Shown here in pieces: positions 1-64,000 of a stretch of 64,000 nt of DNA. Positions within the stretch are counted from its first letter, which is position 1, and each line of letters begins with the position of its first letter. Both the position numbers and the translations under genes were made by a program. The notes under the pieces were generated by a model, which was not told the DNA's origin, made no database searches, and was given only the letters and a program-made list of their open reading frames with translations. Source of the DNA: Trypanosoma brucei (taxonomy: Eukaryota). The stretch spans positions 3,296,001-3,360,000 of the forward strand of contig CH464491.1 of the NCBI GenBank assembly GCA_000002445.1, read 5' to 3'.

Positions 1-648
1 CTGCTAGCGACAACCACGAGCGAGTTAGGCATTCAGCAGCAGCATGTTGTTGAGCTCGAGCGAGAAAACTTGAAATTACGTGAGGAGTTGCGTGAAAAGC
101 AAGTGGAGGGTATGACAAGCCAGAGAAAGATGAACTACATACTGTCAAATTCCACTGTGTCGCCCCAGGGTGGTGGGGTCGCGACATATACCCGCTATTC
201 ACCGCGCCCGTCACCGGCGACATTGGTTTTGCCGGTCACTCCAACACTAATGGTGCAACCGGGTTTGACAGGGGCAAAAAATGTCTTAGATGCGGTAGAG
301 CTATACGTGAGGGAGTGTTTTCGCACGAATGTTCTGCCACACGTAGAACTTATCCACAGTTTGTACGACGGTGGTCGTCTCGCAGCCGTTGATCCCCCTC
401 TGACACATGCCCAGTTGAAAGCGCTTCAAAGGGTTCTTGCCGACGTTAAGTGGGAAGTGGAAGTTAGCGGAATACCCGTGGAAACCTACGTCAGTAGGAA
501 ACCTAGGTTGCAGGGGAGAAGCCAGCGCCTGAAGGATCCAGACGGGTCGTATCCTCTGTGGTTTAATAAGTTGGAGACTCTGACATTTCGTAGCGAAAGT
601 TGGCGTACATGTCTGGGGTTTGATTGTAGAAGATCGTACGTTCCCTGA
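1..648 (+). CDS. 3'-partial CDS (open from window start), coiled-coil hypothetical protein; probably the N-terminal part of the same gene as 697..2631 (see findings)
   Basis: Frame-1 ORF open from nt 1 to TGA at 646-648 (216 codons). Heptad-like charged N-terminal stretch (LKLREELREKQ). Same frame as the downstream ORF. Confidence 0.4.
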   Translation: MLATTTSELGIQQQHVVELERENLKLREELREKQVEGMTSQRKMNYILSNSTVSPQGGGVATYTRYSPRPSPATLVLPVTPTLMVQPGLTGAKNVLDAVELYVRECFRTNVLPHVELIHSLYDGGRLAAVDPPLTHAQLKALQRVLADVKWEVEVSGIPVETYVSRKPRLQGRSQRLKDPDGSYPLWFNKLETLTFRSESWRTCLGFDCRRSYVP

Positions 649-696
649 AATCTGCCCGGGTACTTGGAGTTATTCGGCATTAGCGATGCTTCCACC

Positions 697-2631
697 ATGC
701 AGCAACTTGCTGAAACACTCATCATGGAGCAGCATGTGGAGGCGTTGTCGCTGCCAGAAGTGGAGTTGGATGATGAGGGCCTTATTACGCTCTTTACACT
801 CATAACACGACGTGATCACTTGGGTTCACCAAATACCAATTGGGAAACGTGCGACAACGAAAACCAGGCGTTACAGGAATCAGGCCCCGCAGCAGCTTCT
901 GAAGCCGCTCCTAATGATGCACAGACGGAAAATAAAGAATCGGCGTCGCCGGAAGCAGGCGCTGCATTAACGCCAGTCGGTAAATCATCCCCAACTAAGA
1001 CCTTGTGGTTTGGAGTGCGCTGTCTAGACCTCAGCCGATGCAAGGTAACCGACCCCACGAATGTATTCAGTTTGTTTCGTTGCCCGGTACTTGAAGTTCT
1101 CGTGCTACCTCCTAGTAACCAGTTGGGTGATGTTCACCTGCGTGGTATTCTAGAAGGGTGTCCCCACCTGCACACGATCGATATTTCGGGTAACACAGCG
1201 TTGACTACTGCATGCGTAAAGTACATTGGCCGACACAGCACCATTAAAGTGCTCCGCCTTGAGAACTGCCCCGGAATCGACCAATTGGATTTGCCCAACG
1301 TTGAGGTGCTTTTCTCCTCCCTTTCCTACGTCATAAAACTCCATGCCCCTGAGCTTCGTCGGTTGCCTGTGCCGGTTGTCCATTCTCGCGTTTTGTTTAA
1401 CTTTAAGGCTCCAAGATTGCGGGAGATCACACTGAAGGGAATTGTTGTGGACCGTGGTACACTTGACTCCTTAAAGGAAACCGCGGGGGAGGATAGTGCT
1501 TGTGAGCCGAAGCTTGCCCGAAGTGTTCTCTCCTCGTGTGATAAGTCCGCGTACTCGGACGGACAGAAACAGAGCACTGCGGCAACAATGCAGCTCCTTT
1601 GTGCCGGTTTCATAGATTGCACGTTTACTGCTGAAAGTGAAGTGAGAGAGTTCACCAAGAAACAAAAAGCACTGTTGCGGTTCAGTCTTCACGGTTGCAA
1701 GGGCGTCGTAGATGCAAACCTTACGCGCCTTCCTGCTACGTTAATGGACCTTGATGTAAGTGACGCTGCACGATTGACTAACAGAGGCTTAGAAATAATT
1801 GCCACCACGCTACCACAGCTCATACGACTGAACCTCAAGAACGCTGGCCCACAGATCAGTAACGAGGGAATACGACTTCTGCGCGGACTTGTCAATCTGG
1901 AAGTGCTGAATCTGCTTCGCCTACCGCAAATTCTGCCGGAGGTGGTATCTGCCGTTGCGAACGACCTTCCTTGGTTGCGCAAGTTATACCACGAGACGGC
2001 CGTGGTGGGACCACGTAGTGTGGTGGCAGCAACTTCCGCACCCGTGCATCTCGACGTGTTGAGAGAAGATGATGAAGATACGACACGAAACGCTGTCGGA
2101 GAGTGTGCGAAGGAGTTGCTACAACTGCGCAATGAAACCGCACTCGCGTTTTGGATGGATGCACAACTTCCGAAACCCACGTCACTTATCCCACCGCGTA
2201 CTGCAGCAGCGGACAGCATCGATTTGAATGCGCCAAACCCGCCGCTAACAGCAAACACAACATTTTACGAAGCGGCCTGTCGTAAACTTTCGAGGAGCGG
2301 CAACGGAAGTGCATTTGGCTCTCAAAGGCGGGCAATCACTCCTCGCAACGCAGACGCTGCTGCTAACCAGAACGAGGAAAGCGAGAAGGTCAACGTATTG
2401 GTGGTTAGTAGTGGAGACGACTCGCCTCTAATGGCATCAATGTCAGGCGGTGTAGAGGGTGTGAATGCAGACTGCGGTGATGTAGATGATAAATCCTTCT
2501 CTACCGCACCAGATCAACTCAGGGCAATGGAGAATGCACTGGACGAAAAGAACAGACTAGTAATAGAAAAAAAGCCCTTGGGTCCATGGGATGAGGAAGA
2601 CCTTGTGGAGAAACACCGGAGGATCGCCTGA
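697..2631 (+). CDS. Leucine-rich repeat (RNI-like/F-box-LRR-like) protein
   Basis: Track ORF 664..2631 starts at TTG; first ATG is at 697. Repeated LxxLxLxxC/N motifs (LDLSRCKVTD, LRLENCPGIDQLDL, LIRLNLKNAGPQISNEGIRLLRGLVNLEVLNL). Confidence 0.6.
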   Translation: MQQLAETLIMEQHVEALSLPEVELDDEGLITLFTLITRRDHLGSPNTNWETCDNENQALQESGPAAASEAAPNDAQTENKESASPEAGAALTPVGKSSPTKTLWFGVRCLDLSRCKVTDPTNVFSLFRCPVLEVLVLPPSNQLGDVHLRGILEGCPHLHTIDISGNTALTTACVKYIGRHSTIKVLRLENCPGIDQLDLPNVEVLFSSLSYVIKLHAPELRRLPVPVVHSRVLFNFKAPRLREITLKGIVVDRGTLDSLKETAGEDSACEPKLARSVLSSCDKSAYSDGQKQSTAATMQLLCAGFIDCTFTAESEVREFTKKQKALLRFSLHGCKGVVDANLTRLPATLMDLDVSDAARLTNRGLEIIATTLPQLIRLNLKNAGPQISNEGIRLLRGLVNLEVLNLLRLPQILPEVVSAVANDLPWLRKLYHETAVVGPRSVVAATSAPVHLDVLREDDEDTTRNAVGECAKELLQLRNETALAFWMDAQLPKPTSLIPPRTAAADSIDLNAPNPPLTANTTFYEAACRKLSRSGNGSAFGSQRRAITPRNADAAANQNEESEKVNVLVVSSGDDSPLMASMSGGVEGVNADCGDVDDKSFSTAPDQLRAMENALDEKNRLVIEKKPLGPWDEEDLVEKHRRIA

Positions 2632-4151
2632 GAAGGTTTGTGGTAGAGCAGGCGTGAGCGCGGCATCGGCACTTTGGTTAGTGCTGTGGTAAGCAAGGGA
2701 AAAGGAGACATGAAAAAGTAGGTGAACAAAGGAATGAATTGTTGGAGGAAATTTTCCTGGTAACCAAGGAGGGGGGAAAAGAAGAGGAGGTGTCGAAGGT
2801 AAAAACACGTTGCATATAACCCCAAGGTAACGAACTTACCCGAGGGCAGTTTACACGTGAGCCAAGGGAGCCCGTGGGTTCTGCGGAAAGGGATATTTGG
2901 GCTCCAAGTAATGCCGCACTTGCATGAAATGTAAGTATAATGTAACAGTGTGGATATCGTCAACAGCTAGCGACGACGTCTCAGAGTTTGCCTCATACGC
3001 TCCAAGTCACGGGGGTGGGCTCTCAAGTGCAGCGGCGAATGCCAAAACATGCCGCTGCGGTTAGCCAGGGATGGTGTTTCCCGTTCATGTGTTATCCCTT
3101 CATATCTTCATATTTCTCTACGGTTGACTCCCGAGTGCATATGTACGCTTCTGGGGGGAAAGTGAACAGGCAGGGAGGAAACCCGTGACATATATATATA
3201 TGTACCTGTATGTATGTGTTTATGTGTATTTTTTTTTTGCGAGGATTTGACGGTAAGTTTGTAAATATGTAGATAATTACGTTATGATGAAAGTAAATAG
3301 ACAACGAGCAAATATCTAATACGGGGGAAAGGGAGAAAATGGGAAGAAGGAATAGTGGAAGAGAGAGAGAGAGCAGCTCGGGCGACACTTTCTCGGTGTG
3401 AGCTATCATGTTTAGTGGAAGGGAAACAAATGAACGAATTGTTCCAGCGACCTACGTAAGTTTTCATCGGGTGAGCCGATGTGCCGTAAGTCACATTTCG
3501 TATGATGAATCTTTTCTCCGATAGGAAAGGGAAAGACGGGAAAGTGTCGCACACTTTTTTGCGTTGGTGCTGGTCTGGCTGGTTTCTTTTTTTCGTTTAT
3601 GTGTTTCTCTTCTGCGGAGTGCACTCCGTTTCCCATGTGCTATGTTGAGTGTATATTAAGCAGAGGTACTGGCGGCGGTGAGGAGAAAGCCCGCGATAAA
3701 GCCGTTTCGCAACTTCCGTTCTGCATGCAGCGGATGGAATTTTATTTCTTCAGGCATATATTCGCAGTTTAAGGGACAAAAGAATGAAAAGGAAATACAT
3801 CATAAGTACGTAAGCCAGTGGTGGATTCCCCGATGTCAATATTTGATTCTCCCTCCCTGAGACACGCGTTAATTCCACCATTTCTCACCCTACCTTTTTC
3901 CCACCCATACCTCATATTTAATGTAGAGCGTGTCACTACTCAGTAGTAGAAGCCATTGTGAATTGCGCTGAGGGCATTTTTGGGCCTGCGTCAGGTCAAT
4001 ACCAACCGAGAAAATCCACTGTGGGAATTGCCTACAGGTGTCATATAAATACAAGCATCGGTGTTTATAATCACTGAGGCATAAAGAGTAGTATAGCAAA
4101 ATTTTCGCCGAGGGGCCTTTTGCTGTTCAGTGCAGGGAATAATCATATACG

Positions 4152-6506
4152 ATGGACGTGGAGGAATCAGAGCAGGGTGTCAATCCTTTGTGTGATTGGG
4201 TGGCGGAACCTCCTGCAAGGGAGCAGGAAAAGGAGCAAGCTGAAGGTGCTGAAGAGATTGGACCTGAAGAACTTGACGAGTGCCATGGTGGAAATATTGA
4301 CGGAACTGTCGAAGAGGTTGTCCCCGAAAAAGAGGGCGTCGGCCCCGGTAAACATGAAAGCAGTTATATTGAAGAGCAGCCCTCTCACGGAGCAGCTGAG
4401 CATCACGAAGCGGCCGAGCACCGCGTCACAGCCGCGGCCTGCGAGGATGAAGGAATGCCGTCGTTGGCCGTTCCCGAGCCACCCAAAACCCCCACCATGA
4501 CAACCTCAGCTCGCAACCGCCGCTCGAGGACTAACGTTGGTATGCCACCGATTGCCGCAGCCAAACCAAGGGCACAGGAAGGCAAGAACGACGGTGGCAA
4601 AGCTGACAAATGTAGTGGAGGGAGGAGCGCTAGAGGCAGGTTAATTCCCAAGCAGCCGGCTCGAAACACGAGTGCAAGGCAAGGGAAGCCCCCTCTTCTG
4701 TCGCCGAGGTGGGTGAAAGAGAGGGAAACACAATATAGGATTGTGTATGGGAAGCCACAGCACCGTTACCGCGTCAAGAGAAATGTTTGTCAACATCACC
4801 CGGCGGCATGCGGTGGCACACAAAGTGGTTTGGCAGAAGATGACGCGGCACTATCTTTCTCGGGTCACATCCACAATGTGGAAAAGCAACTGCACAAGTA
4901 CCTTTGCTCATTTAATACCCAGTGCGAGGAATGTACCGAGGCAGGGCCGCTGTCAAGCTACAAAACTGTATATGGGACCAAGAAAGCTTCGACCCTCAAG
5001 GCGAAATGTGGAGAAAGTCAACCCCCATTCATCCTTGGGGATTCACCTAGGGTTTCCAACGACCCTTTGTGGAGCGTCAACCGCCAGTTGTCCGAGTACA
5101 CTAACCGTCAGCGCCTCAGCGACAGAGGTAATCCAATGGCTAACACTGAACATGACCGTTCAAGTTCAAGGGGAGTGCCTTCTGATGGCGGGTGCACGTG
5201 GAGGACGAAATCCCCTTCCACGATGTCACAGCCCCAGCAACTAGAGTACGAAACCCGGGACGAGCTTCAACATTGTGCCCGACTCTTCCTCGATCGTTTT
5301 GGCGGCTCCAGCGAACGGCGCGACCTTGGCTATAGCTATCGTTGTATCCTTTTGGGGAAGCAGAAACAACAGTGGCTCTCAGGGTCAACGAAGGGGCTCC
5401 CTGGGGTACGGTGGGCGACGAAGAAAGACTCATCTCCCCCAAGACCACCGTTTAGGCACCGCGCGCACGACAGGCGTGTATTCCAAAATGATAAGGTTCG
5501 GACAAATGCCAGCACCTCGGCAAGATCAAAAGGGGGCCGCACTGGCGAAACCAGTGCGCAAAAGCAGGCGACCAGCCCTCACCATCCAGCGGCAGACACG
5601 ACCACGTACGTCAGAGAAGACTGGGTTGCGGAGCGGGGTGCCGCAATTACACTTGAAGCTTCAAAAAGCGACGTGGAAATTCTGAGAGGTGGACCAGAGG
5701 TGAGAGAAGCAGGAACGGAGCTGTTTCCATGTGAGGGGGCTGTGGAAGAACCAGCTGGTTGCTACAAAGTTGAGGGTGAGGAGTTGATGGGCCGCCCTGA
5801 TGCTGTGGGTGTGGAGTTGGTGAGCGGCTCCGAAACCGATCGTGGAGGGATGGAAAGCCGAACTGAGACTGTGGGGGCGGCTTTGGTGAGCCGCACCGAA
5901 ACTGATTGCGAGGAACTTGGAAGCCATGGTGTAATTGAACTTGTGCAACCTTCGGGTGAGGCCGACATTGATGGAGGGGAACAGGAGGGTCACAGCAAGG
6001 TTGCGAGTGAGGGGTTGGCTAGCCAAGCTGGAGCTGACGGCGAGGAACTTGGAAGCCATGATGTAATTGAACTTGTGCAACCTTCGGGTGAGGCCGACAT
6101 TGATGGAGGGGAACCGGAGGGTCACAGCAAGGTTGCGAGTGAGGGGTTGGCTAGCCAAGCTGGAGCTGACGGCGAGGAACTTGGAAGCCATGATGTAATT
6201 GAACTTGTGCAACCTTCGGGTGAGGCCGACATTGATGGAGGGGAACAGGAGGGTCACAGCAAGGTTGCGAGTGAGGGGTTGGCTAGCCAAGCTGGAGCTG
6301 ACGGCGAGGAACTTGGAAGCCATGATGTAATTGAACTTGTGCAACCTTCGGGTGAGGCCGACATTGATGGAGGGGAACCGGAGGGTCACAGCAAGGTTGC
6401 GAGTGAGGGGTTGGCTAGCCAAGCTGGAGCTGACGGCGAGGAACTTGGAAGCCATGATGTAATTGAACTTGTGCAACCTTCGGGTGAGGCCGACAACGGT
6501 TGCTAG
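4152..6506 (+). CDS. Acidic repetitive protein with C-terminal tandem 44-aa repeats
   Basis: ATG at 4152, 784 codons. The C-terminal third is 4.4 near-perfect copies of a 132-nt (44-aa) unit, ELGSHDVIELVQPSGEADIDGGE(Q/P)EGHSKVASEGLASQAGADGE, preceded by degenerate copies. Confidence 0.6.
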   Translation: MDVEESEQGVNPLCDWVAEPPAREQEKEQAEGAEEIGPEELDECHGGNIDGTVEEVVPEKEGVGPGKHESSYIEEQPSHGAAEHHEAAEHRVTAAACEDEGMPSLAVPEPPKTPTMTTSARNRRSRTNVGMPPIAAAKPRAQEGKNDGGKADKCSGGRSARGRLIPKQPARNTSARQGKPPLLSPRWVKERETQYRIVYGKPQHRYRVKRNVCQHHPAACGGTQSGLAEDDAALSFSGHIHNVEKQLHKYLCSFNTQCEECTEAGPLSSYKTVYGTKKASTLKAKCGESQPPFILGDSPRVSNDPLWSVNRQLSEYTNRQRLSDRGNPMANTEHDRSSSRGVPSDGGCTWRTKSPSTMSQPQQLEYETRDELQHCARLFLDRFGGSSERRDLGYSYRCILLGKQKQQWLSGSTKGLPGVRWATKKDSSPPRPPFRHRAHDRRVFQNDKVRTNASTSARSKGGRTGETSAQKQATSPHHPAADTTTYVREDWVAERGAAITLEASKSDVEILRGGPEVREAGTELFPCEGAVEEPAGCYKVEGEELMGRPDAVGVELVSGSETDRGGMESRTETVGAALVSRTETDCEELGSHGVIELVQPSGEADIDGGEQEGHSKVASEGLASQAGADGEELGSHDVIELVQPSGEADIDGGEPEGHSKVASEGLASQAGADGEELGSHDVIELVQPSGEADIDGGEQEGHSKVASEGLASQAGADGEELGSHDVIELVQPSGEADIDGGEPEGHSKVASEGLASQAGADGEELGSHDVIELVQPSGEADNGC
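5778..6494 (+). repeat. Coding tandem repeat: 132-bp unit x ~4.4 perfect copies (5910-6494) plus degenerate upstream copies; alternating CAG/CCG (Q/P) variants give a 264-bp higher-order period
   Basis: Unit start GAGGAACTTGGAAGCCATG recurs at 5910, 6042, 6174, 6306 and 6438. Confidence 0.9.
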
Positions 6507-7048
6507 GGTGTGGTTAGTCCCACTGAGACCGGGCACGGTGGGAAAGAAGGTCTGTTTGAACGACGGTAAGGCGGGTGTCACCCACGAGGCACTAGGCGGT
6601 GCAAAAAAGCAGTCACTCACGTGTGGTCTGTTATCTCGGTTGAGCATCCGGTGAGGGGGGAAAGACTGCAGGAGAACCAAAGGGAGAAAGGGGTGTCGAA
6701 AAATTGTACCACCTACAGCTTCCAGGTAGACGGGCTGCGGGTGCGGTTTTCAAATCCTTTTGCTTCTGAACTTCACCCACACGAGAAACTGCGTTAAGGG
6801 TAAATGTGCAAAAGTTTCTGGAAATCGTGCTCGTCTTACCTCTCCCTCCCCTACGAGCACGTGCGTGGTACCACTCCAACGCGTAGAGTGTTTTGCCAAT
6901 GATTCGGTGTTATCTCTTTACACCAATCTTCTTTGACAAAGAGATGGGTATGTACATAAAAAATCATATTATCCCCCTGTATGGCGTAAAGCGTTAGAAG
7001 TGTAAGAGGGAACGGAAGGGAACAAAACGACTAGGAGAAAAGTGAAAG

Positions 7049-7071
7049 TATATATATATATATATATATAT
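7049..7071. repeat. (TA)11 microsatellite in an intergenic region
   Basis: tatatatatatatatatatatat, read directly. Confidence 0.9.
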
Positions 7072-7877
7072 GCATCCGTCGTTTTTATGTGTATTTGAGT
7101 GTCGTGTCGTTAGGCAGCCGGATGCTGTCTTATTTATTGTCTTCGTGTGTGCGCTTTGGTGCACCCTCCTTATCCTGTACTACATTTCTTTTTTCCTCCT
7201 GCAGCTTCGCCGCGGGGAGGTGCTGTGTACACACAAAGAGTAAATAAACAAATATAAAACAATATTTTCATTTTTTCCCCCATGTGGTAGCCTACGCAGT
7301 GGCAGCCTGCGAAACCCTGTAATTTTCATGTACAGTAGAGAGAGACAGCGAGAACTGTTTTGCGGGGTACTTGGTTTGTGTAAAGGGTTCACAAGCATGG
7401 GCGTCGCAAAGGGTGAGAAGGAGGGCGATGCGCATAAGCAGTCTCGGCTTTCATCTCCTTCCGCGTCATCTCTTTCTGCGTGTGACGGATGAATAAAACG
7501 TGTGTGTGTGTGTATGGGGAAGCGGAGTGCCGAGCATATTTCATGTCACATACGTCTCTTCTATCTCTTTTCTTTCCAACCTCAAGGTTGCCTCATGGAC
7601 TAATATCCGTGTTTTCCTGACAAATTCATCCGATACCGGTTTTATAATTCCCTTCGATTACCTGTAACAGCTTTTGGAAGTTGTTGTTTGCTTTGTTTTC
7701 GCTCCATTTCTGCTCCCCAACATTCCCCAGGCTTGTATTTGGCTTCCCTTTATATTTTGTACCATACTGTTTTCTCTATGCCTGCTTTATTTATTCCCCT
7801 CTTCAGTTCCCTTCTCCCTCTCCTATCCTACGCTCCTTCCGTGGTAGTAGGGGCCAGGGAAGAGGGCGAGAAAAGGA

Positions 7878-8720
7878 ATGCAGCTAAAGGAGCGCCTTCA
7901 GCAGTGGCGAGAACGGGGACTGCAGGGAGCGGATGTGGACCCACCAGTGCAGAGGCCACGCAGTTTCCGTCCTAGCTGTATAGTTCCGCGTTTGTACTTG
8001 GGCGCGGCAAAAGACGTGCAGGATGTGCGGACACTACGCAGCCGGCTTCTGCCTGACAAGTTGCTGATGGTTGTCTCCACTTGCGACCCGTCGGACCCAC
8101 CGAGGATGGAGCTTCGCCAGATTGCGCCCACGAAGGGGACCGCATACACCGTGAAGCGGTTGGCAGTGTGCTCGTGGGAGGAACTTGAGAAACGCGTTGT
8201 AACCTCCTCTTTTTGTTGCAGATTACCCCGAAATGAGGTCATGGTTGCGACGGCCGAATGGTTGAAAGAGGTCCTCAAAACAAAGTCTTTACCCCCTGTT
8301 TCTTTAGAAGAGTGCCGCGACGTGCAGAAAGGAGAAACCGACGGGAAAGTGTCTGAGGTGTTTGAGGAGGGGCTGTACCTTAAGCTCTGCTTGCCCTGGA
8401 AGGATGAAAGTAACTTCACAGTACGGCCGTACTTTGCGGTGGCGACGGCGCTTATACACGCCACCATGGATGGCATACAAGGTGCTGTCGTGTGCTACTG
8501 TATGGCGGGTAAGTCACGCTCCGCCACACTCACCTGTGCATTGTTGCTGTACTGCTGCTATGACAATGTAGGACGGCCGAAGGACGAGGAAGAATGCTCA
8601 GCTTATAAGGCAGTGCAGGCAGTCGTTGAGTTTGTGCGGGAGGTACGGCTTTGTGTTAGTCCCAACGAAGGGTTTATAGAGCAGCTGAGGGACTACGCAA
8701 GTGATTTGTTGGCGGTCTGA
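7878..8720 (+). CDS. Dual-specificity protein phosphatase
   Basis: Catalytic P-loop VCYCMAGKSRSATLTCALLLY (CX5R signature). N-terminal PRLYLGAAKDVQD matches the DUSP LYLGS motif. Confidence 0.75.
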   Translation: MQLKERLQQWRERGLQGADVDPPVQRPRSFRPSCIVPRLYLGAAKDVQDVRTLRSRLLPDKLLMVVSTCDPSDPPRMELRQIAPTKGTAYTVKRLAVCSWEELEKRVVTSSFCCRLPRNEVMVATAEWLKEVLKTKSLPPVSLEECRDVQKGETDGKVSEVFEEGLYLKLCLPWKDESNFTVRPYFAVATALIHATMDGIQGAVVCYCMAGKSRSATLTCALLLYCCYDNVGRPKDEEECSAYKAVQAVVEFVREVRLCVSPNEGFIEQLRDYASDLLAV

Positions 8721-9078
8721 TTGTCGGTTGTCGATGTTGTGTCGTATTGGTACGCTCTACGTTATTTACAGTGGTTTTGCGCTGGTGTTTTGGCATAGGT
8801 GTTTCTGTTGCTTTCCATCGCGGACATCTGTGCATAGCCAAAAGGAACGTGTTGACGCTCGTTTGTTGATGCCATTTTTATTGTTGTGGGAGCTATGTTC
8901 CCTTCCACGACCGTGTGCGCCTGCGGGACTCGCTTTTCCCTTCACCCTGTTAACAAATTTCCTTTTCCAGCGCGAGGGCTCACGTGTCTCACGTTGGTTA
9001 CGCACAACACTGTAAAGGGAAGGGGTGTTTACCTCCTCCGTGCAGGAACCTGTGCAAAATTCTCAAGCAAACAAAGCG

Positions 9079-10260
9079 ATGGGTGCCAACAACATAAGGG
9101 AAGGGAGTGGTACCCCACGGGCCAAATCAAACGCGACGGAAAGTAAGGGCGGTGAAACAGTTTCAGAAGACCTGATTTCCGTGCTCCTCTGCGGGACGTG
9201 CAGGGCGCCTATCACGGACCATAACAACATTCTTGGGTGCCGTGAGGAATCCGTGTGGGCTCAGCAGGCCTTTGCGTACGAGGTAGATCTCTTTGCTGAT
9301 TGTCCGCCGCTGTGGTGCTACTCCGCTACCAACCCACAAGGCCGACGCTTTGACATCATACGCTGCACTGCGACTGCGGTAAATCGCTACCGCACGGTGA
9401 CACTGAGCGGACCGTGGTCGGGTGAACATTCCTTTTTCGTGGGTCACAAGTGGTGCTACGCTTCCTGCAATACATGTAGCAGCTTTTTGGGTTGGGCCTT
9501 CTGTAGGGCAAGTGAAGCCCTTAGCTTTAGTGGAGGTAGCACCGAGGACAATGATATCCAAATCGATGGGGGCGGTTGCGGCAGCAAAACCACTGATGAT
9601 GATGATGATAACGTGGATGAAGAAAGTATAGTCACCGTCGGGGGTAATAACAGCAACAATGTGAGCCTTCAAAGGGACGGGGCAAGTGATGATGACGGCA
9701 CTGTGGGTTTTGATCCCTCTGTTCTTTCCTTCCTCGGACTCATCGTGACTAACTGTGTGGGACGCAGCGGTTATTCGCTCAGACAGTACAATGAGCTGAT
9801 GAACGCGGACCCCCTTTTGCGACGGCGATTTGTAGGAAATTCACCGCTCGAAGACCTTCACAGTGGAGAGGACGGCAACTACTTCGTGTCGGCAACACAT
9901 TTTCTGGGACCATCCAGAGATGACCACAGCAGATTATTTGTTGGCATAGGCAGACATCGACAACTGCAGTCTTTCTTGGATGTTGTCCGAACATCTTTGC
10001 TGCCTGTTAACGCAGTCATTGGGACTGAAAGCCAGGATGGAGATGGGGAAACTTCCGAAGATGAAGCAAACAACTCGACGGCTCCCCGCACAAGCTCGCA
10101 CCGCAGTGACTCGAGCGGAGATGGTTCTGAAGATGGCGAAAATATGGGTACATCTCCGTCCTTCACTAACATTCCACCCCATTGTTTCGGCTGTGGGGAT
10201 ATGGCCGACTCCATCGATGAAGATGTTTCTTCAACTGAAGGCAGCGATAAGTCGGATTAG
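9079..10260 (+). CDS. Yippee/CULT-like zinc-binding domain protein with a Ser/Asp/Glu-rich C-terminal tail
   Basis: Track ORF starts at GTG 9025; first ATG is at 9079. Paired CxxC motifs (CGTCRAPITD ... CNTCSSFLGWAF) resemble the Yippee/Mis18/cereblon-CULT zinc site (compare CKNCNSKLGWIY in YPEL). Confidence 0.5.
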   Translation: MGANNIREGSGTPRAKSNATESKGGETVSEDLISVLLCGTCRAPITDHNNILGCREESVWAQQAFAYEVDLFADCPPLWCYSATNPQGRRFDIIRCTATAVNRYRTVTLSGPWSGEHSFFVGHKWCYASCNTCSSFLGWAFCRASEALSFSGGSTEDNDIQIDGGGCGSKTTDDDDDNVDEESIVTVGGNNSNNVSLQRDGASDDDGTVGFDPSVLSFLGLIVTNCVGRSGYSLRQYNELMNADPLLRRRFVGNSPLEDLHSGEDGNYFVSATHFLGPSRDDHSRLFVGIGRHRQLQSFLDVVRTSLLPVNAVIGTESQDGDGETSEDEANNSTAPRTSSHRSDSSGDGSEDGENMGTSPSFTNIPPHCFGCGDMADSIDEDVSSTEGSDKSD

Positions 10261-10640
10261 TGGATAAGCAGGGCAAACCAATGCGTCACTGGTGCTTTAC
10301 CCCACCCCTGTTACGAAGAAACGAATGGGCGCGGCTCCATTCATATGGTCGTTCGTCCCTGTCGACTGTGTTACCTTCCTCTTTCGATTGTTTTAATGGC
10401 ATATCCTTTCGTTTTCTTTTGTTTTTTCTCTCCTTGTGCTACCATTCACATGCACGCATGAACAAACATTACCGTTCAGATGAAACCCCGACGGCACCAC
10501 ACGCTGCCGGCGCTTGGATAAGGCGTGACTACACGAGCCACAAAGGAAGCATGTGGATAATGCACAGCCCACAAAATGTCTGTCACTGATGCGGGCGCAT
10601 CGTTGTGACTTCATTTTGCGCACATGAGAAACTGGCAGCT

Positions 10641-10660
10641 CCCCCCCCCCCCTCCTCCCC
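10641..10660. repeat. Poly(C)/C-rich homopolymer tract
   Basis: cccccccccccctcctcccc. Confidence 0.9.
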
Positions 10661-11580
10661 CAAAACTCGGACGGAAAGGAGGAAAGCAAAAAAAAATAGT
10701 AGTGCGTGCAGCTACTAGGCTAGGGCGCGTTGACCGCACTGTTGCAGACACAACTCCCTCTTCCTCGTCATGTCACCTCTTTTTTCCTTTTTTGAGCTTG
10801 CGACAAAACAAGTTGCAGATCATACGTTTTAGTTTTACTGTCAACACCATCTTTAATGTCCCGTTTTTTGTTCGGTTGTTTGGGAGTGGTGGTGGTGGTG
10901 TTTCCGCTGCCAGGGTCATGCCGTGAGTCGCGTGCGGTCTCCACGACTGTAGAGGGGAGAATTTGCTAGTTGGAGGGTCCCTGCCAAATTCATGGTGAGG
11001 TCCAGCTGCAAAGACGTTTGCTATGGCGCGGAGAAAATCGTCACCCCTCTGTGTTTGTTTTCACTGGGTAGGTTTAAAAAAAAAAAAATGAAGACAGCGC
11101 CGGCATTGGTGTCGTTTTAGGTAGGCATGAGGAATAAGAAAAGAGGAAACGACCCATTTTCGGCTTGGTGTTTCTTGAAAGCTGGAAACCAGAGTCTAAC
11201 TACCACCGCCCTCAACTCCATGTCTTTTCCTGCTGCTCCTCCCTCACAACCCCTGCAATGTGTAGGAATTGTGGAGCTGATCTTTTCACGACTGTTTGAT
11301 CTAAATAACCCTATATATGTACACATTTATACCAATGGCTATGGGGCTTGCCTTTTCACGTTTCTTCTTTAACATCGTTTTTTGAGTGTGGGGGTTGTAG
11401 AGAAGTTTCGCGGGTGTGGGCGGCAGGAAGAGTTTTTTCTTTTCTTTTCTTCGGAAAGAACAAGGTCTAAGTTATAAAGGGATAGAAAAGAGGGGGAACA
11501 ACAGGGAGCTATCAGCACATTTAGTTCTGTACATTGCTATCACATAGAGAGAGGGTTCGCTCCCTCTCCTCCCTTGGAAC

Positions 11581-12342
11581 ATGGCCCAAAGCTTTGATGA
11601 CTGGCTGCAGAGTTTGAATCCCGTAACGAAAGGCGTGTTCGCCGCCGCAGTCCTCCTGACGGCAGCCATTTCCATGCATATTGCACCTTATACATACTTT
11701 ACTTTGGATACCTCTGCGATTATGGGGCTGCAATTGTGGCGACCTTTCACGGCTGCACTTTTCTTTGGTAAGTTCTCCTTCCCATGGTTAATTGCGATGG
11801 CAATGTTTGTTTCCTACCTCAAGTATAACGAGGAATACGACTACCAAGGGAAAACAGCAGATTTTGCGTGGATGCTTATTCTTGTTGTTATTGGACTGAC
11901 AGCAGGTGGGTTGTTGCTTGGGTTGCCCATCGTTAGTGGTGCTCTGCTAATGGCACTGTGCTGGGTTTTTTGTAAGCGTCACCCGCAGCTGCGCATGAAA
12001 TTGTATAGCTTCGAGTTCGATGCGAAGACGTTTCCATGGGTGTTGGCCCTGTTTCACTTTATTCTCGGTCAAAACATTCTTGAGGATGCGCTTGGTATCG
12101 TTGTGGGTCACCTCTTCTTTTTTCTTAACGATCTGATACCTTTGAAGCACGGAACAAACCCAATTGCGACACCCTCGTGGTTTGTGCGTCTCACAGGGCT
12201 TGAAAATGGCGGCGTGCGCTTTGGTGGCGTGCACGCGGGAGGACAGGCGTTTGCTGCTCGATTCGCGCGGCAACCACCACCAGCTGCCGCGGGCGGGCGG
12301 CCGCACCATTGGGGACCAGGTCACCGGCTTGGCACAACTTAA
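11581..12342 (+). CDS. Derlin (Der1-like ER-associated degradation protein)
   Basis: N-terminal DWLQSLNPVTKGVFAAAVLLTA and LQLWRPFTAALFFG match the Derlin/Der1 signature (WYxxxPxxTR, QxWRxxT). The C-terminal tail HHWGPGHRLG matches Derlin-1 HNWGQGFRLG. Four predicted TM segments. Confidence 0.8.
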   Translation: MAQSFDDWLQSLNPVTKGVFAAAVLLTAAISMHIAPYTYFTLDTSAIMGLQLWRPFTAALFFGKFSFPWLIAMAMFVSYLKYNEEYDYQGKTADFAWMLILVVIGLTAGGLLLGLPIVSGALLMALCWVFCKRHPQLRMKLYSFEFDAKTFPWVLALFHFILGQNILEDALGIVVGHLFFFLNDLIPLKHGTNPIATPSWFVRLTGLENGGVRFGGVHAGGQAFAARFARQPPPAAAGGRPHHWGPGHRLGTT

Positions 12343-12835
12343 CTGGACCCCCTCGCCTTCCCCCTCCTTTTTTCTTCCTCGCACGGGAACTGTGACTATT
12401 GTACATCCGTGTGGTTAGTGTTGGGAATTTCCTGGGTATCCAAGCAACGCATGAGGAAAGTGGTGTGGGAACAAAAATTTGTGGACAATTGCCCCAGCAA
12501 CAGCCCACTCAACACATCTGTTCCCTCTATGTTATCTTGCGCGGTTGCTTCGGGTCTTAAGTTGGAATCGTATCTCCTTCTTTTTGTTGGCGTTACAGCC
12601 CTTTACTCTGTGTTCCTTAAGAAAGCTCTGATTTTTTCTTTATTCTTCTCCCCAAATTGCAGTCTTGACTTACCTGGTGCAGGAAAAAAGTGGGAAGGTG
12701 CCAAAAGCAGTTGAGGGTACGGTTGAGTCAACGACAGTAATAGGGAAAGCAGTTCACTCCGCAGGCGTCCGTGACTACACGCGCTCGCTTCAAATCAACA
12801 GTTTTATTTAGTATCACAGTTGCCACCACGCACCG

Positions 12836-15367
12836 ATGGAGCACGAACAAAGGGTTTCAGAAGCGGGAGCGAAACTAAAGCAACCAGACGTGTGGCCAGT
12901 GGAAATCGAACAAATACTCTCAGCACTTGACAACTCTCAACGCGTGGCAGTGTGTGAAAACCCTTCCCAGCCACTTCTAATCATTGCTGGTGCAGGAAGT
13001 GGGAAAACACTCACAATGGCCAGTCGCATCGCCTTTCTAATTTTAAACAACGTGGCGCCGCAAAATATACTTGGTCTGTGCTTTTCACGGCAAGCGGCAG
13101 AGACCCTACGTGGCCGGGTGGCCTCTGTGCTTCCACCCGCCATGGCTGGGTTGGCCCAGAAACTGAAATTAAAAACGTTTCATGCCTTTGGCCTTGAGTG
13201 CTTGCGGCGTTACGCTTGTATCGAACTCACAACGGAAGTTTATGATGCTCGACGCCAACGGGACCTTGCATTCACCGTGGTGGAGAAACACGCTCAATAC
13301 TACAAAGGTGTGGAGGCTGTCGTGACGCTTATTGATTACGTAAATAAGGCCAAGACGAAGAAAGATATGAGGGCAGGAACAGAGTTGGATCCCTCACGAC
13401 AGCCGGCGTACCTTTTCCGCTTCTACGAGTCAATGCTGCACGAAGAACTCAACGCAGTCGACTTCGGTGACTTGGAGCAGAGGTTTCTTAAAGCGCTCCG
13501 CCCAGTGAGACAGCGAAACGATGCCACCAGTGAGGGTAACAACAACAGCAACAGCAGCAGTTACAGCATTTCTGCTGACGCGTCGAGCACTTTACAACTG
13601 TCACCAATGGCCATTCAGCTGCGGTCGCAATACACCCATTTTGTTGTTGACGAGTTTCAGGACTTGAACGAGGTGCAGCTGGAGTGTCTCGCACTTCTTG
13701 CGGGTGACGAGTGTCGTGTTACTTGCGTCGGAGACCCTAACCAGTGTATCTATGCGTGGCGTGGTGCAACAGCCGAGAGCTTTAACCTTTGGCGCAGCCG
13801 GTTCCCACGAAGTGTGATAATGAAACTCGAAACAAATTACCGCAGTTCAGCAGAGATAGTGTGCGCCGTTAACCAAGTTACACATTTGGAGCAAAGCAGT
13901 CATAAGGGTCAGTCAGGTACAAATATAACTTTAGTGAAGTGCAAATATGCGTGGGAGCAGTTAAAGCTCATACCACGTATCATCGAACGGTTACGTGGCC
14001 GTGATCGATCCCTTCCTTACGGCTCCATCGCCGTACTCTGTCGTACCCACCGCACTGTGCGCGAGCTCGTAACTGCGCTTGAGAACGATGGTATCCCTGT
14101 CACGGAGCTAAGGCGAGGAGCTCCAAATTCTGTTGCTCTTGTACGCGCCCTACTATCTTACCTTCGGTTGTGTATTCACCCTCATTCCAACGTTGATGTG
14201 GAGTGTGTCATACGTGACGCTCCCAACCACTTTGCCGCACCGTCGGCGACAAAGTTTATATTCGCTTTACAAGCAGAAGCCCTTACTCGTCGACTGCATT
14301 TGACGACGGAACAACAGCTCGAAGGGCATTACAAGTGCTCCTATTATACCATATTGCGCGAATTGGTTCACAATGGGTTTGCTACATCGAGCGACAGGCT
14401 GCGTACAACGAAGCCACAGCAAAAACTCCTTCGCACAATTATTGAAGTGACCGCTGCTGCACACGAAGCACTCAGCAGATTCTACTGCAACATCGAGGAT
14501 GTGGTGCGCAGTGTGGCGGAACGCGCTGGATTTGATGATGGGAGCGCGGGTGGTGCGAAGATAAGGCACAAGGTAAACAATGGCATGGCGGGAGGCGGTT
14601 TCAACGGTATTAAAAGGGCTAAGCGGCCTCGCTGTGCACCCCGTGTGGCGGCTCACCTGACGGACTCAGTGGACGTGTGGGAGGACGTTATGAACGAAGG
14701 TGAGGAAATAATGTCGTCAATACCACAGTTGCTTCTTGGCGCTTGCGAGGCTGTTCAGGAGCAGATAATCGCGGAGCAGAGTGCTGTTGAGGCCGATGCG
14801 ATTAATGGTGATGTGCTTGGTTTTAGCGACAACAGGAGCGTGGTGAAAGCTGAGCCTGACGAGAGAAGTGTTGGAACGCATCCAGACGTCCCAGCTGCAC
14901 AACCAAGATATGACCCCTACACCGTACTGCAGCGAGTTATTGACGAGTTCCTTCAGCTCTTGCCAAGTGATGATTTTGGTCCAATGAAGGGTCCGGAAGC
15001 TCTAAAACCCGAGGAAAGGACAGTTACTGTGACCACTGTGCATCAGGCGAAGGGAAAAGAGTGGCCAGCTGTCATTATACCGTGCTGCTATGAAGGTGAG
15101 TTCCCGATAGACACGCGAAAGGCTGAGGAAAAGCGGGTCTTCTACGTTGCAATGAGTCGTGCGATGGAGAGCCTCGTATTTCTGACGGCTGAACAGGGGC
15201 CGCCAACAAACGCGTCAGGGCGAACAGCTGACGGGGACCACGCTCTGGATTCCACCGGGACGGAACAGCAATATGTGCAGCTGCAGATGACACCGTACCT
15301 GCGGCCCATCTTGCATCAAGTTAAAGTGATAACCATGTCTGCAGAAAGTGAAGGGCAGCAAGAGTGA
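12836..15367 (+). CDS. UvrD/PcrA/Rep-family ATP-dependent DNA helicase
   Basis: Walker A AGAGSGKTLT. Motif II VVDEFQDLN. Helicase motifs TNYRSS and VTTVHQAKGKEWPAVII (motif VI-like). 843 codons. Confidence 0.8.
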   Translation: MEHEQRVSEAGAKLKQPDVWPVEIEQILSALDNSQRVAVCENPSQPLLIIAGAGSGKTLTMASRIAFLILNNVAPQNILGLCFSRQAAETLRGRVASVLPPAMAGLAQKLKLKTFHAFGLECLRRYACIELTTEVYDARRQRDLAFTVVEKHAQYYKGVEAVVTLIDYVNKAKTKKDMRAGTELDPSRQPAYLFRFYESMLHEELNAVDFGDLEQRFLKALRPVRQRNDATSEGNNNSNSSSYSISADASSTLQLSPMAIQLRSQYTHFVVDEFQDLNEVQLECLALLAGDECRVTCVGDPNQCIYAWRGATAESFNLWRSRFPRSVIMKLETNYRSSAEIVCAVNQVTHLEQSSHKGQSGTNITLVKCKYAWEQLKLIPRIIERLRGRDRSLPYGSIAVLCRTHRTVRELVTALENDGIPVTELRRGAPNSVALVRALLSYLRLCIHPHSNVDVECVIRDAPNHFAAPSATKFIFALQAEALTRRLHLTTEQQLEGHYKCSYYTILRELVHNGFATSSDRLRTTKPQQKLLRTIIEVTAAAHEALSRFYCNIEDVVRSVAERAGFDDGSAGGAKIRHKVNNGMAGGGFNGIKRAKRPRCAPRVAAHLTDSVDVWEDVMNEGEEIMSSIPQLLLGACEAVQEQIIAEQSAVEADAINGDVLGFSDNRSVVKAEPDERSVGTHPDVPAAQPRYDPYTVLQRVIDEFLQLLPSDDFGPMKGPEALKPEERTVTVTTVHQAKGKEWPAVIIPCCYEGEFPIDTRKAEEKRVFYVAMSRAMESLVFLTAEQGPPTNASGRTADGDHALDSTGTEQQYVQLQMTPYLRPILHQVKVITMSAESEGQQE

Positions 15368-15780
15368 GCGTAATAACTATTGTGGGGAGAATAAAAGTAT
15401 CGACCCACTGGGGAGGGGGCGTACAATTGGAGATACTCTGCGATCTGATAATATGTCTTGCGATATAATGAGAAACGGGATTCCGTTTTGTACCTCTGTA
15501 GAGGGGCGTACTGATTTCATGTCTAATAATTGAAGCAGTTGTTTACCCTTCATTGCCGCGAAGCATACACAGGAAAAGCGCACGAACGCACTACGTTACA
15601 CACGCCCTATCATCGTCGATTTATTGTACTTTGTTACTTGCGGCCAGTCACTTCCCCTCCCACCGTTTTGAATTTTTCTTTGTACTGCTAATGGAATACT
15701 CTCAGTTTCCTGCAAGCCCGCCTAGCGGCTCCACATTCCACCGTGTATAAAACTATATACGAACTTTACTGAAACATACC

Positions 15781-15800
15781 ATATATATATATATATATTT
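15781..15800. repeat. (AT)n microsatellite
   Basis: atatatatatatatatat. Confidence 0.9.
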
Positions 15801-16087
15801 GTACATGCGCACATATACATATAGGCATATATACATATATACACCCCAAGAACCGGTAGGAATAGTTGTTGGTTTCTTTTTGTTCGTTTGTTTGGAGTAC
15901 GGATGCACATACAGAGGGAAAGGGCATGTGTGCCCTGTTTGACCTTTATCCTTTTGGAACTAAATTTTGTTTTACCGCTTTCACATACACACTGTTTCCC
16001 CTTCTTTCTATCCGTCTGCGTTTTATCGACATAACGTCCGCACACTGCTTCGCGTACGTGTTAGGGCGCACTACATCTTGTAGCACG

Positions 16088-17092
16088 ATGATGACAAACT
16101 TGAATGTGCGGACCATTAAGGGCTGCTTCCCCGGTTCCTTACCTGATGCACTCAACGACATGTCCGTCATCGATCACATTCTTTCCCTGACTGGACGCTT
16201 CGACGAGGGTCAGGCTGCGCTGGCGTCAACTGTCAACGTGGTTTATGTTGGTACCGCGGTCTACGATATTCCACGCTATCGTGAAGAGTACACGAAGAAT
16301 TTCATAGCGCGCGGTTGCGGAATAAGTGAGGTTTGCGTTGCAGAAGCGCGGTCGACCGGAGCGACACCGTGTGCAGCTGCTACCATGGTTACGCCAGACC
16401 AGCTTCAGCACTTAGCGGAGGCACATATCATTTTACTACCGGAGGGTAACACCCTTTTCGCTATACGACGCTGGGAGGAAACGGGCCTCGATGCGTGTCT
16501 CCGGGCAAGTGCAGCTCGTGGTGTTGTCTTAGTGGGGGGTGGTTGCTGCTTCAGGGCTGAACACAGCGACTCGGCAAACCCCAAAACATGCGCACAGTAC
16601 ATGTTGTCGCGGGAAAATGAAGCGGATTCAGGGCAGCCGGTGGAAATGGAGGAAGGGGGTGCGAAGTGGGAGTACCTATGCGTTCACGGCCTCAGTGTGT
16701 TGCCGGGTATATTCTGCCCCCAGCACAGCTCGCGTGACGCCACGGGTTTACTCTTGAATGAAAGCTTTAGTAAGATGCTGAAACGGCATCCAACTGAGCG
16801 AGGGATTGGTGTCGACTGCAGGGCGGTGCTTCTGCTGATGGGTGACGGTCGGTACCAGGTGCTGACGATAGCCAATAGAGAGGGAAGAACTGCCTCCGTT
16901 AAGGACATAAACATCCAAATAAAGGATGTTGTCGAGGGAAATGTGCAGACAACCACAATTCAACAACAGGGAAGCGTAGAAGAACTGCTTCGAAAACCGT
17001 GTGGACCTGTCGTACGAGACCCCTTTGAGGCGTACTATGCAATGGCCAACCCAACTGCGCTAACAGAAAAGCTACTATGTGCACCCAGGTGA
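16088..17092 (+). CDS. Hypothetical protein, possibly peptidase S51 (dipeptidase E)-like / class-I glutamine-amidotransferase fold
   Basis: Track ORF starts at TTG 15866 and runs through a polypyrimidine tract. First plausible ATG after that tract is 16088 (MMTNLNV). LLPEGNTLFAIRRW...GVVLVGGGCC resembles the S51 GGNTF...G(S)AG core. Weak call. Confidence 0.4.
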   Translation: MMTNLNVRTIKGCFPGSLPDALNDMSVIDHILSLTGRFDEGQAALASTVNVVYVGTAVYDIPRYREEYTKNFIARGCGISEVCVAEARSTGATPCAAATMVTPDQLQHLAEAHIILLPEGNTLFAIRRWEETGLDACLRASAARGVVLVGGGCCFRAEHSDSANPKTCAQYMLSRENEADSGQPVEMEEGGAKWEYLCVHGLSVLPGIFCPQHSSRDATGLLLNESFSKMLKRHPTERGIGVDCRAVLLLMGDGRYQVLTIANREGRTASVKDINIQIKDVVEGNVQTTTIQQQGSVEELLRKPCGPVVRDPFEAYYAMANPTALTEKLLCAPR

Positions 17093-17569
17093 TATTGGAA
17101 GAGCCAGCTGTTTCGTTAGGCCCCGGTGTACGGACATTTTGGTAGCAGTGTCGTTTGAACGTGCGTTGGTGAAGAGGTAACGTTGGCGTTCCCAGATGCA
17201 CGATAGTGTTGTTTGGAATCGACACATGTGCGCGCGTTCGTCAACATGTGAATAGGAATTTTTTTTTGATCCAACCCTTTGGAAAGCGATACATATCTAC
17301 AGAGGTATATGTCTGTGCTGCGGGAGCACCCACTGGGATCGGGGGTCTGCGTGCAGGTGTGTAGATAAAGAAATATATATTCATATTTCACATAGTTTTC
17401 TTCTTTCCCTCTCTATTGCAACCATGTATAGTTACGACACCATTGCCACTTGCTGAGAACACAGCACATTAAAGGAAGTGCAACTAAGGCACAAGAAATA
17501 TTTCCTTCACGATCAACTGCACCCCAGCTAGGGCATTCATCGCTCTCGCTGTGTCTCTGCGATTTTGCA

Positions 17570-19840
17570 ATGAGAGAACGAAACGCTTCCGTGTCGAGGC
17601 ACCCTGACGGGAAACACAGTAATGAGCGGCGGAACCCAGAAAAGGATTTTTCAATCCCATCACGAGAAAGTGAATGCGGCGCCCTTTTTTGGATTGCAGC
17701 GGCAGTTGTTGTTGCAGCCCTGTCGTGCACAAGTGTCTTGGTGTTGACATCCACAAAACCCTCAAGCGAGCGGCGGGGGGAACGTCGTGAAGATGCCGTT
17801 GCACACAAGGGGGCGCAACTGGCTCCACCACCCCCGCAGGGAGTCACATATTATGAGGGAAAGGCGAGCCCAACGCAGAAGGAACAACGGGCTGGAGAAT
17901 GGTCATGCTACACAATGGAGGAATACAGTTTGAAGTTTATTGGGGGTTTGCGTGAAATGCGCCATTCTTCACTGAGATCGAAGAACCAGAGCGGCCCGCA
18001 GTATTTTTTTCGCTGTGGTATACGAATCATCGACACGGAAACGGAGCAGAATCACACGAAGGTGAAGCAGTGTGCGGCAGCAGCGCACGGCGAGACGTCA
18101 TTTCCAACGTTACGCGTGTATTTGTCGAGTGGTATGGAAGAACGCCTGCACAAGAAGCAAAAGAAAAACTTTGCCGCCCAACACATCCTGCTTGAACGTC
18201 TCAACGATGATTACTGTGACTGTTTGGACGGAACAGATGAACTAACAACGAATGCCTGTAGCATGTCTGGTGTTGTGGCACCGCTCGCCCGTAAACGGTG
18301 GAGACAATTCCTGACGTCCAATGAGCACGTGCGCCTGTACGAAGACGAAGAGATGATGTCGAAAGAGCACGCGGAACGGTTGCTAACACGAGTCGGTGGA
18401 CGGGTGCTGCCATTCCGTTGCAAGAATGATCAGGGTGTCCTGCTGACCCCCTCAATGATGAATGACGGAATAGTGGACTGCTGTGACGGGAGCGACGAAG
18501 TGGACCAGGTGCGGAGGGACGAGTGGGCCACACGTGTGGGGCAGTTGGAGCCATTACTTGACAAAAGCAGCGGTCCGGAAAGCAATTTGCGTGTCGGTGA
18601 TCACAATACCGTAGCGCAGATGTTGATGCGAACTGGCCAGAATGGGCTCATGACTTGTGACCGTATGAAAAGGGAGCGGCTGCGTGAGGCTAAAGCGCTT
18701 TACACGCTTGTGGAGCGGGGTCACGCAACGTGGAAGGAGCGTGTAGCAGATGGATGGGAAAAGTACGGCAGCGAATTCCTGGACCGTCGTGTCGAAGTGC
18801 AACGGAAGTTTAACGATACGGCCGCTTTGTTCACAGAGGTCCGCACGCGTATCAAGAAGCGCATGCAGGAACTCGGGGTGCAGACGCCGCTCGCCCCTGG
18901 GGTGCCTCACCAAGAAGTACAGCGCGCTGAAGAGCTCGCTGCAACCCTTGGCCGTCTAAACATGCAACTGCGTCACATGCAGCTTGTTTTGGATCTGGGT
19001 GTCCTCGGGGACAGCTTTGAGTATAGTGTTATTGCTTCGAGAAGCTATTCAGTGGCACAACAACGGTTATGGAACCCCATTCAGGGACGATCGACGCACA
19101 CACAACAACAACTATATGATGAAGGTCAATACGATGGTAACTCTCCTGTTGGCACATCACCAGAGAACTTGCCATTGCATGTTGACAATGTCTCCTTCAC
19201 TGGTTTCTCAGTGGACCCATTTGCGCATATAAATGGTTGGGTCAGGGTGATGGATAAAGGAAAAAGGGCCCGTTTATACGGTGATGAAAATAGCCTTAAT
19301 GATAATGCTACGGGAAACAGTACCTCAGCAGATATTGACAGTGAACCGATTGTTATTGGCTTCTGGGTTCCCCTCCCCGCTTCCCCGCTGACAAGTCAAA
19401 TGTCTTCAATCAATCCCCCCACCGGGGATGGTGCACTCTGGCGACGTTTGTTCTCTACAAAGCTGGCACCTTCGAAGGGTGGTTTCGACAAAATTTTGAG
19501 CGAGAGACAAATAGGCAAAAAGAGGTTACGTGAACTGGGCGACAAGCAGCCTCATGGCGCACCGTCGGAGCCTGTTGTGCATGTGTTTAGCGGCGGAATC
19601 CCATGTCAAGACAATGGGGCAGCGGAACCAATGTACAGTCATGGCTGGCTGGTTTTTGTTTGCGCTGATACGGACGGTGTGCTCGAGTGGCATCGAAATG
19701 GAAAGTGCGAACACCAGATTGTATTTGGTACAACCAGCGCCTGCTCAGTGCGGGTGATGGAAGAGGCTGCTACGCGGCTCCAGCATGCGGAGGCCTCCGT
19801 GAGGGAGAGCATAAACCCAAGAAGGGAAGTGGGGGAGTGA
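17570..19840 (+). CDS. Glucosidase II beta-subunit (PRKCSH)-like protein
   Basis: Track ORF starts at TTG 17450; first ATG is at 17570. Two LDLa-like motifs diagnostic of GIIbeta (DDYCDCLDGTDE and FRCKNDQG...NDGIVDCCDGSDE). N-terminal hydrophobic signal/anchor (ALFWIAAAVVVAALSCTSVLVL). C-terminal MRH-like segment (WLVFVCADTDG...C). Confidence 0.6.
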   Translation: MRERNASVSRHPDGKHSNERRNPEKDFSIPSRESECGALFWIAAAVVVAALSCTSVLVLTSTKPSSERRGERREDAVAHKGAQLAPPPPQGVTYYEGKASPTQKEQRAGEWSCYTMEEYSLKFIGGLREMRHSSLRSKNQSGPQYFFRCGIRIIDTETEQNHTKVKQCAAAAHGETSFPTLRVYLSSGMEERLHKKQKKNFAAQHILLERLNDDYCDCLDGTDELTTNACSMSGVVAPLARKRWRQFLTSNEHVRLYEDEEMMSKEHAERLLTRVGGRVLPFRCKNDQGVLLTPSMMNDGIVDCCDGSDEVDQVRRDEWATRVGQLEPLLDKSSGPESNLRVGDHNTVAQMLMRTGQNGLMTCDRMKRERLREAKALYTLVERGHATWKERVADGWEKYGSEFLDRRVEVQRKFNDTAALFTEVRTRIKKRMQELGVQTPLAPGVPHQEVQRAEELAATLGRLNMQLRHMQLVLDLGVLGDSFEYSVIASRSYSVAQQRLWNPIQGRSTHTQQQLYDEGQYDGNSPVGTSPENLPLHVDNVSFTGFSVDPFAHINGWVRVMDKGKRARLYGDENSLNDNATGNSTSADIDSEPIVIGFWVPLPASPLTSQMSSINPPTGDGALWRRLFSTKLAPSKGGFDKILSERQIGKKRLRELGDKQPHGAPSEPVVHVFSGGIPCQDNGAAEPMYSHGWLVFVCADTDGVLEWHRNGKCEHQIVFGTTSACSVRVMEEAATRLQHAEASVRESINPRREVGE

Positions 19841-21267
19841 CCGATACATGAGATTGCAGGTAAGATATATAGCCGTGATAAACGAAACAACACCATGGGG
19901 AGTTTGTGTTGGTGTGTCATTAATGTATATATATATATATATATTAGATAGGTGCGGTCATCGTGCGCACGTGAACGGCACAACCCTGAGGGATTATATG
20001 AAAGGGGAAAATGCCTTGAATATCACTAACCCTTGAGGGTAACATGACGGCTTATGTTGTACTTGCGAGAGAGTGGGTACATGCGGTCACAAGGCAGCAC
20101 GCACGTTGGGGTCACAAAAAACACATATACTTGCATCTGTATCGGTGTGTATGCATTTATTTATTTACTTGGTACTGCTGTTATTTAAGTATTTTTTTTG
20201 TTTTTTTATTCAACTTCTAAACTATGGCCACTAGGCATACTTCACGAGGTTGCGCCCTCGAACCCATCATTGTCACATCTTGAGGGTAGAAGCTTCAAGA
20301 ACATGGGTAAAGGAAGAAAAAGAGAAAAAATCTCGCGGCGCAGCAGCGCCCAAAGTTTTCACCTCCCCACCTTTTTGTTATCCCTTTCTAATTTACACAC
20401 AAGACAAAACGTCTGATATACTCACCCATCTCCTGATAATTCCGGCCTCTTTGTTACACCTACAAGGCTTACATCCTCGTTTTTCTTTTCTTGTTGTGTA
20501 GTTCTATTTTTTTTTTTTAATGGCTCGTATCCCGAAAATCATAACTTTGTAATAGCTCAACCTTGATTTATTTTTGTTTTGTTGCGTACACGTGTATCTT
20601 GGATATTGTACTGTTAAGAGAGAAAATAAGGAGCTTTATATGGAATTGTTTACTTCATTGTGTATCTTACTTTTTTTTCTGACTTTCCATTGTGTAATTC
20701 GCGGCAGCAGTGCAGTTCTATGGTCACATAATTGAGGATATCAGCTCCCCGATTGTGATGCGTCTTGGGTGATTTTCCTAAAAGAAAAGAGAGCAGCTGA
20801 AGAAGCGAAATGAAGTTCTAAGCGTCATGATTAGTAGTAGTACTAGTGGGGATAGAGTTAGATGATTTACTCCACTTATCTTATTTTTTGTCTTATTTTC
20901 TGTTTGCCGAGTGTCTCGTTCGAACAAAATGAAAAAGAGAGAGGATAACATGTTTGTGAACATTTGTAGTTGACGTCTCTACACACTGCACCGCCTCCTT
21001 CACCCACACCTACATACTTCTTTTTTCTTATGTGACAATTTTGTTGAAGGGTTTCGCATCTTTTGAAGGAAGCGAGCAGAAGCAGAGGTGGGATAAGCTT
21101 GCTGCAGGTTAAGAAAGAAAAAAAAGGAGCAACCTCGCACATACGCACATTAGTGGTGGTGATTCACAGCAGCCTGTGGGGGAAAACGTGTGCGTGACCG
21201 AAGGAAAGACGCAGATACGTTTTGCGACAATTAAAATTAAAGCACGACAGCATAAACGGAAAGGGAA

Positions 21268-22848
21268 ATGACCGTTCCGGTTAGGCAGGCGCGCATTGTC
21301 GTAGTAGAGCCGCCAACCAATAGCGGCGGTGCTGTCGGTGAGGTTCCTCAAGGGCAGAAAGTTAAAAACGAACAGCGACCCCCAGACATGTTCGTTGCTT
21401 GCTTCGAGGCTGCTCTAAACGAAGAACTTCGGGAAAAAACAATCTCGAACGATCTCCGATCATGTTTTGAACAAATAAGCTCACCTTATGGCTTCATCCG
21501 GAATGAAGGATTGCGTGGAGCACTGCAATGGTTATGCGACGTGTCAGTGGAGGCAGCAAGGGAAGGAGCAGCCTCCACAGAGTGTGGTGATGGCAGTAGT
21601 GGGGCACATGTGCCATATGATGCCATACGCTCCTCTGTTATGAAGCGGAGCTCGGGGGAACTCCATGGGCCTCAAACGATAGGAAAGGCAAAACTATGCC
21701 ACAGTGACTCGTGGGACCGAGTGCAGAGGGCCTTGCGCGGGGCGCATTACACATCGTCTGTGTTCCTTCGTGTGCTTGTGCCGCGCGTAGATGGTGGGCG
21801 GCCATACTATGGTCCCAGTGGGCCTGTTAACGTAGAGTTATCGGAGGAGGAAGCGCTGACGTGGAACACGCTAAGCCATGCGCGACAGTCTACTTCACTA
21901 AGTGCATCCAGTCCCCATGCAGTAGCTTCACCAAATGCGTGCAAAAGAAAGCCTCTTGACGTCGCTCTGACGGAGGTGACGTACCAAGAGCAGGAACTTG
22001 CATTGAGACTTCTACAGGGACTTAGCCTCACCATTTATGATCAGCGCAGAATGATTGCAGAGGGGCGGTTAATCCCATTCGCAATTGAGGTATGGCAGTG
22101 TTGTCTGCAGCACGCAGGGGCACTCTTCACACGGCAACGTCGCCGTGCGGCGGTGAAAAAGGCCCAAACTGCCGATGGGTTCACCGGTGCTGTTACTCTT
22201 AGCGAGTCGGTACCCATGGCCCAATCCACAACTGATGAGGGGGGACCCGTGCGGTTGGATCGGGGATTAGAGAACGTTGTGATTGCATGCATTGATGCAG
22301 TGGAAGCGGTGTGTCACTACAATCCACTTGCACTCACTCGCATTGTGCAGCAGGGAGGTGTCCGCGCATTGCTGGATTTGGGCTTGTGCCCCTACGCCCC
22401 ACGTGATATTCGTTGCTCCGTGTTCGATACCATCAGTGTGCTTATGCAGGAGGTGGCTCCGTTCCGGTGCGCAGTGGCAGCTGGAGCGGCAGGAGCTGCA
22501 GCCCGTGGTGGAGCGCGGGGTGATGAAGATTCACTAATCCATACAATGATACAAAACGCCATGAGTGGCAATAACATTAGCTGTCAGGAGGTACCACTTC
22601 CTTATCTTATGGACCGTGCCAGTGCATCAAAGTTTGACTCGGCCGTGCGTGAGTGGTTTAGTCAAAAAGGATTAAGCCACGTAGTGTCGGCTGTAATGGA
22701 ATTGCGCAATGTTCGTGGCACACCGATAGTTGTGAAGTCGAAGAAGAAGGTCGAAGTGGCCCGTACTGTCCAGCGGATGGAACAAATTCATGAGAAGCGC
22801 CTCCATGCGTTGCTGGAGGCGGTGGATGGCAAGCGTGCCGCGTTATAA
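21268..22848 (+). CDS. Hypothetical protein (526 aa)
   Basis: ATG-initiated ORF with coding-like composition in PTU orientation. No motif recognised. Confidence 0.5.
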   Translation: MTVPVRQARIVVVEPPTNSGGAVGEVPQGQKVKNEQRPPDMFVACFEAALNEELREKTISNDLRSCFEQISSPYGFIRNEGLRGALQWLCDVSVEAAREGAASTECGDGSSGAHVPYDAIRSSVMKRSSGELHGPQTIGKAKLCHSDSWDRVQRALRGAHYTSSVFLRVLVPRVDGGRPYYGPSGPVNVELSEEEALTWNTLSHARQSTSLSASSPHAVASPNACKRKPLDVALTEVTYQEQELALRLLQGLSLTIYDQRRMIAEGRLIPFAIEVWQCCLQHAGALFTRQRRRAAVKKAQTADGFTGAVTLSESVPMAQSTTDEGGPVRLDRGLENVVIACIDAVEAVCHYNPLALTRIVQQGGVRALLDLGLCPYAPRDIRCSVFDTISVLMQEVAPFRCAVAAGAAGAAARGGARGDEDSLIHTMIQNAMSGNNISCQEVPLPYLMDRASASKFDSAVREWFSQKGLSHVVSAVMELRNVRGTPIVVKSKKKVEVARTVQRMEQIHEKRLHALLEAVDGKRAAL

Positions 22849-23277
22849 AGTGATACTGGTGCCTATCGCCGTGTTCTGCGGGTCATTGTTACCAAGTAAA
22901 ACGGGACCCCAGTGATGGTGTGCGCATACCTCACCATCCTGTGTTTTCTACCACTCTTTTTATTTCGTTTTTGTGTCCCCAATTCCTATCTTTCACGCCC
23001 CTCCCTTCTCTCGCTCTCTGTTTTGTTTTTGTTTTCTCGTTTTTTTTTTCCACTGTGACGCTCCAAAGACAAAGGTGTCGTCAAAGGGAGTGATATCAGG
23101 CTGGTCATACAATACCTAGTAGCACATATTACGTCACCGGCCGCGTGCATTTTTCTGTGAATTTGCTATCGCGACCGGTTTATCGCCGCCAGCAAGGGGG
23201 CACAGATTGCATACTTAACAAAGCGTAACGTGAACTTTTTCACTTGAGTAGAGACGGCAGAGAGGCGAACACTTCCT

Positions 23278-26202
23278 ATGAGCTCTGCGGTTTCAGCACT
23301 CACCGCAACCATCGGCGTACTCAGGCGCCTCTTGAATGAAGAGAAAACGGACCTCGAGCAACTAACTTATGTGGTTCAGTGCATCCACGACCCTATATTA
23401 GAGTGCTACAACTCACCAAACGATGGAAAACAAGGTCAATGGTTGTTTGAAACCCCAAATGTGGCATCCATTTTAACTGCAACTGAGCACCGGGATATCT
23501 TTGGGAATATATTTGCGCTTTACAATAAGCATAAATGGATTGTGAGCAGACTTGAGTCAGCACTCCGAGAACCCAATAGGAAACAGGAAAATGGAGCTGA
23601 AGCGACTGGACAAAGTAGCTCCAACGCAAAAGAAAATGCAGAGGCAGCCGCGCTTCGTGATGTGGTAGAGCTCTTTTGCTCCAACGAAATGCAGCAGTTC
23701 ATCACCGAGCACCTAAAGTATTCCTTAAGTTACAGTAGCACAATTGCGCCGAAAATTCTTGGCTTGTGGCATCGGTGCTGCCCCACGCACGCTAAAAATG
23801 CCACTGGCAAGTTAAGTCTAGATAGTGGTTTCATACGGGTCGTCGACAAACGGGGTGAACTCAGTTTCCGCAAGAGGTTTTTGTGCTTCCTCTGGTGGAC
23901 GTTAGGTGAACGAAGTGGTGTGCCCATGGATCCACGCGCGGTGCGGGTTCGACTTCCCGACTCTCTTTCTCCAGCAACGGCACCGCCTGCATCAACCGGT
24001 CAAGGCCATCCCTGCGCATCTCCCCCTTTGAAAAGTAACGCTGGCGAGGGCCACTCCAACGGGCGTCCTGGAAGTGTCTCTAATGCAATTAAGATGACTT
24101 TTTCCAGTCCCTCAGCAGGTTGGGAAGAGTCACTTATTCCCCCCACATGGCAGGGTTTTGAAACTTTGCTTGCCCTCCTTGCCACGCCACTCCCCTCTCT
24201 TCGCCGGTATGTTCATGTCGCTTGTTGTATTGTCAACACGCACTGCCTGCAGAGGTCCATACGGCAACAACTGCAGTTCAACTTCGTCACTTTGGCAAGG
24301 CAGCGAATGGCGGAAGAAAATTGTATGGTATTGAATGAGTTAATCAAGCAGGACACCGGACATATTACATCCCTTATTGATGGTGCCGGGGCAGCATCTG
24401 CAGATAAAGCAAAGGCTGCTGCTCTTCTCCCCGGATATACTGCAAAAAAATTTGCACGCGTTGACCCTGATAAGGATGGTTGCCGAGTGCTCATTCATTA
24501 CGGGCGCCTTACAAAGAAATTTCGCCGTGGGCGCCATGAACGGTTGGTGTTCTTATTTAACGACTGGTTTTGCTACGGTGAGGAACACGTGAACAATCAA
24601 CTGCTCCTCCGGGCGTCACTTTCACTCGACGGACTAAAGGTGGTGGACCACAGCAATGTGGAGGATGGGGATAACAGCTTCGATGTGGTCACGCAAAAGA
24701 TGCGCTTTTCCTTCATCGCACCGACACAAGAACAGAAACGGCAGTGGGTCGACGCCCTTCTCAACACTGTACGCTTGTATGAAAAGAGGTTGTCGAAGCC
24801 CCAGCAACCCAGCAACTCTTCAGGGGGGGATAGCAAGCTGGCAGTAAGGAAAACAGTCAGCGTGCTACCGACGAAATCTGTGAGACTTACAAGGAACTCA
24901 CGACTGGTTCGCCAACAGCGTGTGGACCGTTTAGTGCAGGGACAGCTGAGCATGCGGCGGGCAGCGAGCGCCACCCAAGGTGCTGTTTCTGATGAAGAGG
25001 CTGTTGGACCCGTGGCCATGCAAGATACATTGGTTGCACCAGATGATGTTGGTGGCCTGCAGGACATCGAATCCCCACTGCAGCAGGAAGAAGTTGAAGT
25101 GGAGAAGGATGCAGCTGATGGAAATGTTGTTTCAGATGATGGTGAATGGGCTGAGAGGGAACAGGTTGACGTCGCCGCTGAGGTTGAAAGTGATGACAGT
25201 GGCGATATTGTTGGCCACGAGGGCCGCAGTTCTGCAGAAGGAGAGGGTGAGGGTGGACCGGATGCGCACCGGACGCTGGGTCGCTGTACCGAAGAGCTGC
25301 GGGACGAAAGCAGTGGGAATAGCAAGGAAGTAAGTGGAACATTACAAGGGGGGGAGGCCTCAACGTCGCTAGAAGACACTGGAGGTACGACCCCGCTTCC
25401 AAAGCATGATTCAGGGGAGCCGAACGACAGCTACCACAGAACTAATGAAGAACCGGGCGTAACGCAACCGAGGGAGCTGCCGGTCGAGCGCCGTGGGGGC
25501 AACTTGGGTGTAAATAAGGAGTTGGGGACGAGTGGCCATGAGGGGAGAGGAAGTGAACACGAGAATGACAAAGAGCAATCAAATGGGGATGTGAAGGGCA
25601 GCGACGTAAAGCGGTGTAAGACTGAGGGGAGAGAAAACAGGGAGGAAGTAGAGGAACGGAGATGCGAAAGCGAAGACGAGGAAGAGGAAGAGGAACTTTG
25701 CGAAAGCTCTGAAGGTGACAACAAGGGAAAGGGAGGCGAGGACGAGCGAAGGAATGATGAGGAGGGCGGTGGTCCTACAAATGTAGGGGATATGGAGGAA
25801 GTGGAACGGAAGGAGGTGGTGGTAGAGGGGGAGGAACAAGTGGAAGTGGAAGAAAAAACAGAAGAAGGCTGTGAGGAGGCCCAGGACCTCCCACCGCCAC
25901 CGGCATACACGATTGAATGCGTCGCATCGTCAGAGAATGAAGCTTCCGGTCCCCCGTGTTCCGCAGATGAAAGCGATGATGTTGTCAACGCAACAAAGGA
26001 AGTAGCAAAAAATAATGACGAAGGCATCCCCAACGGAGGAGAAACTGTTAAGCAGGAGTCAAATCGGTCAAGTGGATGCGATAAAATTTGCGCTGATGGC
26101 AGCAAACCAACAAAGGCCGCCCCCGAGGAAATGGAAAAATCACGAACTGACGAAGCAAAGCCACAGGCAGCCAGAGCTGAGGAAAAGGAGTTGAATGAAT
26201 GA
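23278..26202 (+). CDS. Hypothetical protein with a PH-like domain and a ~400-aa acidic (Glu/Asp-rich) C-terminal region
   Basis: 974 codons. PH-like stretch (RLTKKFRRGRHERLVFLFNDWFCYGEE ... FSFIAPTQEQKRQWVDAL). C-terminal E/D-rich low complexity. Confidence 0.5.
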   Translation: MSSAVSALTATIGVLRRLLNEEKTDLEQLTYVVQCIHDPILECYNSPNDGKQGQWLFETPNVASILTATEHRDIFGNIFALYNKHKWIVSRLESALREPNRKQENGAEATGQSSSNAKENAEAAALRDVVELFCSNEMQQFITEHLKYSLSYSSTIAPKILGLWHRCCPTHAKNATGKLSLDSGFIRVVDKRGELSFRKRFLCFLWWTLGERSGVPMDPRAVRVRLPDSLSPATAPPASTGQGHPCASPPLKSNAGEGHSNGRPGSVSNAIKMTFSSPSAGWEESLIPPTWQGFETLLALLATPLPSLRRYVHVACCIVNTHCLQRSIRQQLQFNFVTLARQRMAEENCMVLNELIKQDTGHITSLIDGAGAASADKAKAAALLPGYTAKKFARVDPDKDGCRVLIHYGRLTKKFRRGRHERLVFLFNDWFCYGEEHVNNQLLLRASLSLDGLKVVDHSNVEDGDNSFDVVTQKMRFSFIAPTQEQKRQWVDALLNTVRLYEKRLSKPQQPSNSSGGDSKLAVRKTVSVLPTKSVRLTRNSRLVRQQRVDRLVQGQLSMRRAASATQGAVSDEEAVGPVAMQDTLVAPDDVGGLQDIESPLQQEEVEVEKDAADGNVVSDDGEWAEREQVDVAAEVESDDSGDIVGHEGRSSAEGEGEGGPDAHRTLGRCTEELRDESSGNSKEVSGTLQGGEASTSLEDTGGTTPLPKHDSGEPNDSYHRTNEEPGVTQPRELPVERRGGNLGVNKELGTSGHEGRGSEHENDKEQSNGDVKGSDVKRCKTEGRENREEVEERRCESEDEEEEEELCESSEGDNKGKGGEDERRNDEEGGGPTNVGDMEEVERKEVVVEGEEQVEVEEKTEEGCEEAQDLPPPPAYTIECVASSENEASGPPCSADESDDVVNATKEVAKNNDEGIPNGGETVKQESNRSSGCDKICADGSKPTKAAPEEMEKSRTDEAKPQAARAEEKELNE

Positions 26203-26687
26203 GTGTTCCTCCTCCTCATTACCCACCACATTAAAAACGTTCAAACTCGCACGTTACGGGTACAGTATAATTGCTCAAAAAGTGGAAAGGGAATTCAAAA
26301 AGTAGAATAACTGAGACGTTGAAACGGTACACAGGGATAGGAATGACAATCGAAAAAGCGGAAGGAATGGGTGCTAATAATAAGTGAAATGTCATTTTCT
26401 TTTGCCATCGCTACGGCCGTATCTGGCACTTTTTGCTTGTTTTATACATCAACGTTAACTGTAACTATACGCATGCCTGTGCATACACTGTTGGGTTTAG
26501 CCTCGGTTTGTTCGTTTGTTCTTGCAGAGTGTGACTTCCCCCCCCAAAAAAAAAAAAGTGTGTCTTCTCTTCTTTTTTCTTTTGTTTTGTTTTTCATTTG
26601 GTATGAATTGCTACTAGCCCTAGTACTGATCACAGCAGCTGAGGACGGCGAAACTACCCTTCATATTGGTTCCCAGTGGCTGACAAA

Positions 26688-28046
26688 ATGGAATCGTTCG
26701 GCCCTCTTGCGGTCGTTTCGGCCACTATTCTTTCTGTAATCGCTGTTTTTTATATCGGTATCATGGGGCCTTCACGTTACCACCGTAACGGCGTTGTTGG
26801 GTGGTTATACCGAGGCATGGTGAAGCTCCCACATGCGTGCGTCAGTTGCTGTTGTTGCCGTAGTGGAACCAGCGGTGGGTTATTCAGCTGCTTCATGAAA
26901 ACCCGGTGTGGTCGTTGTTTCCACTACCTTATGAATGAGCGTCATTGGGGTTTAGTTATTCTCTACATCATCCTCGTATGGCCTGTGGAGATTGCATATT
27001 TAGCACTGGTTGCCATGCGACTCAAGGCATCACTTCTCTCCAAAATGGTTAGTTGGGGGCTCGTCCTTTTCTCTGAAGTTGTTTACTTCGCTGCCGTCTT
27101 TTCAGACCCGGGGACTGTCACATCGCGGTCGGAAAAGGACGCTCAAAAGCGTGCATTTGCCACAGCTGGTGGAGCAAAGCCACAGATGAAAAAGGGTCAT
27201 GAAGCAACAAGAAAGGGCGAGGAGCGAATGCAATATCGGAAGTTTTTACTTTCCCCTCGTGCAGAAGAGGAGCAGGGTCAGCGCTACGTTGTGGATGGGA
27301 TCCTTTACGGAAAGGATAGCACCCGCGGTTGTGGAGTTGAGTGCCCCACCTGTAATGTCCCCCGCCCCAGCCGTAGCAAACACTGTCGGATGTGTAACCG
27401 CTGTGTTCGGCGCTATGATCATCATTGCCCGTGGATAAACAACGACGTGGCGGAGGGTAACCACCGTTGGTTCTTGCTGTTTCTCCTAATACACATCATC
27501 GAATGTATATGGGGACTCTGGGATTTGTACACAATGGTGGTGCAGTTTCTAACAGCGCAAGGTTTGTGGGTGTCGGCCATCAGGTTCGCTAACGGATACA
27601 CATACCGCATAACAAATATCCATCGCCTCTTTGCAATCGCGACGATGCATCCTTTGGTGCTCTTCTTGATTATTTTTGCCGCTCCCATCACTGTTGTTCT
27701 AGCGGTTTTTTGGCTGCAGCAAATGTCATTTGTGGTGTCAAACGTTACCATCAACGACATGAACAAAATAGACACAACAATAGACTTTATCACCACTTTA
27801 CCTACAGCGACAGATGTGTACGAGGAGGCGCAAAACGTGCGTTCCGTGCTTGAAAATGTCGCAGCGCGACCACCCCGACGGCTGAGGGCGCTGAAAAGGC
27901 CATCGGCAGAGGCGATTGTTGTGGGAAGCAAAAAGGATAAGGCATACCGTAAAGAGGTGAGTAAGATGCTGATGAGCGACCTAAAGGGGTTGTTTAACCG
28001 TGGGGTATGGAATAATCTGAAGGAGGTGATGTTTCCCTACAGTTGA
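26688..28046 (+). CDS. DHHC-type palmitoyltransferase
   Basis: Track ORF starts at GTG 26676; ATG is at 26688. zf-DHHC core [36 protein letters not shown], flanked by multiple TM helices. Confidence 0.8.
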
Positions 28047-29071
28047 ATTTATTCTTTTTGTGTGCGCCTCATTGGTGCTTCTGAGTGGTGAACCGGGTAC
28101 TTTTCACTGGCACTTCTCGCCTTTCCGATCCCAGCATGGGGGGGGGGAGGAAAACGAGAAGAAATGCAGTCAACAAGTCCCTTCAATCTCTTTTCTGTTG
28201 TTTAAGCAAAGGGGAGAAGGGGAAGGTCGGTGCGCGGAGTGGAGAAGGGCATGGAAAGAAGCATATTTAATAATGGAATAAATAGAGATATAATTTGCGT
28301 GGGTCCCACGATGTGCTGTTGTTTTCACACTGTAGCTGTTGTGTCCAGTAACTTTGGATGTTCTTTTCATCTACGCGTCATACGCATGGAGCTAACAGAA
28401 ACGTAAGCGTGGGGCGGGAGAAGGCTCTTGAAGGAAGCACAGGGGTGCCGCCCATGTGCTTTCCGATGTGTCATGAAGCTGACGCACATTTGAATTCTCG
28501 GTTTTTTCTCTCGCCTTTCTGTTTCTTTTTCTTTTTTAATCAATCCACCCGTCAAGATCCCTCTCATTGTTTCTTCTGCGGTTATGCTCCGTCCCCTCAC
28601 TCTCATCTCGTTCGTTAGCACCTCACCCTTCCACGTGTTTTACGCCGAGGATCTTATACATAATCCACCACACCCCAAAACCATTCGAGAAATGTTATCA
28701 CCCTGCCGTTTCATCCATGCTGGTGTCATCCGATCGTTCGCTTCTGGAACGGGGAAACACTTTGTTACTTGGTGTACGTAACGAAAAATAGCGTTCAAAA
28801 AAAAAAAGAAGAGGAAGATTGTTATGTGGGGTTCTCAATCTTTGACTGGTTGCGCGTATGCAGTCTTGCGCGCGCGGCCGCACTCCTTTATGTACGTGGG
28901 GTCTCGTTTTGTATTGCACGAGAACATAAGAAACAACTGTAAAGTGATTACTACGCACAGTTAAATGGCTCGACATTGTCTTGCACGCACACCGTTGTTT
29001 TATTTCACTTATTATACTGTTTGCACTAAAGGGAGGCAGAAAGGCCTCGGCAAAGGGATCAGGTAAAAGGT

Positions 29072-31432
29072 ATGAAAACCGAGGTGGAGACCAAGACTAA
29101 GACAACAGACGTGACAGAGGCTGCCTCACAGCATGCACGAGGGAGCACTACTGGGAATGGTTTTATTTCCCCACTGGAAGCCTCTCAGTGCTACCGCGCT
29201 GTGTGTGGTCCTTGCCACTTTGAAAACAGCGGGTGTCAGTCACATTCTACGTTGGCTGCAGCGATCGCCCACCCGGCCACAACTCAAATTCTTCAGGAGC
29301 TGATTCTATTTGCGTTTACGCCAGGGAGGCATTCCGGCGGCCCCCAGCAAATGGGAATGGTCAACTCAGTCATGGCGCGTAAGCCGTTTGGAGTGCCGCC
29401 CGAACACGCTCTAACGTGGTTAGATATAAAAAGGTCGCTTTTGTTCTGTGGCGTAAAGCAGCACCGCTGTCCCAAAGCGCTAAGGCTGCTGTGGGGGAGC
29501 CTCCTTGCTCTTTGCTGTAACTGCTCACAACATACCATCGATGAGAAAAAGGTGCCGGAGGGGACCACTTTGGACGATGGCAGTAGTATTCAGTGTAGTA
29601 GTCACTTTCCCGCCGCAGAAATTGCGATATTGGTCCGGCACGAAGATTTTCGTTGGGTCGCGCAATTACTGGCAGCTGGCGAAAGTTTGGGGAGCTGCAC
29701 CGTCGCGAGGGGAAAAGCGGTTCCCCTTGAGGACTTTGTGTCTACCATCGTTGATTTGCAGCATCACATAACTTCAACCGTGGCCGAAAGTTACCAGGTG
29801 CCACGCTCACAAACAAAATATGTTCTAATTGTCGATGCAGACAGCTTCCACTGCTGCATCAAGAGGTTTCTCGCACAGGAATTACGGGGAGAACACATTA
29901 CTCTCTCCCCACTCCCCCGGTGGAATGGAGCGCAGGCCATTGTCCAGCAGCGCCGCGCGCTTGTTGTATTTTGCGGTGGAACGAGTGGCTGTGGAAAGAG
30001 TACGCTATCCAGTCTCATTTCAACTCACCTGAGTATTTCCACGACTATTTCAACAGACACTATCCGACAAGCGCTTCGCCGGACGCTGCCAGGTGGCGAG
30101 TTCCCGGAACTCTTCACGTCTACATACGCCGCTCATTCAAACCCGGTAGCATCTCTTGAAGGCGGTGGGAATGCGTGTAACGGCAACCTTGACGGGGATG
30201 GACCTGAGCACGTTATCGCAGCGTATGAGAAACAGTGCGCGACGGTTCTTCCGGTGCTTGATCGCACACTGGAAAAGTTTGTTTCGCGCTATCAGACAGT
30301 GGTCGTTGAGGGTGTTCATTTGTTGCCGGATTACATGCATCGCAAGATGGTTGAGTTGCAAACACGGGGAGTGCTGTGCGTTTCCTTTCTAGTGTACATA
30401 AAGAAAAGGGAACGACATCTTGAGCGGTTCTGTACACGGGCCAAGTCCATGAGCCTCTCGCCGACGCGCAACAAATATGTGTCGAATTTCGAGAACATCC
30501 GAGTAATTCAGCAGCATCTACTCGAGCAGGCGGCACGTCTTGACGTGAACCTTATAAACAACACGAATGTTGACAAGTCTCTAATGATGGTTCATACGCG
30601 TCTGTTAGACAGAGTGCATCATTTCAATGTCGCCCCGGGGTTTCAGCAGCACGTGGGTGTCGGTGAAGAAACTTCCACTGCAAGAGCCCAAGTCGGTACC
30701 AATTCAGGTATCGACCGCCGGGACGATGAAACAGAAGTAACTAGTGCCGCACACCTCTACAATATGCCTTATTCGAACGTTAGCGGCAAACACATGCTTG
30801 CTTTGCTTCTTCATCGGCGAAACGAGAAAAAGCACCGAATGCATAACAGTCTGTTTTCTCGTTGCCACTGTTGTGAGCGCAACTCCTTGGTCACACAGGT
30901 TAGGCGGTCCCGATCAGCAGAATCTCTTACAACACTGAAACTTAGTTCACTTCAAGTGTGTACAGACGAATGGGACGGACGAGATAACTCACTTCTTGTG
31001 CCACATAAACAAAGTGAGGAACCGACAACCAATTCCAGTGAATGTGGATGTATCACCAACGCCATGGTCGCTGGGACTTCCCTTATCGGAATAGACTGTC
31101 AGAATAGGAACACTGATGCAGATGATGCAAATGTTGATGATTACCACGACCCTACGTCAATGCAAGCCCTTGAGGCAGGACACACAACCCGAAGCATGCG
31201 GTCGTCAAGCGCCTTCACGCACTTCGCTCCGATTTCTCCGTCGGTGCGCTCAGCGAGCGCGGATACGGAGCGCCTCGGGGGAAGGATGTGCAAGCGGAGC
31301 CGTGGGTGGGCTGCAATTCAATTGTCCATCTCCAATAGGGCGGAGCAGGGAAGGAATGAAAACGATGAGGAGATGAAGTCTCTATGGGGAGACAACTTCT
31401 CCAGCGAAACGCCATCCCTCACTTGCTGTTGA
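29072..31432 (+). CDS. P-loop ATP-binding protein, 2-phosphoglycerate-kinase-like family
   Basis: VVFCGGTSGCGKSTLSSLISTHLSISTTISTDTIRQALR matches the 2-PGK-type P-loop (GGTSGxGKST ... STDxIR). 786 codons with a long C-terminal extension. Confidence 0.55.
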   Translation: MKTEVETKTKTTDVTEAASQHARGSTTGNGFISPLEASQCYRAVCGPCHFENSGCQSHSTLAAAIAHPATTQILQELILFAFTPGRHSGGPQQMGMVNSVMARKPFGVPPEHALTWLDIKRSLLFCGVKQHRCPKALRLLWGSLLALCCNCSQHTIDEKKVPEGTTLDDGSSIQCSSHFPAAEIAILVRHEDFRWVAQLLAAGESLGSCTVARGKAVPLEDFVSTIVDLQHHITSTVAESYQVPRSQTKYVLIVDADSFHCCIKRFLAQELRGEHITLSPLPRWNGAQAIVQQRRALVVFCGGTSGCGKSTLSSLISTHLSISTTISTDTIRQALRRTLPGGEFPELFTSTYAAHSNPVASLEGGGNACNGNLDGDGPEHVIAAYEKQCATVLPVLDRTLEKFVSRYQTVVVEGVHLLPDYMHRKMVELQTRGVLCVSFLVYIKKRERHLERFCTRAKSMSLSPTRNKYVSNFENIRVIQQHLLEQAARLDVNLINNTNVDKSLMMVHTRLLDRVHHFNVAPGFQQHVGVGEETSTARAQVGTNSGIDRRDDETEVTSAAHLYNMPYSNVSGKHMLALLLHRRNEKKHRMHNSLFSRCHCCERNSLVTQVRRSRSAESLTTLKLSSLQVCTDEWDGRDNSLLVPHKQSEEPTTNSSECGCITNAMVAGTSLIGIDCQNRNTDADDANVDDYHDPTSMQALEAGHTTRSMRSSSAFTHFAPISPSVRSASADTERLGGRMCKRSRGWAAIQLSISNRAEQGRNENDEEMKSLWGDNFSSETPSLTCC

Positions 31433-32154
31433 GATTATAAACTCGCGGGGTCTGTTTGGAGCTATTTTGTTATTATTATTATTATTGTTATTTGCATTCT
31501 ATCCCTATATTGGAAGTTGGGGCGCGAAGGTTGCATAGTAGCAAAGACGAAGACGGATACGTAAAAGAAGGTGGGGACTTTAGAAACCGTGCGATGATTA
31601 TCAGCTTAGCACATTGCACAAGTGCCATTCACAACGGCTAGTAAGTGCAGGGTTGGTTGGTTTGAACCCACTAAGTCACTCATTTTATCGATTTGATGAA
31701 ACGACTATGTAAGTACTTCTGCTGCTGCTGCCGCTGTATCATTGTCATTGTTTCTGTTGTTGGAGATTGCAAAGTGTGAAACCCCTTTTTGGCCATTTTA
31801 TTCCGTGGCGTGTCCCGTGTGATTGCAATGGTGTGGGGGAACTGTTGCACTTGTGCTTCAGGGTGGGCAGACACGCAGAATTAAAACCTCCTCTAAGACG
31901 AAGTTGCCCTTGCTTTTTTAAGGAGGGAAAGGAGAGCGAAAAAAGAACGGTTCACGAAAACACACAGTCCCCTCCCCCGAGGTCTTTAATTACCATTTTC
32001 TATCCCGGTTCTCCTTCGTTTCATTCTGCGAGCTTCTGCACAAATATGTGAATGATGTGTTCTGTATGTCATTTTGTTATTTTTTGCCCTCCACTTCATC
32101 ATTATGGTTACCCTTGGACAAGGTGATTTAGGGACTACCAAAGTGGTGTGAAAC

Positions 32155-33225
32155 ATGTTCGACTTGATGGCAGACGCGTGTGCCGCTTACATGGAGGACA
32201 GCGAACCGACAAAAGCCAGGATTGAAAAAAACACGGAGGGCGAAGGGAGGGAGAGGAAGGGAAGAACCTCCCAATGTCCTAAAGAGCGGTGTGTGCGCCC
32301 AAAAAATAACTTGGCGCAGGGTGACAAAGAATTCAAGGAACACAAACAGCGGGTGATGTCGAACCTTTCAAGCAACATGTGCGACCATAGTCCAAAAGGT
32401 GGGGTTGATCGTAAGTGCCTAAAAGTGATGGAGTTACTAAACAATCACCAAGATTATGTCACAGTCAGCAGTTGTAGTGGTCGCATCGCCCTCTTCCATA
32501 GCACCCCCATCCTGGAGACACTTCATGATTCTGTGAATGGCAGCTCCAGTACAAAAAGCGCAGCGGTTGTGGGGAAGCGGGGGAGCAAAGATGCCTTGGG
32601 GTGGCTTGTGGTTAAACATGGTGAGCTAACGGAGGAAGAGATAAACCAAATTGTGAAAGGTCTCTGCGGAGACGAGGCCGAGGATAGTTCCAACACCCAC
32701 AGCTCACCACAGGTGCGTGAGGTGGCGGAAAGAAAGTTCAACGGAGATGAGGATGAGTTGGACGGTGTTTGGATGCAAACTGGGGTCCTGGCACCAATTC
32801 CACTTCCCTCGTTTGGCACTGTTACACTTAAGATGGAACCTTTCGTGATGCATGTGGCGTGCCGAACGATGGAGAGCGGGAAGCGGTTACTGACAGCTGC
32901 AGCAACCGAAGCCGGTTTCCGAAACAGTGGGGTGACGCCACCGGGGAAGCGAGTCGTTTGCGCCATCCGAAATGCAACGGGGGTTGGGTTGGATATACCT
33001 CTGGTTGTTGACGGGGTGAACTATGCACGAGGTCAGCATTCCTATGTGCGTCGTTTGCTGTTGTTGGCAAACGAAAAGATGCGCAACAACGATTTGAGAC
33101 GGCACAGGTTGGAGGTGGGGGTTGCTGCGTTCCTCGAGAGAGGGCATGAAACACCGCAGTGTAGTCATGAGGAGCGTATGCGGCTGCCACCACCGTGTGT
33201 TCTCGGCAAACACCCCGATGCGTAG
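32155..33225 (+). CDS. TYW3: tRNA wybutosine-synthesizing protein 3 (TYW3) homolog
   Basis: Conserved TYW3 blocks KGGVDRKCLKVMELLN...VTVSSCSGRIALF, KMEPFVMHVACR and GFRNSGVTPPGKRVVCAIRNATGVGLDIPL. About 80-aa lineage-specific insertion after the SSCSGR motif. Confidence 0.75.
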   Translation: MFDLMADACAAYMEDSEPTKARIEKNTEGEGRERKGRTSQCPKERCVRPKNNLAQGDKEFKEHKQRVMSNLSSNMCDHSPKGGVDRKCLKVMELLNNHQDYVTVSSCSGRIALFHSTPILETLHDSVNGSSSTKSAAVVGKRGSKDALGWLVVKHGELTEEEINQIVKGLCGDEAEDSSNTHSSPQVREVAERKFNGDEDELDGVWMQTGVLAPIPLPSFGTVTLKMEPFVMHVACRTMESGKRLLTAAATEAGFRNSGVTPPGKRVVCAIRNATGVGLDIPLVVDGVNYARGQHSYVRRLLLLANEKMRNNDLRRHRLEVGVAAFLERGHETPQCSHEERMRLPPPCVLGKHPDA

Positions 33226-33486
33226 GATTGGAGGGAAGGGCTGCATTCGATGACTGTTGGGTGTCATACCCCTCTTTAAGGTGTCATCTGTTAATGTCTT
33301 CGTTCTGGCACGCACTTGTGCCTTCCACAAGGGTAGTGAACCATCATAGTTTCTCCCTCCCTATCTCTTTTTGGTCTTTCTACCCCATCGTCCTTTCGCC
33401 AAATGTGTTCTGCGGGCGTAGGGAACCCCAGCAGTAGAAACAGGGATCGACGACAAGAGTAGGTGCACAACAGAAGGGTGTCAAAT

Positions 33487-33924
33487 ATGGCCGCAACAAA
33501 CTCACCCACAGAAGAGGAAGTTGTTATGCGCTACCAGCAGCTCCGTCAAGAGTGCCTCGCCATGGACTCACGCATCTCCGAACTGGAGAACGAGCTGCAT
33601 GAGCACCAGTTGGTGGCGGATACTCTCAAGCCACTGAACGGTGATCGCCGGTGTCATCGCCTTGTGGGTGGGGCGCTCATTGAACGCACAGTTGCAGATA
33701 TATTACCCGAGCTTGTGGAAAATATTAAGGGTATCGAGGAGGCGTTAGCGCAGCTGAACAAGATGCTGACAGAAAAGCAAGCAGCGATGGACGAATACGC
33801 GAGGAAGCATGGTGTGACCGTAGCCCAGCGGCAGGGTCAGACCCCCGCTGGTGGAGGTGGCGCCAATAACGATGAAGGGGAAAAGAAGCCGATGGGCGCA
33901 GACAGCAGGGGTGTTCTGGTATGA
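33487..33924 (+). CDS. Prefoldin subunit 2 (beta-type prefoldin)
   Basis: Track ORF starts at GTG 33463; ATG is at 33487. Coiled-coil/beta-hairpin/coiled-coil layout with the conserved hairpin CHRLVGGALIERTVADILPEL (compare CFRMIGGVLVERTVKEVLPAL). Confidence 0.8.
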   Translation: MAATNSPTEEEVVMRYQQLRQECLAMDSRISELENELHEHQLVADTLKPLNGDRRCHRLVGGALIERTVADILPELVENIKGIEEALAQLNKMLTEKQAAMDEYARKHGVTVAQRQGQTPAGGGGANNDEGEKKPMGADSRGVLV

Positions 33925-34429
33925 GTGGTGTCCAGGGAAAGAGGTCGGCGGTGAGTCGTATAGAGTTGCGTCTGCATTTACGTGACAAATGCATATATCA
34001 TTCGAGAACCCACACATATACGCGTGCCGGCGAAGGGTTTGAGCGAAAAGAGAGGGATGGGCTGCCGACGGAGGCCGGCGAGAAGGTGCCTGTGTGGCGA
34101 CCCCCTGACGGGTTCCCATCGCCGGTGACTTGGTCGGGGAGGAGCTCTCTTTCCTGTGGTTTGAAAAAAAAAGTAATAATAATAGTAGGTAATGGGTCCA
34201 TACGCTAAGGGAGGTGCTCCCCTCCTCTTGTTCTTTTTTTCTTTAAACGGCCAATGGCAACTGTCGAGAGTGCAACCTTTGTTGTTGCTGTTGTTTCTTT
34301 GGCTGATGCGTGTTTCCACGATCAACTCTTCACATTAGCGCCTACGCACATTTGTACATGACGCGTTTTTTTTTTTCCCCCTTCTGCCTGCTCACATTTC
34401 CCCTCCCCTTTTATCTAGGCTTTGGAAAT

Positions 34430-35485
34430 ATGCAGGTTAGCGACGGCAATCCTGCCATGCCTCCACTGAGCGTCATCAAATGGTGGTATGAAAAAGATGA
34501 TGAGCAACGGCGGGCCTTTCTAGCGGCGGATAATATTTCTGAAAAGGTGCAACAAAACATTCGCGCAGTCGAGTGCTTTGCCGAACAGCACAGTTATTAC
34601 ATTATGTGCGAGACAAAGTTAGCGATACGACCCCTTCCCCCACTCTCACCGCAACCAAATCAACCGCGCTCTCGTGCATGGCTCGGTGATGTCGCTTCAG
34701 TGTGGTTACCATGTCCCGTACACGCCATCATGGATTACGGCGGGAGGTATCAGACGACAGAGCAGAGGGAGGCGCGCCGCAAAGAGGCGGAGCGGCTCAT
34801 TAGCATTATATACTCACGAACAGCTTCTGTACTGCATAGCTACTGCGGGGCCCAACAGGAAACGCAGAAGCATGCCAATGGTAAAGACAATTCATCGGAG
34901 GCGTGGAGGTCCCGCTCGGCTCGCATTCTCGTCGATGTGTTAGTTGAAGCGTCCGTTGCGGCACTGTGCCGGTTGGGTCTCACCGACGAGTTGGAGGCCA
35001 TAGAAAAACAAAAATCGAGTAGGAACGAAGCGGCGCTGGAGGTGCGTGAGGCGCCGCTATTCGCTGAAACCCCCAAACCAGTTGGGGCATGTCGTGCTGA
35101 GGCGTGGGGATGTTTAGGTTTGTGGGAGATTTTGCAGTCGAGAGTAGGAGACGTATCGGAGCTGGTGACACTTTTTTCCACCTCGGTTGCTGCAACGTCG
35201 GGTGCGAAGCGTCCGCGGGTAGACGAGTCGAACAGCAGCCCTTCCGAAGGCACTACAGAAGCGGCAAAGCCGAACCAATGGAAAGTTCTTCGTGAAGTGT
35301 TTTGCTCGCTGGTGCCCGGTACGGATTCGACACATGGCGAGCACGACTCCACTGATGATAATAACAGTAAGAGCCTATCGCTAATTCCTTGCCGTAAGGC
35401 TCCACGTATAACTATTACCGCAGCAGACGTGCGTTGTGGTATTGCGAAGGTGTTGAAGAAACACCGACCGGTGAAGCCTTTATAA
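34430..35485 (+). CDS. Hypothetical protein
   Basis: Track ORF starts at GTG 34310 and runs through a polypyrimidine tract. ATG 34430 follows the polyY tract and an AG. Sense orientation of the PTU. Competing antisense ORF 34840..35592 rejected. Confidence 0.45.
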   Translation: MQVSDGNPAMPPLSVIKWWYEKDDEQRRAFLAADNISEKVQQNIRAVECFAEQHSYYIMCETKLAIRPLPPLSPQPNQPRSRAWLGDVASVWLPCPVHAIMDYGGRYQTTEQREARRKEAERLISIIYSRTASVLHSYCGAQQETQKHANGKDNSSEAWRSRSARILVDVLVEASVAALCRLGLTDELEAIEKQKSSRNEAALEVREAPLFAETPKPVGACRAEAWGCLGLWEILQSRVGDVSELVTLFSTSVAATSGAKRPRVDESNSSPSEGTTEAAKPNQWKVLREVFCSLVPGTDSTHGEHDSTDDNNSKSLSLIPCRKAPRITITAADVRCGIAKVLKKHRPVKPL

Positions 35486-36203
35486 GAAGACAAAAAGAGA
35501 TTTATTTCAATAAGCGGATAGGGGAAGGCTACAGCGCCCATACCTTCATCCCCGTATGGGGAAATAAAGGATATACACGAGTTATGGAGCAAGGCATCTT
35601 TTCTTTATTAACCCTTTGTTATTTAAGGGGACCCCCTCCCCTTATCCTCCCATAGGCTTCGGAATAGTGGACACAAGCAAGGTTGCGATGCCTTGACGCA
35701 ATGGACTTTGATTTTTGTACACACCTTAAAGGGAAGGCATTGCTTCGGAGAGGAGCAGCCGAAGATTAAAGTAAAGTGAATAAGGCCACTAAGTGTTTGT
35801 GTGTTTATCTGTGGTTGGAGTGGAGTGGAGTGGATCAACTTACTAACGGTTATCATGAGTGAAACGTGTTGGTAACTGCCATACCCGGAGCACGTGTCAT
35901 TAATGATTGTATTGGGTGCAATATGCTGTGGGGTAAATTTGAGTGGGGAATTCGTTGCCGCCTCAACAGGAGATGTGGCTTTTGAGGAACAAGTGGCGCA
36001 AGGCCCAGGCCGCCGGGCGACTTCTTTCCCGCGGTTGTACAACAGAAAAGAAAAAAAAAAAGAGGCTCGATTTGTTCGATTGTTTTGTGTGTAATGGGTG
36101 TCGTTCACAGCTAAGTGATCACACAACGACCGCTCTCTGCGTCTCTACCTACACATACAAAAGGCAAAAGATACGATAGCAGGCGTGAAGAATCACTACC
36201 GGC

Positions 36204-36656
36204 ATGCACTTAACCTTAGGTGTGTTAACGGAGGATGAAGATGCCCGCACTGCCCTCAGTGAAGCTGTAGAAAACCAATGTCTGCCCCGATTTGAAAACA
36301 ACGATGGTCCCCTTTTGGATGTTTGGTTAGGTGAACGAAAACTATTTGGTCTCGTCGAGCGTGTCGCGCCGAATAACTTTCTGCAAGTTACCTCTGAGAA
36401 TGGAGGCACTGCAAAAGGCGAAAGCACTTGTGCGGATGATCCGCACGATATGCGCGTGACAGACAACGTTTCATTTATTATTCGCCTTTCATCGGTGCCA
36501 CATACGTCCCTTCAACCTGGCTTTACTGCGGAAGATGCCTTTGTGAACTGCACGCGCATTGTCATGGCTTATTCGGCACAACTGGAGCGCGGTGCGTCGG
36601 CGGAGCTCGTGGGCTCCGACGCAAGCGCTGAGTACATGCGCTTCACAGAAAAATGA
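36204..36656 (+). CDS. Small hypothetical protein (150 aa)
   Basis: ATG ORF in PTU orientation with coding-like codon usage. No motif recognised. Confidence 0.4.
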   Translation: MHLTLGVLTEDEDARTALSEAVENQCLPRFENNDGPLLDVWLGERKLFGLVERVAPNNFLQVTSENGGTAKGESTCADDPHDMRVTDNVSFIIRLSSVPHTSLQPGFTAEDAFVNCTRIVMAYSAQLERGASAELVGSDASAEYMRFTEK

Positions 36657-39600
36657 AGGGGAATGCCCCCGCTTGTGCGCATAAATGCGGGGCCAAATTA
36701 TTCAACTTTCTTATTCATGGTCGTAACAACCCCTTAATGATCGCACCTGTGAGGGCGCAGCGACCATATGCCACTGCCAACACTGCCCCAATCCCTTCTT
36801 CGTAACATTTTTTTTGTGGTTTTTCCAATGCCGCTTTATGCCTCCCGTAAACCAAGGCTGAAGGGAGATGCATAATTCCAATGGAGGGTTGCGCATCAGC
36901 GCATCCACCGCAGACCCTCAGTCACCCAAGCCTCAAGAACAGAAAGACTCCATACACCTCTGGTCGTGGGAACTGTTCGTGGATGCAAAAAGGAAGCGTT
37001 TCAAGCCTTCGGCGGTAACGGTACCCATCTCCTTTTATCTCCATTACGTAATTCAATCGTTGCATTTCCCTTTGCTGCCGCATGTTGAAAGCCGCTCTGT
37101 TGATGAACACCACTGGCGAGAAAGCTATGGAGTCGGCAGACACACTCACTTGTCATCCCCATAACATTTAGTGGTGCCAGTTAAACCCCGCGTATCACAA
37201 AAAACCCTCTTTCCGAGTGTCAATGTCCGACGGCAACCCAACACAGCATAGCAGGGTTTCGGCCGCCTTACTCTGATGCCAACATGACCGTGAGAAACTG
37301 TAGCAACGGCGCAGGCGTCACGCCCTGTGAGACTAGGAGCCCACAACCCGCGTTTTAAACTTCGGTATTAGAACCGAGGACTTCGGCCACGTCAACAAGA
37401 CAACAAACGCAAGCAACCCCCCGCATTCCACAACCTGATGGACCCTCATTGACCTTGTGAGCGAAGGGACACTCATCGGTGGCGGTTGGTACTCGGTAGT
37501 GAAAAGGAGGGGTTTAAAGGGAGGGATAATCGGCCCTCAAACTTCTAAGCTGTTTTTACTCATCTTGAACGAAGGCCACATAACACCCGGTGTTCATTTA
37601 ACACAGCGTGGAAAGCTATGGCGCCCGGACGGCTGCACCAGGGTTCTTTTGCTCGTCCCATACAAATTACTCCTTTACCAAATCTGCACCGTCCCAAGTT
37701 GGTTTCCTCCAGACCTTCCTGGTGATTCCGACCACCTCAACGTGGTGCCACTCTCGTCCGGTATCCCGTCTTATTGAGGGGAGCCAAGTGCCTGCAGCGT
37801 CTTGCTGGGACACCGTTTTTCACTTGTCCGTCCCTGGGCACGTGGCAGTGTGCCATCAGGAGTATCATCCGCATTGAGATGCTGCTGTCCAGTTATCGTG
37901 TTAGGAGGCTTATTGCCCCACCTGCCGCATGCCGTGCACTGGCAGATCTAAGACAAAAGAAAAATAATATATGGCGAGATGGTTTAAAGAAGAGACTCTC
38001 AGCCACATCTACTGGTAAGAACCAAATCGAGGCGCTTCACGGTGGTGGCCGGTAGTGGCACCAGTGGGGGAGAACTTCCGTGAAAGCACGATGAAAATTC
38101 TAAAAGAAAAAAGGGAATGAGAGATATTCAATAAGGATTTGGAATGCGTTTTGGTCTCGTGTATCTGTGAAGTTCGTTTGTTGTATGTGTTTTTTTTTAC
38201 CGACTTAAGAAGGACGGCCGACACGTTCATTGTGATTTAAGCACCTTTAATGAGACTGGCGTCGGTTCTCCGCATAACTGAAACGGAATGCAACTGGTTG
38301 AATAAGATGAACTATAGAGGGATGTGCAAAAGATGGAGGCACTGGTACGGCGCAATGTGTGAAGACGGCATAATGACCCTACACCCAAAAATATCGACAA
38401 AGTCAGAAACTGTGCTTGACGACGGTTGGGGTGAACGGGTTTGGAAGCCTCGAGGAAGTCACAAGATCGCTTGCAAGGGCAGGCAACTCTCAGGATGTAA
38501 AACCGTGTACGGCAGAGGCGTGCCAAAATATCATCTCCAGAAAACCAGAACACACATGCGGATGGAGTACCAAGGCCCGCTGGTGGTGACCGCGAGTCTG
38601 CCGAAAGCGGCAAACCGGTTAAACGAGATGTGACCGACTTGAGAACCAGCGCACCTCCGCCAAATCAAGGGAACAAGGAAGATGGCGAACAGGCTGATCA
38701 TGTCAACACGGACCAACTCCAGGAAGGACGAGAAAAGAGGACGGAAGATACGGCCACTGGAGGCGAGGGGTTCAAGGGGGGGAAAATAGCATAACAAACC
38801 GATATGAACTGGAAAGCGCTCCGTTTTTCGCTGTATTAAGGCTCACGAACAAATTAACAGTGTGAAAAAGAGTTGCGAGCTTCGCCCAAGACGTAACCCC
38901 GGGGGGGGTGGAGGTTGCACCGCAGGTAAGTCCAAGGACAGCGCGAATGCAGCGTGGGAAGCAGTGGGGAGCTCGTAACGGCCCCAAAGCACCAGAAAAC
39001 ACCAAGATCAAAGTTAATACTTGCCGCCCCACCCGAAAGTGCATGGACTAAAGATGCCCGGCAGTCCAAACCATGGTAATTCCAGAAGGTCGCTATGGCA
39101 AAGGTTTATGCATTAGACATAGGGCGGGCAAGTCACCAGGCTGTGTGGGAAAAGGCTTTCGTGCGCCGCGCAGATGATGTTCAGTTGGAGGGCGGAATAC
39201 AATTATTTGGGAAATCAGGCTGAGAAAGGTGGCGAAATAGTAATTACAAAAAAAAAACATCGACGGGAAGCACAACGGCGTGGGAGGATAACACCCAACA
39301 TTTGGGGCACCAGGCTGAAGAGGTCCATGCCGACGGTGCACTCGGCTTTTCGACCAAAAAAAGAACGAAACCTGGTGTGGACGTAAAAGGGTTGGGGTTA
39401 GGGGGGAGGGGATGCCGTGCAGCGAAAATTCCGCTCCCCAAAGGGGCTATTACCTCAAACAAGTTCCTAACAATAGGGACGGTGATATACTGTCTTTCGG
39501 CACAAAAGTGTTTATCAACATCCGAAAAAATGCGCACTAACGAAAAATAAATATCTCTTGTGCCATTTGAATTATTGATGCGTCGAAGTTGAGAGAGATG

Positions 39601-39694
39601 GCAGCCGTCTTGGGGATTGCTTTTGAGCGTAATCAAAATTGGAGGTGCACATTTCTTTGAACCTGTGTCTTTTCCTTTAACTGTTAATAGCAAG

Positions 39695-40957
39695 ATGGAG
39701 GGTTTGTGTGGGTGGTGGTGCATCCTATTTGTCGTAACAATCTCTCAAGCTGGTGAAGCACAAGAAAAACCAATTAACCGGGACGAGTTCGAAGCCCTGT
39801 GCAGGTTTATAAATCTCGCGGGAGACAGTGAGACACCAACGAAGGTTGAGAAAAATGTCAAGCGAACAGTGAAGAAAATTCTAACCGAAAGTGGGGTGGC
39901 CGATAGCAGGAAAAAGGAACTCGAAGATCTGCAAAAGCAAGCAGAGAAGTATCGAGAGGAAAACATGTCATTTTGGGAAACAGTAGGGATGGGGGAGATA
40001 AATAGGAGCTTGACGGACGCACTCTACGGGGAGAACCACAACGCCGTTGTTAAAGCACAAGGGAGTAGAGACCCCATCTGCGGCGCCAGAGAGGCGGACG
40101 CGGGTACGGAGGCAGGAAAGTCACTGGTGATCGACTTATTTTGCCTATGTTCCACATCGCCAGAACTTCACAACTTTCAGCAGATTTGCTGCGCCGACTG
40201 TCGAGGTGGAGCAAACGACCACCCCTGGATTCCTTCGGAAGATGGGAACCAGAGATGGAAGTTCCTTGCGCAAAAATGTGGAGAAACTAATCAAGGTGGA
40301 AAGCTCTCAACAGACTCCATTGAGAAGTCAGCCGAATTCTTTTTGAAAACATTGAAAAATCCCTTAGACTCAAGAGCGGAGGCACGCCGCACAGTGCTAG
40401 GAAGCACCAACGGCGATGTTAGCATTAATTGCAACGGTTGGAAAACTTCGGGAAACGGACGGTGCGTCAAATACGATCCAAACCACTTAAATGATGGGAT
40501 CCTGTCAATACCATGGTACGTAAAATTGGCGAAGGCAGCGACCCGAATGGATAAATTAATGGAAGCTGAAAAAACGTTGCGTGAGATTCTGGAAAATGTG
40601 GAGAAGTTGGAACGAAAGCAAGTCGCAATACCACCCAAACCTGCTGACGAGGGTAATGCCGTCCCGAGCGTCTCAAAAGACGTCGTAGAAAACAACAATG
40701 AAAATTCCGGCGTAAGTAATAATCGTGAGAAAAGAGAAAGCAAAGGTGAACTCAACGAAGAGAAATCACCAGGGAGTGAAAAGTCGCCGGAGGAAGTCGA
40801 CTGTGACGGCTGTAAACCCGAAGAAGGGTGTGAGGAGGGAAAATGTGAAAGCGAAAATGGGAGACACGACTCTGAAGGCACAAAAAGGCCACCTGTAAAG
40901 AGCCATTCTGCAACAATAATCGGTGGTTCGTTGAAGTTTTTCTTGCTTTTGGGATAA
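39695..40957 (+). CDS. VSG-like / GPI-anchored surface protein candidate (signal peptide, Cys-containing ectodomain, acidic Cys-rich C-terminal module, hydrophobic GPI-signal tail)
   Basis: Track ORF starts at TTG 39617; ATG is at 39695. N-terminal signal peptide MEGLCGWWCILFVVTISQAGEA. Helical region with an EFEALCRFINLAGD-type motif. C-terminal DCDGCKPEEGCEEGKCESENG followed by KS|HSATIIGGSLKFFLLLG, a 17-aa hydrophobic tail after Ser, as in trypanosome GPI-addition signals. Confidence 0.5.
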   Translation: MEGLCGWWCILFVVTISQAGEAQEKPINRDEFEALCRFINLAGDSETPTKVEKNVKRTVKKILTESGVADSRKKELEDLQKQAEKYREENMSFWETVGMGEINRSLTDALYGENHNAVVKAQGSRDPICGAREADAGTEAGKSLVIDLFCLCSTSPELHNFQQICCADCRGGANDHPWIPSEDGNQRWKFLAQKCGETNQGGKLSTDSIEKSAEFFLKTLKNPLDSRAEARRTVLGSTNGDVSINCNGWKTSGNGRCVKYDPNHLNDGILSIPWYVKLAKAATRMDKLMEAEKTLREILENVEKLERKQVAIPPKPADEGNAVPSVSKDVVENNNENSGVSNNREKRESKGELNEEKSPGSEKSPEEVDCDGCKPEEGCEEGKCESENGRHDSEGTKRPPVKSHSATIIGGSLKFFLLLG

Positions 40958-42579
40958 AGAGTTCTCCGTAAGCTTCAAAAGAATAAAAAGGTGGTGAAGG
41001 ACACAACTCCAGTCACACAAGCGTAAAAATATTAACCACTGTACCATTCCTGAGTTGTGTGATGGGAAATGAGTTCGCCAACCCAAAGTTTGGAACAAAA
41101 ATGGCCAACTATCGGGGAGGAGGGAGGCAGCGGGTACCACTGAACCATCTCCCTAGTCGCGGTGGTTCCCAGAATATTTTTTTGACGCGTAATGCGTAAG
41201 CCCTATATTATCACCGGAACTGAAAATTTGCTCGAAATATATTGATATTTTTGTTTTAAAGTGCAACGGAAACGAAACACGACAAGTACGTATTTTTATG
41301 AACGTCTAAAAGTTTATCAACTTCTCACATGCAAATTTACTCCCGAAAACAACTATATATAAAATGAAAGTAGTTGCAAATGCGCGAAGAATTTTCTTCT
41401 CCTGTCATCAATCACCGCCCCAAAGCGCCCGTTTAGTCCGTGGGAAAAGGGAGGAAACGTCCTTGCAAAAATAAAAAAACGCCGTGTTGAGACGGTATGA
41501 AATACAAGGGTGGAGAAAGGCCGCGTCCGTCCGCTAAACATCACCCGTTATTGCGGATTGCGTGTGACACTCTCAGGAAATGTTTTCGTGTCGGGAATGG
41601 GAACGCAGAACAACAACAGCACAGTTTCACAACCCCTGTCTTCTTTAAACGCCCGTATTATGTCAAAAAAAAAAAAAGACAGTACAACTGGAGCGCCGAT
41701 ACGCGTGACGTCGGGGGTAACTCTGTCTCTCTGTTTCGCGTAATCTTATCTTATTAGTGCCATCCGATCCGTGCCAGCAAGCCGCAACACTCATGTTGAT
41801 GGAATAACTCCGCCGCCGGCACACCGCCTTCTAAGAACCCGAAAAGGCGGTTTGGAAAATGGATGGTGGGAGGTTCCGCTCGAAGGTTATTTTATCAACA
41901 GCTGCAGCCCGGCAAACTTAACATGGCGTTGAATTAACGATAGCTGAGAAACTGCGCGACACTCTTCTCGAAACCAACGGACCGCTTCTTTCAGTCCCCT
42001 TCGTGTCATTTCATGAAACCCGTCTTGTCCAAATCCCCTCTCGGAATCTCACTGCTCTCCGTCGAAACAGATGGCGCGAAGCGATCAGAAGCCGGTGGTG
42101 GGATTCGGCCACACATCCGCCAAACCTGCCGATGTGATTCGAGTCTCGTTGGGAGGGGGAAGTCACATTATGCAGGTGGATTTGACCTTATATATCACAT
42201 TTTTCCTTCCCTTTCCTCACTGATGCTAGCACAGGGGGAACGTGGAGAGAAATGGGGAAATAATGGTGTGTACAAAGCTTATTTCCTTGCTTCAGACGAA
42301 GGTAGCGGGGGCCCGCGCAGAAGCTTACATGAAAGACGTCCCTGTCAGAACTGCTGGTGTTTCCAAAGGGAAGGAAAAGACAGACTAGTGAGGCACCCTC
42401 CGCCTGTAACGGCACAGTTTGGGAAATCTTAAAAAAAAACTCCCCCAGAGGGGGGAGGGGGAAGAAATATAGAGGGCCACACCCCCTGCCTCTGATACAA
42501 CATCGTTTCGTCATGACTCCTCCACATGTATGTGTTACACCTTTCATCAGCCTCACGGTGTTTCCGGCAGGGCGCATAT
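40958..42579. terminator. Convergent strand-switch region (cSSR) between PTU-A (+) and PTU-B (-); expected RNA pol II termination zone
   Basis: The last + gene ends at 40957 and the first - gene ends at 42580. No long ORF. Contains T- and A-runs and several short hairpins. Confidence 0.55.
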
Positions 42580-44058
42580 TTACATCCGTGGGGAGGAGCC
42601 CAGAAGAATACGATCCATATTTATTGGTTTAACGAACTTGGGAGTAGGCGAACCCGTTTGAGCAGACGTCCCATTTGGATGGGGTCTGGGCGACCGACCT
42701 CTCAACAACTCAAACCCGGGCTTGCAGTTCGGCGACCTCGTACCTTGAAACTCTGGGGGCGACGATCCCAGCGATAGTTCGGTTGCGCGCCGGCGCAGGT
42801 TTCCAACCCCGTCCCGCAGCCCGGTACCTGTTTTCCTCAAACCTCCCACGCTACGCCCCTTTGAACCACAGTTGGTCAGGCTACCGGAAAGCGCGCTTGA
42901 CGTGTGTCTGCGGTTTCCAGGGGATTTACCCACTCCCAACGTGTTGGTTGCCCTCATTGCGGAAGTCCACGCCGGCCCCGTGGCGAGGGAGTTGTACCGC
43001 TCTCTTTTTGTTGCTGGTCGAGCTGGAGCGCTCCACCCACGGTTCCGAGATGCCACACGCCCTAATGGAGGGGACACTTGTCGGTAGGAGCTCCCGACAC
43101 CACTGGCAGCAGAAACACCGCGATACCCCATGGGGGCAGCGCTCTTCATACGAAGCATGCCAAACCGCTGCTGGACAGACGTCTGGCTACGACCGCCACC
43201 TCTGCGCGCATTCATTTCCGTTTCCATCATCTTTCGCTTTGCCTGATGCGCGGACGCGAGAGCATACAGCCTTTCCCACGGTCCGCTTCCATCTTGGCGC
43301 CGTGAGGCAGCAACACTACGTCTAACAACATTCCCCCGAGAAACTTTGGGTGCAGGGGGGGCGGTCGTGCTTCGTGGCTTGGCTGCGCGGCTCCACAAGC
43401 TGCGCTCGCGGTTCGTTGGCCTCGTTGAAAAGGAGTTTTTTGGTTTGTACAGTGCTGTTGGCATTCTCGGTTGTGACAAGGCTTTGCGCCGTGGGTTCCA
43501 AACAGGCCTACGAGGGGCGCTCTCCTTGAATGGCCCCTTGTTGTTACGATATTCCTCCAACTCCCGCCGAACGCGTTTCCATAAGTCCTCAAGGGACACA
43601 TCCTCCCGATCGTCCACATCTCCCCTTGCATTCTTGTTCAACAATCCCCTCGAAGGGGTGGCTCTATTTCCCACATTTCCGCGCGCCAGCAGCCGGTTAC
43701 GACCAGCTGCACCGCTATTCTTCCCCACGGCTGGCTTGTTACGTTTGACATCATGGGTGCGACTGCGCCCCAACCCACTTGCCATTTCAAAGAGCTCCTG
43801 TAATTTTTCGTGAGACTGTTGCAAAACTGAACTTTGATCCATCCCTCCGGACATGGCGGGTTCGTAGAATGGAGTCGCCGTGGGTAACTTCGCAATACTG
43901 CCGCCGTGAAGGAGGTCATGCCCTTGTTCCAACAATTCCTCCAAGCGCGCCATGGGCCCACCGAGTTCATTGAGGTCCCTTCCCTCAACCCGACCCGCCA
44001 CTTCAAGCGGGCGGCTACTGCCCGTGGACGGAGAAGTATCAAAGGAATCACCACACAT
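42580..44058 (-). CDS. Hypothetical basic, Ser/Arg/Pro-rich low-complexity protein; paralog of 46074..46526
   Basis: Track ORF starts at GTG 44073; ATG is at 44058 (MCGDS...). 492 codons. Shares N-terminal (MARLEELLEQGHDLL) and C-terminal (DVDDREDVSLEDLWKRVRRELEEY) motifs with the next gene upstream. Confidence 0.5.
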   Translation of the reverse strand: MCGDSFDTSPSTGSSRPLEVAGRVEGRDLNELGGPMARLEELLEQGHDLLHGGSIAKLPTATPFYEPAMSGGMDQSSVLQQSHEKLQELFEMASGLGRSRTHDVKRNKPAVGKNSGAAGRNRLLARGNVGNRATPSRGLLNKNARGDVDDREDVSLEDLWKRVRRELEEYRNNKGPFKESAPRRPVWNPRRKALSQPRMPTALYKPKNSFSTRPTNRERSLWSRAAKPRSTTAPPAPKVSRGNVVRRSVAASRRQDGSGPWERLYALASAHQAKRKMMETEMNARRGGGRSQTSVQQRFGMLRMKSAAPMGYRGVSAASGVGSSYRQVSPPLGRVASRNRGWSAPARPATKRERYNSLATGPAWTSAMRATNTLGVGKSPGNRRHTSSALSGSLTNCGSKGRSVGGLRKTGTGLRDGVGNLRRRATELSLGSSPPEFQGTRSPNCKPGFELLRGRSPRPHPNGTSAQTGSPTPKFVKPINMDRILLGSSPRM

Positions 44059-46073
44059 GATGCCCCCCCCCACGTATATGCAGTCAACTAATTATAGGTA
44101 AATATACACAAACGAGAGTACACAGATGCGTGTTGCAAGTGCAATACACTCTTGATGAAGTCCACCTCCCAGCGTTACGCTACACGATTTCCTTTCTGTT
44201 TTTCCTTATCTTCTTTTTTCTTTTACTGTCCAGTCCTCGATTTCTCACTTTCCGCCAAATGTGCTCACGGAGCAACAGTGAGTTCCAAGGATCACGGAGG
44301 TAGACCACGAAAGGAAATATATATTTATATATATATATATATACGGCACCACTTAGGTGTTAATCTCCCGTACGCTTACTGAGACCACAAAACCGTGAGT
44401 TTCAACAGGTCCGACACACAACAAACCGAACAAAATTTTCTTTTCTATACTTTGCCGATAATTCTCTCCCGCGCCCTCTCGCTGCAGGAAAAGAAACTGC
44501 TGAGTGCCCCCTCACTTTACCTTTACACGTACGCACACTCAAACTTCAAATTCCGCCGAGCGTTTATTTTTGATGCTGCTTTGTGGGTGTGACAGGTAGG
44601 GTAAAGGGTACAAAACCTACGGCAACAGTAATGATAATAATAACAATAAATAACTGTGAAAATGACGAAACGAACGCAACAAAGGGGTTGAAGCACAGCA
44701 AGCACCAAGTCGAGGGCCCACTTGCTTCCAACTAATGCGGTGGTAAAAACAAAATATACGCTCCCTCTTTCCTTTCTCCCCGTCCCCGGCCTGGCACTTC
44801 AACCAGTCAATTATCTCTCTCCAATTCAATGGAACTCTCTACGTGCCCACCCTCGTTCGTCCCCTTTACGGGCCTGCGTGCAGCTTTCGTATCCGGTTGA
44901 ATTTTCGTGGACTCCAAACAGCAGGTCAAGTGTTCGTACCAAATATTCCCCTTATAATATATTTATATATTCCCTTTTTTCTTTTGTACACCGCTGACGG
45001 CGTTACTGGTGGATGGCAGGAAGAGCGAGTGGCACCGCCCCCTCACTGATTCCCCGCCGTTGCCTCTATGTTCTATTGCTTTTCCTCCCTTTATTTATCT
45101 TCTCTTGTTTTCTTTTGAATATGAAAATACCAATTACTCGTGATGCTACAGCCACTGTTAGGTGAAAGAAAGGTTTGCCCTTGCCTCCTTCTTTCCTCCT
45201 TCCTGTTCCCTTTTTTTCTTCTTTTTTTCCCCCTTCCTATAGGTGACAAGTTAATTTTTTTTTAAAAAAATAAGTAAATATGTAAACAATGCCTTCAACT
45301 TTTTGATTTGTTTGGTTCTTCTTTTTTTTTAAAAAAAAAAAAGATTAATCTTTGGAGGGGGTTAACCCGCTGAGGTGGTTGGAAAGGCAGCAAGAATTTG
45401 CACTCAAGGCCACAAGCGTAATGGGATCATGCAAATTCATGTGAACACTTAAATCGTCATAAAGGCAGTTGGGGGCCAAACAAAAACACGCAGGCACTTC
45501 TAGGCATGAATATATTTTAAATACATAAACACAAACACGCCATTAAAAATGGAATGCACACGAAACACACAATGCGGTTAACATTTTACAAGAGGAAACT
45601 GACGGGAAAAAAAAACGCAAATTGCACGTCACAAACCTGCAGCAGGGGCCGCACATTCTTAACACGATGGTTGCAAAATGCTCACACCTACATCAGGTAG
45701 TCATAATATGACTGCGGTGGTGAGGTCGCAGTTGAGGCCATATTATTTTTTAACACGCAACGTGGCAACGCTGCCCTCACACTTGTGCCGCAACTTGTGA
45801 AATAAGAGGAACACAAGAGATGGTAACAAAAAAAAAAAAACACTCAGCACTATAATCAAAAAAACGCACCAAACAAGCAGAAAAAAGAAAAATTATAAAA
45901 ATAAAGTAAACAACACAGCACGAAACGAAGTAGGAAGGTACATCTGCGTACATTACGAATTTTATGCACATACGGATATCGACCTGACGGTAAACATTAG
46001 TTCAATCCAAAACACAACCCTTAGAATTCCGATGGCATGTACCTTTATTGTAACCTCAGAAGCGAGGCGTATA

Positions 46074-46526
46074 TTAACCCGGTTTGTGGCAACAAGCGGC
46101 GAGACCGAAGCGGCAGTAATCATTCAACTCCGCTCGGATGCGGTTGCGCAAGGCGGTGAGCGAAATATCCATGCGGTCGTCCACAATATCAAAAGCTGCA
46201 TTCGAAGGCCTCCCCGCTTTGGGTTTGGGACCCGAAACCGCCGATGAGGTCGAGCGGTGACGACTACTTTTCCCCGATGTCGCACTAAACCCCTTTAATG
46301 AAGTGGTACCCGTTGGAGAAGGCGAGTTCCCGCCATTAAATCCACTAACTGAATTTGTTTCACCCCACGCAAGCCGCACCGACCGGTAACCGCAAAGGAG
46401 AGTCATTGATTCATTCAACAAATTCTCCACACGCTCCATAGAAGTGCGAATCCGATCAAACTCCGCCATGCACGGGGAGGGAAATGCCACCCGCAACGGA
46501 GTCCCGCCACCATGAAGGCAGCTCAT
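46074..46526 (-). CDS. Hypothetical protein, short paralog of 42580..44058
   Basis: Track ORF starts at TTG 46580. ATG 46526 lies just downstream of a polypyrimidine tract and AG (minus sense). Motifs MERVENLLNESMTLL and DIVDDRMDISLTALRNRIRAELNDY. Confidence 0.45.
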   Translation of the reverse strand: MSCLHGGGTPLRVAFPSPCMAEFDRIRTSMERVENLLNESMTLLCGYRSVRLAWGETNSVSGFNGGNSPSPTGTTSLKGFSATSGKSSRHRSTSSAVSGPKPKAGRPSNAAFDIVDDRMDISLTALRNRIRAELNDYCRFGLAACCHKPG

Positions 46527-46637
46527 TGTGGAATTGCACACACTAAAACCAGACACAGCAACCTCAAGCAAAGTAAACAAAATTGAAATTGAGGAAGGAA
46601 AAAAAAAAAGAAGCTTGCAACTCCTTGCTTAAATGAG

Positions 46638-46664
46638 CCACCACCACCACCACCACCACCACCT
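46638..46664. repeat. (CCA)9 microsatellite
   Basis: ccaccaccaccaccaccaccaccacc. Confidence 0.9.
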
Positions 46665-47161
46665 TCCAAACCCTAGAAGCTCCAGTCACACGAAGCGATG
46701 CCTTCACACGAGCCAATAAATATTCTATAGCGTATGAACAGACGAAACGGAGGAACTAAAACTAATAATAAAAATAAAAACAGAAACGCTCTTCCACAAG
46801 GGGAAATATCCCAACCCGGGGGGAAAAAAACGCTTCGGAGTGCTACTTGAGCCACGTCCCCGCCCCCTTCTTTCCTTCCCTTTGCCTTTTTAATTGGTTA
46901 TTTCCCCTTTCTTTCCCCCCCCCTTTTTTTTTTGAAAGATTGAAATTACTATTTGTATTAACCCTTGAAATCTACAGACGCCTGTCCGACAGAAAGAAAA
47001 AAAAAGATGATGGTTGGGGGAATGAAAAACTTTACAACAAACTTATAGTGAGTTTCACTGCCTTCTTTTTTTTATTATTATTTCCGGCACGCGCACTTCT
47101 TTGGTTTCGTTTTTATTTCGTTTTCCTTCCTTTTGTTTATAATTACGCGTCTTTGACGAGG

Positions 47162-47203
47162 TGCGTTTCAGTGGCAGCAACTTCCCTCTGCCACTGAAAC
47201 GCA
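47162..47203. other. Perfect 16-bp inverted repeat (hairpin, 10-nt loop) in an intergenic/UTR region
   Basis: tgcgtttcagtggcag-caacttccct-ctgccactgaaacgca; the arms are exact reverse complements. Confidence 0.8.
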
Positions 47204-47372
47204 GTACAGGCGCTGCTGAACTAATGCAAAAAAAAGAAAAAGAGCAAGCCTTGTAAATGAAGGAATACGAAATAAAACAAAACCAAAGAAGTGAAGCAGT
47301 TAGGAATCAGAAGGTAGCAAGACGGGATCCTGCAGAAGTGCTGGAAAGGAGTGGAATCACAAATAATAACAG

Positions 47373-47407
47373 CACACACACACACACACACACGGAGAGA
47401 GAGAGTA
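47373..47407. repeat. (CA)10 followed by (GA)7 compound microsatellite
   Basis: cacacacacacacacacacacggagagagagagag. Confidence 0.9.
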
Positions 47408-47893
47408 ATTTGTGGAAGGTAGAGAAAACAAAAAGAAAGCACCGCATAGCACAACCCTGGGTTCAGTGACGTCCTTGTCATGCAAGCAAACAAGAATATA
47501 TAAATAAGTATATGGTCGGTTACGGCACCTCGTAATTCATTCCCCACATCTTCACTTCTTTTTTATTTCCTCCCCTTCCATTTGATTCGGCTTTATTTGA
47601 CCAGCAGGAAGCACGTCTCTCTCTCTCTCACTCAACAACAGTTGGACATTCATTTTTTCTCTATGTGTTTTGCGCTCAAAAAAAAAACTCTATGTGCGCG
47701 CATGGGTTTCACCCGCCGCAAAATCCATCGTCGCTCCAGCAACAAGCATATGGGTGGGTGAGCATTTAAGCTCCACAGTGGTGCAGCATGCCCAAAAAAT
47801 TAAAAAAAAAACGACGAGAATGTTTTTAACCTAATGGAGAAATGTGCAGTAGAAACTAGACTCATATCATCGAACCAACATTCTGATGAAGCT

Positions 47894-48943
47894 TCACACA
47901 CGACACAAACCCGTATTTTCTTTTACGGTGTCGGTCCGCATGTGGCACTCGTTGTTGTAGCGGTGATGCAGCTCCTCCGCCTTTTTATGAACCTCCTCCA
48001 GAGACTCGTCAGCAGTCGTGTTCAAATTCCCCAGCACATAATACAGCGCCGGATCAATCATAAAGGCTTCAGAAGAAATTTTACCGCTTCCGAAGCTGCG
48101 GCAGTAGCGGTGGAATGCAAGAGATGTATAAAACCCTTTGGTACTGGGACACAACACCGCACTCTCAGAGTTGTCCCTCCTTGAATGTTCTGGTTGGCAA
48201 CGTAAATCGACCCTAGTGGAATCCCCACGACCGGAAAACATAAATTCCCGCACCCGCTGCCACTCATGTTGGCGCTCACATCGCTCATTCCATGCCGTAA
48301 CCCCGCGAAGGGTACCGCTACGAGTTAGATTCGCCACAAGGTTCATTTTCCAACTTTTAGAAGCAGCCGCTGCAGAGACTGCGTCGGGTACATTACCGCT
48401 CGGAACTACGGCGTCATATCGCCTGGGCACGCTGTCAAACCCCACCAATGATCTATCATCTCCAATATCCTCCTCTTTTCCCGCAAGGCTGCGGGTGGCC
48501 CGGCTGCGACGACGCGAAACCGATTTTCCCGATGCGCTGGACTGCAACCGTCGCAGTGCCCCAAGTCTGGTAGGGGCACGCTCCAAAGCTATGCGACTCT
48601 CCCATTCATCATCTGTTGCCCTCAAAAGCGCCTCCGTCCCAACGTCTTCCACATTAGTTAACCGCGCCAGCCTCTGAATCACAGCAGTTTTGCCATAACC
48701 AGACAATGGACTCACAGCGGGCTCATGATTATATGAGTGTGTGGAATCGTGCGCACGCTCATGTTGTTGCTGCCGATGCCTGCGCAGCAATTGCATGGCA
48801 AGCGAGCTCGCCTCCCCACACATGCCGCCACTCAGTGAAACAGCGGATTGCATTGATGACAATTGTGAAGGGCCCTCGGTAACGGTGGTATTGGCCCAAT
48901 GGCGACGCAGTACCCGACGGTAAACACAGCAGGTGCGTCTCAT
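47894..48943 (-). CDS. Hypothetical protein (start uncertain)
   Basis: Track ORF starts at TTG 48997; first ATG is at 48943, preceded by a T-run. 349 codons. A degenerate P-loop-like SPLSGYGKTAV is present, but no family is recognised. Confidence 0.45.
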   Translation of the reverse strand: MRRTCCVYRRVLRRHWANTTVTEGPSQLSSMQSAVSLSGGMCGEASSLAMQLLRRHRQQQHERAHDSTHSYNHEPAVSPLSGYGKTAVIQRLARLTNVEDVGTEALLRATDDEWESRIALERAPTRLGALRRLQSSASGKSVSRRRSRATRSLAGKEEDIGDDRSLVGFDSVPRRYDAVVPSGNVPDAVSAAAASKSWKMNLVANLTRSGTLRGVTAWNERCERQHEWQRVREFMFSGRGDSTRVDLRCQPEHSRRDNSESAVLCPSTKGFYTSLAFHRYCRSFGSGKISSEAFMIDPALYYVLGNLNTTADESLEEVHKKAEELHHRYNNECHMRTDTVKENTGLCRV

Positions 48944-49259
48944 CAAAAAAAAAAAATAGTGAGGGGAGTCTGTTGATGGAGAGAAGAGCAAAAACAAACA
49001 AGAAAAAAAGGTAACAGAAATAAAAGTAACAGGAAAATCGACTGACAGAGAGCATCAGAGTAACCTGCAGACGAAAACGCGGGAAGACCGCTGCACGTGG
49101 TAGCAGAGAAGGGGGCGCGATCTTTACTCCCGACATGAACTGAAAGAACCTTCGTATCTGTGCCTGCATGAACCCGTTGCAATAAAATGATGCATACAGA
49201 CACAGTTCGTGGATGCGACGTGTGCCTTCACGTACGGGGGAGAACCCATTTCCCAAAGC

Positions 49260-50093
49260 TTACTGCCTTCCCGTTGCATCACCACGACGGTGGCCTCCCC
49301 ATTGTTGGGGTTTCTGCTTCTTGGGGCAGTCACGGACCTCATGCCCCTCTTCTCCACAGAAAAAGCAGCACTTCCGCGCGGCACGTCCATCGCTCTGGAA
49401 GTACAACTGTTCTCCAGGTTCCTGGAGAGCCATCAGCAACCGCCGGAGCAAACCACTTTGCATACCCGGACAGTTAGGTGACAGATGCCCCGGATCAAAG
49501 CAACGGTAACATGTGGCATTTTTGTTGAAAGATGGATCGTCTGCCCGCTCGATCAGCATCCGCTGCCGCAGCCGCTCACTAACGTCATTACGGTTGTAAA
49601 GCTGCTGTACGGGGTGGCCCAAAGCACACTTCGGCCCCAACGGACAAAATCCTGTGAGGTAAAAGACACACGGTGGGCGGAAGACGTGCCGCAGCCGGCA
49701 CTTGGGACCTAATGGACAAAAACCTCGGCGGTAAGCGGCGCATTCCGGCTGCCGCTCCACCTGCACGACGTGCTGGAATGGACACTCCGGATTGGAACAT
49801 TCACCGAGACGCTGATAAAAGGCACATGCAGGGACATAACGATCGTCGTATTCATGCAAATATACACAATTTTCACCGTTCACGCAGGCGCCGCGAAGCC
49901 AATGCTTGCAGACCTCCAAACGCATGGACTTAAATTGGGAGAGAACATGCCGCTCAGGGCACGCCGCACCGTTTCGACACTTGCCATGTTGGAACGGCTG
50001 ACAAATTTCAGACCGCTTCGCCGTAGCGGGGGCCTCGACTGGAAGGGTATCCTCGAAGGCAAGTGACGTGTGGGCAGCGTTGTCAGTAAACAT
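49260..50093 (-). CDS. CPSF30: Cleavage and polyadenylation specificity factor 30-kDa subunit (CPSF30)-like CCCH zinc-finger protein
   Basis: Track ORF starts at TTG 50138; ATG is at 50093. Five tandem CX7-8CX4-5CX3H fingers (CQPFQHGKCRNGAACPERH, CKHWLRGACVNGENCVYLH, CAFYQRLGECSNPECPFQH, CAAYRRGFCPLGPKCRLRH, CVFYLTGFCPLGPKCALGH). Two CCHC zinc knuckles (CYRCFDPGHLSPNC, CFFCGEEGHEVRDC). Confidence 0.75.
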   Translation of the reverse strand: MFTDNAAHTSLAFEDTLPVEAPATAKRSEICQPFQHGKCRNGAACPERHVLSQFKSMRLEVCKHWLRGACVNGENCVYLHEYDDRYVPACAFYQRLGECSNPECPFQHVVQVERQPECAAYRRGFCPLGPKCRLRHVFRPPCVFYLTGFCPLGPKCALGHPVQQLYNRNDVSERLRQRMLIERADDPSFNKNATCYRCFDPGHLSPNCPGMQSGLLRRLLMALQEPGEQLYFQSDGRAARKCCFFCGEEGHEVRDCPKKQKPQQWGGHRRGDATGRQ

Positions 50094-50562
50094 GACGAAC
50101 CACCGTAACTGAATAAGGGTGATGCAGGGGATAATCAAGTGGTACCCCCTCCTGCTGCTTCCACCCTTTACCCTCTGCTACAAACTACTACTTTCGCTCA
50201 GGTGGAAAAGAGGAAAGGGTTGAAGGAAGAAACAATGCACAGTCCACGCGCACTGTCCACTCAACAGCAACCACATGCGAAAGAGATGGAGAAATAAGCA
50301 ACAGCGAGTTTAGAGGTGGGAATGTGAGAAATTAACGGAGGTTGTTCGAGCCTCCGCTGCGCAACTCTTTGCAGTTCCAGAGAAGTGAGTTCACAAACAG
50401 CGGCCAGCCGTGGTAGCGGGCAAACAGGAAGCGAATTAAAAAAAGAGCGAAAAAGCCAGATAATAGCAGAAGCACCCTCTACAACCACTTAAACGATGCC
50501 GGAAGCACACAACCGAACTCCACAAGCCCTCTGTTCTTTTTAAGAATGCACGACGATAAAAA

Positions 50563-51345
50563 TCATTCCCTTACAGTCGGTTTAGTGGGTTGATCAAACG
50601 CTGCCGGAGCACTGCAAAGGAAATAGCGGCAGAAAAATTCCTCCAGCTCCAAATCCGCAAGAGCATCGGCACCGTCCTTAACCCCACCGGATGAATCCCC
50701 GCAAGGGACTTTCACCCCATCACATCCGCACATCACCTGAACTGCGCTGCGGAGAGTCTCCGCAGACAACACTTCAACATGCACCTCATCTGTCGTTTGG
50801 CAACCGCCCATGCCGGAAGCACCACTGCTGTTAACGCCGTTTATTGCACAATCAAATGCACCTCGATAACGAAGCAGCCCACACTGACCCTCAAGTGGGC
50901 GGTCTCGGACCTCGAGGTATCGTATGATGTTTGATCGGAGGTAACACTGCATGCGTCTCATTGTCGTGCTGGCGAAAGACCAGACGCCATCCTCGCAGTT
51001 TGCAACAAAATCTAACCGCTTCAACAACTCATCCAACACCCTATCCAGCAACCGCCAATTTGGCAAACATCGCGGCGACTCCGCAATCTGGATACAACAT
51101 ATGTTCCTCACGACAAACATCAGCGTCTCACTCCCCGCCTTTCCCGTCATTTCGACAGACCCCTCCTGCAGTAGCGCTGCACAGCCCAGCTTCGCCCAAT
51201 ACAACATACAGTGGTGGTACACCAATGCGGGCATAACTGATACCATCTCGAAGGACTTCTGACCACCTGGGAATGGCAAAAGGCCACTTTCAAACCATTT
51301 CTGGGCGTCGGCACCGTTGCGGCCGTGCAAAGACAAAATTGTCAT
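50563..51345 (-). CDS. Hypothetical protein (start uncertain; the ORF is open up to 51528 but from a TTG)
   Basis: First in-frame ATG is at 51345. A polypyrimidine tract (minus sense) sits about 450-600 nt further upstream at ~51800-51950. Cys-rich C-terminal half. No family recognised. Confidence 0.35.
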   Translation of the reverse strand: MTILSLHGRNGADAQKWFESGLLPFPGGQKSFEMVSVMPALVYHHCMLYWAKLGCAALLQEGSVEMTGKAGSETLMFVVRNICCIQIAESPRCLPNWRLLDRVLDELLKRLDFVANCEDGVWSFASTTMRRMQCYLRSNIIRYLEVRDRPLEGQCGLLRYRGAFDCAINGVNSSGASGMGGCQTTDEVHVEVLSAETLRSAVQVMCGCDGVKVPCGDSSGGVKDGADALADLELEEFFCRYFLCSAPAAFDQPTKPTVRE

Positions 51346-52950
51346 GGAGGCCTCTTGCCAGTCACGCTGCACCGCAACCGACGAAGCCGCTAATGTGTGC
51401 CGCTCGATCAATTTGTATGCGCTGTCAACATTGCCGTGCAGAAACACTAGGCGCCTGGCGGTGGCCAGAACGTTTGCATGTGGATCGTGGTGCCGTGGCC
51501 GCAGCCGGTCGTCCTCTACACAAGGCAAGAACGCCAGCCTTCACTCCTTCTCTTACCTCCGCTAGGCCACACTAAATATGTTCGTCACTACGTCCTTAAT
51601 GCAGTAAGCTGTCAAAAACGGCGACCACTCACTTTCAGATTTTCCTTCACGGTGCTGCGATTACCTATGCTTGACGTAGACGAGTCCGAGTAAAAAGAAA
51701 CTGGTACCAGCACACCTGAGGTCACCCCCCTCCCCCCCACAACCGCAGGAGTTCGTCAAAAAAGCGTAAAGGTAGAGCAAGAGTCTATGGAAAGTGTCGA
51801 TAGGAAAGGCAAAGTGAATAAACTAATATATATATATATATGCCCGACTAAATCTGGCTTTGAAAAGAAAATTAAAAGAGAAACACGCAAGAGGAAGAGT
51901 GAGAAAGAAAGAGGAGGACGATTAAATGATTTGGGCGAAACCGGGATAAAAGATGGCATTCGGACATATAAATATCGAACGCTTTGGAGGCCATAGTGGC
52001 AAAAGTTAATTAGGTGTGACCAAGTTGCGAGAGGGGTGTTCTACCACTATGGACTTGCCCACTATCTGTTCAGACGTGTACCTTAAAGTCAGATGTAGGG
52101 AAGAGCGAACGCTGGTGGGGTAGCAATTGGCACCTTTCTTTTTTAGGGGAGGAGCATAATAAAAGCCCCCCTCTCTCGCTCCTTCCAAATCATATGTGTT
52201 CGGGAAGGTAAATATAAACACATGTGCAGACACGATAGGCACAATTGCAGTTAACGTCACTATCTCACCGACACATCTCTGCACTCTTTCTACAAACTAT
52301 TGAAAAAAGTGATGGAGAAAATAAGGTGGAATACGAGCCGAGTATGCTGCGGCAGCGTCTGCAACCACTGTTATCACATCCATCATTCGTATGACTAATC
52401 ACTTATTTGTTTGCACTCCTCCCCTTCATCAACTTCAAGTATTCAAAATTCGCTTTCAGAGGCGAAAGAAAATGCAGTAATGAACGAACACAAACTTTAT
52501 GGTGAGAGGCAAAACACCACCCGCCAACGACCCATACAGTTCCCCACGGTTACCCCTACACATCAAGGAGGCGGCACACAGCACATACGGTGTATAAAAT
52601 AGCGTATACATTTGCGCATGATTGCGCATTTATAACGTTGCTGTTGCGCTGCATTGTGATACCTCCATGCGGAATGGCTCAATGCAGCCTCATCCGTTTG
52701 TCATTTTGCCGACTCTTTTCTGGGGCGAGTCTCTCCGATCCACCACTAAATACCCTAATCGCGTCCCGCCACGGCAAATAATGATATGAACCATTCAACA
52801 GCCAATAGCACATTCGATACGACACGTAAATTAAGCATACACACATCAACAACAACAACGACGCACACACACATATACATACACGCGTATACATCTCCCT
52901 TCCTCATCGTTTATGTGCCCGTACCGGCACTGGCACATTCCAGCACGTTT

Positions 52951-55900
52951 TTAAAGGAGTCGAAGGTCCCGCCGCTTCATTTCACTGACCACAGTAAACT
53001 CCACATTCCACCTCGACCGAATCCACAAGGAAAGCAAAAAATGCGCCAAGTCGTCATTAAGGGTTAACTGGCGCGAGGTGTAGCCACGCACTGCAGGTCG
53101 ACCATACTCGTCGGCGTAAGGACCCGCTAGAACAACAACTTGAGACCTTCTAGTTTCGAGCACGTATATACGATTGTCTTCGGGACTCATGTAAACACCA
53201 AGGCCACTGCCACACGAGAGGGCATGAATGTAAAGCTCCGGTGGCCTTTGTGATGGTCTCAAGCAAAAGAGTTTGCCACAGAAGCAGCACAGGAGACGAT
53301 TCCCTTCTGTATCGCCACACATGCTACAAGGTTCATTGGGGTTGAGGCTGAGGAGTAATTGGGCGTGGGCATCAGGAAGGTGCAACACACGATTCATTAA
53401 GAACCGCTTCCACAATAAGGCCCCTTCATACACAACACCCAACGGTTTGAAACGAGGCGCGTCATCAAGAAGAGACACGTCGCGGCAACGGTGCAGTAAA
53501 CTAAGCGGGGTTCCTTTGATCATCTTCTCATTCCCTTCCGAGACCGCTTTGTGAATTAGCGAGACCAAGGCCTCCGAGGCTTTTGTATGTCCCCACTCGC
53601 AGTTTTGAAGCGGTTTCTGCAACAAATAGCACAACATGGTGAAAACAGCTTGGCTCTGACCCTCCAACGTTGCAAGCTCTTCCGACTGAAACGGAATGAA
53701 TACAACCTTATCGTCACCGATCTGTACCACCTCAGATGGTGTATTGTCGGTCAGCAACGCCTTGAGAAGCGTAAGGCACCCCAACTCACGCCATACAGAC
53801 ATAAGAAGTCCACTGTGAGCGCCTTGGCCATCATCGTCGACGGGCCCCGAGGTGAGGGCAGAGCAATCACTCGAATGCAGTAAGAGTGTCGTGTACTGAG
53901 CCACGTACTCTGCCGCGTCTGAGGGATGCAGTAGTGCATTTAGAATAAGTACGCAAAAATTATCATCAACATCGTGACAGGAAAGTTCCGCACAAGCATG
54001 GGAAATAGTCCCTTCAAGTAATATTGGCTCCAGTGATATCATGAGGGAGAGGAGGGTGAGCAGCTCATTGTACAGCACAGCACCTCCAACCTTCACCCAC
54101 TCGAGCGCTACGCACATTTGCGCACGAACACTTCGAGCAACCTCGACAACCTCTCGAATGTTCTTATTTTCGTCCCGCGGTTGCTTCCGCACACTCCGCG
54201 ATTCATTCCCGCTGCCATCACAGGAAGAATTGGTAACAGCTACGCTAGAAATGTCACACCACAAACTCTGCAGTGCACCTCGGGCGGCCTCGTCAGAGCT
54301 GACAGCACGTAACGAACTCTCCCGTACCATCTCAAACAGGGAAGATGCCTCTCCCGTCGCCACATTCGCAGGTGGCACGGGGCACGGGCAGAGCGTGGTG
54401 CAAACCATGAGGCACATTGGACAGCTGAAATCGTTGCGAGTAACCGCTGCAGGCAACCGGTCCATGTCTGGCGTGTTTTGCAAAGTGGAGGCCATTCGAC
54501 CAAATATCCTCTTCACACAACTCATGTGGGCGGCATGTCCACAGAGGTAAAAATGAGTGCTTAGCTTGCGCTTTTGAGGTTGTTGCTGGTGGGAGTCGAC
54601 CCCTGTGTCGTCAAATCGAAGGCGGTCAAGCACATCAGACACAGAAACGTTTCCGAAAAGAGCAAGCGATCCCCTCGCATGATCCCGGCATATGCAACAA
54701 TCCATGCTTCGGATACGCTGCAGTATTGGGTTGGCCACCGAAGAATGGCTGCCACCTTCACACACAGAAGGTTTCACACCCGGTGCAGGTGCGTCTTGTG
54801 TTGCATAAAAGCCAAACCTCGAAGGATCAGAGAGCATGGCAAAACTTTTCTTCGCGTTAATCGCTTTCATACGCTTCAAAAGCGCTGACTGCTTCCCCTT
54901 GACGTCCGGTCGGCAGCACTCACCCTCTCCACGCTGCGACTCCCCAACCGCTGGCTTGTCTGCCCCAACCGAAAGGGAAGGTTCACTCATGCCTTGAAGT
55001 ATAAACTCTACCATTCCAACAATACCAAATATATCCTTCGTTACCTCACGGAAACGGGTGCGTAGTTTGCGTAGCGCATCCACTGTTGTAGTCGCGGACG
55101 CTGTCGACACCGGTGAACGGCCCGCCCCAAAAACTAAATCCGCTTCCACAGGAACTTCAAGGGCTTCCTTAAGGTTCCTCGCGTTGAGAAGACCTTCCAC
55201 ACCGAGCAGCTGGTTGAGTTGTTGCGGAGCGTGTATCGGTGGGGATGAATTTTTTTTATGAAACTTACCAACCGCATCCCAATCCACCACAGTAGCAGCA
55301 GATCCACCTGACGCACCAGCACCAATGATTGTGCATGCCCTCATTGCAAGGTACAGCAAAGAGATGGCATGCGCCAACGTAATGATACTTACCGTCCCCT
55401 CAGACCCCGAACAGCCCTCCAGCCCGTCAAACATGTATCCGTGAACTGCACGTATGGCAACGCTAAGCACACAAGGATCCTGTAGCAGTAGAAACACCTT
55501 GTCACGGAATACGGCGGCACGACGAGCCTCCCACGACCCTTCCTCAGGCCGCTCAGTCACTTCAACCCATCGTATGTTAGGTGGAGGGAACACCGCCGGT
55601 GCATCGTTAGAGTCTCCCTCCCCCCCACTGTCGGTTCCCATCCGCTTCCTCCGCACTAAACGGTCGTAGAGATCGCACATATCAGGTAAATGGTGGTCCC
55701 GAAGTGATGGATGATAAAGGTTTATGTACGACCGCCACGTGCAAACATCCTTGAACTGAACCACCGCCCTCTTCCGGCTTTTCACTGTCGTGGTCACTTC
55801 TCTAAAAATTAATGGAAGCAATTCATCAAGGTTGATGCCGGGTAAAGCATGTTCCAACTCACTGGCTACCCTCTCCAGGTCGTCAAGGGAGTGACCGCGG

Positions 55901-58446
55901 TCCCCTGCAATGACGTGCAGTAACCGCCGTTTCAATGCGAAGACTAAATCAGCCTTATTATTAATTAGTAAACTGCAGTCCTGTACACAAAGTGTGAGGA
56001 CAAGCCTCAAAAAGCCGGTGTAACCCAACGCACGATTCTCCTTAGAGAACATGAACCGATTCAGCAACTGAGCTGCAAACGTCTCTGTGGGGACCAAAAG
56101 CATAAGCAGTTGCATCATGCACACGTCTGCTTCGATCATGAGTGTACTGCAAGCAACGTAACACTCGCAACGCCTTGACAACTCAAAGCGCTCACCATGC
56201 CAAAGACCTTGCTCATGTTGGCAGAGCAGGACCAATGGCATGAGAAGCTCATCAATCCAATAATCTGCCCTCGCTTCTGTTTCCGCAAACAACTCCGAAA
56301 GAAGAGAGACGAATGACCCCTGTTCAACTTCCGCCCCGCTTTCTTCAATTCGCTTTTGTACCTTCATCCACGACTTCACTATTTCTGCGAAGAATCGCAT
56401 GTGCGGAAGCACAAACGATGTTGGATTAGGTGATTTTTTATCTAGCAAGTCATATCGTTCCAGTAGTGGCTTCCCATCTGCGTCCACAGAAATTACTTCC
56501 TTTGGGGAAAACCCGCCCCGCTTTTCTTGGAGAAGGGCGTTAATGGCCACCATACACTCTCTCATTAGCTCACGCATGTACTCTCGACAAGTTACGTTAC
56601 ACCCAACCCCACCGCCTCCGACCAACAGTGCTGATCCACCCTGTACGGAAAACCCTTCAAGCATGTCACGACGCTTGCTGCTCTCAACAGCGGGGTCCAA
56701 TGCACCACACCACGAGGAAGACGAAAGACTTTCCAACAGGCGGGGCGGAATTAACAACTCGCCCGCGTGCAACGACACCGCTACGTCGCGGGCCATATTC
56801 GCTATACGGTGAAACATTTGCTGCAGCTCTAACTCTATATTCATAGCACAGTCCGTTTCCACACTGCCCCCGTCTGACTCGCCCACTGATGTCCTTCGAA
56901 ACACCATACTAGCACTCCCATTAATCGTGAGTAACCTGCACCAGCCGCGATAAAGTTGGCGCGACACAACGATTGCACAAGTGTTCTGTGTCACACACAA
57001 CACTTCTGTCATCCACCTACAACACCTGACTGCCCTCGAGACCTCTTGTGGGGAAGCGTTTCTCACATTCATGGTCTCACAACTGCAATACAACAGGCAA
57101 GAGATAAGCCGATGAAGAATTGTTTCTCCCTTGAGCACACTTTCCCACTTTGGATGTGGCTCCCGCAGTAAAAGGCTGTCCACAACATCACTGGATGTAA
57201 AGACCTGAACGCTGAGCGTTGCAACATGTAACTCCCTCCTCGTGGCGCCTCGTTCCCCGTACTTTAAAAGAAGCTCCGCAAAGGGGACGCGGATCAGCGG
57301 GTCACAGAGGGTGTTGTTGAATAACCAAAGAATAGAGCGTTCCCAAATGGAAAAACGGGATAACTTGGGGATTTCAAACCCATATAAAAATAATTCTTCC
57401 ATGCAAGAAAGGTGACGCATCTCCTCCAGCCTTTTTCCATCCGCTACGCACTCAACACGCCGGGATACGAGCGCCTTCTCCATAAGGCTATGGCACAGCA
57501 CACGTCGGGGTCCGTCACCACTGGCCGAAAGAAGCAGTGCAATGTCAGCTATCCGACGAAGTGCTCGATCAAACCACTGCATCCTTGCCAATTGATCATC
57601 ACTACTGTTACTATTGCATTGGTATTCCGCCTGTGCGCCAACAATCGTCGTAATGTATAGTACAAGACCACGCGACAACACCTCAAGCCACTGTCGCTTA
57701 GTACAGTCCATATCGGCAGCAGGATCCGCCGAACTCTGAAATCCCCTATGTCGTGTGCAAAAAGAAGCAGTTTTCCACGCAGACGGGTCACCACAGTCAC
57801 ACATACCCCCACCAATCAAGCACTGCCGCACGACATAATTATGATTAATGCATGGAGAACTCTTGAAACAGTCACTACACATCACACACGAACAATCTGA
57901 GGCGCAATCCTTGCAAAACACAAGTATTTCCCCAGGTTGAAAAGAACGACCGCAAACACGAAACCCCGTCTCCTCTCGTATCATTTTTTCTCCTTCTTCA
58001 TCAACAGTGAGACCCAGCCACCACTCCACCATTGGCAGAGCATTGCTGGTGCACTTCCATGCAGCAGGGGAACTATATTTGGTTCTCTCCTCCATCAACA
58101 TTTCAAGTCCCGCGTTGACAGTATCACCCAGCTTTTGGGGGTATTGCCTGAGCAACGTAGCAGCTCCTGGAGGAACGCGGCACCTCAGAAGAATTTTTGG
58201 ATCAGTTTCCAGAACATTTTCCAGAGGCACTAACCCCGACGCGTCACCACCCATATGATAGAAACGATCAAGATCATCCCTGACTGCACGCACCAACAGC
58301 AAACGTTCCTCCTTCCCAACGGTATGACTTTCCCACTCCATACCAGTGAAAATTTCATGAAGCTGCAGGTACTCCAAAAGGGTTCCAGAAGTCCACTTCC
58401 TCGGATCCATCGGATTCTGCACAGATGCAAAGCCTGACAACGCCAT
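52951..58446 (-). CDS. UBR-box E3 ubiquitin ligase (N-recognin/UBR1-like), ~1831 aa
   Basis: Track ORF starts inside a polypyrimidine tract; ATG is at 58446 (MALSGFASVQ). UBR-type zinc finger VFCKDCASDCSCVMCSDCFKSSPCINHNYVVRQCLIGGGMCDCGDPSAWKTASFCTRH. C-terminal Cys/His-rich RING-like segments (CCICRDH..., CPMCLMVC...). Confidence 0.8.
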   Translation of the reverse strand: MALSGFASVQNPMDPRKWTSGTLLEYLQLHEIFTGMEWESHTVGKEERLLLVRAVRDDLDRFYHMGGDASGLVPLENVLETDPKILLRCRVPPGAATLLRQYPQKLGDTVNAGLEMLMEERTKYSSPAAWKCTSNALPMVEWWLGLTVDEEGEKMIREETGFRVCGRSFQPGEILVFCKDCASDCSCVMCSDCFKSSPCINHNYVVRQCLIGGGMCDCGDPSAWKTASFCTRHRGFQSSADPAADMDCTKRQWLEVLSRGLVLYITTIVGAQAEYQCNSNSSDDQLARMQWFDRALRRIADIALLLSASGDGPRRVLCHSLMEKALVSRRVECVADGKRLEEMRHLSCMEELFLYGFEIPKLSRFSIWERSILWLFNNTLCDPLIRVPFAELLLKYGERGATRRELHVATLSVQVFTSSDVVDSLLLREPHPKWESVLKGETILHRLISCLLYCSCETMNVRNASPQEVSRAVRCCRWMTEVLCVTQNTCAIVVSRQLYRGWCRLLTINGSASMVFRRTSVGESDGGSVETDCAMNIELELQQMFHRIANMARDVAVSLHAGELLIPPRLLESLSSSSWCGALDPAVESSKRRDMLEGFSVQGGSALLVGGGGVGCNVTCREYMRELMRECMVAINALLQEKRGGFSPKEVISVDADGKPLLERYDLLDKKSPNPTSFVLPHMRFFAEIVKSWMKVQKRIEESGAEVEQGSFVSLLSELFAETEARADYWIDELLMPLVLLCQHEQGLWHGERFELSRRCECYVACSTLMIEADVCMMQLLMLLVPTETFAAQLLNRFMFSKENRALGYTGFLRLVLTLCVQDCSLLINNKADLVFALKRRLLHVIAGDRGHSLDDLERVASELEHALPGINLDELLPLIFREVTTTVKSRKRAVVQFKDVCTWRSYINLYHPSLRDHHLPDMCDLYDRLVRRKRMGTDSGGEGDSNDAPAVFPPPNIRWVEVTERPEEGSWEARRAAVFRDKVFLLLQDPCVLSVAIRAVHGYMFDGLEGCSGSEGTVSIITLAHAISLLYLAMRACTIIGAGASGGSAATVVDWDAVGKFHKKNSSPPIHAPQQLNQLLGVEGLLNARNLKEALEVPVEADLVFGAGRSPVSTASATTTVDALRKLRTRFREVTKDIFGIVGMVEFILQGMSEPSLSVGADKPAVGESQRGEGECCRPDVKGKQSALLKRMKAINAKKSFAMLSDPSRFGFYATQDAPAPGVKPSVCEGGSHSSVANPILQRIRSMDCCICRDHARGSLALFGNVSVSDVLDRLRFDDTGVDSHQQQPQKRKLSTHFYLCGHAAHMSCVKRIFGRMASTLQNTPDMDRLPAAVTRNDFSCPMCLMVCTTLCPCPVPPANVATGEASSLFEMVRESSLRAVSSDEAARGALQSLWCDISSVAVTNSSCDGSGNESRSVRKQPRDENKNIREVVEVARSVRAQMCVALEWVKVGGAVLYNELLTLLSLMISLEPILLEGTISHACAELSCHDVDDNFCVLILNALLHPSDAAEYVAQYTTLLLHSSDCSALTSGPVDDDGQGAHSGLLMSVWRELGCLTLLKALLTDNTPSEVVQIGDDKVVFIPFQSEELATLEGQSQAVFTMLCYLLQKPLQNCEWGHTKASEALVSLIHKAVSEGNEKMIKGTPLSLLHRCRDVSLLDDAPRFKPLGVVYEGALLWKRFLMNRVLHLPDAHAQLLLSLNPNEPCSMCGDTEGNRLLCCFCGKLFCLRPSQRPPELYIHALSCGSGLGVYMSPEDNRIYVLETRRSQVVVLAGPYADEYGRPAVRGYTSRQLTLNDDLAHFLLSLWIRSRWNVEFTVVSEMKRRDLRLL

Positions 58447-58620
58447 AGCTACACAAAACTTATTTTTAAAAAAAAACCTTTTTACAAAAGCAAAAAAAAA
58501 AGGATAAAGACGTGCAGAACACAAAACAAACAAAAAATTATAATATAAAAAGAAGCTTTCAAGAAAAAACAAAAATGAAAACAAAATAAAAAATGAAAAA
58601 GAAAAAATATGTGAACAGAA
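58447..58620 (-). promoter_or_regulatory. U-rich polypyrimidine tract / trans-splice acceptor region (minus sense) upstream of the UBR gene, doubling as 3'-processing signal for RNR2 copy 1
   Basis: The + strand is A/purine-rich (aaaaaaaaaggataaag...aaaatgaaaaagaaaaaatatg), so it is U-rich on the minus sense, with AG dinucleotides before the ATG. Confidence 0.5.
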
Positions 58621-59346
58621 CCCAATAGCCCCCTACAACTCATAACCACCTTAAAATAACGAAACGAAACAGTGGAAAGAAGTGGACATCCCAACCAACG
58701 CGCACAATACATTGCCATCGTGTAACTATCAGCACAAAAAGGGTAGTCGCAATAATTGCAACCGTCCCTCCACTATGGCATTACGAAATGGAAAAACTAA
58801 AACAAGTCAAAGGGAAAAACAATGGGAACCTGACAGGTGCAAAAGTGCAAAATGGTATGCCTCTTACACATTTCCCTTTCACCACCCTCACACATAGAAA
58901 CTGCCATCAAGCATAGCGTGTAAATATTTGTCAGGTGAGGGCACTCTAAGCACTAATATTGAAATCAATTGTCCACCAAAGGTAAAAAGACAAGAAAGGC
59001 ATTTACTAAAGCGGACACATTCTCTCCCATCTATATCTATTTACATAGGTGTATATCTATTTCCGGATTTACCCACGTTCGTACTTCCGTACGCACGCAG
59101 GTTCTCGTGTATGCCTATGTACGATTCTATGTGTTTGCATGCAGGCGTATGGAGGCATACGTGCTGCTGCCCACAAGCTCATTTCCTTGTTATGATATCT
59201 GTTAAAAACAACAGCCAGTACTCCAAGGAGGTGCAGTCGCTGACCTTACCAGAGTAACAGATATCTAACTCAATGAAAGTAAAGGGCATCAGCCCCATAC
59301 TTCACAGTTCCCCTTACATACGGGCACGCACCAACGATAACATCCC

Positions 59347-60150
59347 CTAGAAATCTGCGTCCAGAGAGAAAACCTTTGACGACCTTTCGGAACTCATCAC
59401 ACCAGCCTTCTGATACTCACCAACCTTCTTCTCGAAAAAGTTAGTTTTCCCCTGAAGAGAAATCATATCCATGAAGTCAAATGGGTTCTTCGAGTTGTAA
59501 TGACGGTCGTACCCCAAGGACACCAGGAGCCGATCGGCGACAAACTCAATGTACTGAGTCATCAGCTGAGAATTCATTCCAATTAAGCGGACAGGTAATG
59601 CATCGCAAATGAACTCTCGTTCAATTGATACTGCATTGCATATAATTTCAAGCACACGATCCCTCGGCAGCTTGTTTACGATATACTTCTCGTATAATAG
59701 GCAAGCAAAGTCAGTGTGCAGACCCTCATCACGTGAAATCAGCTCGTGCTGAAGGTGAGCCCGGGCATCAAGCCACGCTTCTTTAGCCAAAAAATGGNNN
59801 NNNNNNNNNNNNNNNNNNNNNNNNNNNNNNNNNNNNNNNNNNNNNNNNNNNNNNNNNNNNNNNNNNNNNNNNNNNNNNNNNNNNNNNNNNNNNNNNNCGC
59901 TTGCCGCGAAGAAAGCCAACACATGTTTGATGAAGTGTCGCTCGCCGTCGTCCAGCTTCTCCCAATCCGTCATGTCATTCCCAAGGTCGATTTCCTCCAC
60001 CGTCCAGATACTGCTCTCCGCCTCCTTGTACTTCTGCCATATGTCAGGGTACTTGATAGGGAAGATAACGTAGCGGTCGGGGTTTTCTGTCAGAAGTGGC
60101 TCCTCCACCTCCCCTTCCTTACGCGAGCGCTTGTGAGATTTGGGTGGCAT
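59347..60150 (-). CDS. RNR2: Ribonucleotide reductase small subunit (R2), array copy 1, interrupted by an assembly gap and a local frameshift
   Basis: Start and end are identical to copies 2 and 3 ([17 protein letters not shown] ... FSLDADF). A 100-N run at 59798-59897 sits inside the ORF. A 1-nt deletion relative to the other copies lies just 3' of the gap on the coding strand. Confidence 0.5.
59798..59897. other. Assembly gap (100 N placeholder)
   Basis: Run of 100 n characters. This unit is ~190 bp shorter than the neighbouring units, so the true gap is about 285-290 bp. Confidence 0.95.
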
Positions 60151-60952
60151 CGTTAGCACTGTCCTTGTTTTTCTTCTCTTGATGTGTTTTCAATATACGA
60201 CAGAGCAGCTAATGGAATGAATGAAGAGAAAGCTTGCACACAAGAGGCATATTGAGTAGTGAAGTAGCGAAACAGTGGAAAGAAGTGGACATCCCAACCA
60301 ACGCGCACAATACATTGCCATCGTGTAACTATCAGCACAAAAAGGGTAGTCGCAATAATTGCAACCGTCCCTCCACTATGGCATTACCAAATGGAAAAAC
60401 TAAAACAAGTCAAAGGGAAAAACAATGGGAACCTGACAGGTACAAAAGTGCAAAATGGTATGCCTCTTACACATTTCCCTTTCACCACCCTCACACATAG
60501 AAACTGTCATCAAGCATAGCGTGTAAATATTTGTCAGGTGAGGGCACTCTAAGCACTAATATTGAAACCAATTGTCCACCAAAGGTAAAAAGACAAGAAG
60601 AAAGGCATCTACTAAAGCGGACACATTCTCTCCCATCTATATCTATTTACATAGGTATATATCTATTTCCGGATTTACCCACGTTCGTACTTCCGTACGC
60701 ACGCAGGTTCTCGTGTATGCCTATGTACGATTCTATGTGTTTGCATGCAGGCGTATGGAGGCATACGTGCTGCTGCCCACAAGCTCATTTCCTTGTTATG
60801 ATATTTGTTAAAAACAACAGCCAGTACTCCAAGGAGGTGCAGTCGCTGACCTTACCAGAGTAACAGATATCTAACTCAATGAAAGTAAAGGGCATCAGCC
60901 CCATACTTTACAGTTCCCCTCACATACGGGCACGCACCAACGATAACATCCC

Positions 60953-61966
60953 CTAGAAATCTGCGTCCAGAGAGAAAACCTTTGACGACCTTTCGGAACT
61001 CATCACACCAGCCTTCTGATACTCACCAACCTTCTTCTCGAAAAAGTTAGTTTTCCCCTGAAGAGAAATCATATCCATGAAGTCAAATGGGTTCTTCGAG
61101 TTGCAATGACGGTCGTACCCCAAGGACACCAGGAGCCGATCGGCGACAAACTCAATGTACTGAGTCATCAGCTGAGAATTCATTCCAATTAAGCGGACAG
61201 GTAATGCATCGCAAATGAACTCTCGCTCAATTGATACTGCATTGCATATAATTTCAAGCACACGATCCCTCGGCAGCTTGTTTACGATATACTTCTCGTA
61301 TAATAGGCAAGCAAAGTCAGTGTGCAGACCCTCATCACGTGAAATCAGCTCGTTGCTGAAGGTGAGCCCGGGCATCAAGCCACGCTTCTTTAACCAAAAA
61401 ATGGCGCAGAACGAGCCAGAGAAAAATATGCCTTCGACAGCCGCAAACGCGACGAGCCGCGTAGGGAACGAAGTCTGACTGCCAATCCATTCAATCGCCC
61501 ATTTGGCCTTTTTCTCAATACACGGAATCGTCCTTATGGCATGTAGCAGTCGTTGCTTTTCGTCGGGATCCACAACATACGTATCGATCAACACGGAGTA
61601 TGTCTCACAATGGATATTTTCCATAGCAATCTGGAACCCATAGAAACATCGAACTTCAGGTACCTGCACTTCGCACATGAACCGTTCCGCAAGGTTCTCC
61701 AGCACAATGCCATCGCTTGCCGCGAAGAAAGCCAACACATGTTTGATGAAGTGTCGCTCGCCGTCGTCCAGCTTCTCCCAATCTGTCATGTCATTCCCAA
61801 GGTCGATTTCCTCCACCGTCCAGATGCTGCTCTCCGCCTCCTTGTACTTCTGCCATATGTCAGGGTACTTGATAGGGAAGATAACGTAGCGGTCGGGGTT
61901 TTCTGTCAGAAGTGGCTCCTCCACCTCCCCTTCCTTACGCGAGCGCTTGTGAGATTTGGGTGGCAT
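60953..61966 (-). CDS. RNR2: Ribonucleotide reductase small subunit (R2), array copy 2 (337 aa)
   Basis: Track ORF starts at GTG 61975; ATG is at 61966. R2 hallmarks are present: [29 protein letters not shown] (Fe ligands E/H), [18 protein letters not shown], conserved C-terminal Tyr in VGEYQKAG, and R1-binding tail FSLDADF. Confidence 0.9.
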
Positions 61967-62743
61967 CGTTAGCACTGTCCTTGTTTCTCTTCTCTTGATG
62001 TGTTTTCAATATACGACAGAGCAGCTAATGGAATGAATGAAGAGAAAGCTTGCACACAAGAGGCATATTGAGTAGTGAAGTAGCGAAACAGTGGAAAGAA
62101 GTGGACATCCCAACCAACGCGCACAATACATTGCCATCGTGTAACTATCAGCACAAAAAGGGTAGTCGCAATAATTGCAACCGTCCCTCCACTATGGCAT
62201 TACGAAATGGAAAAACTAAAACAAGTCAAAGGGAAAAACAATGGGAACCTGACAGGTGCAAAAGTGCAAAATGGTATGCCTCTTACACATTTCCCTTTCA
62301 CCACCCTCACACATAGAAACTGCCATCAAGCATAGCGTGTAAATATTTGTCAGGTGAGGGCACTCTAAGCACTAATATTGAAATCAATTGTCCACCAAAG
62401 GTAAAAAGAAAAAAATACACCCGATAAACAAGTGTCTTACTCCAGACATTAAAATCATCAAATGATATTAGCTATCTCACATGTAACAAGCGCACAGGTT
62501 CTCGTGTATGCCTATGTACGATTCTATGTGTTTGCATGCAGGCGTATGGAGGCATACGTGCTGCTGCCCACAAGCTCATTTCCTTGTTATGATATCTGTT
62601 AAAAACAACAGCCAGTACTCCAAGGAGGTGCAGTCGCTGACCTTACCAGAGTAACAGATATCTAACTCAATGAAAGTAAAGGGCATCAGCCCCATACTTC
62701 ACAGTTCCCCTTACATACGGGCACGCACCAACGATAACATCCC

Positions 62744-63757
62744 CTAGAAATCTGCGTCCAGAGAGAAAACCTTTGACGACCTTTCGGAACTCATCACACC
62801 AGCCTTCTGATACTCACCAACCTTCTTCTCGAAAAAGTTAGTTTTCCCCTGAAGAGAAATCATATCCATGAAGTCAAATGGGTTCTTCGAGTTGTAATGA
62901 CGGTCGTACCCCAAGGACACCAGGAGCCGATCGGCGACAAACTCAATGTACTGAGTCATCAGCTGAGAATTCATTCCAATTAAGCGGACAGGTAATGCAT
63001 CGCAAATGAACTCTCGCTCAATTGATACTGCATTGCATATAATTTCAAGCACACGATCCCTCGGCAGCTTGTTTACGATATACTTCTCGTATAATAGGCA
63101 AGCAAAGTCAGTGTGCAGACCCTCATCACGTGAAATCAGCTCGTTGCTGAAGGTGAGCCCGGGCATCAAGCCACGCTTCTTTAACCAAAAAATGGCGCAG
63201 AACGAGCCAGAGAAAAATATGCCTTCGACAGCCGCAAACGCGACGAGCCGCGTAGGGAACGAAGTCTGACTGCCAATCCATTCAATCGCCCATTTGGCCT
63301 TTTTCTCAATACACGGAATCGTCCTTATGGCATGTAGCAGTCGTTGCTTTTCGTCGGGATCCACAACATACGTATCGATCAACACGGAGTATGTCTCAGA
63401 ATGGATATTTTCCATAGCAATCTGGAACCCATAGAAACATCGAACTTCAGGTACCTGCACTTCGCACATGAACCGTTCCGCAAGGTTCTCCAGCACAATG
63501 CCATCGCTTGCCGCGAAGAAAGCCAACACATGTTTGATGAAGTGTCGCTCGCCGTCGTCCAGCTTCTCCCAATCTGTCATGTCATTCCCAAGGTCGATTT
63601 CCTCCACCGTCCAGATGCTGCTCTCCGCCTCCTTGTACTTCTGCCATATGTCAGGGTACTTGATAGGGAAGATAACGTAGCGGTCGGGGTTTTCTGTCAG
63701 AAGTGGCTCCTCCACCTCCCCTTCCTTACGCGAGCGCTTGTGAGATTTGGGTGGCAT
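62744..63757 (-). CDS. RNR2: Ribonucleotide reductase small subunit (R2), array copy 3 (337 aa)
   Basis: Same as copy 2. It differs at two codons (ENIHSE versus ENIHCE in copy 2; DRHYNS versus DRHCNS). Confidence 0.9.
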
Positions 63758-64000
63758 CGTTAGCACTGTCCTTGTTTTTCTTCTCTTGATGTGTTTTCAA
63801 TATACGACAGAGCAGCTAATGGAATGAATGAAGAGAAAGCTTGCACACAAGAGGCATATTGAGTAGTGAAGTAGCGAAACAGTGGAAAGAAGTGGACATC
63901 CCAACCAACGCGCACAATACATTGCCATCGTGTAACTATCAGCACAAAAAGGGTAGTCGCAATAATTGCAACCGTCCCTCCACTATGGCATTACCAAATG

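What the first reader, a model, noticed from the sequence alone, without database searches (positions are those of the whole stretch)
1..2631. Single in-frame TGA splits what looks like one coiled-coil + LRR gene
The ORF open from nt 1 ends at TGA 646-648, and the LRR ORF continues in the same frame with no further stop. The first downstream ATG (697) is only 48 nt after the stop. That is far too short to hold a trypanosome 3'UTR, polyadenylation site, polypyrimidine tract and 5'UTR. The likeliest reading is one gene (>=875 codons, N-terminal coiled-coil plus C-terminal RNI-like LRRs) carrying a nonsense codon. The alternatives are a sequencing error, a strain-specific pseudogene or a readthrough site.
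Basis: seen in the sequence. Interest (0 to 1): 0.5.

Follow-up and report, generated by a model that had tools for sequence, protein, structure and literature searches.

The report
One LRR gene split by three extra bases
The "stop codon" sits in a 44-base patch where the Trypanosoma brucei TREU927 reference has three extra single bases that three sister genomes lack, so two annotated genes are really one conserved 1052-residue leucine-rich-repeat gene, and the break is most likely a reference-sequence error, not biology.

Summary
Frame 1 is open from nt 1, has one internal stop (TGA 646-648), and continues to TGA 2629-2631. The first ATG after the stop is at 697.

The window is T. brucei brucei TREU927 chromosome 11. 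The two ORFs are Tb11.01.4380 (inferred Tb927.11.12540) and Tb11.01.4390 (= Tb927.11.12550).

It is one gene, but not through a nonsense substitution. Compared with T. equiperdum OVI, T. b. gambiense DAL972 and T. b. equiperdum, the window has three private 1-nt insertions within 44 nt:
- GGG to GGGG at 615-618
- A to AA at 630-631
- GG to GGG at 658-660

The true frame moves from frame 1 to 2 to 3 and back to 1. The TGA is made from cTG Aaa of true Leu-Lys codons. Deleting the three bases restores an 875-codon ORF that differs from T. equiperdum at two residues. It also restores a helix (LIVEIVRSLKSAR) conserved across nine Trypanosoma orthologues of 904-1301 aa.

Two published transcriptome maps find no spliced-leader site or separate RNA for the downstream ORF. 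Ribosome profiling, mostly on TREU927 itself, shows it translated (ribosome release score 159).

Best reading (about 0.8): base-call or consensus errors in the reference. A real strain-specific null allele remains possible (about 0.14). Interest is low.

The parts
1..2631 (+). C-terminal 875 codons of one 1052-codon gene for a conserved Trypanosoma LRR protein. The first 177 codons lie upstream of the window. It is annotated in TREU927 as two genes: Tb11.01.4380 (392 aa) and Tb11.01.4390 / Tb927.11.12550 (644 aa).
   Evidence: P0010 and P0011 match the window exactly. The orthologues P0001, P0012 and P0013 are single 1052-aa ORFs. With the three bases removed, the window gives an 875-codon ORF with 2 aa differences from P0001.
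1..108 (+). Tail of the long N-terminal helix (predicted coiled coil). Most of this helix lies upstream of the window.
   Evidence: The AlphaFold2 model has helix H127-213 at pLDDT about 70. Window codon 1 corresponds to residue 178.
615..618 (+). Insertion 1: GGGG where three sister genomes have GGG. The true frame moves to window frame 2.
   Evidence: blastn and 4-way MAFFT alignments. The insertion is private to the window.
619..657 (+). Out-of-frame stretch. The conserved peptide is still encoded, as LIVE in frame 2 and IVRSLKSAR in frame 3. Frame 1 reads FDCRRSYVP*NLP instead.
   Evidence: Three-frame translation. The segment is conserved in 9 species, with R390 invariant. It is modelled as helix H378-391 between strands E370-375 and E397-401, at pLDDT 64-81.
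630..631 (+). Insertion 2: AA where sister genomes have A. The true frame moves to window frame 3.
646..648 (+). Apparent in-frame TGA, annotated as the stop of Tb11.01.4380. It is formed by the last two bases of the true Leu codon CTG (645-647) and the first base of the true Lys codon AAA (648-650).
658..660 (+). Insertion 3: GGG where sister genomes have GG. The net change is +3, so the true frame returns to window frame 1.
697..699 (+). ATG annotated as the start of Tb11.01.4390 / Tb927.11.12550. In the intact protein it is the internal Met409.
   Evidence: P0011 equals window 697-2631. Kolev Table S2 gives coordinates 3296697-3298631. Jensen Additional file 8 gives CDS start 3363838.
2629..2631 (+). 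The gene's real stop codon (TGA). It is followed by a 1520-nt intergenic region that carries pyrimidine tracts.
   Evidence: Ribosome footprints stop here: 6473 in the CDS against 1 in the 3'UTR.

Best explanation
Window 1-2631 is the 3' five-sixths of one protein-coding gene. It encodes a 1052-residue protein found in every Trypanosoma species with a detected homologue, with an N-terminal coiled coil and FBXL-like cysteine-containing leucine-rich repeats. In the TREU927 reference sequence, three extra single bases lie within 44 nt. Each repeats the neighbouring base: G at 615-618, A at 630-631, G at 658-660. Together they push the reading frame by +1, +2 and then +3. Thirteen conserved codons are misread as fourteen, one of which is TGA, and the frame then returns. 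Annotators therefore called two genes. The extra bases are most likely base-calling or consensus errors in a locally poor patch of the Sanger-era assembly, not a property of the parasite. In the cell there is one trans-spliced mRNA translated as one polypeptide. Shown: the three private insertions, the restored ORF, the conservation, the lack of a separate transcript, and translation of the downstream part. Inferred: that the three bases are absent from real TREU927 DNA.
For: (1) The three insertions are the only indels in coding sequence over 5.6 kb of 4-genome alignment. They are private to the window and absent from three assemblies deposited as separate records (DAL972, T. equiperdum OVI, T. 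b. equiperdum). (2) Placing 3 events at random in 2631 nt puts them within 44 nt with probability about 8e-4. (3) Removing them gives an uninterrupted 875-codon ORF with 2 aa differences from T. equiperdum, and no other damage is present. Strain variants run 11 synonymous to 4 non-synonymous. (4) The scrambled stretch is a conserved helix of a strand-helix repeat unit. Nine species from T. congolense to T. cruzi and T. theileri are colinear across it. (5) There is no pyrimidine tract upstream of ATG 697, and the 48-nt gap compares with 429-1520 nt for real intergenic regions here. (6) Kolev et al. 2010 Table S2 lists Tb11.01.4390, but not Tb11.01.4380, among ORFs without a transcript of their own. 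(7) Jensen et al. 2014 Additional file 8 lists Tb927.11.12550 as 'no SL; no distinct RNA', yet its ribosome release score is 158.96 (6473 CDS footprints, 1 in the 3'UTR, 7737 CDS mRNA reads). Most other 'no SL' ORFs in the part of that file read here score 'bkg'. Six of the nine libraries were from TREU927 itself. (8) The same window contains an unfinished spot: a 100-N gap at 59798-59897 with a 1-nt homopolymer deletion about 50 nt from its edge. (9) There is a precedent: Tb927.2.5860/5870 is reported as 'wrongly split' in the TREU927 assembly (PMC8445201).
Against: No TREU927 reads could be inspected, so absence of the three bases from TREU927 DNA is inferred, not shown. The ribosome-profiling counts are summed over six TREU927 and three Lister 427 libraries, so the footprints cannot be assigned to a strain. 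The footprints would also be compatible with one intact allele in a heterozygote. All three changes are insertions that sum to exactly +3, which is somewhat tidy for random errors; about 1 in 4 triples of ±1 errors would restore the frame (my own arithmetic, not a tool result). NCBI and UniProt still carry the two-gene model. I could not find out whether TriTrypDB has corrected it.
Confidence: 0.8

Rival explanations
1. The three insertions are real in strain TREU927, on one or both alleles. They would then be a very recent strain-specific null or pseudogene allele of a conserved gene, captured in the haploid mosaic reference.
For: The sequence is what the reference says. Allele-specific premature stops and a lack of nonsense-mediated decay are documented in T. 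brucei Lister 427 (PMC8445201). Footprints on the downstream ORF could come from a second, intact allele or from the three Lister 427 libraries.
Against: It needs three independent +1 events in 44 nt, at very short runs of 3, 1 and 2 bases, in a lineage that otherwise differs from its nearest relative by 4 substitutions in 2.6 kb. There is no other decay of the ORF. The third insertion restores the frame only after a stop, so selection cannot explain it. The downstream ORF shows robust translation in a data set that is two-thirds TREU927.
Confidence: 0.14
2. The stop is real, and the C-terminal 644 residues are made separately from the same mRNA, by reinitiation or internal initiation at AUG 697. 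This would be a bicistronic arrangement.
For: There is no SL site for the downstream ORF, yet it has a high ribosome release score. AUG 697 lies 48 nt after the stop.
Against: From general knowledge, reinitiation after a 392-codon ORF is very inefficient in eukaryotes. AUG 697 is an internal Met in all close relatives. The break falls inside a predicted repeat unit, not between domains. This reading also requires the rival above to be true first.
Confidence: 0.03
3. Programmed recoding: UGA 646-648 is read through, or decoded as selenocysteine, to give the long protein.
For: Only that the stop is UGA and the frame continues.
Against: No orthologue has a stop or a TGA-derived residue at this position. 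The frame-1 residues on both sides of the TGA (FDCRRSYVP / NLPG) do not match the conserved sequence, which is instead encoded in frames 2 and 3. No SECIS element or any other Rfam family was found in 1-4200 at E<=1.
Confidence: 0.01
4. These are two genuinely separate genes with separate mRNAs, as annotated.
For: The NCBI and UniProt annotation of TREU927.
Against: The gap is 48 nt and has no pyrimidine tract. Two independent studies found no SL site or distinct RNA for the downstream ORF. All other sequenced trypanosomes have a single ORF.
Confidence: 0.01

Closest known systems
Tb927.2.5860 / Tb927.2.5870, reported as one gene 'wrongly split' in the TREU927 assembly (Cosentino, Brink & Siegel 2021, PMC8445201)
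   Same: Two adjacent same-strand TREU927 gene models correspond to one ORF in another T. brucei assembly. The consequence is the same for genome-wide tagging, RNAi and proteomics data sets that rely on TREU927 models.
   Different: That case was recognised from the Lister 427 v10 assembly and TrypTag localisations. Here the evidence is three sister genomes plus published SL-mapping and ribosome-profiling tables, and the lesion is resolved to three specific bases. I found no paper that names this pair as a split gene.
The intact orthologues: T. b. gambiense DAL972 D0A9D1 / CBH18282.1, T. equiperdum OVI SCU68514.1 and T. b. equiperdum RHW67579.1. [quoted passage not shown]
   Same: They share 99.7% DNA identity with the window, the same neighbours (FAZ3 upstream, a 784-aa protein downstream) and the same stop.
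   Different: They lack the three extra bases and so read as one ORF.
F-box/LRR-repeat proteins FBXL2 and FBXL5 (cysteine-containing, RNI-like LRR class; PDB 6o60_C, 6vcd_B)
   Same: A profile of the trypanosome family matches the FBXL2 LRR region (E 8.6e-8) and FBXL5 (E 1.1e-3). The model shows alternating strand and helix units.
   Different: No F-box was detected by Pfam at E<=0.01. The Pfam LRR_4 and LRR_6 hits fall below the gathering score. The N-terminal coiled coil and the long disordered C-terminus have no counterpart in FBXL proteins. Homologues were found only in Trypanosoma.
Programmed UGA readthrough / selenocysteine recoding
   Same: A UGA followed by an open frame.
   Different: The stop is not conserved, the local frame is wrong on both sides of it, and there is no SECIS element.

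Membership tests
Gene model split by an error in the reference assembly | The two adjacent ORFs are colinear with one ORF in closely related genomes. | tested here: met
   Single 1052-aa ORFs in DAL972, T. equiperdum OVI and T. b. equiperdum. ORFs of 904-1301 aa in six more distant Trypanosoma proteins. Six of the eight more distant homologues span 100% of the query across the junction (T. cruzi 57%, T. theileri 89%), and all nine sequences align without a break there.
Gene model split by an error in the reference assembly | The disrupting change is private to one assembly and is small (indels typical of miscalls). | tested here: met
   Three 1-nt insertions, each duplicating the neighbouring base, at 615-618, 630-631 and 658-660. 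They are absent from L001, L002 and L003, and there are no other coding indels in 5.6 kb.
Gene model split by an error in the reference assembly | The downstream ORF has no mRNA-processing signals or transcript of its own. | tested here: met
   Longest pyrimidine run is 6 nt, against 11-25 nt in real intergenic regions. Kolev 2010 Table S2. Jensen 2014 'no SL; no distinct RNA'.
Gene model split by an error in the reference assembly | The downstream ORF is nevertheless translated in the same strain. | tested here: inconclusive
   RRS 158.96, with 6473 CDS footprints against 1 in the 3'UTR. But the counts are pooled over 6 TREU927 and 3 Lister 427 libraries.
Gene model split by an error in the reference assembly | Independent reads from the same strain lack the disrupting bases. 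| not testable with these tools
   No TREU927 read data or second TREU927 assembly can be reached. The exact-protein look-up found no other contig.
Strain-specific pseudogene | Further degenerative changes or relaxed constraint in the disrupted copy. | tested here: not met
   After removing the 3 bases the ORF is intact, with 2 aa differences from T. equiperdum. There are no other stops or frameshifts. A very recent event cannot be excluded.
Programmed stop-codon readthrough / selenocysteine | The stop codon and its in-frame context are conserved in orthologues. | tested here: not met
   Orthologues have no stop here. The conserved peptide is encoded in frames 2 and 3, not in the frame of the TGA.
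Programmed stop-codon readthrough / selenocysteine | A SECIS element or other recoding RNA element is present. | tested here: not met
   No Rfam match at E<=1 in window 1-4200.
Cysteine-containing (FBXL / RNI-like) LRR proteins | Significant match to LRR profiles or to solved LRR domains. | tested here: inconclusive
   Pfam LRR_4 scores 22.9 bits (cut-off 27) and LRR_6 scores 19.6 bits (cut-off 23.4), both below threshold. The family profile against the PDB hits FBXL2 at E 8.6e-8. The AF2 model is low-confidence overall (pLDDT 44) but shows strand-helix alternation at residues 303-451.
Cysteine-containing (FBXL / RNI-like) LRR proteins | An F-box N-terminal to the LRRs (required for FBXL membership). 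| tested here: not met
   No F-box family in the Pfam scan of P0001 at E<=0.01.

The most novel reading that the evidence does not exclude
TREU927 really carries the triple-insertion allele. The genome strain would then be a natural knockout, or a heterozygote, for an LRR protein conserved in every Trypanosoma species with a detected homologue. The C-terminal 644 residues might still be produced from the single mRNA by reinitiation at AUG 697. That would be an unusual case of efficient downstream translation after a long ORF in a trypanosome.
Probability: 0.12. Interest if true: 0.3.

Novelty: not a real feature. Interest (0 to 1): 0.1.

Why it matters
The value is mainly for curation. TREU927 gene models underlie many genome-wide T. 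brucei resources, including RNAi fitness screens, TrypTag, proteomic search databases and ribosome profiling. A conserved 1052-aa protein counted as a 392-aa 'hypothetical' plus a 644-aa 'LRRP' causes several problems:
- Tags placed at the false C-terminus or false N-terminus would interrupt the protein.
- Peptides across the junction (for example TCLGLIVEIVR) cannot be identified.
- The downstream half has already been discarded from analyses as 'no SL; no distinct RNA' (Jensen 2014).

Merging the two models and deleting three bases would fix this. It has no wider biological implication unless the lesion proves real in the strain.

Tried and rejected
Rejected: the orthologous DNA shows no base substitution at 646-648. 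It shows three flanking insertions.
- **Readthrough or selenocysteine.** Rejected on frame analysis and the absence of a SECIS or any Rfam hit.
- **Nuclear RNA editing.** Rejected from general knowledge: U insertion/deletion editing is confined to kinetoplast transcripts, and the extra bases here are G, A and G.
- **The bacterial promoter/terminator scan.** Irrelevant to trypanosomes and uninformative.
- **Literature searches by old gene IDs, UniProt, RefSeq and T. congolense IDs.** No main-text hits.
- **Supplements.** Those of Jackson 2010, Nilsson 2010, Cosentino 2021 and TrypTag 2023 held no entry for these genes. No supplement is held for Siegel 2010.
- **Parsons et al. 2015, the follow-up annotation paper.** Not held.
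- **Exact look-up of the 644-aa product in public assemblies.** Found nothing, so no independent TREU927-like contig was available.
- **The AlphaFold2 model.** Too poor overall (mean pLDDT 44) to justify a fold search. Only its locally better segment (residues 361-450) was used.
- **The tRNA scan of the window.** Found none.
Full report
**Observation.** The window begins inside an ORF in frame 1. That frame has a single internal stop, TGA at 646-648, and then stays open to TGA 2629-2631. Frames 2 and 3 each carry 40 or more stops over the same span. The first ATG after the stop is at 697, 48 nt downstream.

**Identity.** A protein search with the read-through translation returned nine Trypanosoma proteins. 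The closest cluster (98% identity) has five members:
- Tb11.01.4380, T. b. brucei TREU927, 392 aa, 'hypothetical'
- Tb11.01.4390, TREU927, 644 aa, 'LRRP, putative'
- three single 1052-aa proteins, from T. b. gambiense DAL972, T. equiperdum OVI and T. b. equiperdum

The two TREU927 proteins match the window residue for residue, including the odd tail ...CLGFDCRRSYVP. Published coordinates place the window on the chromosome. Kolev 2010 gives Tb11.01.4390 at Tb927_11_01_v4:3296697-3298631, so the window starts at 3,296,001. Jensen 2014 gives Tb927.11.12550 a CDS start at Tb927_11_v5:3363838. The upstream neighbour, an 806-aa protein, is FAZ3 (Tb927.11.12530 = Tb11.01.4370). By numbering, the upstream half is therefore Tb927.11.12540. 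That assignment is inferred.

**What the lesion is.** The intact proteins read ...CLGLIVEIVRSLKSARYLELF... where the window reads ...CLGFDCRRSYVP*NLPGYLELF.... That is 13 residues replaced by 14 codons, so this is not a point nonsense mutation. I fetched the orthologous DNA from three genomes (L001-L003) and aligned it to the window. Over 2800 nt the window and T. equiperdum are 2793/2800 identical. The only gaps are three 1-nt insertions in the window:
- GGGG at 615-618, against GGG
- AA at 630-631, against A
- GGG at 658-660, against GG

All three genomes agree against the window. The true reading frame therefore walks from window frame 1 to frame 2 (LIVE), then to frame 3 (IVRSLKSAR), and back to frame 1 (YLELF...). 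The TGA is assembled from the last two bases of the true Leu codon and the first base of the true Lys codon (cTG Aaa). Deleting one base from each of the three runs yields an uninterrupted 875-codon ORF that differs from T. equiperdum at two residues.

**Conservation and structure.** Nine orthologues, from T. congolense, T. vivax, T. rangeli, T. conorhini, T. cruzi, T. theileri and an unnamed Logan assembly, are colinear across the junction. R390, E399 and F401 are invariant. An AlphaFold2 model is poor overall (mean pLDDT 44) but reaches 64-81 over residues 361-450. There the scrambled 13 residues form helix H378-391 between strands E370-375 and E397-401. This is one unit of a strand-helix repeat, so the break lies inside a fold unit and not between domains. 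The model also gives a long helix at 127-213, the coiled-coil part, of which only the tail falls inside the window. The family profile matches the LRR domain of FBXL2 (E 8.6e-8) and FBXL5. Pfam LRR hits fall below the gathering score and no F-box is detected. The protein is thus an FBXL-like LRR protein in architecture but not a demonstrated member of that family. Its cellular role is unknown.

**One mRNA or two.** The 48-nt gap has no pyrimidine tract. The longest run in the 248 nt upstream of ATG 697 is 6 nt. The eight real intergenic regions measured in this window are 429-1520 nt long and carry runs of 11-25 nt. Kolev et al. [quoted passage not shown] Jensen et al. 2014 independently removed Tb927.11.12550 from their analysis as 'no SL; no distinct RNA'.

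**Artefact or real allele.** Several lines favour errors in the reference.
- Three private indels within 44 nt, with none elsewhere in the compared coding sequence, would arise by chance with probability about 8e-4.
- They sit at very short runs of 3, 1 and 2 bases, and no other damage accompanies them.
- The third insertion restores the frame only after a stop, so selection cannot account for it.
- In Jensen's table the ORF has a ribosome release score of 158.96, from 6473 CDS footprints, 1 footprint in the 3'UTR, 7737 CDS mRNA reads and 190 3'UTR mRNA reads. In that study 60% of genuine CDSs score above 50, and most 'no SL' ORFs in the part of the table read here are at background. Ribosomes therefore translate this ORF and release at 2629-2631 even though it has no SL site of its own. 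Six of the nine libraries came from TREU927 itself.
- The window is demonstrably unfinished elsewhere. A 100-N gap at 59798-59897 interrupts a third ribonucleotide-reductase small-chain copy, and a 1-nt homopolymer deletion lies about 50 nt from the gap edge.
- Another TREU927 gene pair has been reported as 'wrongly split' (PMC8445201).

Two things hold back certainty. I could not inspect TREU927 reads. The footprint counts are pooled with three Lister 427 libraries, so a real (possibly heterozygous) TREU927 allele is not excluded.

I put the reference-error reading at about 0.8 and a real strain-specific allele at about 0.14. Reinitiation, readthrough and two separate genes together come to about 0.05. 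No Rfam family, including SECIS, is present in 1-4200.

**Comparison with what is known, and verdict.** The gene is an ordinary, conserved, uncharacterised trypanosome LRR protein. Sister-genome annotations already carry the intact model, and two transcriptome papers had already flagged the downstream ORF as lacking its own mRNA. What this analysis adds is the exact lesion: three bases, not a nonsense codon. It also links the ribosome-profiling score to the single-ORF reading. As a biological feature, the in-frame stop is most likely not real. Interest is low (0.1), and the practical value is a correction to the reference annotation.

Noticed in passing
window 59798-59897 (and 59347-60159, - strand): A 100-N assembly gap interrupts a third tandem copy of the ribonucleotide-reductase small-chain gene. 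It replaces about 309 nt relative to the full copies at 60953-61975 and 62744-63766. About 50 nt from the left gap edge, near 59747, there is a 1-nt deletion in a TT run that shifts the frame. This looks like a read-end error and shows that this stretch of the reference is unfinished.
   Followed up: partly
window 39617-40957 (+) and roughly 41000-42580: An ORF with a Pfam VSG_B domain (E 7.7e-46) ends the run of + strand genes. The - strand genes start at 42580. This is a convergent strand-switch region with a chromosome-internal VSG-related gene. ARAGORN found no tRNA genes anywhere in the window.
   Followed up: no
upstream of window (L001-L003 1-1702): The upstream neighbour is FAZ3 (Tb927.11.12530 = Tb11.01.4370, 806 aa, 91 kDa). 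The original FAZ3 paper (PMC4406125) prints the new ID as 'Tb927.11.1530', which appears to be a typo when compared with the later review (PMC4827413).
   Followed up: partly
window 33463-33924 and 34310-35485 (+): Two + strand ORFs, 153 aa in frame 1 and 391 aa in frame 2, without Pfam hits lie downstream of the TYW3 gene. I did not check whether they are another frameshift-split gene or whether the short one is spurious.
   Followed up: no
window 3189, 3228-3232, 3359, 3586 (intergenic): Microsatellite length polymorphisms ((AT)n, a T-run and (AG)n) between TREU927, T. equiperdum, T. b. gambiense and T. b. equiperdum. Apart from the three insertions discussed, these are the only indels in the 5.6 kb compared. 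In this region TREU927 is closest to T. equiperdum OVI.
   Followed up: partly
UniRef100_Q382S6 (protein of window 697-2631): The UniRef name says 'n=2 Tax=Trypanozoon'. That implies an identical 644-aa entry in a second Trypanozoon taxon outside T. brucei brucei. It may be an annotation transferred from the TREU927 model. I did not identify it.
   Followed up: no

What the first reader, a model, noticed from the sequence alone, without database searches (positions are those of the whole stretch)
39695..40957. VSG-like, probably GPI-anchored surface protein gene as the last gene before the convergent strand switch
The ORF has a cleavable signal peptide, an alpha-helical Cys-containing ectodomain (EFEALCRFINLAGD motif, several paired Cys), a short acidic Cys-rich C-terminal module (DCDGCKPEEGCEEGKCESENG) and a 17-residue hydrophobic tail after KS (HSATIIGGSLKFFLLLG). 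This layout is shared by trypanosome VSGs, VSG-related proteins and VSG-fold receptors. It lies in a chromosome-internal PTU rather than a subtelomere, downstream of a 3-kb ORF-free region, and immediately before the termination zone. Genes in such terminal positions are often developmentally regulated or weakly expressed. It could be an uncharacterised invariant surface receptor.
Basis: partly seen in the sequence, partly recalled or inferred. Interest (0 to 1): 0.65.

Follow-up and report, generated by a model that had tools for sequence, protein, structure and literature searches.

The report
Known VSG-related surface protein gene VR2.1
This is a real, intact trypanosome gene for an invariant, probably lipid-anchored surface protein with the fold of the parasite's variable coat protein, but it is already annotated (VSG-related VR2.1 on Trypanosoma brucei chromosome 11) and its position at a strand-switch region is typical of its family.

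Summary

It is not new. The protein is identical to T. b. brucei TREU927 EAN80221.1, annotated "VSG-related, putative". By gene order it is Tb11.01.4560 = VR2.1 (by counting, Tb927.11.12710). VR genes were already described as chromosome-internal, at strand-switch regions and lacking 70-bp repeats. A published microarray study shows VR2.1 mRNA is well expressed and 2.5-fold higher in stumpy than in slender bloodstream forms.

It is not an archive VSG: it has no 70-bp repeats, no VSG 3'UTR 16-mer and no canonical C-terminal domain, and it is at least 99% identical across strains. The one modest new detail is a ~60-residue deletion in the helical hairpin, shared with Tb927.3.2500. Its function is unknown; a receptor role remains speculation.

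The parts
39695..40957 (+). Coding sequence of VR2.1 (420 aa plus stop). It matches the T. b. brucei TREU927 'VSG-related, putative' protein EAN80221.1 / Q382R0.
39695..39751 (+). Signal-peptide-like segment, residues 1-19 (MEGLCGWWCILFVVTISQA). The hydrophobic core is residues 6-17. Small residues at -3 and -1 (S-Q-A|G) suggest cleavage after A19.
   Evidence: Hydropathy. The cleavage site is inferred from the -3/-1 rule; no predictor was run.
39752..40624 (+). B-type VSG N-terminal domain, residues 20-310. It is a three-helix bundle plus a Cys-rich lobe with 10 Cys and two N-glycosylation sequons (N90, N103). It lacks about 60 residues of the helical hairpin found in other VRs and VSGs.
40625..40801 (+). 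Acidic, E/S/K/N/P-rich linker, residues 311-369, net charge about -9, predicted disordered.
   Evidence: Composition; pLDDT below 50 from residue 340
40802..40846 (+). Four-Cys module C-x2-C-x5-C-x4-C, residues 370-384. It sits where the last 4-Cys subdomain of a VSG C-terminal domain would be, but homology to that domain is not significant.
   Evidence: Alignment A2; phmmer of the C-terminus is not significant; no Pfam C-terminal domain hit
40901..40954 (+). Candidate omega site Ser403 plus a 17-residue GPI-signal-like tail, HSATIIGGSLKFFLLLG.
   Evidence: The tail has the same length and a similar pattern to the 17-residue VSG signals (e.g. NSFVIKKAPLLLAVLLF) listed. The tail is conserved in VR paralogues.
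39650..39694 (+). Pyrimidine-rich tract followed by AG dinucleotides at 39689-90 and 39693-94. This is a candidate trans-splice acceptor (inferred only).
   Evidence: Read from the sequence; not tested
36657..39694 (.). 3,038-bp stretch between the upstream 150-aa gene and VR2.1 with no annotated gene. It has no 70-bp repeats, and the + strand is purine-rich from about 38.0 to 39.5 kb.
40958..42579 (.). Convergent strand-switch interval (1,622 bp) containing the VR2.1 3'UTR. It has no tRNA, no Rfam match and no VSG 16-mer.
42580..44073 (-). First gene of the converging transcription unit: a hypothetical protein, 492 aa in the T. equiperdum annotation, with no Pfam domain.

Best explanation
The ORF is VR2.1, one of the 'VSG-related' (VR) genes of the Trypanosoma brucei group. 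These derive from B-type variant surface glycoproteins but sit permanently in the chromosome core. Inferred steps: the gene is transcribed by RNA polymerase II as the last gene of a housekeeping polycistronic unit, and its mRNA level is set after transcription. Published data show the mRNA is higher in stumpy than in slender bloodstream forms. The inferred path of the protein is as follows. It enters the ER through a cleaved signal peptide. Five disulfides form in a shortened class-B VSG three-helix-bundle domain. The 17-residue C-terminal tail is exchanged for a GPI anchor at about Ser403. The protein is then displayed on the surface or flagellar-pocket membrane as an invariant minor component beneath or among the VSG coat, held on a ~90-residue flexible acidic stalk. 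It is not a substrate for antigenic variation. Its molecular role is unknown; the most likely one is binding a host or vector ligand, as in other VSG-fold or three-helix-bundle trypanosome receptors.
Against: No experiment on this particular protein was found. It was not among the proteins in the held text of the cultured bloodstream-form surface-proteome tables. The C-terminal hydrophobic stretch is the weakest among the VSG-like tails compared (mean hydropathy 1.74 against about 2.1-2.9). No SignalP or GPI predictor could be run. The EATRO1125 copy has a different C-terminal end. The C-terminal 110 residues are modelled with low confidence. The receptor role has no direct support.
Confidence: 0.8

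Rival explanations
1. It is a silent or atypical member of the VSG archive, that is, raw material for antigenic variation that happens to lie in the chromosome core.
For: It has a B-type VSG domain. It was catalogued in the strain VSG inventories as 'VSG 1373' and 'VSG 1125.1293'.
Against: There are no 70-bp repeats upstream. It has no conserved VSG 3'UTR 16-mer and no canonical C-terminal domain. The hairpin is truncated by about 60 residues. It sits at the same syntenic core position and is at least 99% identical across strains. Its neighbours are housekeeping genes.
Confidence: 0.03
2. It is a decaying relic: transcribed only because it lies in a polycistron, and not making a functional protein.
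For: It was not detected in the cultured bloodstream-form surface proteome. Its terminal position in the transcription unit is one where many low-value T. brucei-specific genes accumulate. The GPI-tail hydrophobicity is weak.
Against: The ORF is intact in seven sequences from T. b. brucei, T. b. gambiense, T. equiperdum and T. b. equiperdum. The CDS is about five times less diverged than its flanks. All family-invariant Cys and Gly/Trp positions are kept. The fold prediction is confident. The mRNA is abundant and stage-regulated.
Confidence: 0.1
3. The protein is secreted or shed rather than membrane-anchored, because the C-terminal tail is too weak to direct GPI addition.
For: The tail contains only about 9 hydrophobic residues, interrupted by Lys, and ends in Gly. 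The EATRO1125 copy has an altered tail.
Against: The tail has the same 17-residue length and the x-S-x-x-I...L..LL pattern of proven VSG GPI signals. The tail architecture is conserved in VR paralogues. One of those paralogues scored PredGPI 0.996 and was surface-labelled.
Confidence: 0.07

Closest known systems
VSG-related (VR) genes of T. brucei (Marcello & Barry 2007; cell-surface phylome Fam09), e.g. Tb927.2.2060, Tb927.3.2540, Tb927.5.110 and Tb927.5.130
   Same: It has a B-type VSG N-terminal domain and a VR-type C-terminal tail ([KR]RPP...S...L.LF.L). It sits at a chromosome-internal strand-switch position, lacks 70-bp repeats and is invariant between strains. It carries this annotation itself.
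   Different: Together with Tb927.3.2500, it lacks about 60 residues of the helical hairpin that the other VRs keep. Unlike the chromosome 3 VR cluster, it is not in the H3.V/base-J de-repression lists.
Class-B variant surface glycoproteins (mVSG1954 8b3w, VSG3 6elc, VSG11 8ok4, VSG615 8ok8)
   Different: Sequence identity is only 17-20%. The bundle is shorter. It has no canonical C-terminal domain, no 70-bp repeats, no 3'UTR 16-mer, no telomeric or subtelomeric location and no variation.
Tb927.3.2500 (annotated hypothetical / 'T. brucei spp.-specific protein')
   Same: It is the closest paralogue (35% identity, E=3e-53). It has the same hairpin deletion and the same overall layout and tail.
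   Different: It lies on chromosome 3 inside a transcription-unit end repressed by H3.V and base J (RPKM about 1.6 in wild type). It has the canonical four-Cys spacing in its C-terminal module.
VSG-derived or three-helix-bundle receptors and effectors of T. brucei (Fam1 Tb927.6.1310, ISG65, ISG75, factor H receptor, HpHbR)
   Same: These are invariant surface proteins built on a helical bundle. Fam1 is likewise derived from b-type VSG, located at a strand-switch region and lacking the VSG C-terminal domain.

Membership tests
B-type VSG N-terminal domain (Pfam PF13206 VSG_B) | Profile match above the curated threshold | tested here: met
   157.7 bits against a cut-off of 25, E=6e-46, residues 56-303
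B-type VSG N-terminal domain (Pfam PF13206 VSG_B) | Conserved multi-Cys framework (about 10 Cys in the domain) | tested here: met
   The mature domain has 10 Cys. C129, C150, C152, C195 and C246 are invariant and C36 and C257 nearly invariant in a 49-sequence alignment.
B-type VSG N-terminal domain (Pfam PF13206 VSG_B) | Class-B VSG three-dimensional fold | tested here: met
B-type VSG N-terminal domain (Pfam PF13206 VSG_B) | Full-length helical hairpin (profile positions 1-103) | tested here: not met
   Only profile positions 104-351 match. A gap of about 60 residues is shared with Tb927.3.2500.
Functional or archive VSG (antigenic variation) | 70-bp repeats upstream | tested here: not met
   No such array in 34-48 kb
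Functional or archive VSG (antigenic variation) | Conserved 16-mer in the 3'UTR | tested here: not met
   No match with up to 3 mismatches downstream of the gene
Functional or archive VSG (antigenic variation) | Canonical VSG C-terminal domain | tested here: not met
   No Pfam C-terminal-domain hit at E up to 10. The C-terminus alone has no significant match to VSG or VR C-termini.
Functional or archive VSG (antigenic variation) | Subtelomeric or expression-site location and sequence diversity between strains | tested here: not met
   Neighbours are core housekeeping genes. Identity is at least 99% in seven sequences.
VSG-related (VR) genes | Chromosome-internal, at a strand-switch region, without 70-bp repeats (definition quoted in PMC2771046) | tested here: met
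VSG-related (VR) genes | Identity with a catalogued VR gene | tested here: met
   Database names are 'VSG-related, putative'. Gene order places it at Tb11.01.4560 = VR2.1.
VSG-related (VR) genes | Restricted to the T. brucei group | tested here: met
   In an exhaustive HMMER search of 1.84 billion representatives, nothing above 36% identity was found. Of the 20 hits whose names were looked up, all were T. brucei-group except one T. congolense VSG (P0053, E=1.4e-8). The remaining hits were not named.
GPI-anchored surface protein | Cleavable N-terminal signal peptide | tested here: inconclusive
   A hydrophobic core at residues 6-17 and an S-Q-A|G site are present. No trained predictor was available.
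GPI-anchored surface protein | Small omega and omega+2 residues, a spacer and a C-terminal hydrophobic stretch | tested here: inconclusive
   The S403/H/S pattern with a 17-residue tail resembles VSG 17-mer signals, but its hydrophobicity is the lowest in the set. PredGPI or NetGPI was not available.
GPI-anchored surface protein | Biochemical demonstration of the anchor and of surface exposure | not testable with these tools
   Only the paralogue Tb927.2.2060 has published surface-labelling data.
Trypanosome helical-bundle receptors (ISG65, FHR, HpHbR) | A defined host ligand | not testable with these tools

The most novel reading that the evidence does not exclude
VR2.1 and Tb927.3.2500 would form a 'short-stalk' subclass of VSG-fold proteins. 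Their truncated bundle on a long flexible acidic tether would serve as an invariant receptor for a host or tsetse ligand in transmission-stage (stumpy) parasites, analogous to the factor H receptor.
Probability: 0.15. Interest if true: 0.6.

Novelty: already known. Interest (0 to 1): 0.2.

Why it matters
VR proteins are among the few invariant, surface-exposed, VSG-fold proteins of bloodstream T. brucei, and none has an assigned function. If VR2.1 were shown to be a stumpy-enriched receptor, it would add to the small set of invariant host- or vector-interaction molecules (TfR, HpHbR, ISG65, FHR). It could then be of interest as a diagnostic or transmission-blocking target. As it stands, the finding re-discovers an annotated gene and a documented family property. 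The only increment here is structural: confirmation of the class-B fold and the shared ~60-residue hairpin deletion.

Tried and rejected
- The word-indexed homology search returned only the gene's own cluster. The exhaustive HMMER search was needed to find paralogues.
- The AFDB50 fold library was unavailable.
- The original VR paper (Marcello & Barry 2007) is not held, so the family definition is taken second-hand from PMC2771046 and PMC3605285.
- A full-text search for Tb927.11.12710 found nothing, and Tb11.01.4560 appears in only one paper.
- A search on 'Fam9/Fam09' was swamped by unrelated genes.
- Premature-termination silencing was considered. The gene is absent from the Reynolds 2016 tables of genes de-repressed on loss of H3.V or base J. 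The PNUTS/JBP3 paper's supplements held no matching identifiers, probably because of different gene naming, so that check is uninformative.
- I looked for anything hidden in the 3-kb upstream stretch or the strand-switch interval. There was no tRNA, no Rfam family, no tandem or 70-bp repeats, no Pfam domain in the short ORFs and no VSG-like remnant by tblastn.
- Homology of the C-terminal 4-Cys module to the VSG C-terminal domain is rejected as unproven. It rests on positional alignment only, and phmmer is not significant.
- The window is not T. equiperdum. It differs by one residue in the protein and about 1% in the flanks, and matches TREU927.

Full report
**1. The observation**

The ORF listing shows a 446-aa frame at 39617-40957 (+).

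All quoted motifs are present:
- a hydrophobic N-terminus, MEGLCGWWCILFVVTISQAG;
- EFEALCRFINLAGD;
- a Cys-rich body, with Cys at 36, 129, 150, 152, 165, 166, 169, 195, 246 and 257;
- an acidic E/S/K/N/P-rich stretch;
- DCDGCKPEEGCEEGKC;
- KS followed by the 17-residue tail HSATIIGGSLKFFLLLG.

The context is also as stated.
- Every ORF of 250 aa or more is on the + strand up to 40957 and on the - strand from 42580.
- A public annotation of the near-identical T. equiperdum contig places the previous gene at window 36204-36656 and the next, convergent, gene at 42580-44058.
- This leaves 3,038 bp without an annotated gene upstream and a 1,622-bp convergent interval downstream.

**2. What it is**

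Sequence profile and fold:
- Pfam gives a single strong hit, VSG_B (B-type trypanosomal VSG N-terminal domain): E=6e-46, 157.7 bits against a threshold of 25.
- The only significant solved-structure relative by sequence is metacyclic VSG1954.
- An AlphaFold2 model built on 49 family members is confident over residues 21-320 (pTM 0.70) and low-confidence from about residue 330.
- Foldseek against the PDB returns class-B VSGs as its 27 best hits.

So the VSG fold, specifically class B, is established as far as prediction allows.

**3. Identity**

[quoted passage not shown] These come from T. b. brucei TREU927 (EAN80221.1 / Q382R0, chromosome 11), T. b. gambiense and T. equiperdum. The cluster also holds 'VSG 1373' and 'VSG 1125.1293' from the strain VSG inventories.
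- The window protein is identical to the TREU927 sequence and one residue (V145A) from T. equiperdum.
- Neighbouring genes are housekeeping: TYW3, prefoldin-2, a DHHC palmitoyltransferase, a CPSF30-like CCCH/zinc-knuckle protein, a UBR-box E3 ligase and a ribonucleotide reductase small-subunit array.
- Published identifiers anchor the gene order. Prefoldin-2 is Tb427tmp.01.4520 = Tb927.11.12680, and the RNR2 array is Tb927.11.12780-12820. CPSF30 is Tb11.01.4600.
- Counting genes from either side puts the VSG-like gene at Tb11.01.4560, which Jensen et al. 2009 call 'VSG-related VR2.1'. By the same counting it is Tb927.11.12710; this last step is an inference.

**4. It is not an archive VSG**

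- There is no 70-bp repeat array upstream, nor any comparable tandem repeat.
- The conserved VSG 3'UTR 16-mer is absent.
- There is no canonical VSG C-terminal domain by Pfam.
- The C-terminal 110 residues alone have no significant similarity to other VSG or VR C-termini.
- Seven sequences from different strains and subspecies are at least 99% identical.
- The CDS differs from T. equiperdum at 2 of 1263 nt, against about 1% in the flanks.
- tblastn with 118 family proteins finds no other VSG-like segment in the 64-kb window.

**5. What was already known about the family**

- The same paper lists VR2.1 (Tb11.01.4560) among genes up-regulated in stumpy versus slender bloodstream forms: 2.48-fold, with a signal of 18,586, comparable to well-expressed genes.
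- Jackson et al. 2013 (PMC3605285) describe VR genes as T. brucei-specific and structurally similar to T. congolense VSGs.
- Gadelha et al. 2015 (PMC4587319) found several VR proteins enriched in the bloodstream-form surface proteome.
- Their tables list the 36%-identical paralogue Tb927.2.2060 with enrichment 1781, SignalP 0.973 and PredGPI 0.996, in family 'Fam09'.
- VR2.1 itself does not appear in the held text of those tables.

**6. Transcription context**

In T. brucei, H3.V and base J can terminate Pol II before the end of a unit and so silence terminal genes, many of them VSG-like.
- The closest paralogue, Tb927.3.2500, and the VR Tb427.03.2540 are in exactly such a repressed, de-repressible unit end.
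- Tb427tmp.01.4560 is absent from those lists.

Together with its robust array signal, this argues that VR2.1 is transcribed normally and regulated after transcription. Whether termination marks lie upstream or downstream of the gene could not be checked here.

**7. Details that may be new**

- In a seven-sequence alignment, VR2.1 and Tb927.3.2500 lack about 60 residues between the first and second long helices that other VRs and VSGs possess.
- This fits the Pfam match, which starts at profile position 104.
- It also fits the model's shorter helices: H29-63, H70-111 and H273-310.
- The inference is a shortened bundle carried on a ~90-residue acidic, probably disordered tether.
- The C-terminal module has four Cys spaced C-x2-C-x5-C-x4-C. 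It has lost the last Cys position of its paralogues and gained one three residues after the first.
- The tail has the length of the 17-residue VSG GPI signal and partly its pattern (HSATIIGGSLKFFLLLG against NSFVIKKAPLLLAVLLF). It is the least hydrophobic of those compared.

**8. Mechanism and confidence**

Shown:
- gene identity;
- the class-B VSG fold (predicted);
- invariance between strains;
- core location at the end of the transcription unit;
- absence of the hallmarks of switching VSGs.

From the literature:
- stumpy-enriched mRNA;
- surface exposure of other family members.

Inferred:
- signal-peptide cleavage near A19;
- GPI addition near S403;
- surface or flagellar-pocket display;
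- a ligand-binding role.

I put the identification at above 0.95. I put the 'GPI-anchored invariant surface protein' mechanism at about 0.7. A specific receptor function is at about 0.15-0.2.

**9. Verdict**

However, the feature is an already annotated member of a described family, so novelty is low. The function of VR proteins is still open, which keeps a small residual interest.

Noticed in passing
window 59347-63766 (-): This is a tandem array of three ribonucleotide reductase small-subunit ORFs. Two are 340 aa. One ORF is 270 aa and matches only the C-terminal part of the Pfam profile in its best stretch. The array corresponds to the Tb927.11.12780-12820 RNR2 array and runs off toward the window end.
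   Followed up: partly
P0008/P0111 (Tb927.3.2500), outside the window: This is the closest paralogue (35% identity). It shares the ~60-residue hairpin deletion but is annotated only as hypothetical / 'T. brucei spp.-specific'. It lies in a transcription-unit end repressed by H3.V and base J, next to VR Tb427.03.2540.
   Followed up: partly
P0006 (EATRO1125 'VSG 1125.1293'), residues 416-425: The EATRO1125 copy ends ...KFFFAFGIKSSP instead of ...KFFLLLG, which breaks the hydrophobic tail. This could be a frameshift or assembly error, or an allele without a GPI signal.
   Followed up: no
window 38000-39500 (+): The part of the upstream gene-free stretch nearest the gene is strongly purine-rich on the + strand (AT skew up to 0.40, GC skew 0.13-0.22). 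It may be a long UTR. No function has been assigned.
   Followed up: partly
window 39707-39709 (codon 5) and codon 72: There are polymorphisms between strains: Cys5/Arg5 in the signal peptide and Arg72/Gly72. TREU927 and T. equiperdum OVI carry C5/R72. The 427, EATRO1125, gambiense and T. b. equiperdum sequences carry R5/G72.
   Followed up: no
window 42580-44073 (-): The first convergent gene encodes a GC-rich (0.56-0.59), Arg/Ser/Gly/Pro-rich protein of about 492 aa with no Pfam domain. The long ORFs overlapping it on the + strand (42675-43325, 43346-43813) look like compositional artefacts.
   Followed up: no
window 47894-48997 (-): By gene order this is Tb11.01.4590, which a review reports as an inner-membrane component of the mitochondrial tRNA/protein import machinery. 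It had no Pfam hit here.
   Followed up: no

What the first reader, a model, noticed from the sequence alone, without database searches (positions are those of the whole stretch)
42580..46526. Two neighbouring genes are divergent paralogs sharing short N- and C-terminal motifs around a variable basic core
Gene 42580..44058 (492 aa) and gene 46074..46526 (150 aa) share an N-terminal helix motif (M-A/E-R-L/V-E-E/N-L-L-E/N-x-x-x-x-L-L) and a C-terminal motif (D-V/I-(V)-DDR-x-D-V/I-SL-x-x-L-x-x-R-V/I-R-x-EL-x-E/D-Y). The long paralog has acquired a ~300-residue Arg/Ser/Pro-rich disordered insertion. No known domain is recognised. Conserved termini around an expandable disordered core suggest an uncharacterised kinetoplastid family, possibly RNA-binding or phase-separating given the RS/RG-like composition.
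Basis: seen in the sequence. Interest (0 to 1): 0.55.

Follow-up and report, generated by a model that had tools for sequence, protein, structure and literature searches.

The report
Conserved paralog pair in African trypanosomes
Two neighbouring Trypanosoma brucei genes of unknown function are real, ancient paralogs that share two short helical motifs in otherwise disordered proteins; they form a small family seen only in African trypanosomes, and published screens tie it to the cell cycle and the posterior cell tip.

Summary
The core observation holds. The window is T. brucei chromosome 11. The long gene is Tb927.11.12720 (492 aa) and the short gene is Tb927.11.12730 (150 aa). They share two colinear helical motifs: BLASTP E=2e-6, and 0 of 2000 shuffles reach the alignment score. 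A profile of the long orthologs scores the short protein 33.9 bits (best shuffle 6.6), and profile-profile comparison gives E=1.7e-9.

The anatomy was misread. In the long protein the "C-terminal" motif sits at aa 147-171 of 492. The basic region is therefore a 320-residue C-terminal extension, not an insertion, and it holds further conserved helices.

Orthologs of the long gene were found only in T. congolense and T. vivax. The short gene is annotated as T. brucei-specific, yet T. vivax has a syntenic ortholog (E=4e-14). The duplication therefore predates the salivarian radiation.

No Pfam or PDB relative exists, and RS/RG dipeptides are not enriched. Published screens show the short protein at the posterior cell tip in a cell-cycle-dependent way. 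They show the long protein with cell-cycle-regulated abundance and Ser-Pro phosphorylation.

The most likely role is a lineage-specific, cell-cycle-regulated docking or dimerisation module. This is a modest result.

The parts
42580..44058 (-). Long paralog, Tb927.11.12720 (Tb11.01.4570 by inference; UniProt Q382Q9), 492 aa
   Evidence: ORF. Same-length cluster member XP_829334.1/Q382Q9. Phosphopeptides listed under Tb927.11.12720/Q382Q9 match the window translation.
43903..43953 (-). Shared motif 1 in the long protein (aa 36-52, MARLEELLEQGHDLLHG), a predicted helix
   Evidence: Columns M36, R38, E40, L42, L43, L49 and G52 are invariant across three long orthologs and the short paralog. AF2 helix 35-50.
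43771..43833 (-). Helix found only in the long proteins (aa 76-96, ...HEKLQELFEMAS...), absent from the short paralogs
   Evidence: Conserved in T. congolense and T. vivax. AF2 helix 76-96, pLDDT about 86.
43546..43620 (-). Shared motif 2 in the long protein (aa 147-171, DVDDREDVSLEDLWKRVRRELEEYR), a predicted helix
   Evidence: BLASTP E=2e-6 to the short protein. Invariant columns D150, R151, D153, L159, R162, R164, E166 and L167. AF2 helix 156-172, pLDDT 83-92.
43144..43287 (-). Conserved helices found only in the long proteins (aa 258-305: PWERLYALAS...; QRFGMLRM)
   Evidence: Conserved in T. congolense, partly in T. vivax. AF2 helices 260-287 (pLDDT 90-93) and 293-305.
42580..43545 (-). 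Basic (net +49), Arg/Ser/Gly/Pro-rich C-terminal extension (aa 172-492). It carries the Ser-Pro phosphosites S379, S432, S442 and S456 (nt 42691-42924).
   Evidence: Composition and charge. Mostly pLDDT <50. Cell-cycle phosphoproteome, PMC6907760.
46074..46526 (-). Short paralog, Tb927.11.12730 (Tb11.01.4580), 150 aa
   Evidence: ORF. XP_829335.1. ID mapping in TrypTag Table S3. Syntenic T. vivax ortholog, E=4e-14.
46389..46439 (-). Shared motif 1 in the short protein (aa 30-46, MERVENLLNESMTLLCG)
   Evidence: HMM hit of 8.0 bits, colinear with motif 2. hhalign. AF2 helix 18-45.
46113..46190 (-). Shared motif 2 in the short protein (aa 113-138, DIVDDRMDISLTALRNRIRAELNDYC)
   Evidence: BLASTP. 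HMM hit of 24.3 bits. AF2 helix 123-140.
46077..46115 (-). Cys/His-containing C-terminus found only in the short proteins (C138...C146-H147..G150)
   Evidence: C138, C146, H147 and G150 are invariant between the T. brucei and T. vivax short proteins and absent from the long proteins. Significance untested.

Best explanation
Shown. The two genes are an ancient tandem pair of paralogs in salivarian (African) trypanosomes. Each protein is largely disordered and carries the same two-helix module: motif 1, a 66-94 residue variable Ser/Gly/Arg-rich spacer, then motif 2. The long form adds a third helix inside the spacer. It also adds a 320-residue basic tail that contains two more conserved helices and a cluster of Ser-Pro phosphosites. 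Both forms already existed in the common ancestor of T. brucei and T. vivax.

Inferred. The two amphipathic helices form a protein-protein docking or dimerisation module. This module recruits the proteins, in a cell-cycle-dependent way, to the posterior cell end, which is the plus-end region of the subpellicular microtubule array. In the long paralog, the basic tail supplies electrostatic binding, most plausibly to acidic tubulin tails. That binding is tuned by CDK-type (CRK3:CYC6-like) phosphorylation rising from S phase to mitosis. The short paralog is a tail-less version that could share the same partner, or pair with the long form, as a competitor or regulator.

Confidence. About 0.95 that the two are true homologs conserved in synteny. 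About 0.4-0.45 for the functional model.
For: Homology:
- BLASTP E=2e-6.
- 0 of 2000 shuffles reach the alignment score.
- Ortholog HMM scores of 33.9, 27.0 and 31.8 bits, against shuffle maxima of 6.6, 8.2 and 13.0.
- hhalign E=1.7e-9 covering both motifs colinearly.
- The residues shared by the paralogs are exactly the columns invariant among orthologs.

Age and synteny:
- The T. vivax locus L001 has the order CPSF30-like gene, 323-aa gene, 136/159-aa short gene, 542-aa long gene. This is the same order as the window.
- T. brucei short against T. vivax short gives E=4e-14.
- No DNA-level similarity remains between the two T. brucei genes.

Structure:
- AF2 predicts helices only at the conserved blocks.
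- 365 of 492 residues in the long protein fall below pLDDT 50, and the short protein is two helices in a disordered chain.

Expression and biology, from published screens:
- The short gene has 7-8 fold higher translation efficiency in bloodstream forms with unchanged mRNA (PMC4210626 Table 2).
- The long protein was detected by mass spectrometry and listed among 443 cell-cycle-regulated proteins, highest in early G1.
- Its phosphosites S379, S432, S442 and S456 are all Ser-Pro and rise after G1.
- S442 is among the 917 cell-cycle-regulated sites. It falls in cluster Phos-02, which is enriched for CDK motifs and contains CYC6 and CRK3 sites (PMC6907760).
- TrypTag notes that many posterior-tip proteins are plausibly microtubule-associated.
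Against: - No localisation for the long paralog could be retrieved. The stored TrypTag table is truncated.
- The short protein tagged at its C-terminus gave only faint, background-like signal.
- No interaction or microtubule-binding data exist.
- AF2 gave low pTM (0.21-0.24), so packing of the two helices against each other is not predicted with confidence.
- No conserved SxIP or other plus-end-tracking motif is present.
- The posterior tip also hosts RNA-decay granule and APC/C proteins, so that localisation does not by itself imply microtubule binding.
- The cell-cycle and localisation data are from procyclic forms, while translation of the short gene is higher in bloodstream forms.
Confidence: 0.45

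Rival explanations
1. RNA-granule or RNA-binding protein. The basic disordered regions bind RNA or drive condensation, and the posterior-tip signal reflects the posterior-pole RNA-decay granule (XRNA/ALPH1), not the cytoskeleton.
For: The tail is basic (net +49), R/S/G/P-rich and disordered. TrypTag reports RNA-catabolism proteins with a posterior-tip focus.
Against: RS, RG, RGG and RSRS counts are no higher than in composition-matched shuffles. No RRM or other RNA-binding domain is present. The short paralog, which is the one seen at the posterior tip, lacks the basic tail and has a net charge of only +7. The localisation is cell-cycle dependent and the phosphorylation follows a CDK-type pattern.
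Confidence: 0.15
2. The shared helices are only a generic oligomerisation (coiled-coil-like) element inherited from the ancestor. The two paralogs now have unrelated functions and locations, so the posterior-tip and cell-cycle data for one say nothing about the other.
For: The paralogs are very divergent, sharing 19-23 of 50 motif positions and nothing else. The long form has three conserved helices that the short form lacks. The short forms have their own Cys/His C-terminus. The nearest PDB match to motif 1 is a designed helical heterodimer at a non-significant E of 0.82.
Against: Both paralogs show independent cell-cycle signatures: localisation timing for the short one, abundance and phosphorylation for the long one. 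The adjacent arrangement has been retained since before the T. vivax split.
Confidence: 0.25
3. The short ORF is a decaying, non-functional remnant of a duplication, or an annotation artefact.
For: It is annotated 'T. brucei spp.-specific', is small, has low-complexity middle residues, and gave only faint signal when tagged at the C-terminus.
Against: The T. vivax ortholog at the same genomic position has both motifs and the Cys/His C-terminus intact. Ribosome footprints show stage-regulated translation efficiency. The N-terminally tagged protein gives a specific signal.
Confidence: 0.04
4. The motif similarity is chance or convergence between amphipathic, charged helices and does not reflect common descent.
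For: Motif 1 alone in the T. brucei pair is only marginal, with 199 of 5000 shuffles reaching its score. Charged helices of the E/R/L type are common.
Against: The two motifs keep the same order. The genes are adjacent. The same result is obtained independently in T. vivax. The shared residues coincide with the columns invariant among orthologs. hhalign gives E=1.7e-9.
Confidence: 0.03

Closest known systems
T. brucei posterior-cell-tip proteins catalogued by TrypTag (microtubule-associated proteins, APC/C subunits, the XRNA/ALPH1 focus)
   Same: [quoted passage not shown] It is disordered and low in abundance.
   Different: It shares no domain with any named posterior-tip protein. No Pfam or PDB relative exists. 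The localisation of the long paralog is unknown to me.
CDK/CRK3:CYC6-type cell-cycle phosphoproteins (cluster Phos-02 of Benz & Urbaniak 2019, PMC6907760)
   Same: S442 of the long paralog is in this cluster. S379, S432 and S456 are Ser-Pro sites with the same rising profile, and protein abundance is cell-cycle regulated.
   Different: No kinase-substrate relation has been shown. Only S456 (S-P-R-P) approaches the full S/T-P-x-R/K consensus.
SR proteins and RGG-box RNA-binding proteins
   Same: The overall composition of the tail is Arg/Ser/Gly-rich, basic and disordered.
   Different: No RS dipeptide arrays, one RGG, no enrichment over shuffles and no RRM.
EB1-dependent plus-end-tracking proteins (SxIP motif in a basic Ser/Pro-rich region)
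   Same: Basic Ser/Pro-rich disordered sequence. The short paralog sits at the microtubule plus-end pole of the cell.
   Different: No SxIP or LxxPTPh motif occurs in either T. brucei protein. A single SLIP in T. congolense is not conserved.

Membership tests
The family defined here (salivarian-trypanosome two-helix proteins: Tb927.11.12720 and Tb927.11.12730 with their orthologs) | Motif 1: M-[AE]-R-[LMV]-E-x-L-L-x-x-[GS]-x-x-[LI]-[LI]-x-G | tested here: met
   Present in all five sequences. M, R, E, LL and G are invariant.
The family defined here (salivarian-trypanosome two-helix proteins: Tb927.11.12720 and Tb927.11.12730 with their orthologs) | Motif 2: D-D-[RC]-x-[DQ]-[VTI]-[SP]-[LI]-x-x-L-x-x-R-[VI]-R-x-E-L-x-x-[YF], located 66-110 residues after motif 1 | tested here: met
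   Present and colinear in all five sequences.
The family defined here (salivarian-trypanosome two-helix proteins: Tb927.11.12720 and Tb927.11.12730 with their orthologs) | Conserved tandem arrangement downstream of the CPSF30 and tRNA-import-complex genes | tested here: met
   The gene order in the window matches the gene order in T. vivax L001. The T. congolense locus could not be fetched.
SR (serine/arginine-rich) proteins | RS domain with consecutive or enriched RS/SR dipeptides | tested here: not met
   The tail has 11 RS/SR dipeptides against 11.5 +/- 3.0 in shuffles, and 0 RSRS.
SR (serine/arginine-rich) proteins | One or more RRM domains | tested here: not met
   No Pfam hit at E<=1 other than a sub-threshold CENP-Q match.
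RGG/RG-box proteins | Clustered RGG/RG repeats | tested here: not met
   One RGG, and RG/GR counts at shuffle expectation.
SxIP plus-end-tracking proteins | [ST]-x-[IL]-P motif conserved within the basic Ser/Pro-rich region | tested here: not met
   None in the T. brucei long or short protein or in T. vivax. One non-conserved SLIP in T. congolense.
CENP-Q (PF13094) | Score at or above the Pfam gathering threshold (28.5 bits) | tested here: not met
   12.5 bits, E=0.16.
Named trypanosome posterior-end or cortical MAPs (for example PAVE1/2, CAP15/17; recalled from memory) | Sequence similarity to those proteins, and microtubule binding | not testable with these tools
The exhaustive phmmer search returned no paralogs other than orthologs.

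The most novel reading that the evidence does not exclude
The two-helix module is a previously unrecognised targeting and dimerisation domain, specific to African trypanosomes, for the posterior (microtubule plus-end) pole. The long and short paralogs form a regulated pair. The long form anchors to microtubules through a tail switched by CRK3-type phosphorylation. The short, tail-less form, which is preferentially translated in bloodstream forms, competes for the same site. Together they would tune posterior-end remodelling or abscission between life-cycle stages.
Probability: 0.12. Interest if true: 0.55.

Novelty: new member of a known kind. Interest (0 to 1): 0.3.

Why it matters
The finding corrects an annotation. 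Tb927.11.12730 is not specific to T. brucei: it has a syntenic T. vivax ortholog and is a paralog of its neighbour Tb927.11.12720.

It also defines a compact two-motif signature, with named invariant residues, for a family restricted to salivarian trypanosomes. That gives a concrete mutagenesis handle.

Finally, it joins scattered high-throughput observations into one testable hypothesis about posterior-end and cell-cycle biology in a pathogen. Those observations are posterior-tip localisation, stage-specific translation, cell-cycle-regulated abundance and CDK-type phosphorylation.

The gain is incremental and does not change a paradigm.

Tried and rejected
Searches that led nowhere:
- The word-indexed homology searches returned only the query clusters. 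With a four-sequence profile they were swamped by low-complexity candidates and missed even known members.
- The T. congolense protein is not on record in the contig index, so its locus could not be examined.
- DNA-level similarity between the two loci was not significant (best E about 0.05, on low-complexity flank stretches).
- A six-frame profile scan found no further copies in the window or in L001.
- Pfam and PDB sequence and profile searches found nothing significant.
- Fold search was not run, because both AF2 models are low-confidence outside isolated helices.
- No tRNA or Rfam hits occur in the window.

Ideas tested and rejected:
- An RS domain or RGG box.
- SxIP, LxxPTPh, KEN or RVxF motifs conserved across orthologs.
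- CENP-Q membership.
- Amphipathicity of the helices was only weakly above shuffles and was not used as evidence.

Literature dead ends:
- My first guess at the gene IDs (Tb927.11.12940-12990) was wrong.
- The old IDs are not in any main text.
- The supplements of the ribosome-profiling paper and the cell-cycle transcriptome paper do not contain the genes in the stored text.
- The RIT-seq paper is not held.
Full report
**Identity of the region.** The window is Trypanosoma brucei chromosome 11. The 492-aa ORF at 42580..44058 (-) and the 150-aa ORF at 46074..46526 (-) fall in 90%-identity clusters with two annotated proteins of the same lengths. These are XP_829334.1/Q382Q9 ('hypothetical protein, conserved') and XP_829335.1 (Tb11.01.4580, 'T. 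brucei spp.-specific protein').

- TrypTag Table S3 equates Tb11.01.4580 with Tb927.11.12730.
- Phosphopeptides listed under Tb927.11.12720/Q382Q9 match the long ORF exactly.
- The neighbours fit this placement. The 367-aa gene at 47894..48997 is Tb11.01.4590 = Tb927.11.12740, a mitochondrial tRNA-import complex protein.
- CPSF30 (Tb11.01.4600) is at 49260..50138.
- Next come a UBR-box protein and three tandem RNR2 copies, Tb927.11.12780.
- Upstream on the plus strand a VSG_B-domain gene ends at 40957. A convergent strand switch lies at about 41.0-42.5 kb.

- BLASTP aligns DVDDREDVSLEDLWKRVRRELEEY (long, aa 147-170) with DIVDDRMDISLTALRNRIRAELNDY (short, aa 113-137) at E=2e-6.
- The Smith-Waterman score of 75 exceeds all 2000 shuffles of the short protein and all 1000 shuffles of the long one. 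Shuffle means are 37-41 with SD about 6.
- The first motif (MARLEELLEQGHDLL against MERVENLLNESMTLL) is only marginal in the pair alone. 199 of 5000 shuffles reach its score.

Orthologs settle the question.

- An exhaustive phmmer search of 1.84 billion representatives returned just two further clusters. One is T. congolense (E=2.4e-37) and the other is T. vivax (E=1.7e-4).
- An HMM of the three long orthologs scores the short protein 33.9 bits (shuffle maximum 6.6). It gives separate, colinear hits to motif 1 (8.0 bits) and motif 2 (24.3 bits).
- An HMM built only from T. congolense and T. vivax still gives 27.0 bits, against a shuffle maximum of 8.2.

**A second, independent replicate.** The T. 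vivax contig that encodes the long ortholog (L001) keeps the same gene order as the window. The order is a 307-aa gene, a CPSF30-like gene, a 323-aa gene, a small gene, then the long gene.

- The small gene (L001:7102-7512) reads ...SMERMEGLLRRSFAILYGE...SDDCQQISLEELRRRIRAELDAYCHACH....
- It aligns end to end with the T. brucei short protein at E=4e-14.
- It scores 31.8 bits against the long-ortholog HMM: motif 1 gives 14.6 bits, motif 2 gives 18.8 bits, and the shuffle maximum is 13.0.
- Profile-profile comparison of the long group against the short group gives probability 96.3% and E=1.7e-9 over 117 columns that include both motifs.

The short gene is therefore not specific to T. brucei, and the duplication predates the divergence of T. 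vivax from T. brucei. Consistent with that age, no nucleotide similarity remains between the two T. brucei genes. No third copy exists in the window or in L001.

In the long protein motif 2 ends at residue 171 of 492.

- The basic Arg/Ser/Gly/Pro-rich region (net charge +49) is a C-terminal extension of about 320 residues. It is not an insertion between the motifs.
- The inter-motif spacers are 94 aa in the long protein and 66 aa in the short one.
- The long proteins carry extra conserved blocks that the short ones lack. These are a helix around EKLQELFEMAS (aa 76-96) and, in the tail, PWERLYALAS... (aa 258-287) and QRFGMLRM (aa 293-305).
- AlphaFold2 predicts helices at exactly these conserved blocks. 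In the long protein they are 35-50, 76-96, 156-172, 260-287 and 293-305. In the short protein they are 18-45 and 123-140.
- The rest is predicted as disorder. In the long protein 365 of 492 residues fall below pLDDT 50, and pTM is 0.21-0.24, so no tertiary packing can be claimed.
- The idea of expandable disorder does apply to the tail. One T. vivax model is 542 aa. The Y486 model is 943 aa, with tandem 18-residue repeats (APSKVAPEPERLRRTPST).
- Whether the ancestor was long or short cannot be decided without an outgroup.

**What it is not.**

- Pfam has nothing above threshold. CENP-Q scores 12.5 bits against a cut-off of 28.5.
- PDB profile searches return only a designed helical bundle at E=0.82, or nothing.
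- The 'RS/RG-like' description fails a direct test. RS/SR, RG/GR, RGG and RSRS counts in the tail equal the expectation from composition-matched shuffles.
- No conserved SxIP, LxxPTPh, KEN or RVxF motif is present.

**Evidence from published screens.**

[quoted passage not shown] The C-terminal tag gave only weak, background-like signal. The same paper describes the posterior tip as unexpectedly complex. It hosts plausibly microtubule-associated proteins, APC/C subunits and RNA-decay factors.
- Ribosome profiling lists Tb927.11.12730 among 33 genes regulated primarily by translation efficiency. The log2 values are +3.0 and +2.7 in bloodstream relative to procyclic forms, with unchanged mRNA.
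- In the cell-cycle proteome and phosphoproteome, Tb927.11.12720 was quantified as a protein and listed among 443 cell-cycle-regulated proteins. It is highest in early G1, with a log2 maximum change of 0.64.
- Its phosphosites S379, S432, S442 and S456 are all Ser-Pro. They dip in late G1 and rise afterwards.
- S442 is among the 917 cell-cycle-regulated sites, in cluster Phos-02. That cluster is enriched for CDK consensus sites and contains CYC6 and CRK3 sites.
- I found no main-text mention of the long gene in any paper.

**Most likely mechanism.**

- Shown: a conserved two-helix module embedded in disorder, a conserved tandem gene pair, expression of both proteins, cell-cycle-dependent behaviour of both, and a posterior-tip location for the short one.
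- Inferred: the helices form a docking or dimerisation module. That module brings the proteins to a partner at the posterior, plus-end pole of the subpellicular array.
- Inferred: the basic tail of the long paralog adds electrostatic binding, most plausibly to microtubules. CDK-type phosphorylation weakens that binding as the cycle proceeds.
- Inferred: the short paralog is a tail-less competitor or partner, favoured in bloodstream forms.

I put about 0.95 on the homology and synteny claims and about 0.4-0.45 on this functional reading.

**Main rivals.**

- The shared helices are merely an inherited oligomerisation element and the two proteins now do unrelated things (0.25).
- The short ORF is a dead remnant (0.04).
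- The similarity is chance or convergence (0.03).

**Novelty and interest.** Both genes are annotated as hypothetical and appear only as rows in large tables. I did not find three things stated anywhere: the paralogy, the two-motif signature and the T. vivax ortholog of the supposedly T. brucei-specific gene. This is a new small lineage-specific family of a familiar kind, namely disordered, CDK-phosphorylated, cell-cycle-regulated proteins with short helical interaction motifs. It is useful for trypanosome cell biologists and for annotation, but it would not surprise a specialist.

Noticed in passing
window 39617-40957 (+) and 41000-42500: A VSG_B-domain gene (Pfam E=7.7e-46) with signal-peptide-like and GPI-signal-like ends is the last gene of the plus-strand cluster. 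It sits directly before a convergent strand-switch region that contains no tRNA genes or Rfam hits.
   Followed up: partly
window 59347-63766 (-): Three tandem copies of the ribonucleotide reductase small subunit (RNR2, Tb927.11.12780), 98-99.5% identical at the DNA level. The first copy is interrupted by a 100-base run of N (59798-59897), which is an assembly gap and not a truncated gene.
   Followed up: yes
L001 6880-7512 (+) (T. vivax): The called T. vivax short gene (136 aa) probably starts too late. An in-frame ATG at L001:7033 gives 159 aa whose N-terminus aligns with the T. brucei N-terminus (...F-x-S-P-x-M...).
   Followed up: partly
window 46077-46115 (-); L001 about 7465-7485: The short paralogs of T. 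brucei and T. vivax share a Cys/His pattern just after motif 2 (Y-C-x(3-7)-C-H-x-x-G), which the long paralogs lack. C-terminal tagging of the T. brucei protein gave only background signal. This could be a metal-binding or acylation site; not tested.
   Followed up: no
T. vivax proteins P0012 (542 aa), P0013 (943 aa) and P0014 (186 aa): Three very different gene models of the long ortholog fall in one 90% cluster. The Y486 model has at least 8 tandem 18-residue repeats (APSKVAPEPERLRRTPST) in the tail. This is either real tail-length polymorphism or assembly collapse or expansion.
   Followed up: partly
window 46638-46663: A perfect (CCA)8.7 microsatellite (GGT on the coding strand) lies about 110 bases upstream of the short gene's ATG. 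An automatic gene call from another isolate (P0010, 211 aa) reads through it as a poly-Val stretch, and that isolate also has three substitutions in the short protein.
   Followed up: no
window 44059-46073: The 2-kb interval between the two paralogs has no ORF of 80 aa or more on the minus (gene) strand — the only one there is 91 aa on the plus strand — no tandem repeats and no Rfam hit. It is presumably a long 3' UTR of the short gene plus intergenic sequence, which could relate to the gene's stage-specific translational control.
   Followed up: no
window 47894-48997 (-): The gene immediately upstream of the pair is Tb927.11.12740 (Tb11.01.4590), a mitochondrial tRNA-import complex component. 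It is reported to have a DRBD3-masked cryptic internal trans-splice site (PMC12592628).
   Followed up: partly

Follow-up and report, generated by a model that had tools for sequence, protein, structure and literature searches.

Structure and sequence variation of the ribonucleotide reductase R2 tandem array on chromosome 11 of Trypanosoma brucei brucei TREU927

Dosage arrays of Trypanosoma brucei, such as those of tubulin, histones, PFR, and S-adenosylmethionine synthetase, consist of head-to-tail units of CDS plus intergenic sequence in a polycistron, and the array of ribonucleotide reductase (RNR) R2 genes is built alike (Jackson 2007). Both also show concerted evolution and, at an array end, a divergent copy. 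The R2 array, listed as "x1" with a Ds of 0.0101 and a Dn of 0.0126, has been described from T. brucei as well as T. b. gambiense and is tabulated as restricted to Trypanozoon (Jackson 2007; PMC1855330). With 3 to at least 5 units it is a short array, and it is not invariant: its Dn is at least as large as its Ds, whereas typical T. brucei arrays have a Ds greater than their Dn (Jackson 2007).

The encoded protein has six metal ligands, a radical tyrosine, W/D/Y radical-transfer residues, and a C-terminal R1-binding heptapeptide in common with mouse and human RRM2 (PDB 1h0n, 1w68, and 2uw2). Its N-terminus is shorter (337 vs. 390 aa), and it is encoded by multiple copies, whereas RRM2 is a single cell-cycle-regulated gene. 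Multiple R2 genes per genome also occur in yeast (Rnr2/Rnr4; PDB 1jk0) and apicomplexans (R2e2; PMC3824934), but as old, divergent paralogues in which ligands were lost, whereas the T. brucei copies are at least 96% identical (99–100% except for the 5'-most) and keep every ligand. Recombinant T. brucei R2 shows iron loading, a tyrosyl radical, and activity with R1, according to citing accounts of Hofer et al. 1997 (PMC3267527, PMC10208901). RNR belongs to the few enzymes in nucleotide metabolism of T. brucei that are fully essential, and it is a drug target (PMC10208901). Therefore, the number of R2 copies and their true sequences matter, and they bear on knock-outs, RNAi, CRISPR design, and proteomics databases.

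The R2 genes analyzed here are at the end of the window, the whole stretch of 64,000 nucleotides under study. The proteins of copies 2 and 3 agree exactly with EAN80228 and EAN80229 of TREU927, respectively, which identifies the region as the 3' half of the R2 (RNR2) tandem array on T. brucei brucei TREU927 chromosome 11. The literature gives RNR2 as Tb927.11.12780 (PMC8259959). Compared with the known array (Tb927.11.12780 and its neighbours, EAN80228–EAN80231, the "x1" array), the locus and flanking genes are the same and there is no substantial difference. EAN80230 and EAN80231 are two more consecutive R2 copies in GenBank and belong to the same 8-member cluster as EAN80228 and EAN80229. 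The 5' half of the array is beyond the window and was examined as proteins only. Both the array and its sequence variation are already annotated and published in the TREU927 reference, and the locus presents no new biology; a 2026 preprint on the T. brucei pangenome does not mention RNR or tandem arrays. Overall, the best explanation, and one we consider very probable, is a constitutive R2 array with a junction of single origin, a dosage function, and canonical proteins, in which two cysteine changes may be either errors or variants.

Units, junction, and gap

The array spans positions 58665–64000 as head-to-tail units, each with a minus-strand R2 ORF (table 1). Bounds of units are from our own MAFFT alignment and a direct-repeat search; the repeats found by the latter start 1603, 1816, and 1791 nt apart and are 98–100% identical. 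With a period limit of 500, Tandem Repeats Finder missed the array, whose unit measures 1.8 kb. The sequence-only reading of three near-identical head-to-tail genes holds for the unit structure but not for copy 1, which is gapped and frameshifted. That the array continues past the window edge, also claimed there, is borne out by the partial unit 4 and by EAN80230 and EAN80231 in GenBank. Scans of the whole window for tRNA genes and Rfam families found nothing.

Table 1. Features of the R2 array and its flank, in window coordinates
Feature	Position	Strand	Remarks
Downstream flanking gene (1831 aa)	52951..58446	-	UBR-box and PRT6_C domains; same neighbour in DAL972 and IVM-t1
Unit 1	58665..60267	-	3'-most in direction of transcription; abuts UBR-box gene; 1603 nt as assembled
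R2 copy 1 CDS, including stop	59347..60150	-	broken by gap and frameshift; Tyr288 kept
Run of exactly 100 N	59798..59897		assembly/scaffold gap inside array
Unit 2	60268..62083	-	1816 nt; type B
R2 copy 2 CDS	60953..61966	-	337 aa + stop; exact match to EAN80228.1 / XP_829340.1 / UniRef100_Q382Q3; S120C, Y288C
Codon 288 of copy 2	61103..61105	-	Y288C, TAC>TGC; Tyr (TAC) in 12 other units covering site
Codon 120 of copy 2	61607..61609	-	S120C, TCT>TGT; Ser (TCT) in 11 other DNA units covering site
Junction filler between units, 13 nt	62071..62083	-	CTACTTCACTACT; repeats at 60255-60267 and 63862-63874
Unit 3	62084..63874	-	1791 nt; type A, like unit 1
Alternative ~90-nt block in unit 3	62407..62496	-	starts about 250 nt past stop codon
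R2 copy 3 CDS	62744..63757	-	exact match to EAN80229.1
Unit 4	63875..64000	-	first 126 nt (3' end in coding sense); 99% identity; cut by window end

The run of N replaces about 314 nt of copy 1 (codons ~85–189), which accounts for the short unit 1 and removes D85, E116, H119, S120, and Y123. Alignment of units shows that copy 1, beside the gap, lacks 1 nt near 59746 and is mismatched at 59786. In the GenBank cluster, this copy next to the UBR gene is not represented by a distinct protein entry preceding EAN80228. An earlier caution that the repeat may be imperfectly assembled was well founded, as the N gap and a low-quality edge lie inside the array. The practical message is one of data quality: the reference array holds a gap and a frameshifted copy.

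Most of the non-coding differences of unit 2 from units 1 and 3 are common to units of IVM-t1, DAL972, or OVI. Only one site of unit 4 is informative, and there it carries the variant of unit 2. Units of TREU927 alternate A-B-A-(B), a pattern that simple concerted evolution does not predict. The ~90-nt block of unit 3 takes the place of an unrelated ~110-nt block of units 1 and 2. It is also present in the 5'-most unit of DAL972 and therefore represents a real second type of intergenic or 3'UTR sequence. Inversion of the unit 1/2 block was considered and rejected: the two blocks are dissimilar in both orientations, and the ~90-nt block occurs once in the window.

The array is not an assembly duplication, because the same 13-nt junction is present in T. 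b. gambiense DAL972 and T. equiperdum IVM-t1. Across these three unselected lineages, the junction is identical but for one base in DAL972, and its filler is absent from both flanks of the array. The 3' boundary (...CCACTGTTTCG followed directly by TTTCGTTATTTTAAGG) recurs unchanged in DAL972 and almost unchanged in IVM-t1. The 5' boundary, which is beyond the window in TREU927, matches between DAL972 and IVM-t1, and arrays of the latter two are syntenic, both located between the ACBP and UBR genes. The shared junction and flanks indicate that the array predates the divergence of the three lineages and is chromosomal and constitutive. A further sign that the array is real comes from an independent read set, in which Logan contig L004 (ERR034315) crosses a unit junction, running from unit positions 34–1791 into 1–63 of the next unit.

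Assembled counts range from 3 to at least 5 units, and none is firm, since the arrays of TREU927 and DAL972 are gapped. DAL972 has 4 units and, likewise, a 100-N gap; IVM-t1 has 3 units and no N. The IVM-t1 assembly derives from about 7,500 PacBio reads plus MiSeq (PMC6395869), and given PacBio coverage of only ~7,500 reads we rejected its 3-unit count as a decisive long-read count. In line with concerted evolution, all or nearly all units of DAL972 have the substitutions at cds93, 534, 1083, 1256, 1527, and 1630, and all or nearly all units of IVM-t1 have those at cds734, 1058, 1435, and 1554.

Proposed origin and dosage function

A single ancestral duplication probably created the unique 13-nt junction, after which unequal crossing-over and gene conversion probably expanded the array and partly homogenized it. 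All units are predicted to be in one minus-strand polycistronic transcription unit, running from the ACBP gene through the R2 array to the UBR gene. The one-strand polycistronic setting proposed earlier for this kinetoplastid array agrees with the ORFs: from 42580 to the window end, all those of 200 aa or more that fall entirely inside this interval are minus-strand. Every unit appears to carry its own pyrimidine-rich region for inter-mRNA processing, so each extra unit should raise the level of R2 mRNA. On the standard model of such arrays, which explains them by gene dosage (PMC1855330), we infer a dosage effect here, on an essential enzyme's radical-generating subunit.

The order of units in TREU927 could also reflect a chimeric assembly, in which units of the two homologues of a heterozygous diploid were interleaved (units 1 and 3 of type A, units 2 and 4 of type B). 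The alternation A, B, A, with B again at the one informative site of unit 4, speaks for interleaving, as does the internal homogeneity of the DAL972 and IVM-t1 arrays at those sites. The 100-N gap and the degraded edge mark an unfinished array, and other assemblies have just 3–4 units. However, duplication of a two-unit A-B block gives an equal alternation, the type of unit 4 depends on one site, and units of DAL972 are heterogeneous too (G_a differs from G_b-d). We regard a chimera as possible but rather unlikely. If it did occur, the consensus of at least 5 copies is inflated, and copy-specific differences, possibly including both cysteines, are allelic and not paralogous.

R2 proteins and the substitutions in copy 2

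The true ATG is 3 codons inside the listed GTG start and gives a protein of 337 aa. Copy 3 is identical in protein sequence to CBH18309 of DAL972 and SCU68989 of T. equiperdum and is the consensus Trypanozoon R2. Copies 2 and 3 match Pfam Ribonuc_red_sm (PF00268) over profile positions 1–281 of 281, with 364.2 and 374.2 bits, respectively (gathering cut-off of 33.6 bits). In an alignment to mouse R2 (1h0n; E 3e-148), D85, E116, H119, E178, E212, and H215 correspond to the di-iron ligands D139, E170, H173, E233, E267, and H270. The six ligands are invariant in 10 of 10 aligned Trypanozoon sequences, with the first three of copy 1 falling in the N gap. The radical tyrosine Y123 (mouse Y177), conserved in 147 of 148 relatives, and the radical-transfer residues W49, D211, and Y316 (mouse W103, D266, and Y370) are present, and the R1-binding C-terminal tail is FSLDADF, compared with FTLDADF in mouse. 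The complete set of metal ligands, together with the radical tyrosine, transfer residues, and R1-binding tail, marks the predicted proteins of copies 2 and 3 as canonical class Ia R2.

Exactly two codons differ between copies 2 and 3. Among 14 DNA units (12 covering codon 120 and 13 covering codon 288) and 8 distinct Trypanozoon R2 proteins, S120C and Y288C are found in copy 2 of TREU927 alone. The two non-synonymous changes had been described as private to copy 2. Both are confirmed relative to copy 3, but a comparison with copy 1 is limited to Y288 because the gap removes codon 120.

Residue 120 directly follows H119, the counterpart of the mouse iron ligand H173, as had been read from the sequence; Cys120 thereby adjoins the ligand in the same helix as the Y123 radical. 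The sequence-only reading had placed weight on this change and treated Tyr to Cys as the lesser of the two, and conservation reverses their order. Across 150 diverse R2 representatives, the column for residue 120 is variable (S80 A23 G14 N13 Q12 T4 P1 C1), and adjacency to the ligand therefore matters little. The column for residue 288, conversely, is aromatic in 132 of 135 relatives, making Y288C the more disruptive change. The two together cost 10 bits against the PF00268 profile.

Other differences of unit 2, at cds -20, 1046, 1058, 1162, 1374, 1435, 1500, and 1554, recur in other strains. Unit 2 is therefore a genuine haplotype and not noise. Three further non-synonymous variants, R8C, E43K, and S245L, are each found in two independent sources. 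The CDS singletons of unit 2 are both non-synonymous, and the 4 CDS variants present in at least 2 assemblies are synonymous (Fisher-type probability ~0.08; the numbers are too small for significance). Neighbouring unit 1 contains the N gap and frameshifted edge. By sequence alone, the cysteine changes are indistinguishable from sequencing errors in this visibly unfinished stretch of the assembly. Base-call or consensus errors and rare, probably slightly deleterious variants in a redundant copy are about equally probable sources, and nothing points to a new function. Until confirmed by reads, Q382Q3, with its two unique substitutions, is unsuitable as "the" T. brucei R2 sequence.

Functional divergence and drug selection

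Copy 2 could instead be a real, expressed isoform in which Cys120 and Cys288 alter cofactor assembly, radical stability, redox sensitivity, or the formation of heterodimers. Its carrier is a genuine haplotype, other non-synonymous paralogue variants of the array are independently corroborated, and Jackson reports Dn at least equal to Ds for the R2 array. Yet the two variants are in one database sequence only and yield no statistical signal of selection. Cysteine at position 120 is a mild change where S/A/G/N/Q/T are tolerated, and Y288C loses an aromatic residue kept in 98% of relatives and appears damaging, not adaptive. Copy 2 also has the lower PF00268 score. Functional divergence is thus improbable. 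The more specific proposal, that EAN80228 gives homo- or heterodimers in which cofactor assembly, the lifetime of the radical, or thiol/redox (trypanothione, arsenical) sensitivity differs, is very doubtful; were it true, it would represent early subfunctionalization of R2 within a dosage array.

Cultured Leishmania and mammalian cells are known to become resistant to hydroxyurea by amplifying R2, with amplicons induced in selected lines. Such amplicons and the constitutive array both add R2 copies, but the array is inherited and chromosomal, with one junction in three subspecies. Drug-selected amplicons are expected in selected lines only and with independent junctions, and the array has neither property. 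Selection by drug or stress for hydroxyurea tolerance, as suggested from the sequence, is therefore extremely improbable: the same junction and flanks are in isolates of T. b. brucei, T. b. gambiense, and T. equiperdum, and use of hydroxyurea on T. brucei has been confined to experimental tests (PMC10208901). The literature was also searched for R2 amplification driven by hydroxyurea in Leishmania, and nothing of direct use turned up.

Among paralogues of the array, it is the 5'-most copy, beyond the window, that diverges most clearly (EAN80231 in TREU927 and CBH18310 in DAL972).

Array layout and conservation across lineages

The R2 (ribonucleotide reductase small subunit) genes lie in direct repeats of 98–100% identity whose starts are 1603, 1816 and 1791 nt apart; unit borders were defined by aligning the repeats against each other. 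In every unit, the R2 ORF is on the minus strand and encodes 337 aa from the biological ATG, which is three codons further in than the GTG start reported by the ORF lister (bacterial code). Alignment of units U1 to U4, the last reaching the window end, bears out the head-to-tail array proposed in the sequence-only reading and its continuation past the window edge. Of the three near-identical genes counted there, copies 2 and 3 (in U2 and U3) are intact, but copy 1 is gapped and frameshifted. The 1603-nt length of U1 reflects a run of exactly 100 N that stands in for about 314 nt (~codons 85–189), and directly ahead of this gap are a 1-nt deletion and a mismatch. The gap and deletion therefore leave copy 1 untranslatable as assembled and the array visibly unfinished.

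The R2 array is already known, being annotated and published for the T. brucei brucei reference strain TREU927, and RNR2 is Tb927.11.12780 in the literature (PMC8259959). Exact-sequence look-up identified copy 2 as EAN80228.1 (XP_829340.1) and copy 3 as EAN80229.1, both TREU927 proteins from a 5.26-Mb contig. The 90% cluster of R2 has only eight distinct sequences; other members are TREU927 EAN80230 (next gene beyond the window, with S245L) and EAN80231 (second gene beyond the window, with clustered N-terminal changes), three DAL972 proteins, T. equiperdum proteins and two 1997 clones (O15910 and CAA71741). One gapped unit and four annotated ones put the reference assembly at five units or more.

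At the syntenic loci, L001 of T. b. gambiense DAL972 and L006 of T. equiperdum IVM-t1, R2 genes lie between an ACBP-domain gene and the same 1831-aa UBR-box gene that borders the array in the window. The DAL972 array has four units, one broken by a 100-N gap, and that of IVM-t1 has three without N. The 5' flank ends in AGCACTTAGAAAG where the first unit begins with CAATATGCC, every internal junction reads CCACTGTTTCG, CTACTTCACTACT, CAATATGCC, and the last unit passes from CCACTGTTTCG into the 3' flank at TTTCGTTATTTTAAGG. The 5' boundary was observed in DAL972 and IVM-t1 only, because the window ends short of the 5' array end of TREU927. In the boundary comparison of the three strains, the 13-nt junction filler is absent from both array flanks; it is identical across the strains except for one DAL972 base. 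This points to one founding duplication that would predate the split of the Trypanozoon lineages, after which unequal exchange would have expanded and contracted the array.

An assembly duplication is contradicted by the same junction in DAL972 and IVM-t1 and by L004, an independent short-read contig (ERR034315) that crosses one unit and extends 63 nt into the following one, supporting the existence of the head-to-tail order in real DNA. None of the assemblies gives a copy number that can be relied on: there are gaps in TREU927 and DAL972, the array being unfinished in both reference genomes, and IVM-t1 is thinly covered, its assembly built from only ~7,500 PacBio reads plus MiSeq (PMC6395869). 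In DAL972, the ~290 nt after the gap are only 91% identical, show many C>T differences and appear to be low-quality sequence. Two of the three IVM-t1 R2 copies are frame-broken by single-base indels (the annotation gives one as a 278-aa protein and omits the other); the indels are more likely to be long-read errors left uncorrected than marks of pseudogenes.

Coordinates of the R2 array, its neighbors and related stretches in syntenic loci
Feature	Sequence	Position	Strand	Remark
R2 direct repeats	window	58665 to window end		
U1	window	58665–60267		gapped
100-N run in U1	window	59798–59897		
U2	window	60268–62083		
U3	window	62084–63874		
Block in U3	window	62407–62496		~90 nt
U4	window	63875–64000		first 126 nt only
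UBR-box gene	window	52951–58446		1831 aa; array flank
CCCH zinc-finger ORF	window	49260–50138	minus	292 aa
Convergent strand-switch region	window	40958–42579		
VSG_B ORF	window	39617–40957	plus	446 aa; last plus-strand ORF
Repeat-bearing ORF	window	4152–6506	plus	784 aa; family unassigned
132-nt repeats	window	5738–6529	plus	about six, tandem, in frame (44 aa)
Gap and divergent stretch	L001 (DAL972)	9059–9447		
Frame-broken R2 copies	L006 (IVM-t1)	8186–9198; 11811–12823		

Sequence types among units

We aligned 14 units from five sources, with positions counted relative to the R2 CDS. All or nearly all DAL972 units share substitutions at cds93, 534, 1083, 1256, 1527 and 1630, and all or nearly all IVM-t1 units share those at cds734 (S245L), 1058, 1435 and 1554. 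Such sharing among the units of one genome is the signature of concerted evolution. Units of TREU927 are heterogeneous: U1 resembles U3 (type A), U2 (type B) differs at about ten sites, and U4 has the B state at its single visible informative site. Differences of U2 at cds-20, 1046, 1058, 1162, 1374, 1435, 1500 and 1554 are common to IVM-t1, DAL972 or OVI units; since most recur in other strains, U2 is a genuine sequence type and not noise. Only three bases are found in U2 alone among all aligned units: cds359 (S120C), cds863 (Y288C) and the non-coding cds1289. U2 has T at cds1289 and G at cds-20.

U3 also has a block, starting about 250 nt past the stop, with no similarity to the ~110-nt block of U1 and U2 at that location; sequence comparison rejected an inversion of the latter. 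The 5'-most DAL972 unit carries the same, rarer block, and there are therefore two real intergenic/3'UTR types. Located ~250–350 nt past the R2 stop, they could give R2 mRNAs two different 3'UTRs.

The clearest divergence among paralogues is in the 5'-most R2 copy, beyond the window. E43K, E53N and D55Y are common to EAN80231 of TREU927 and CBH18310 of DAL972, with further N-terminal changes in TREU927, and E43K is also present in CAA71741. Across the wider R2 family, Lys is the residue most often found at position 43, so the 5'-most copy may keep the older state.

R2 identity and the two cysteines of copy 2

Copies 2 and 3 match the Pfam Ribonuc_red_sm profile over its whole length (364 and 374 bits, respectively) and both align to mouse R2 (1h0n; E = 3e-148). 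In this alignment, the iron ligand H119 corresponds to mouse H173, the following residue S120 to S174, and the tyrosyl radical Y123 to Y177. The other ligands (D85, E116, E178, E212 and H215), the radical-transfer residues (W49, D211 and Y316) and the R1-binding tail (FSLDADF; FTLDADF in mouse) are present as well. With all of these features of mouse R2 matched, copies 2 and 3 are canonical class Ia R2.

Copies 2 and 3 differ in only two codons, 120 and 288. Codon 120 is TGT (Cys) in copy 2 and TCT (Ser) in copy 3, and falls inside the gap in copy 1; codon 288 is TGC (Cys) in copy 2 and TAC (Tyr) in copy 3, and copy 1 also has Tyr there. Both changes, which jointly cost 10 bits on the Pfam profile, are non-synonymous and private to copy 2 among aligned units covering them, as had been read from the sequence. 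Copy 3 was scored against 1.84 billion representatives and the best 150 were aligned. Among these, position 120 has S in 80, A in 23, G in 14, N in 13, Q in 12, T in 4, and P and C in one each; the site varies among small or polar residues, making Ser to Cys mild. Thus, while S120 does directly follow H119, the adjacency emphasized in the sequence-only reading has little weight. At position 288, 132 of 135 relatives have an aromatic residue (Y in 102, F in 22, W in 8; another residue in 3), and mouse has Phe. Tyr to Cys is the more disruptive of the two changes.

Sequence error and real variation are about equally probable sources of these cysteines. Consistent with error, both are confined to one deposited sequence (the copy 2 protein is the single-member entry UniRef100_Q382Q3) from an array with a gap and a degraded edge. 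Moreover, both CDS singletons of U2 are non-synonymous, whereas all four CDS variants that recur in more than one assembly are synonymous, a contrast that is not significant (about 0.08). Conversely, U2 is a corroborated haplotype, the comparison draws on a small panel of narrow phylogenetic range (gambiense and equiperdum), and the non-synonymous, copy-specific R8C, E43K and S245L each occur in two independent sources, all consistent with a real variant. Under either explanation, we saw no evidence of adaptive divergence of copy 2.

Transcription and neighboring features

Genes in the window lie on the plus strand as far as 40957; from 42580 on, they lie on the minus strand, and this minus-strand run therefore places the array within one polycistron, ACBP to R2 × n to UBR. 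Every 777–802-nt spacer has pyrimidine-rich stretches and then, some 60 nt ahead of the ATG, an AG; these are putative processing signals, of the kind required for trans-splicing and coupled polyadenylation. In the general model of trypanosomatid arrays, each unit yields one more mature mRNA per transcription pass (PMC1855330), and each R2 unit would likewise add one mature R2 mRNA per pass. Selection by hydroxyurea, suggested earlier, is disfavored because three lineages carry the array constitutively, with one shared junction.

The strand switch was called from ORFs of at least 200 aa, excluding those nested in a larger opposite-strand ORF. No tRNA or Rfam RNA genes were found in this region or elsewhere in the 64-kb window. 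The ORF with a trypanosomal VSG_B domain (PF13206, E 7.7e-46) is a chromosome-internal VSG-related gene abutting the switch. Three genes downstream of the array, an ORF matching CCCH zinc-finger and zinc-knuckle domains probably encodes an RNA-binding protein. Far from the array, the 132-nt repeat copies are 65–94% identical to the reference copy.
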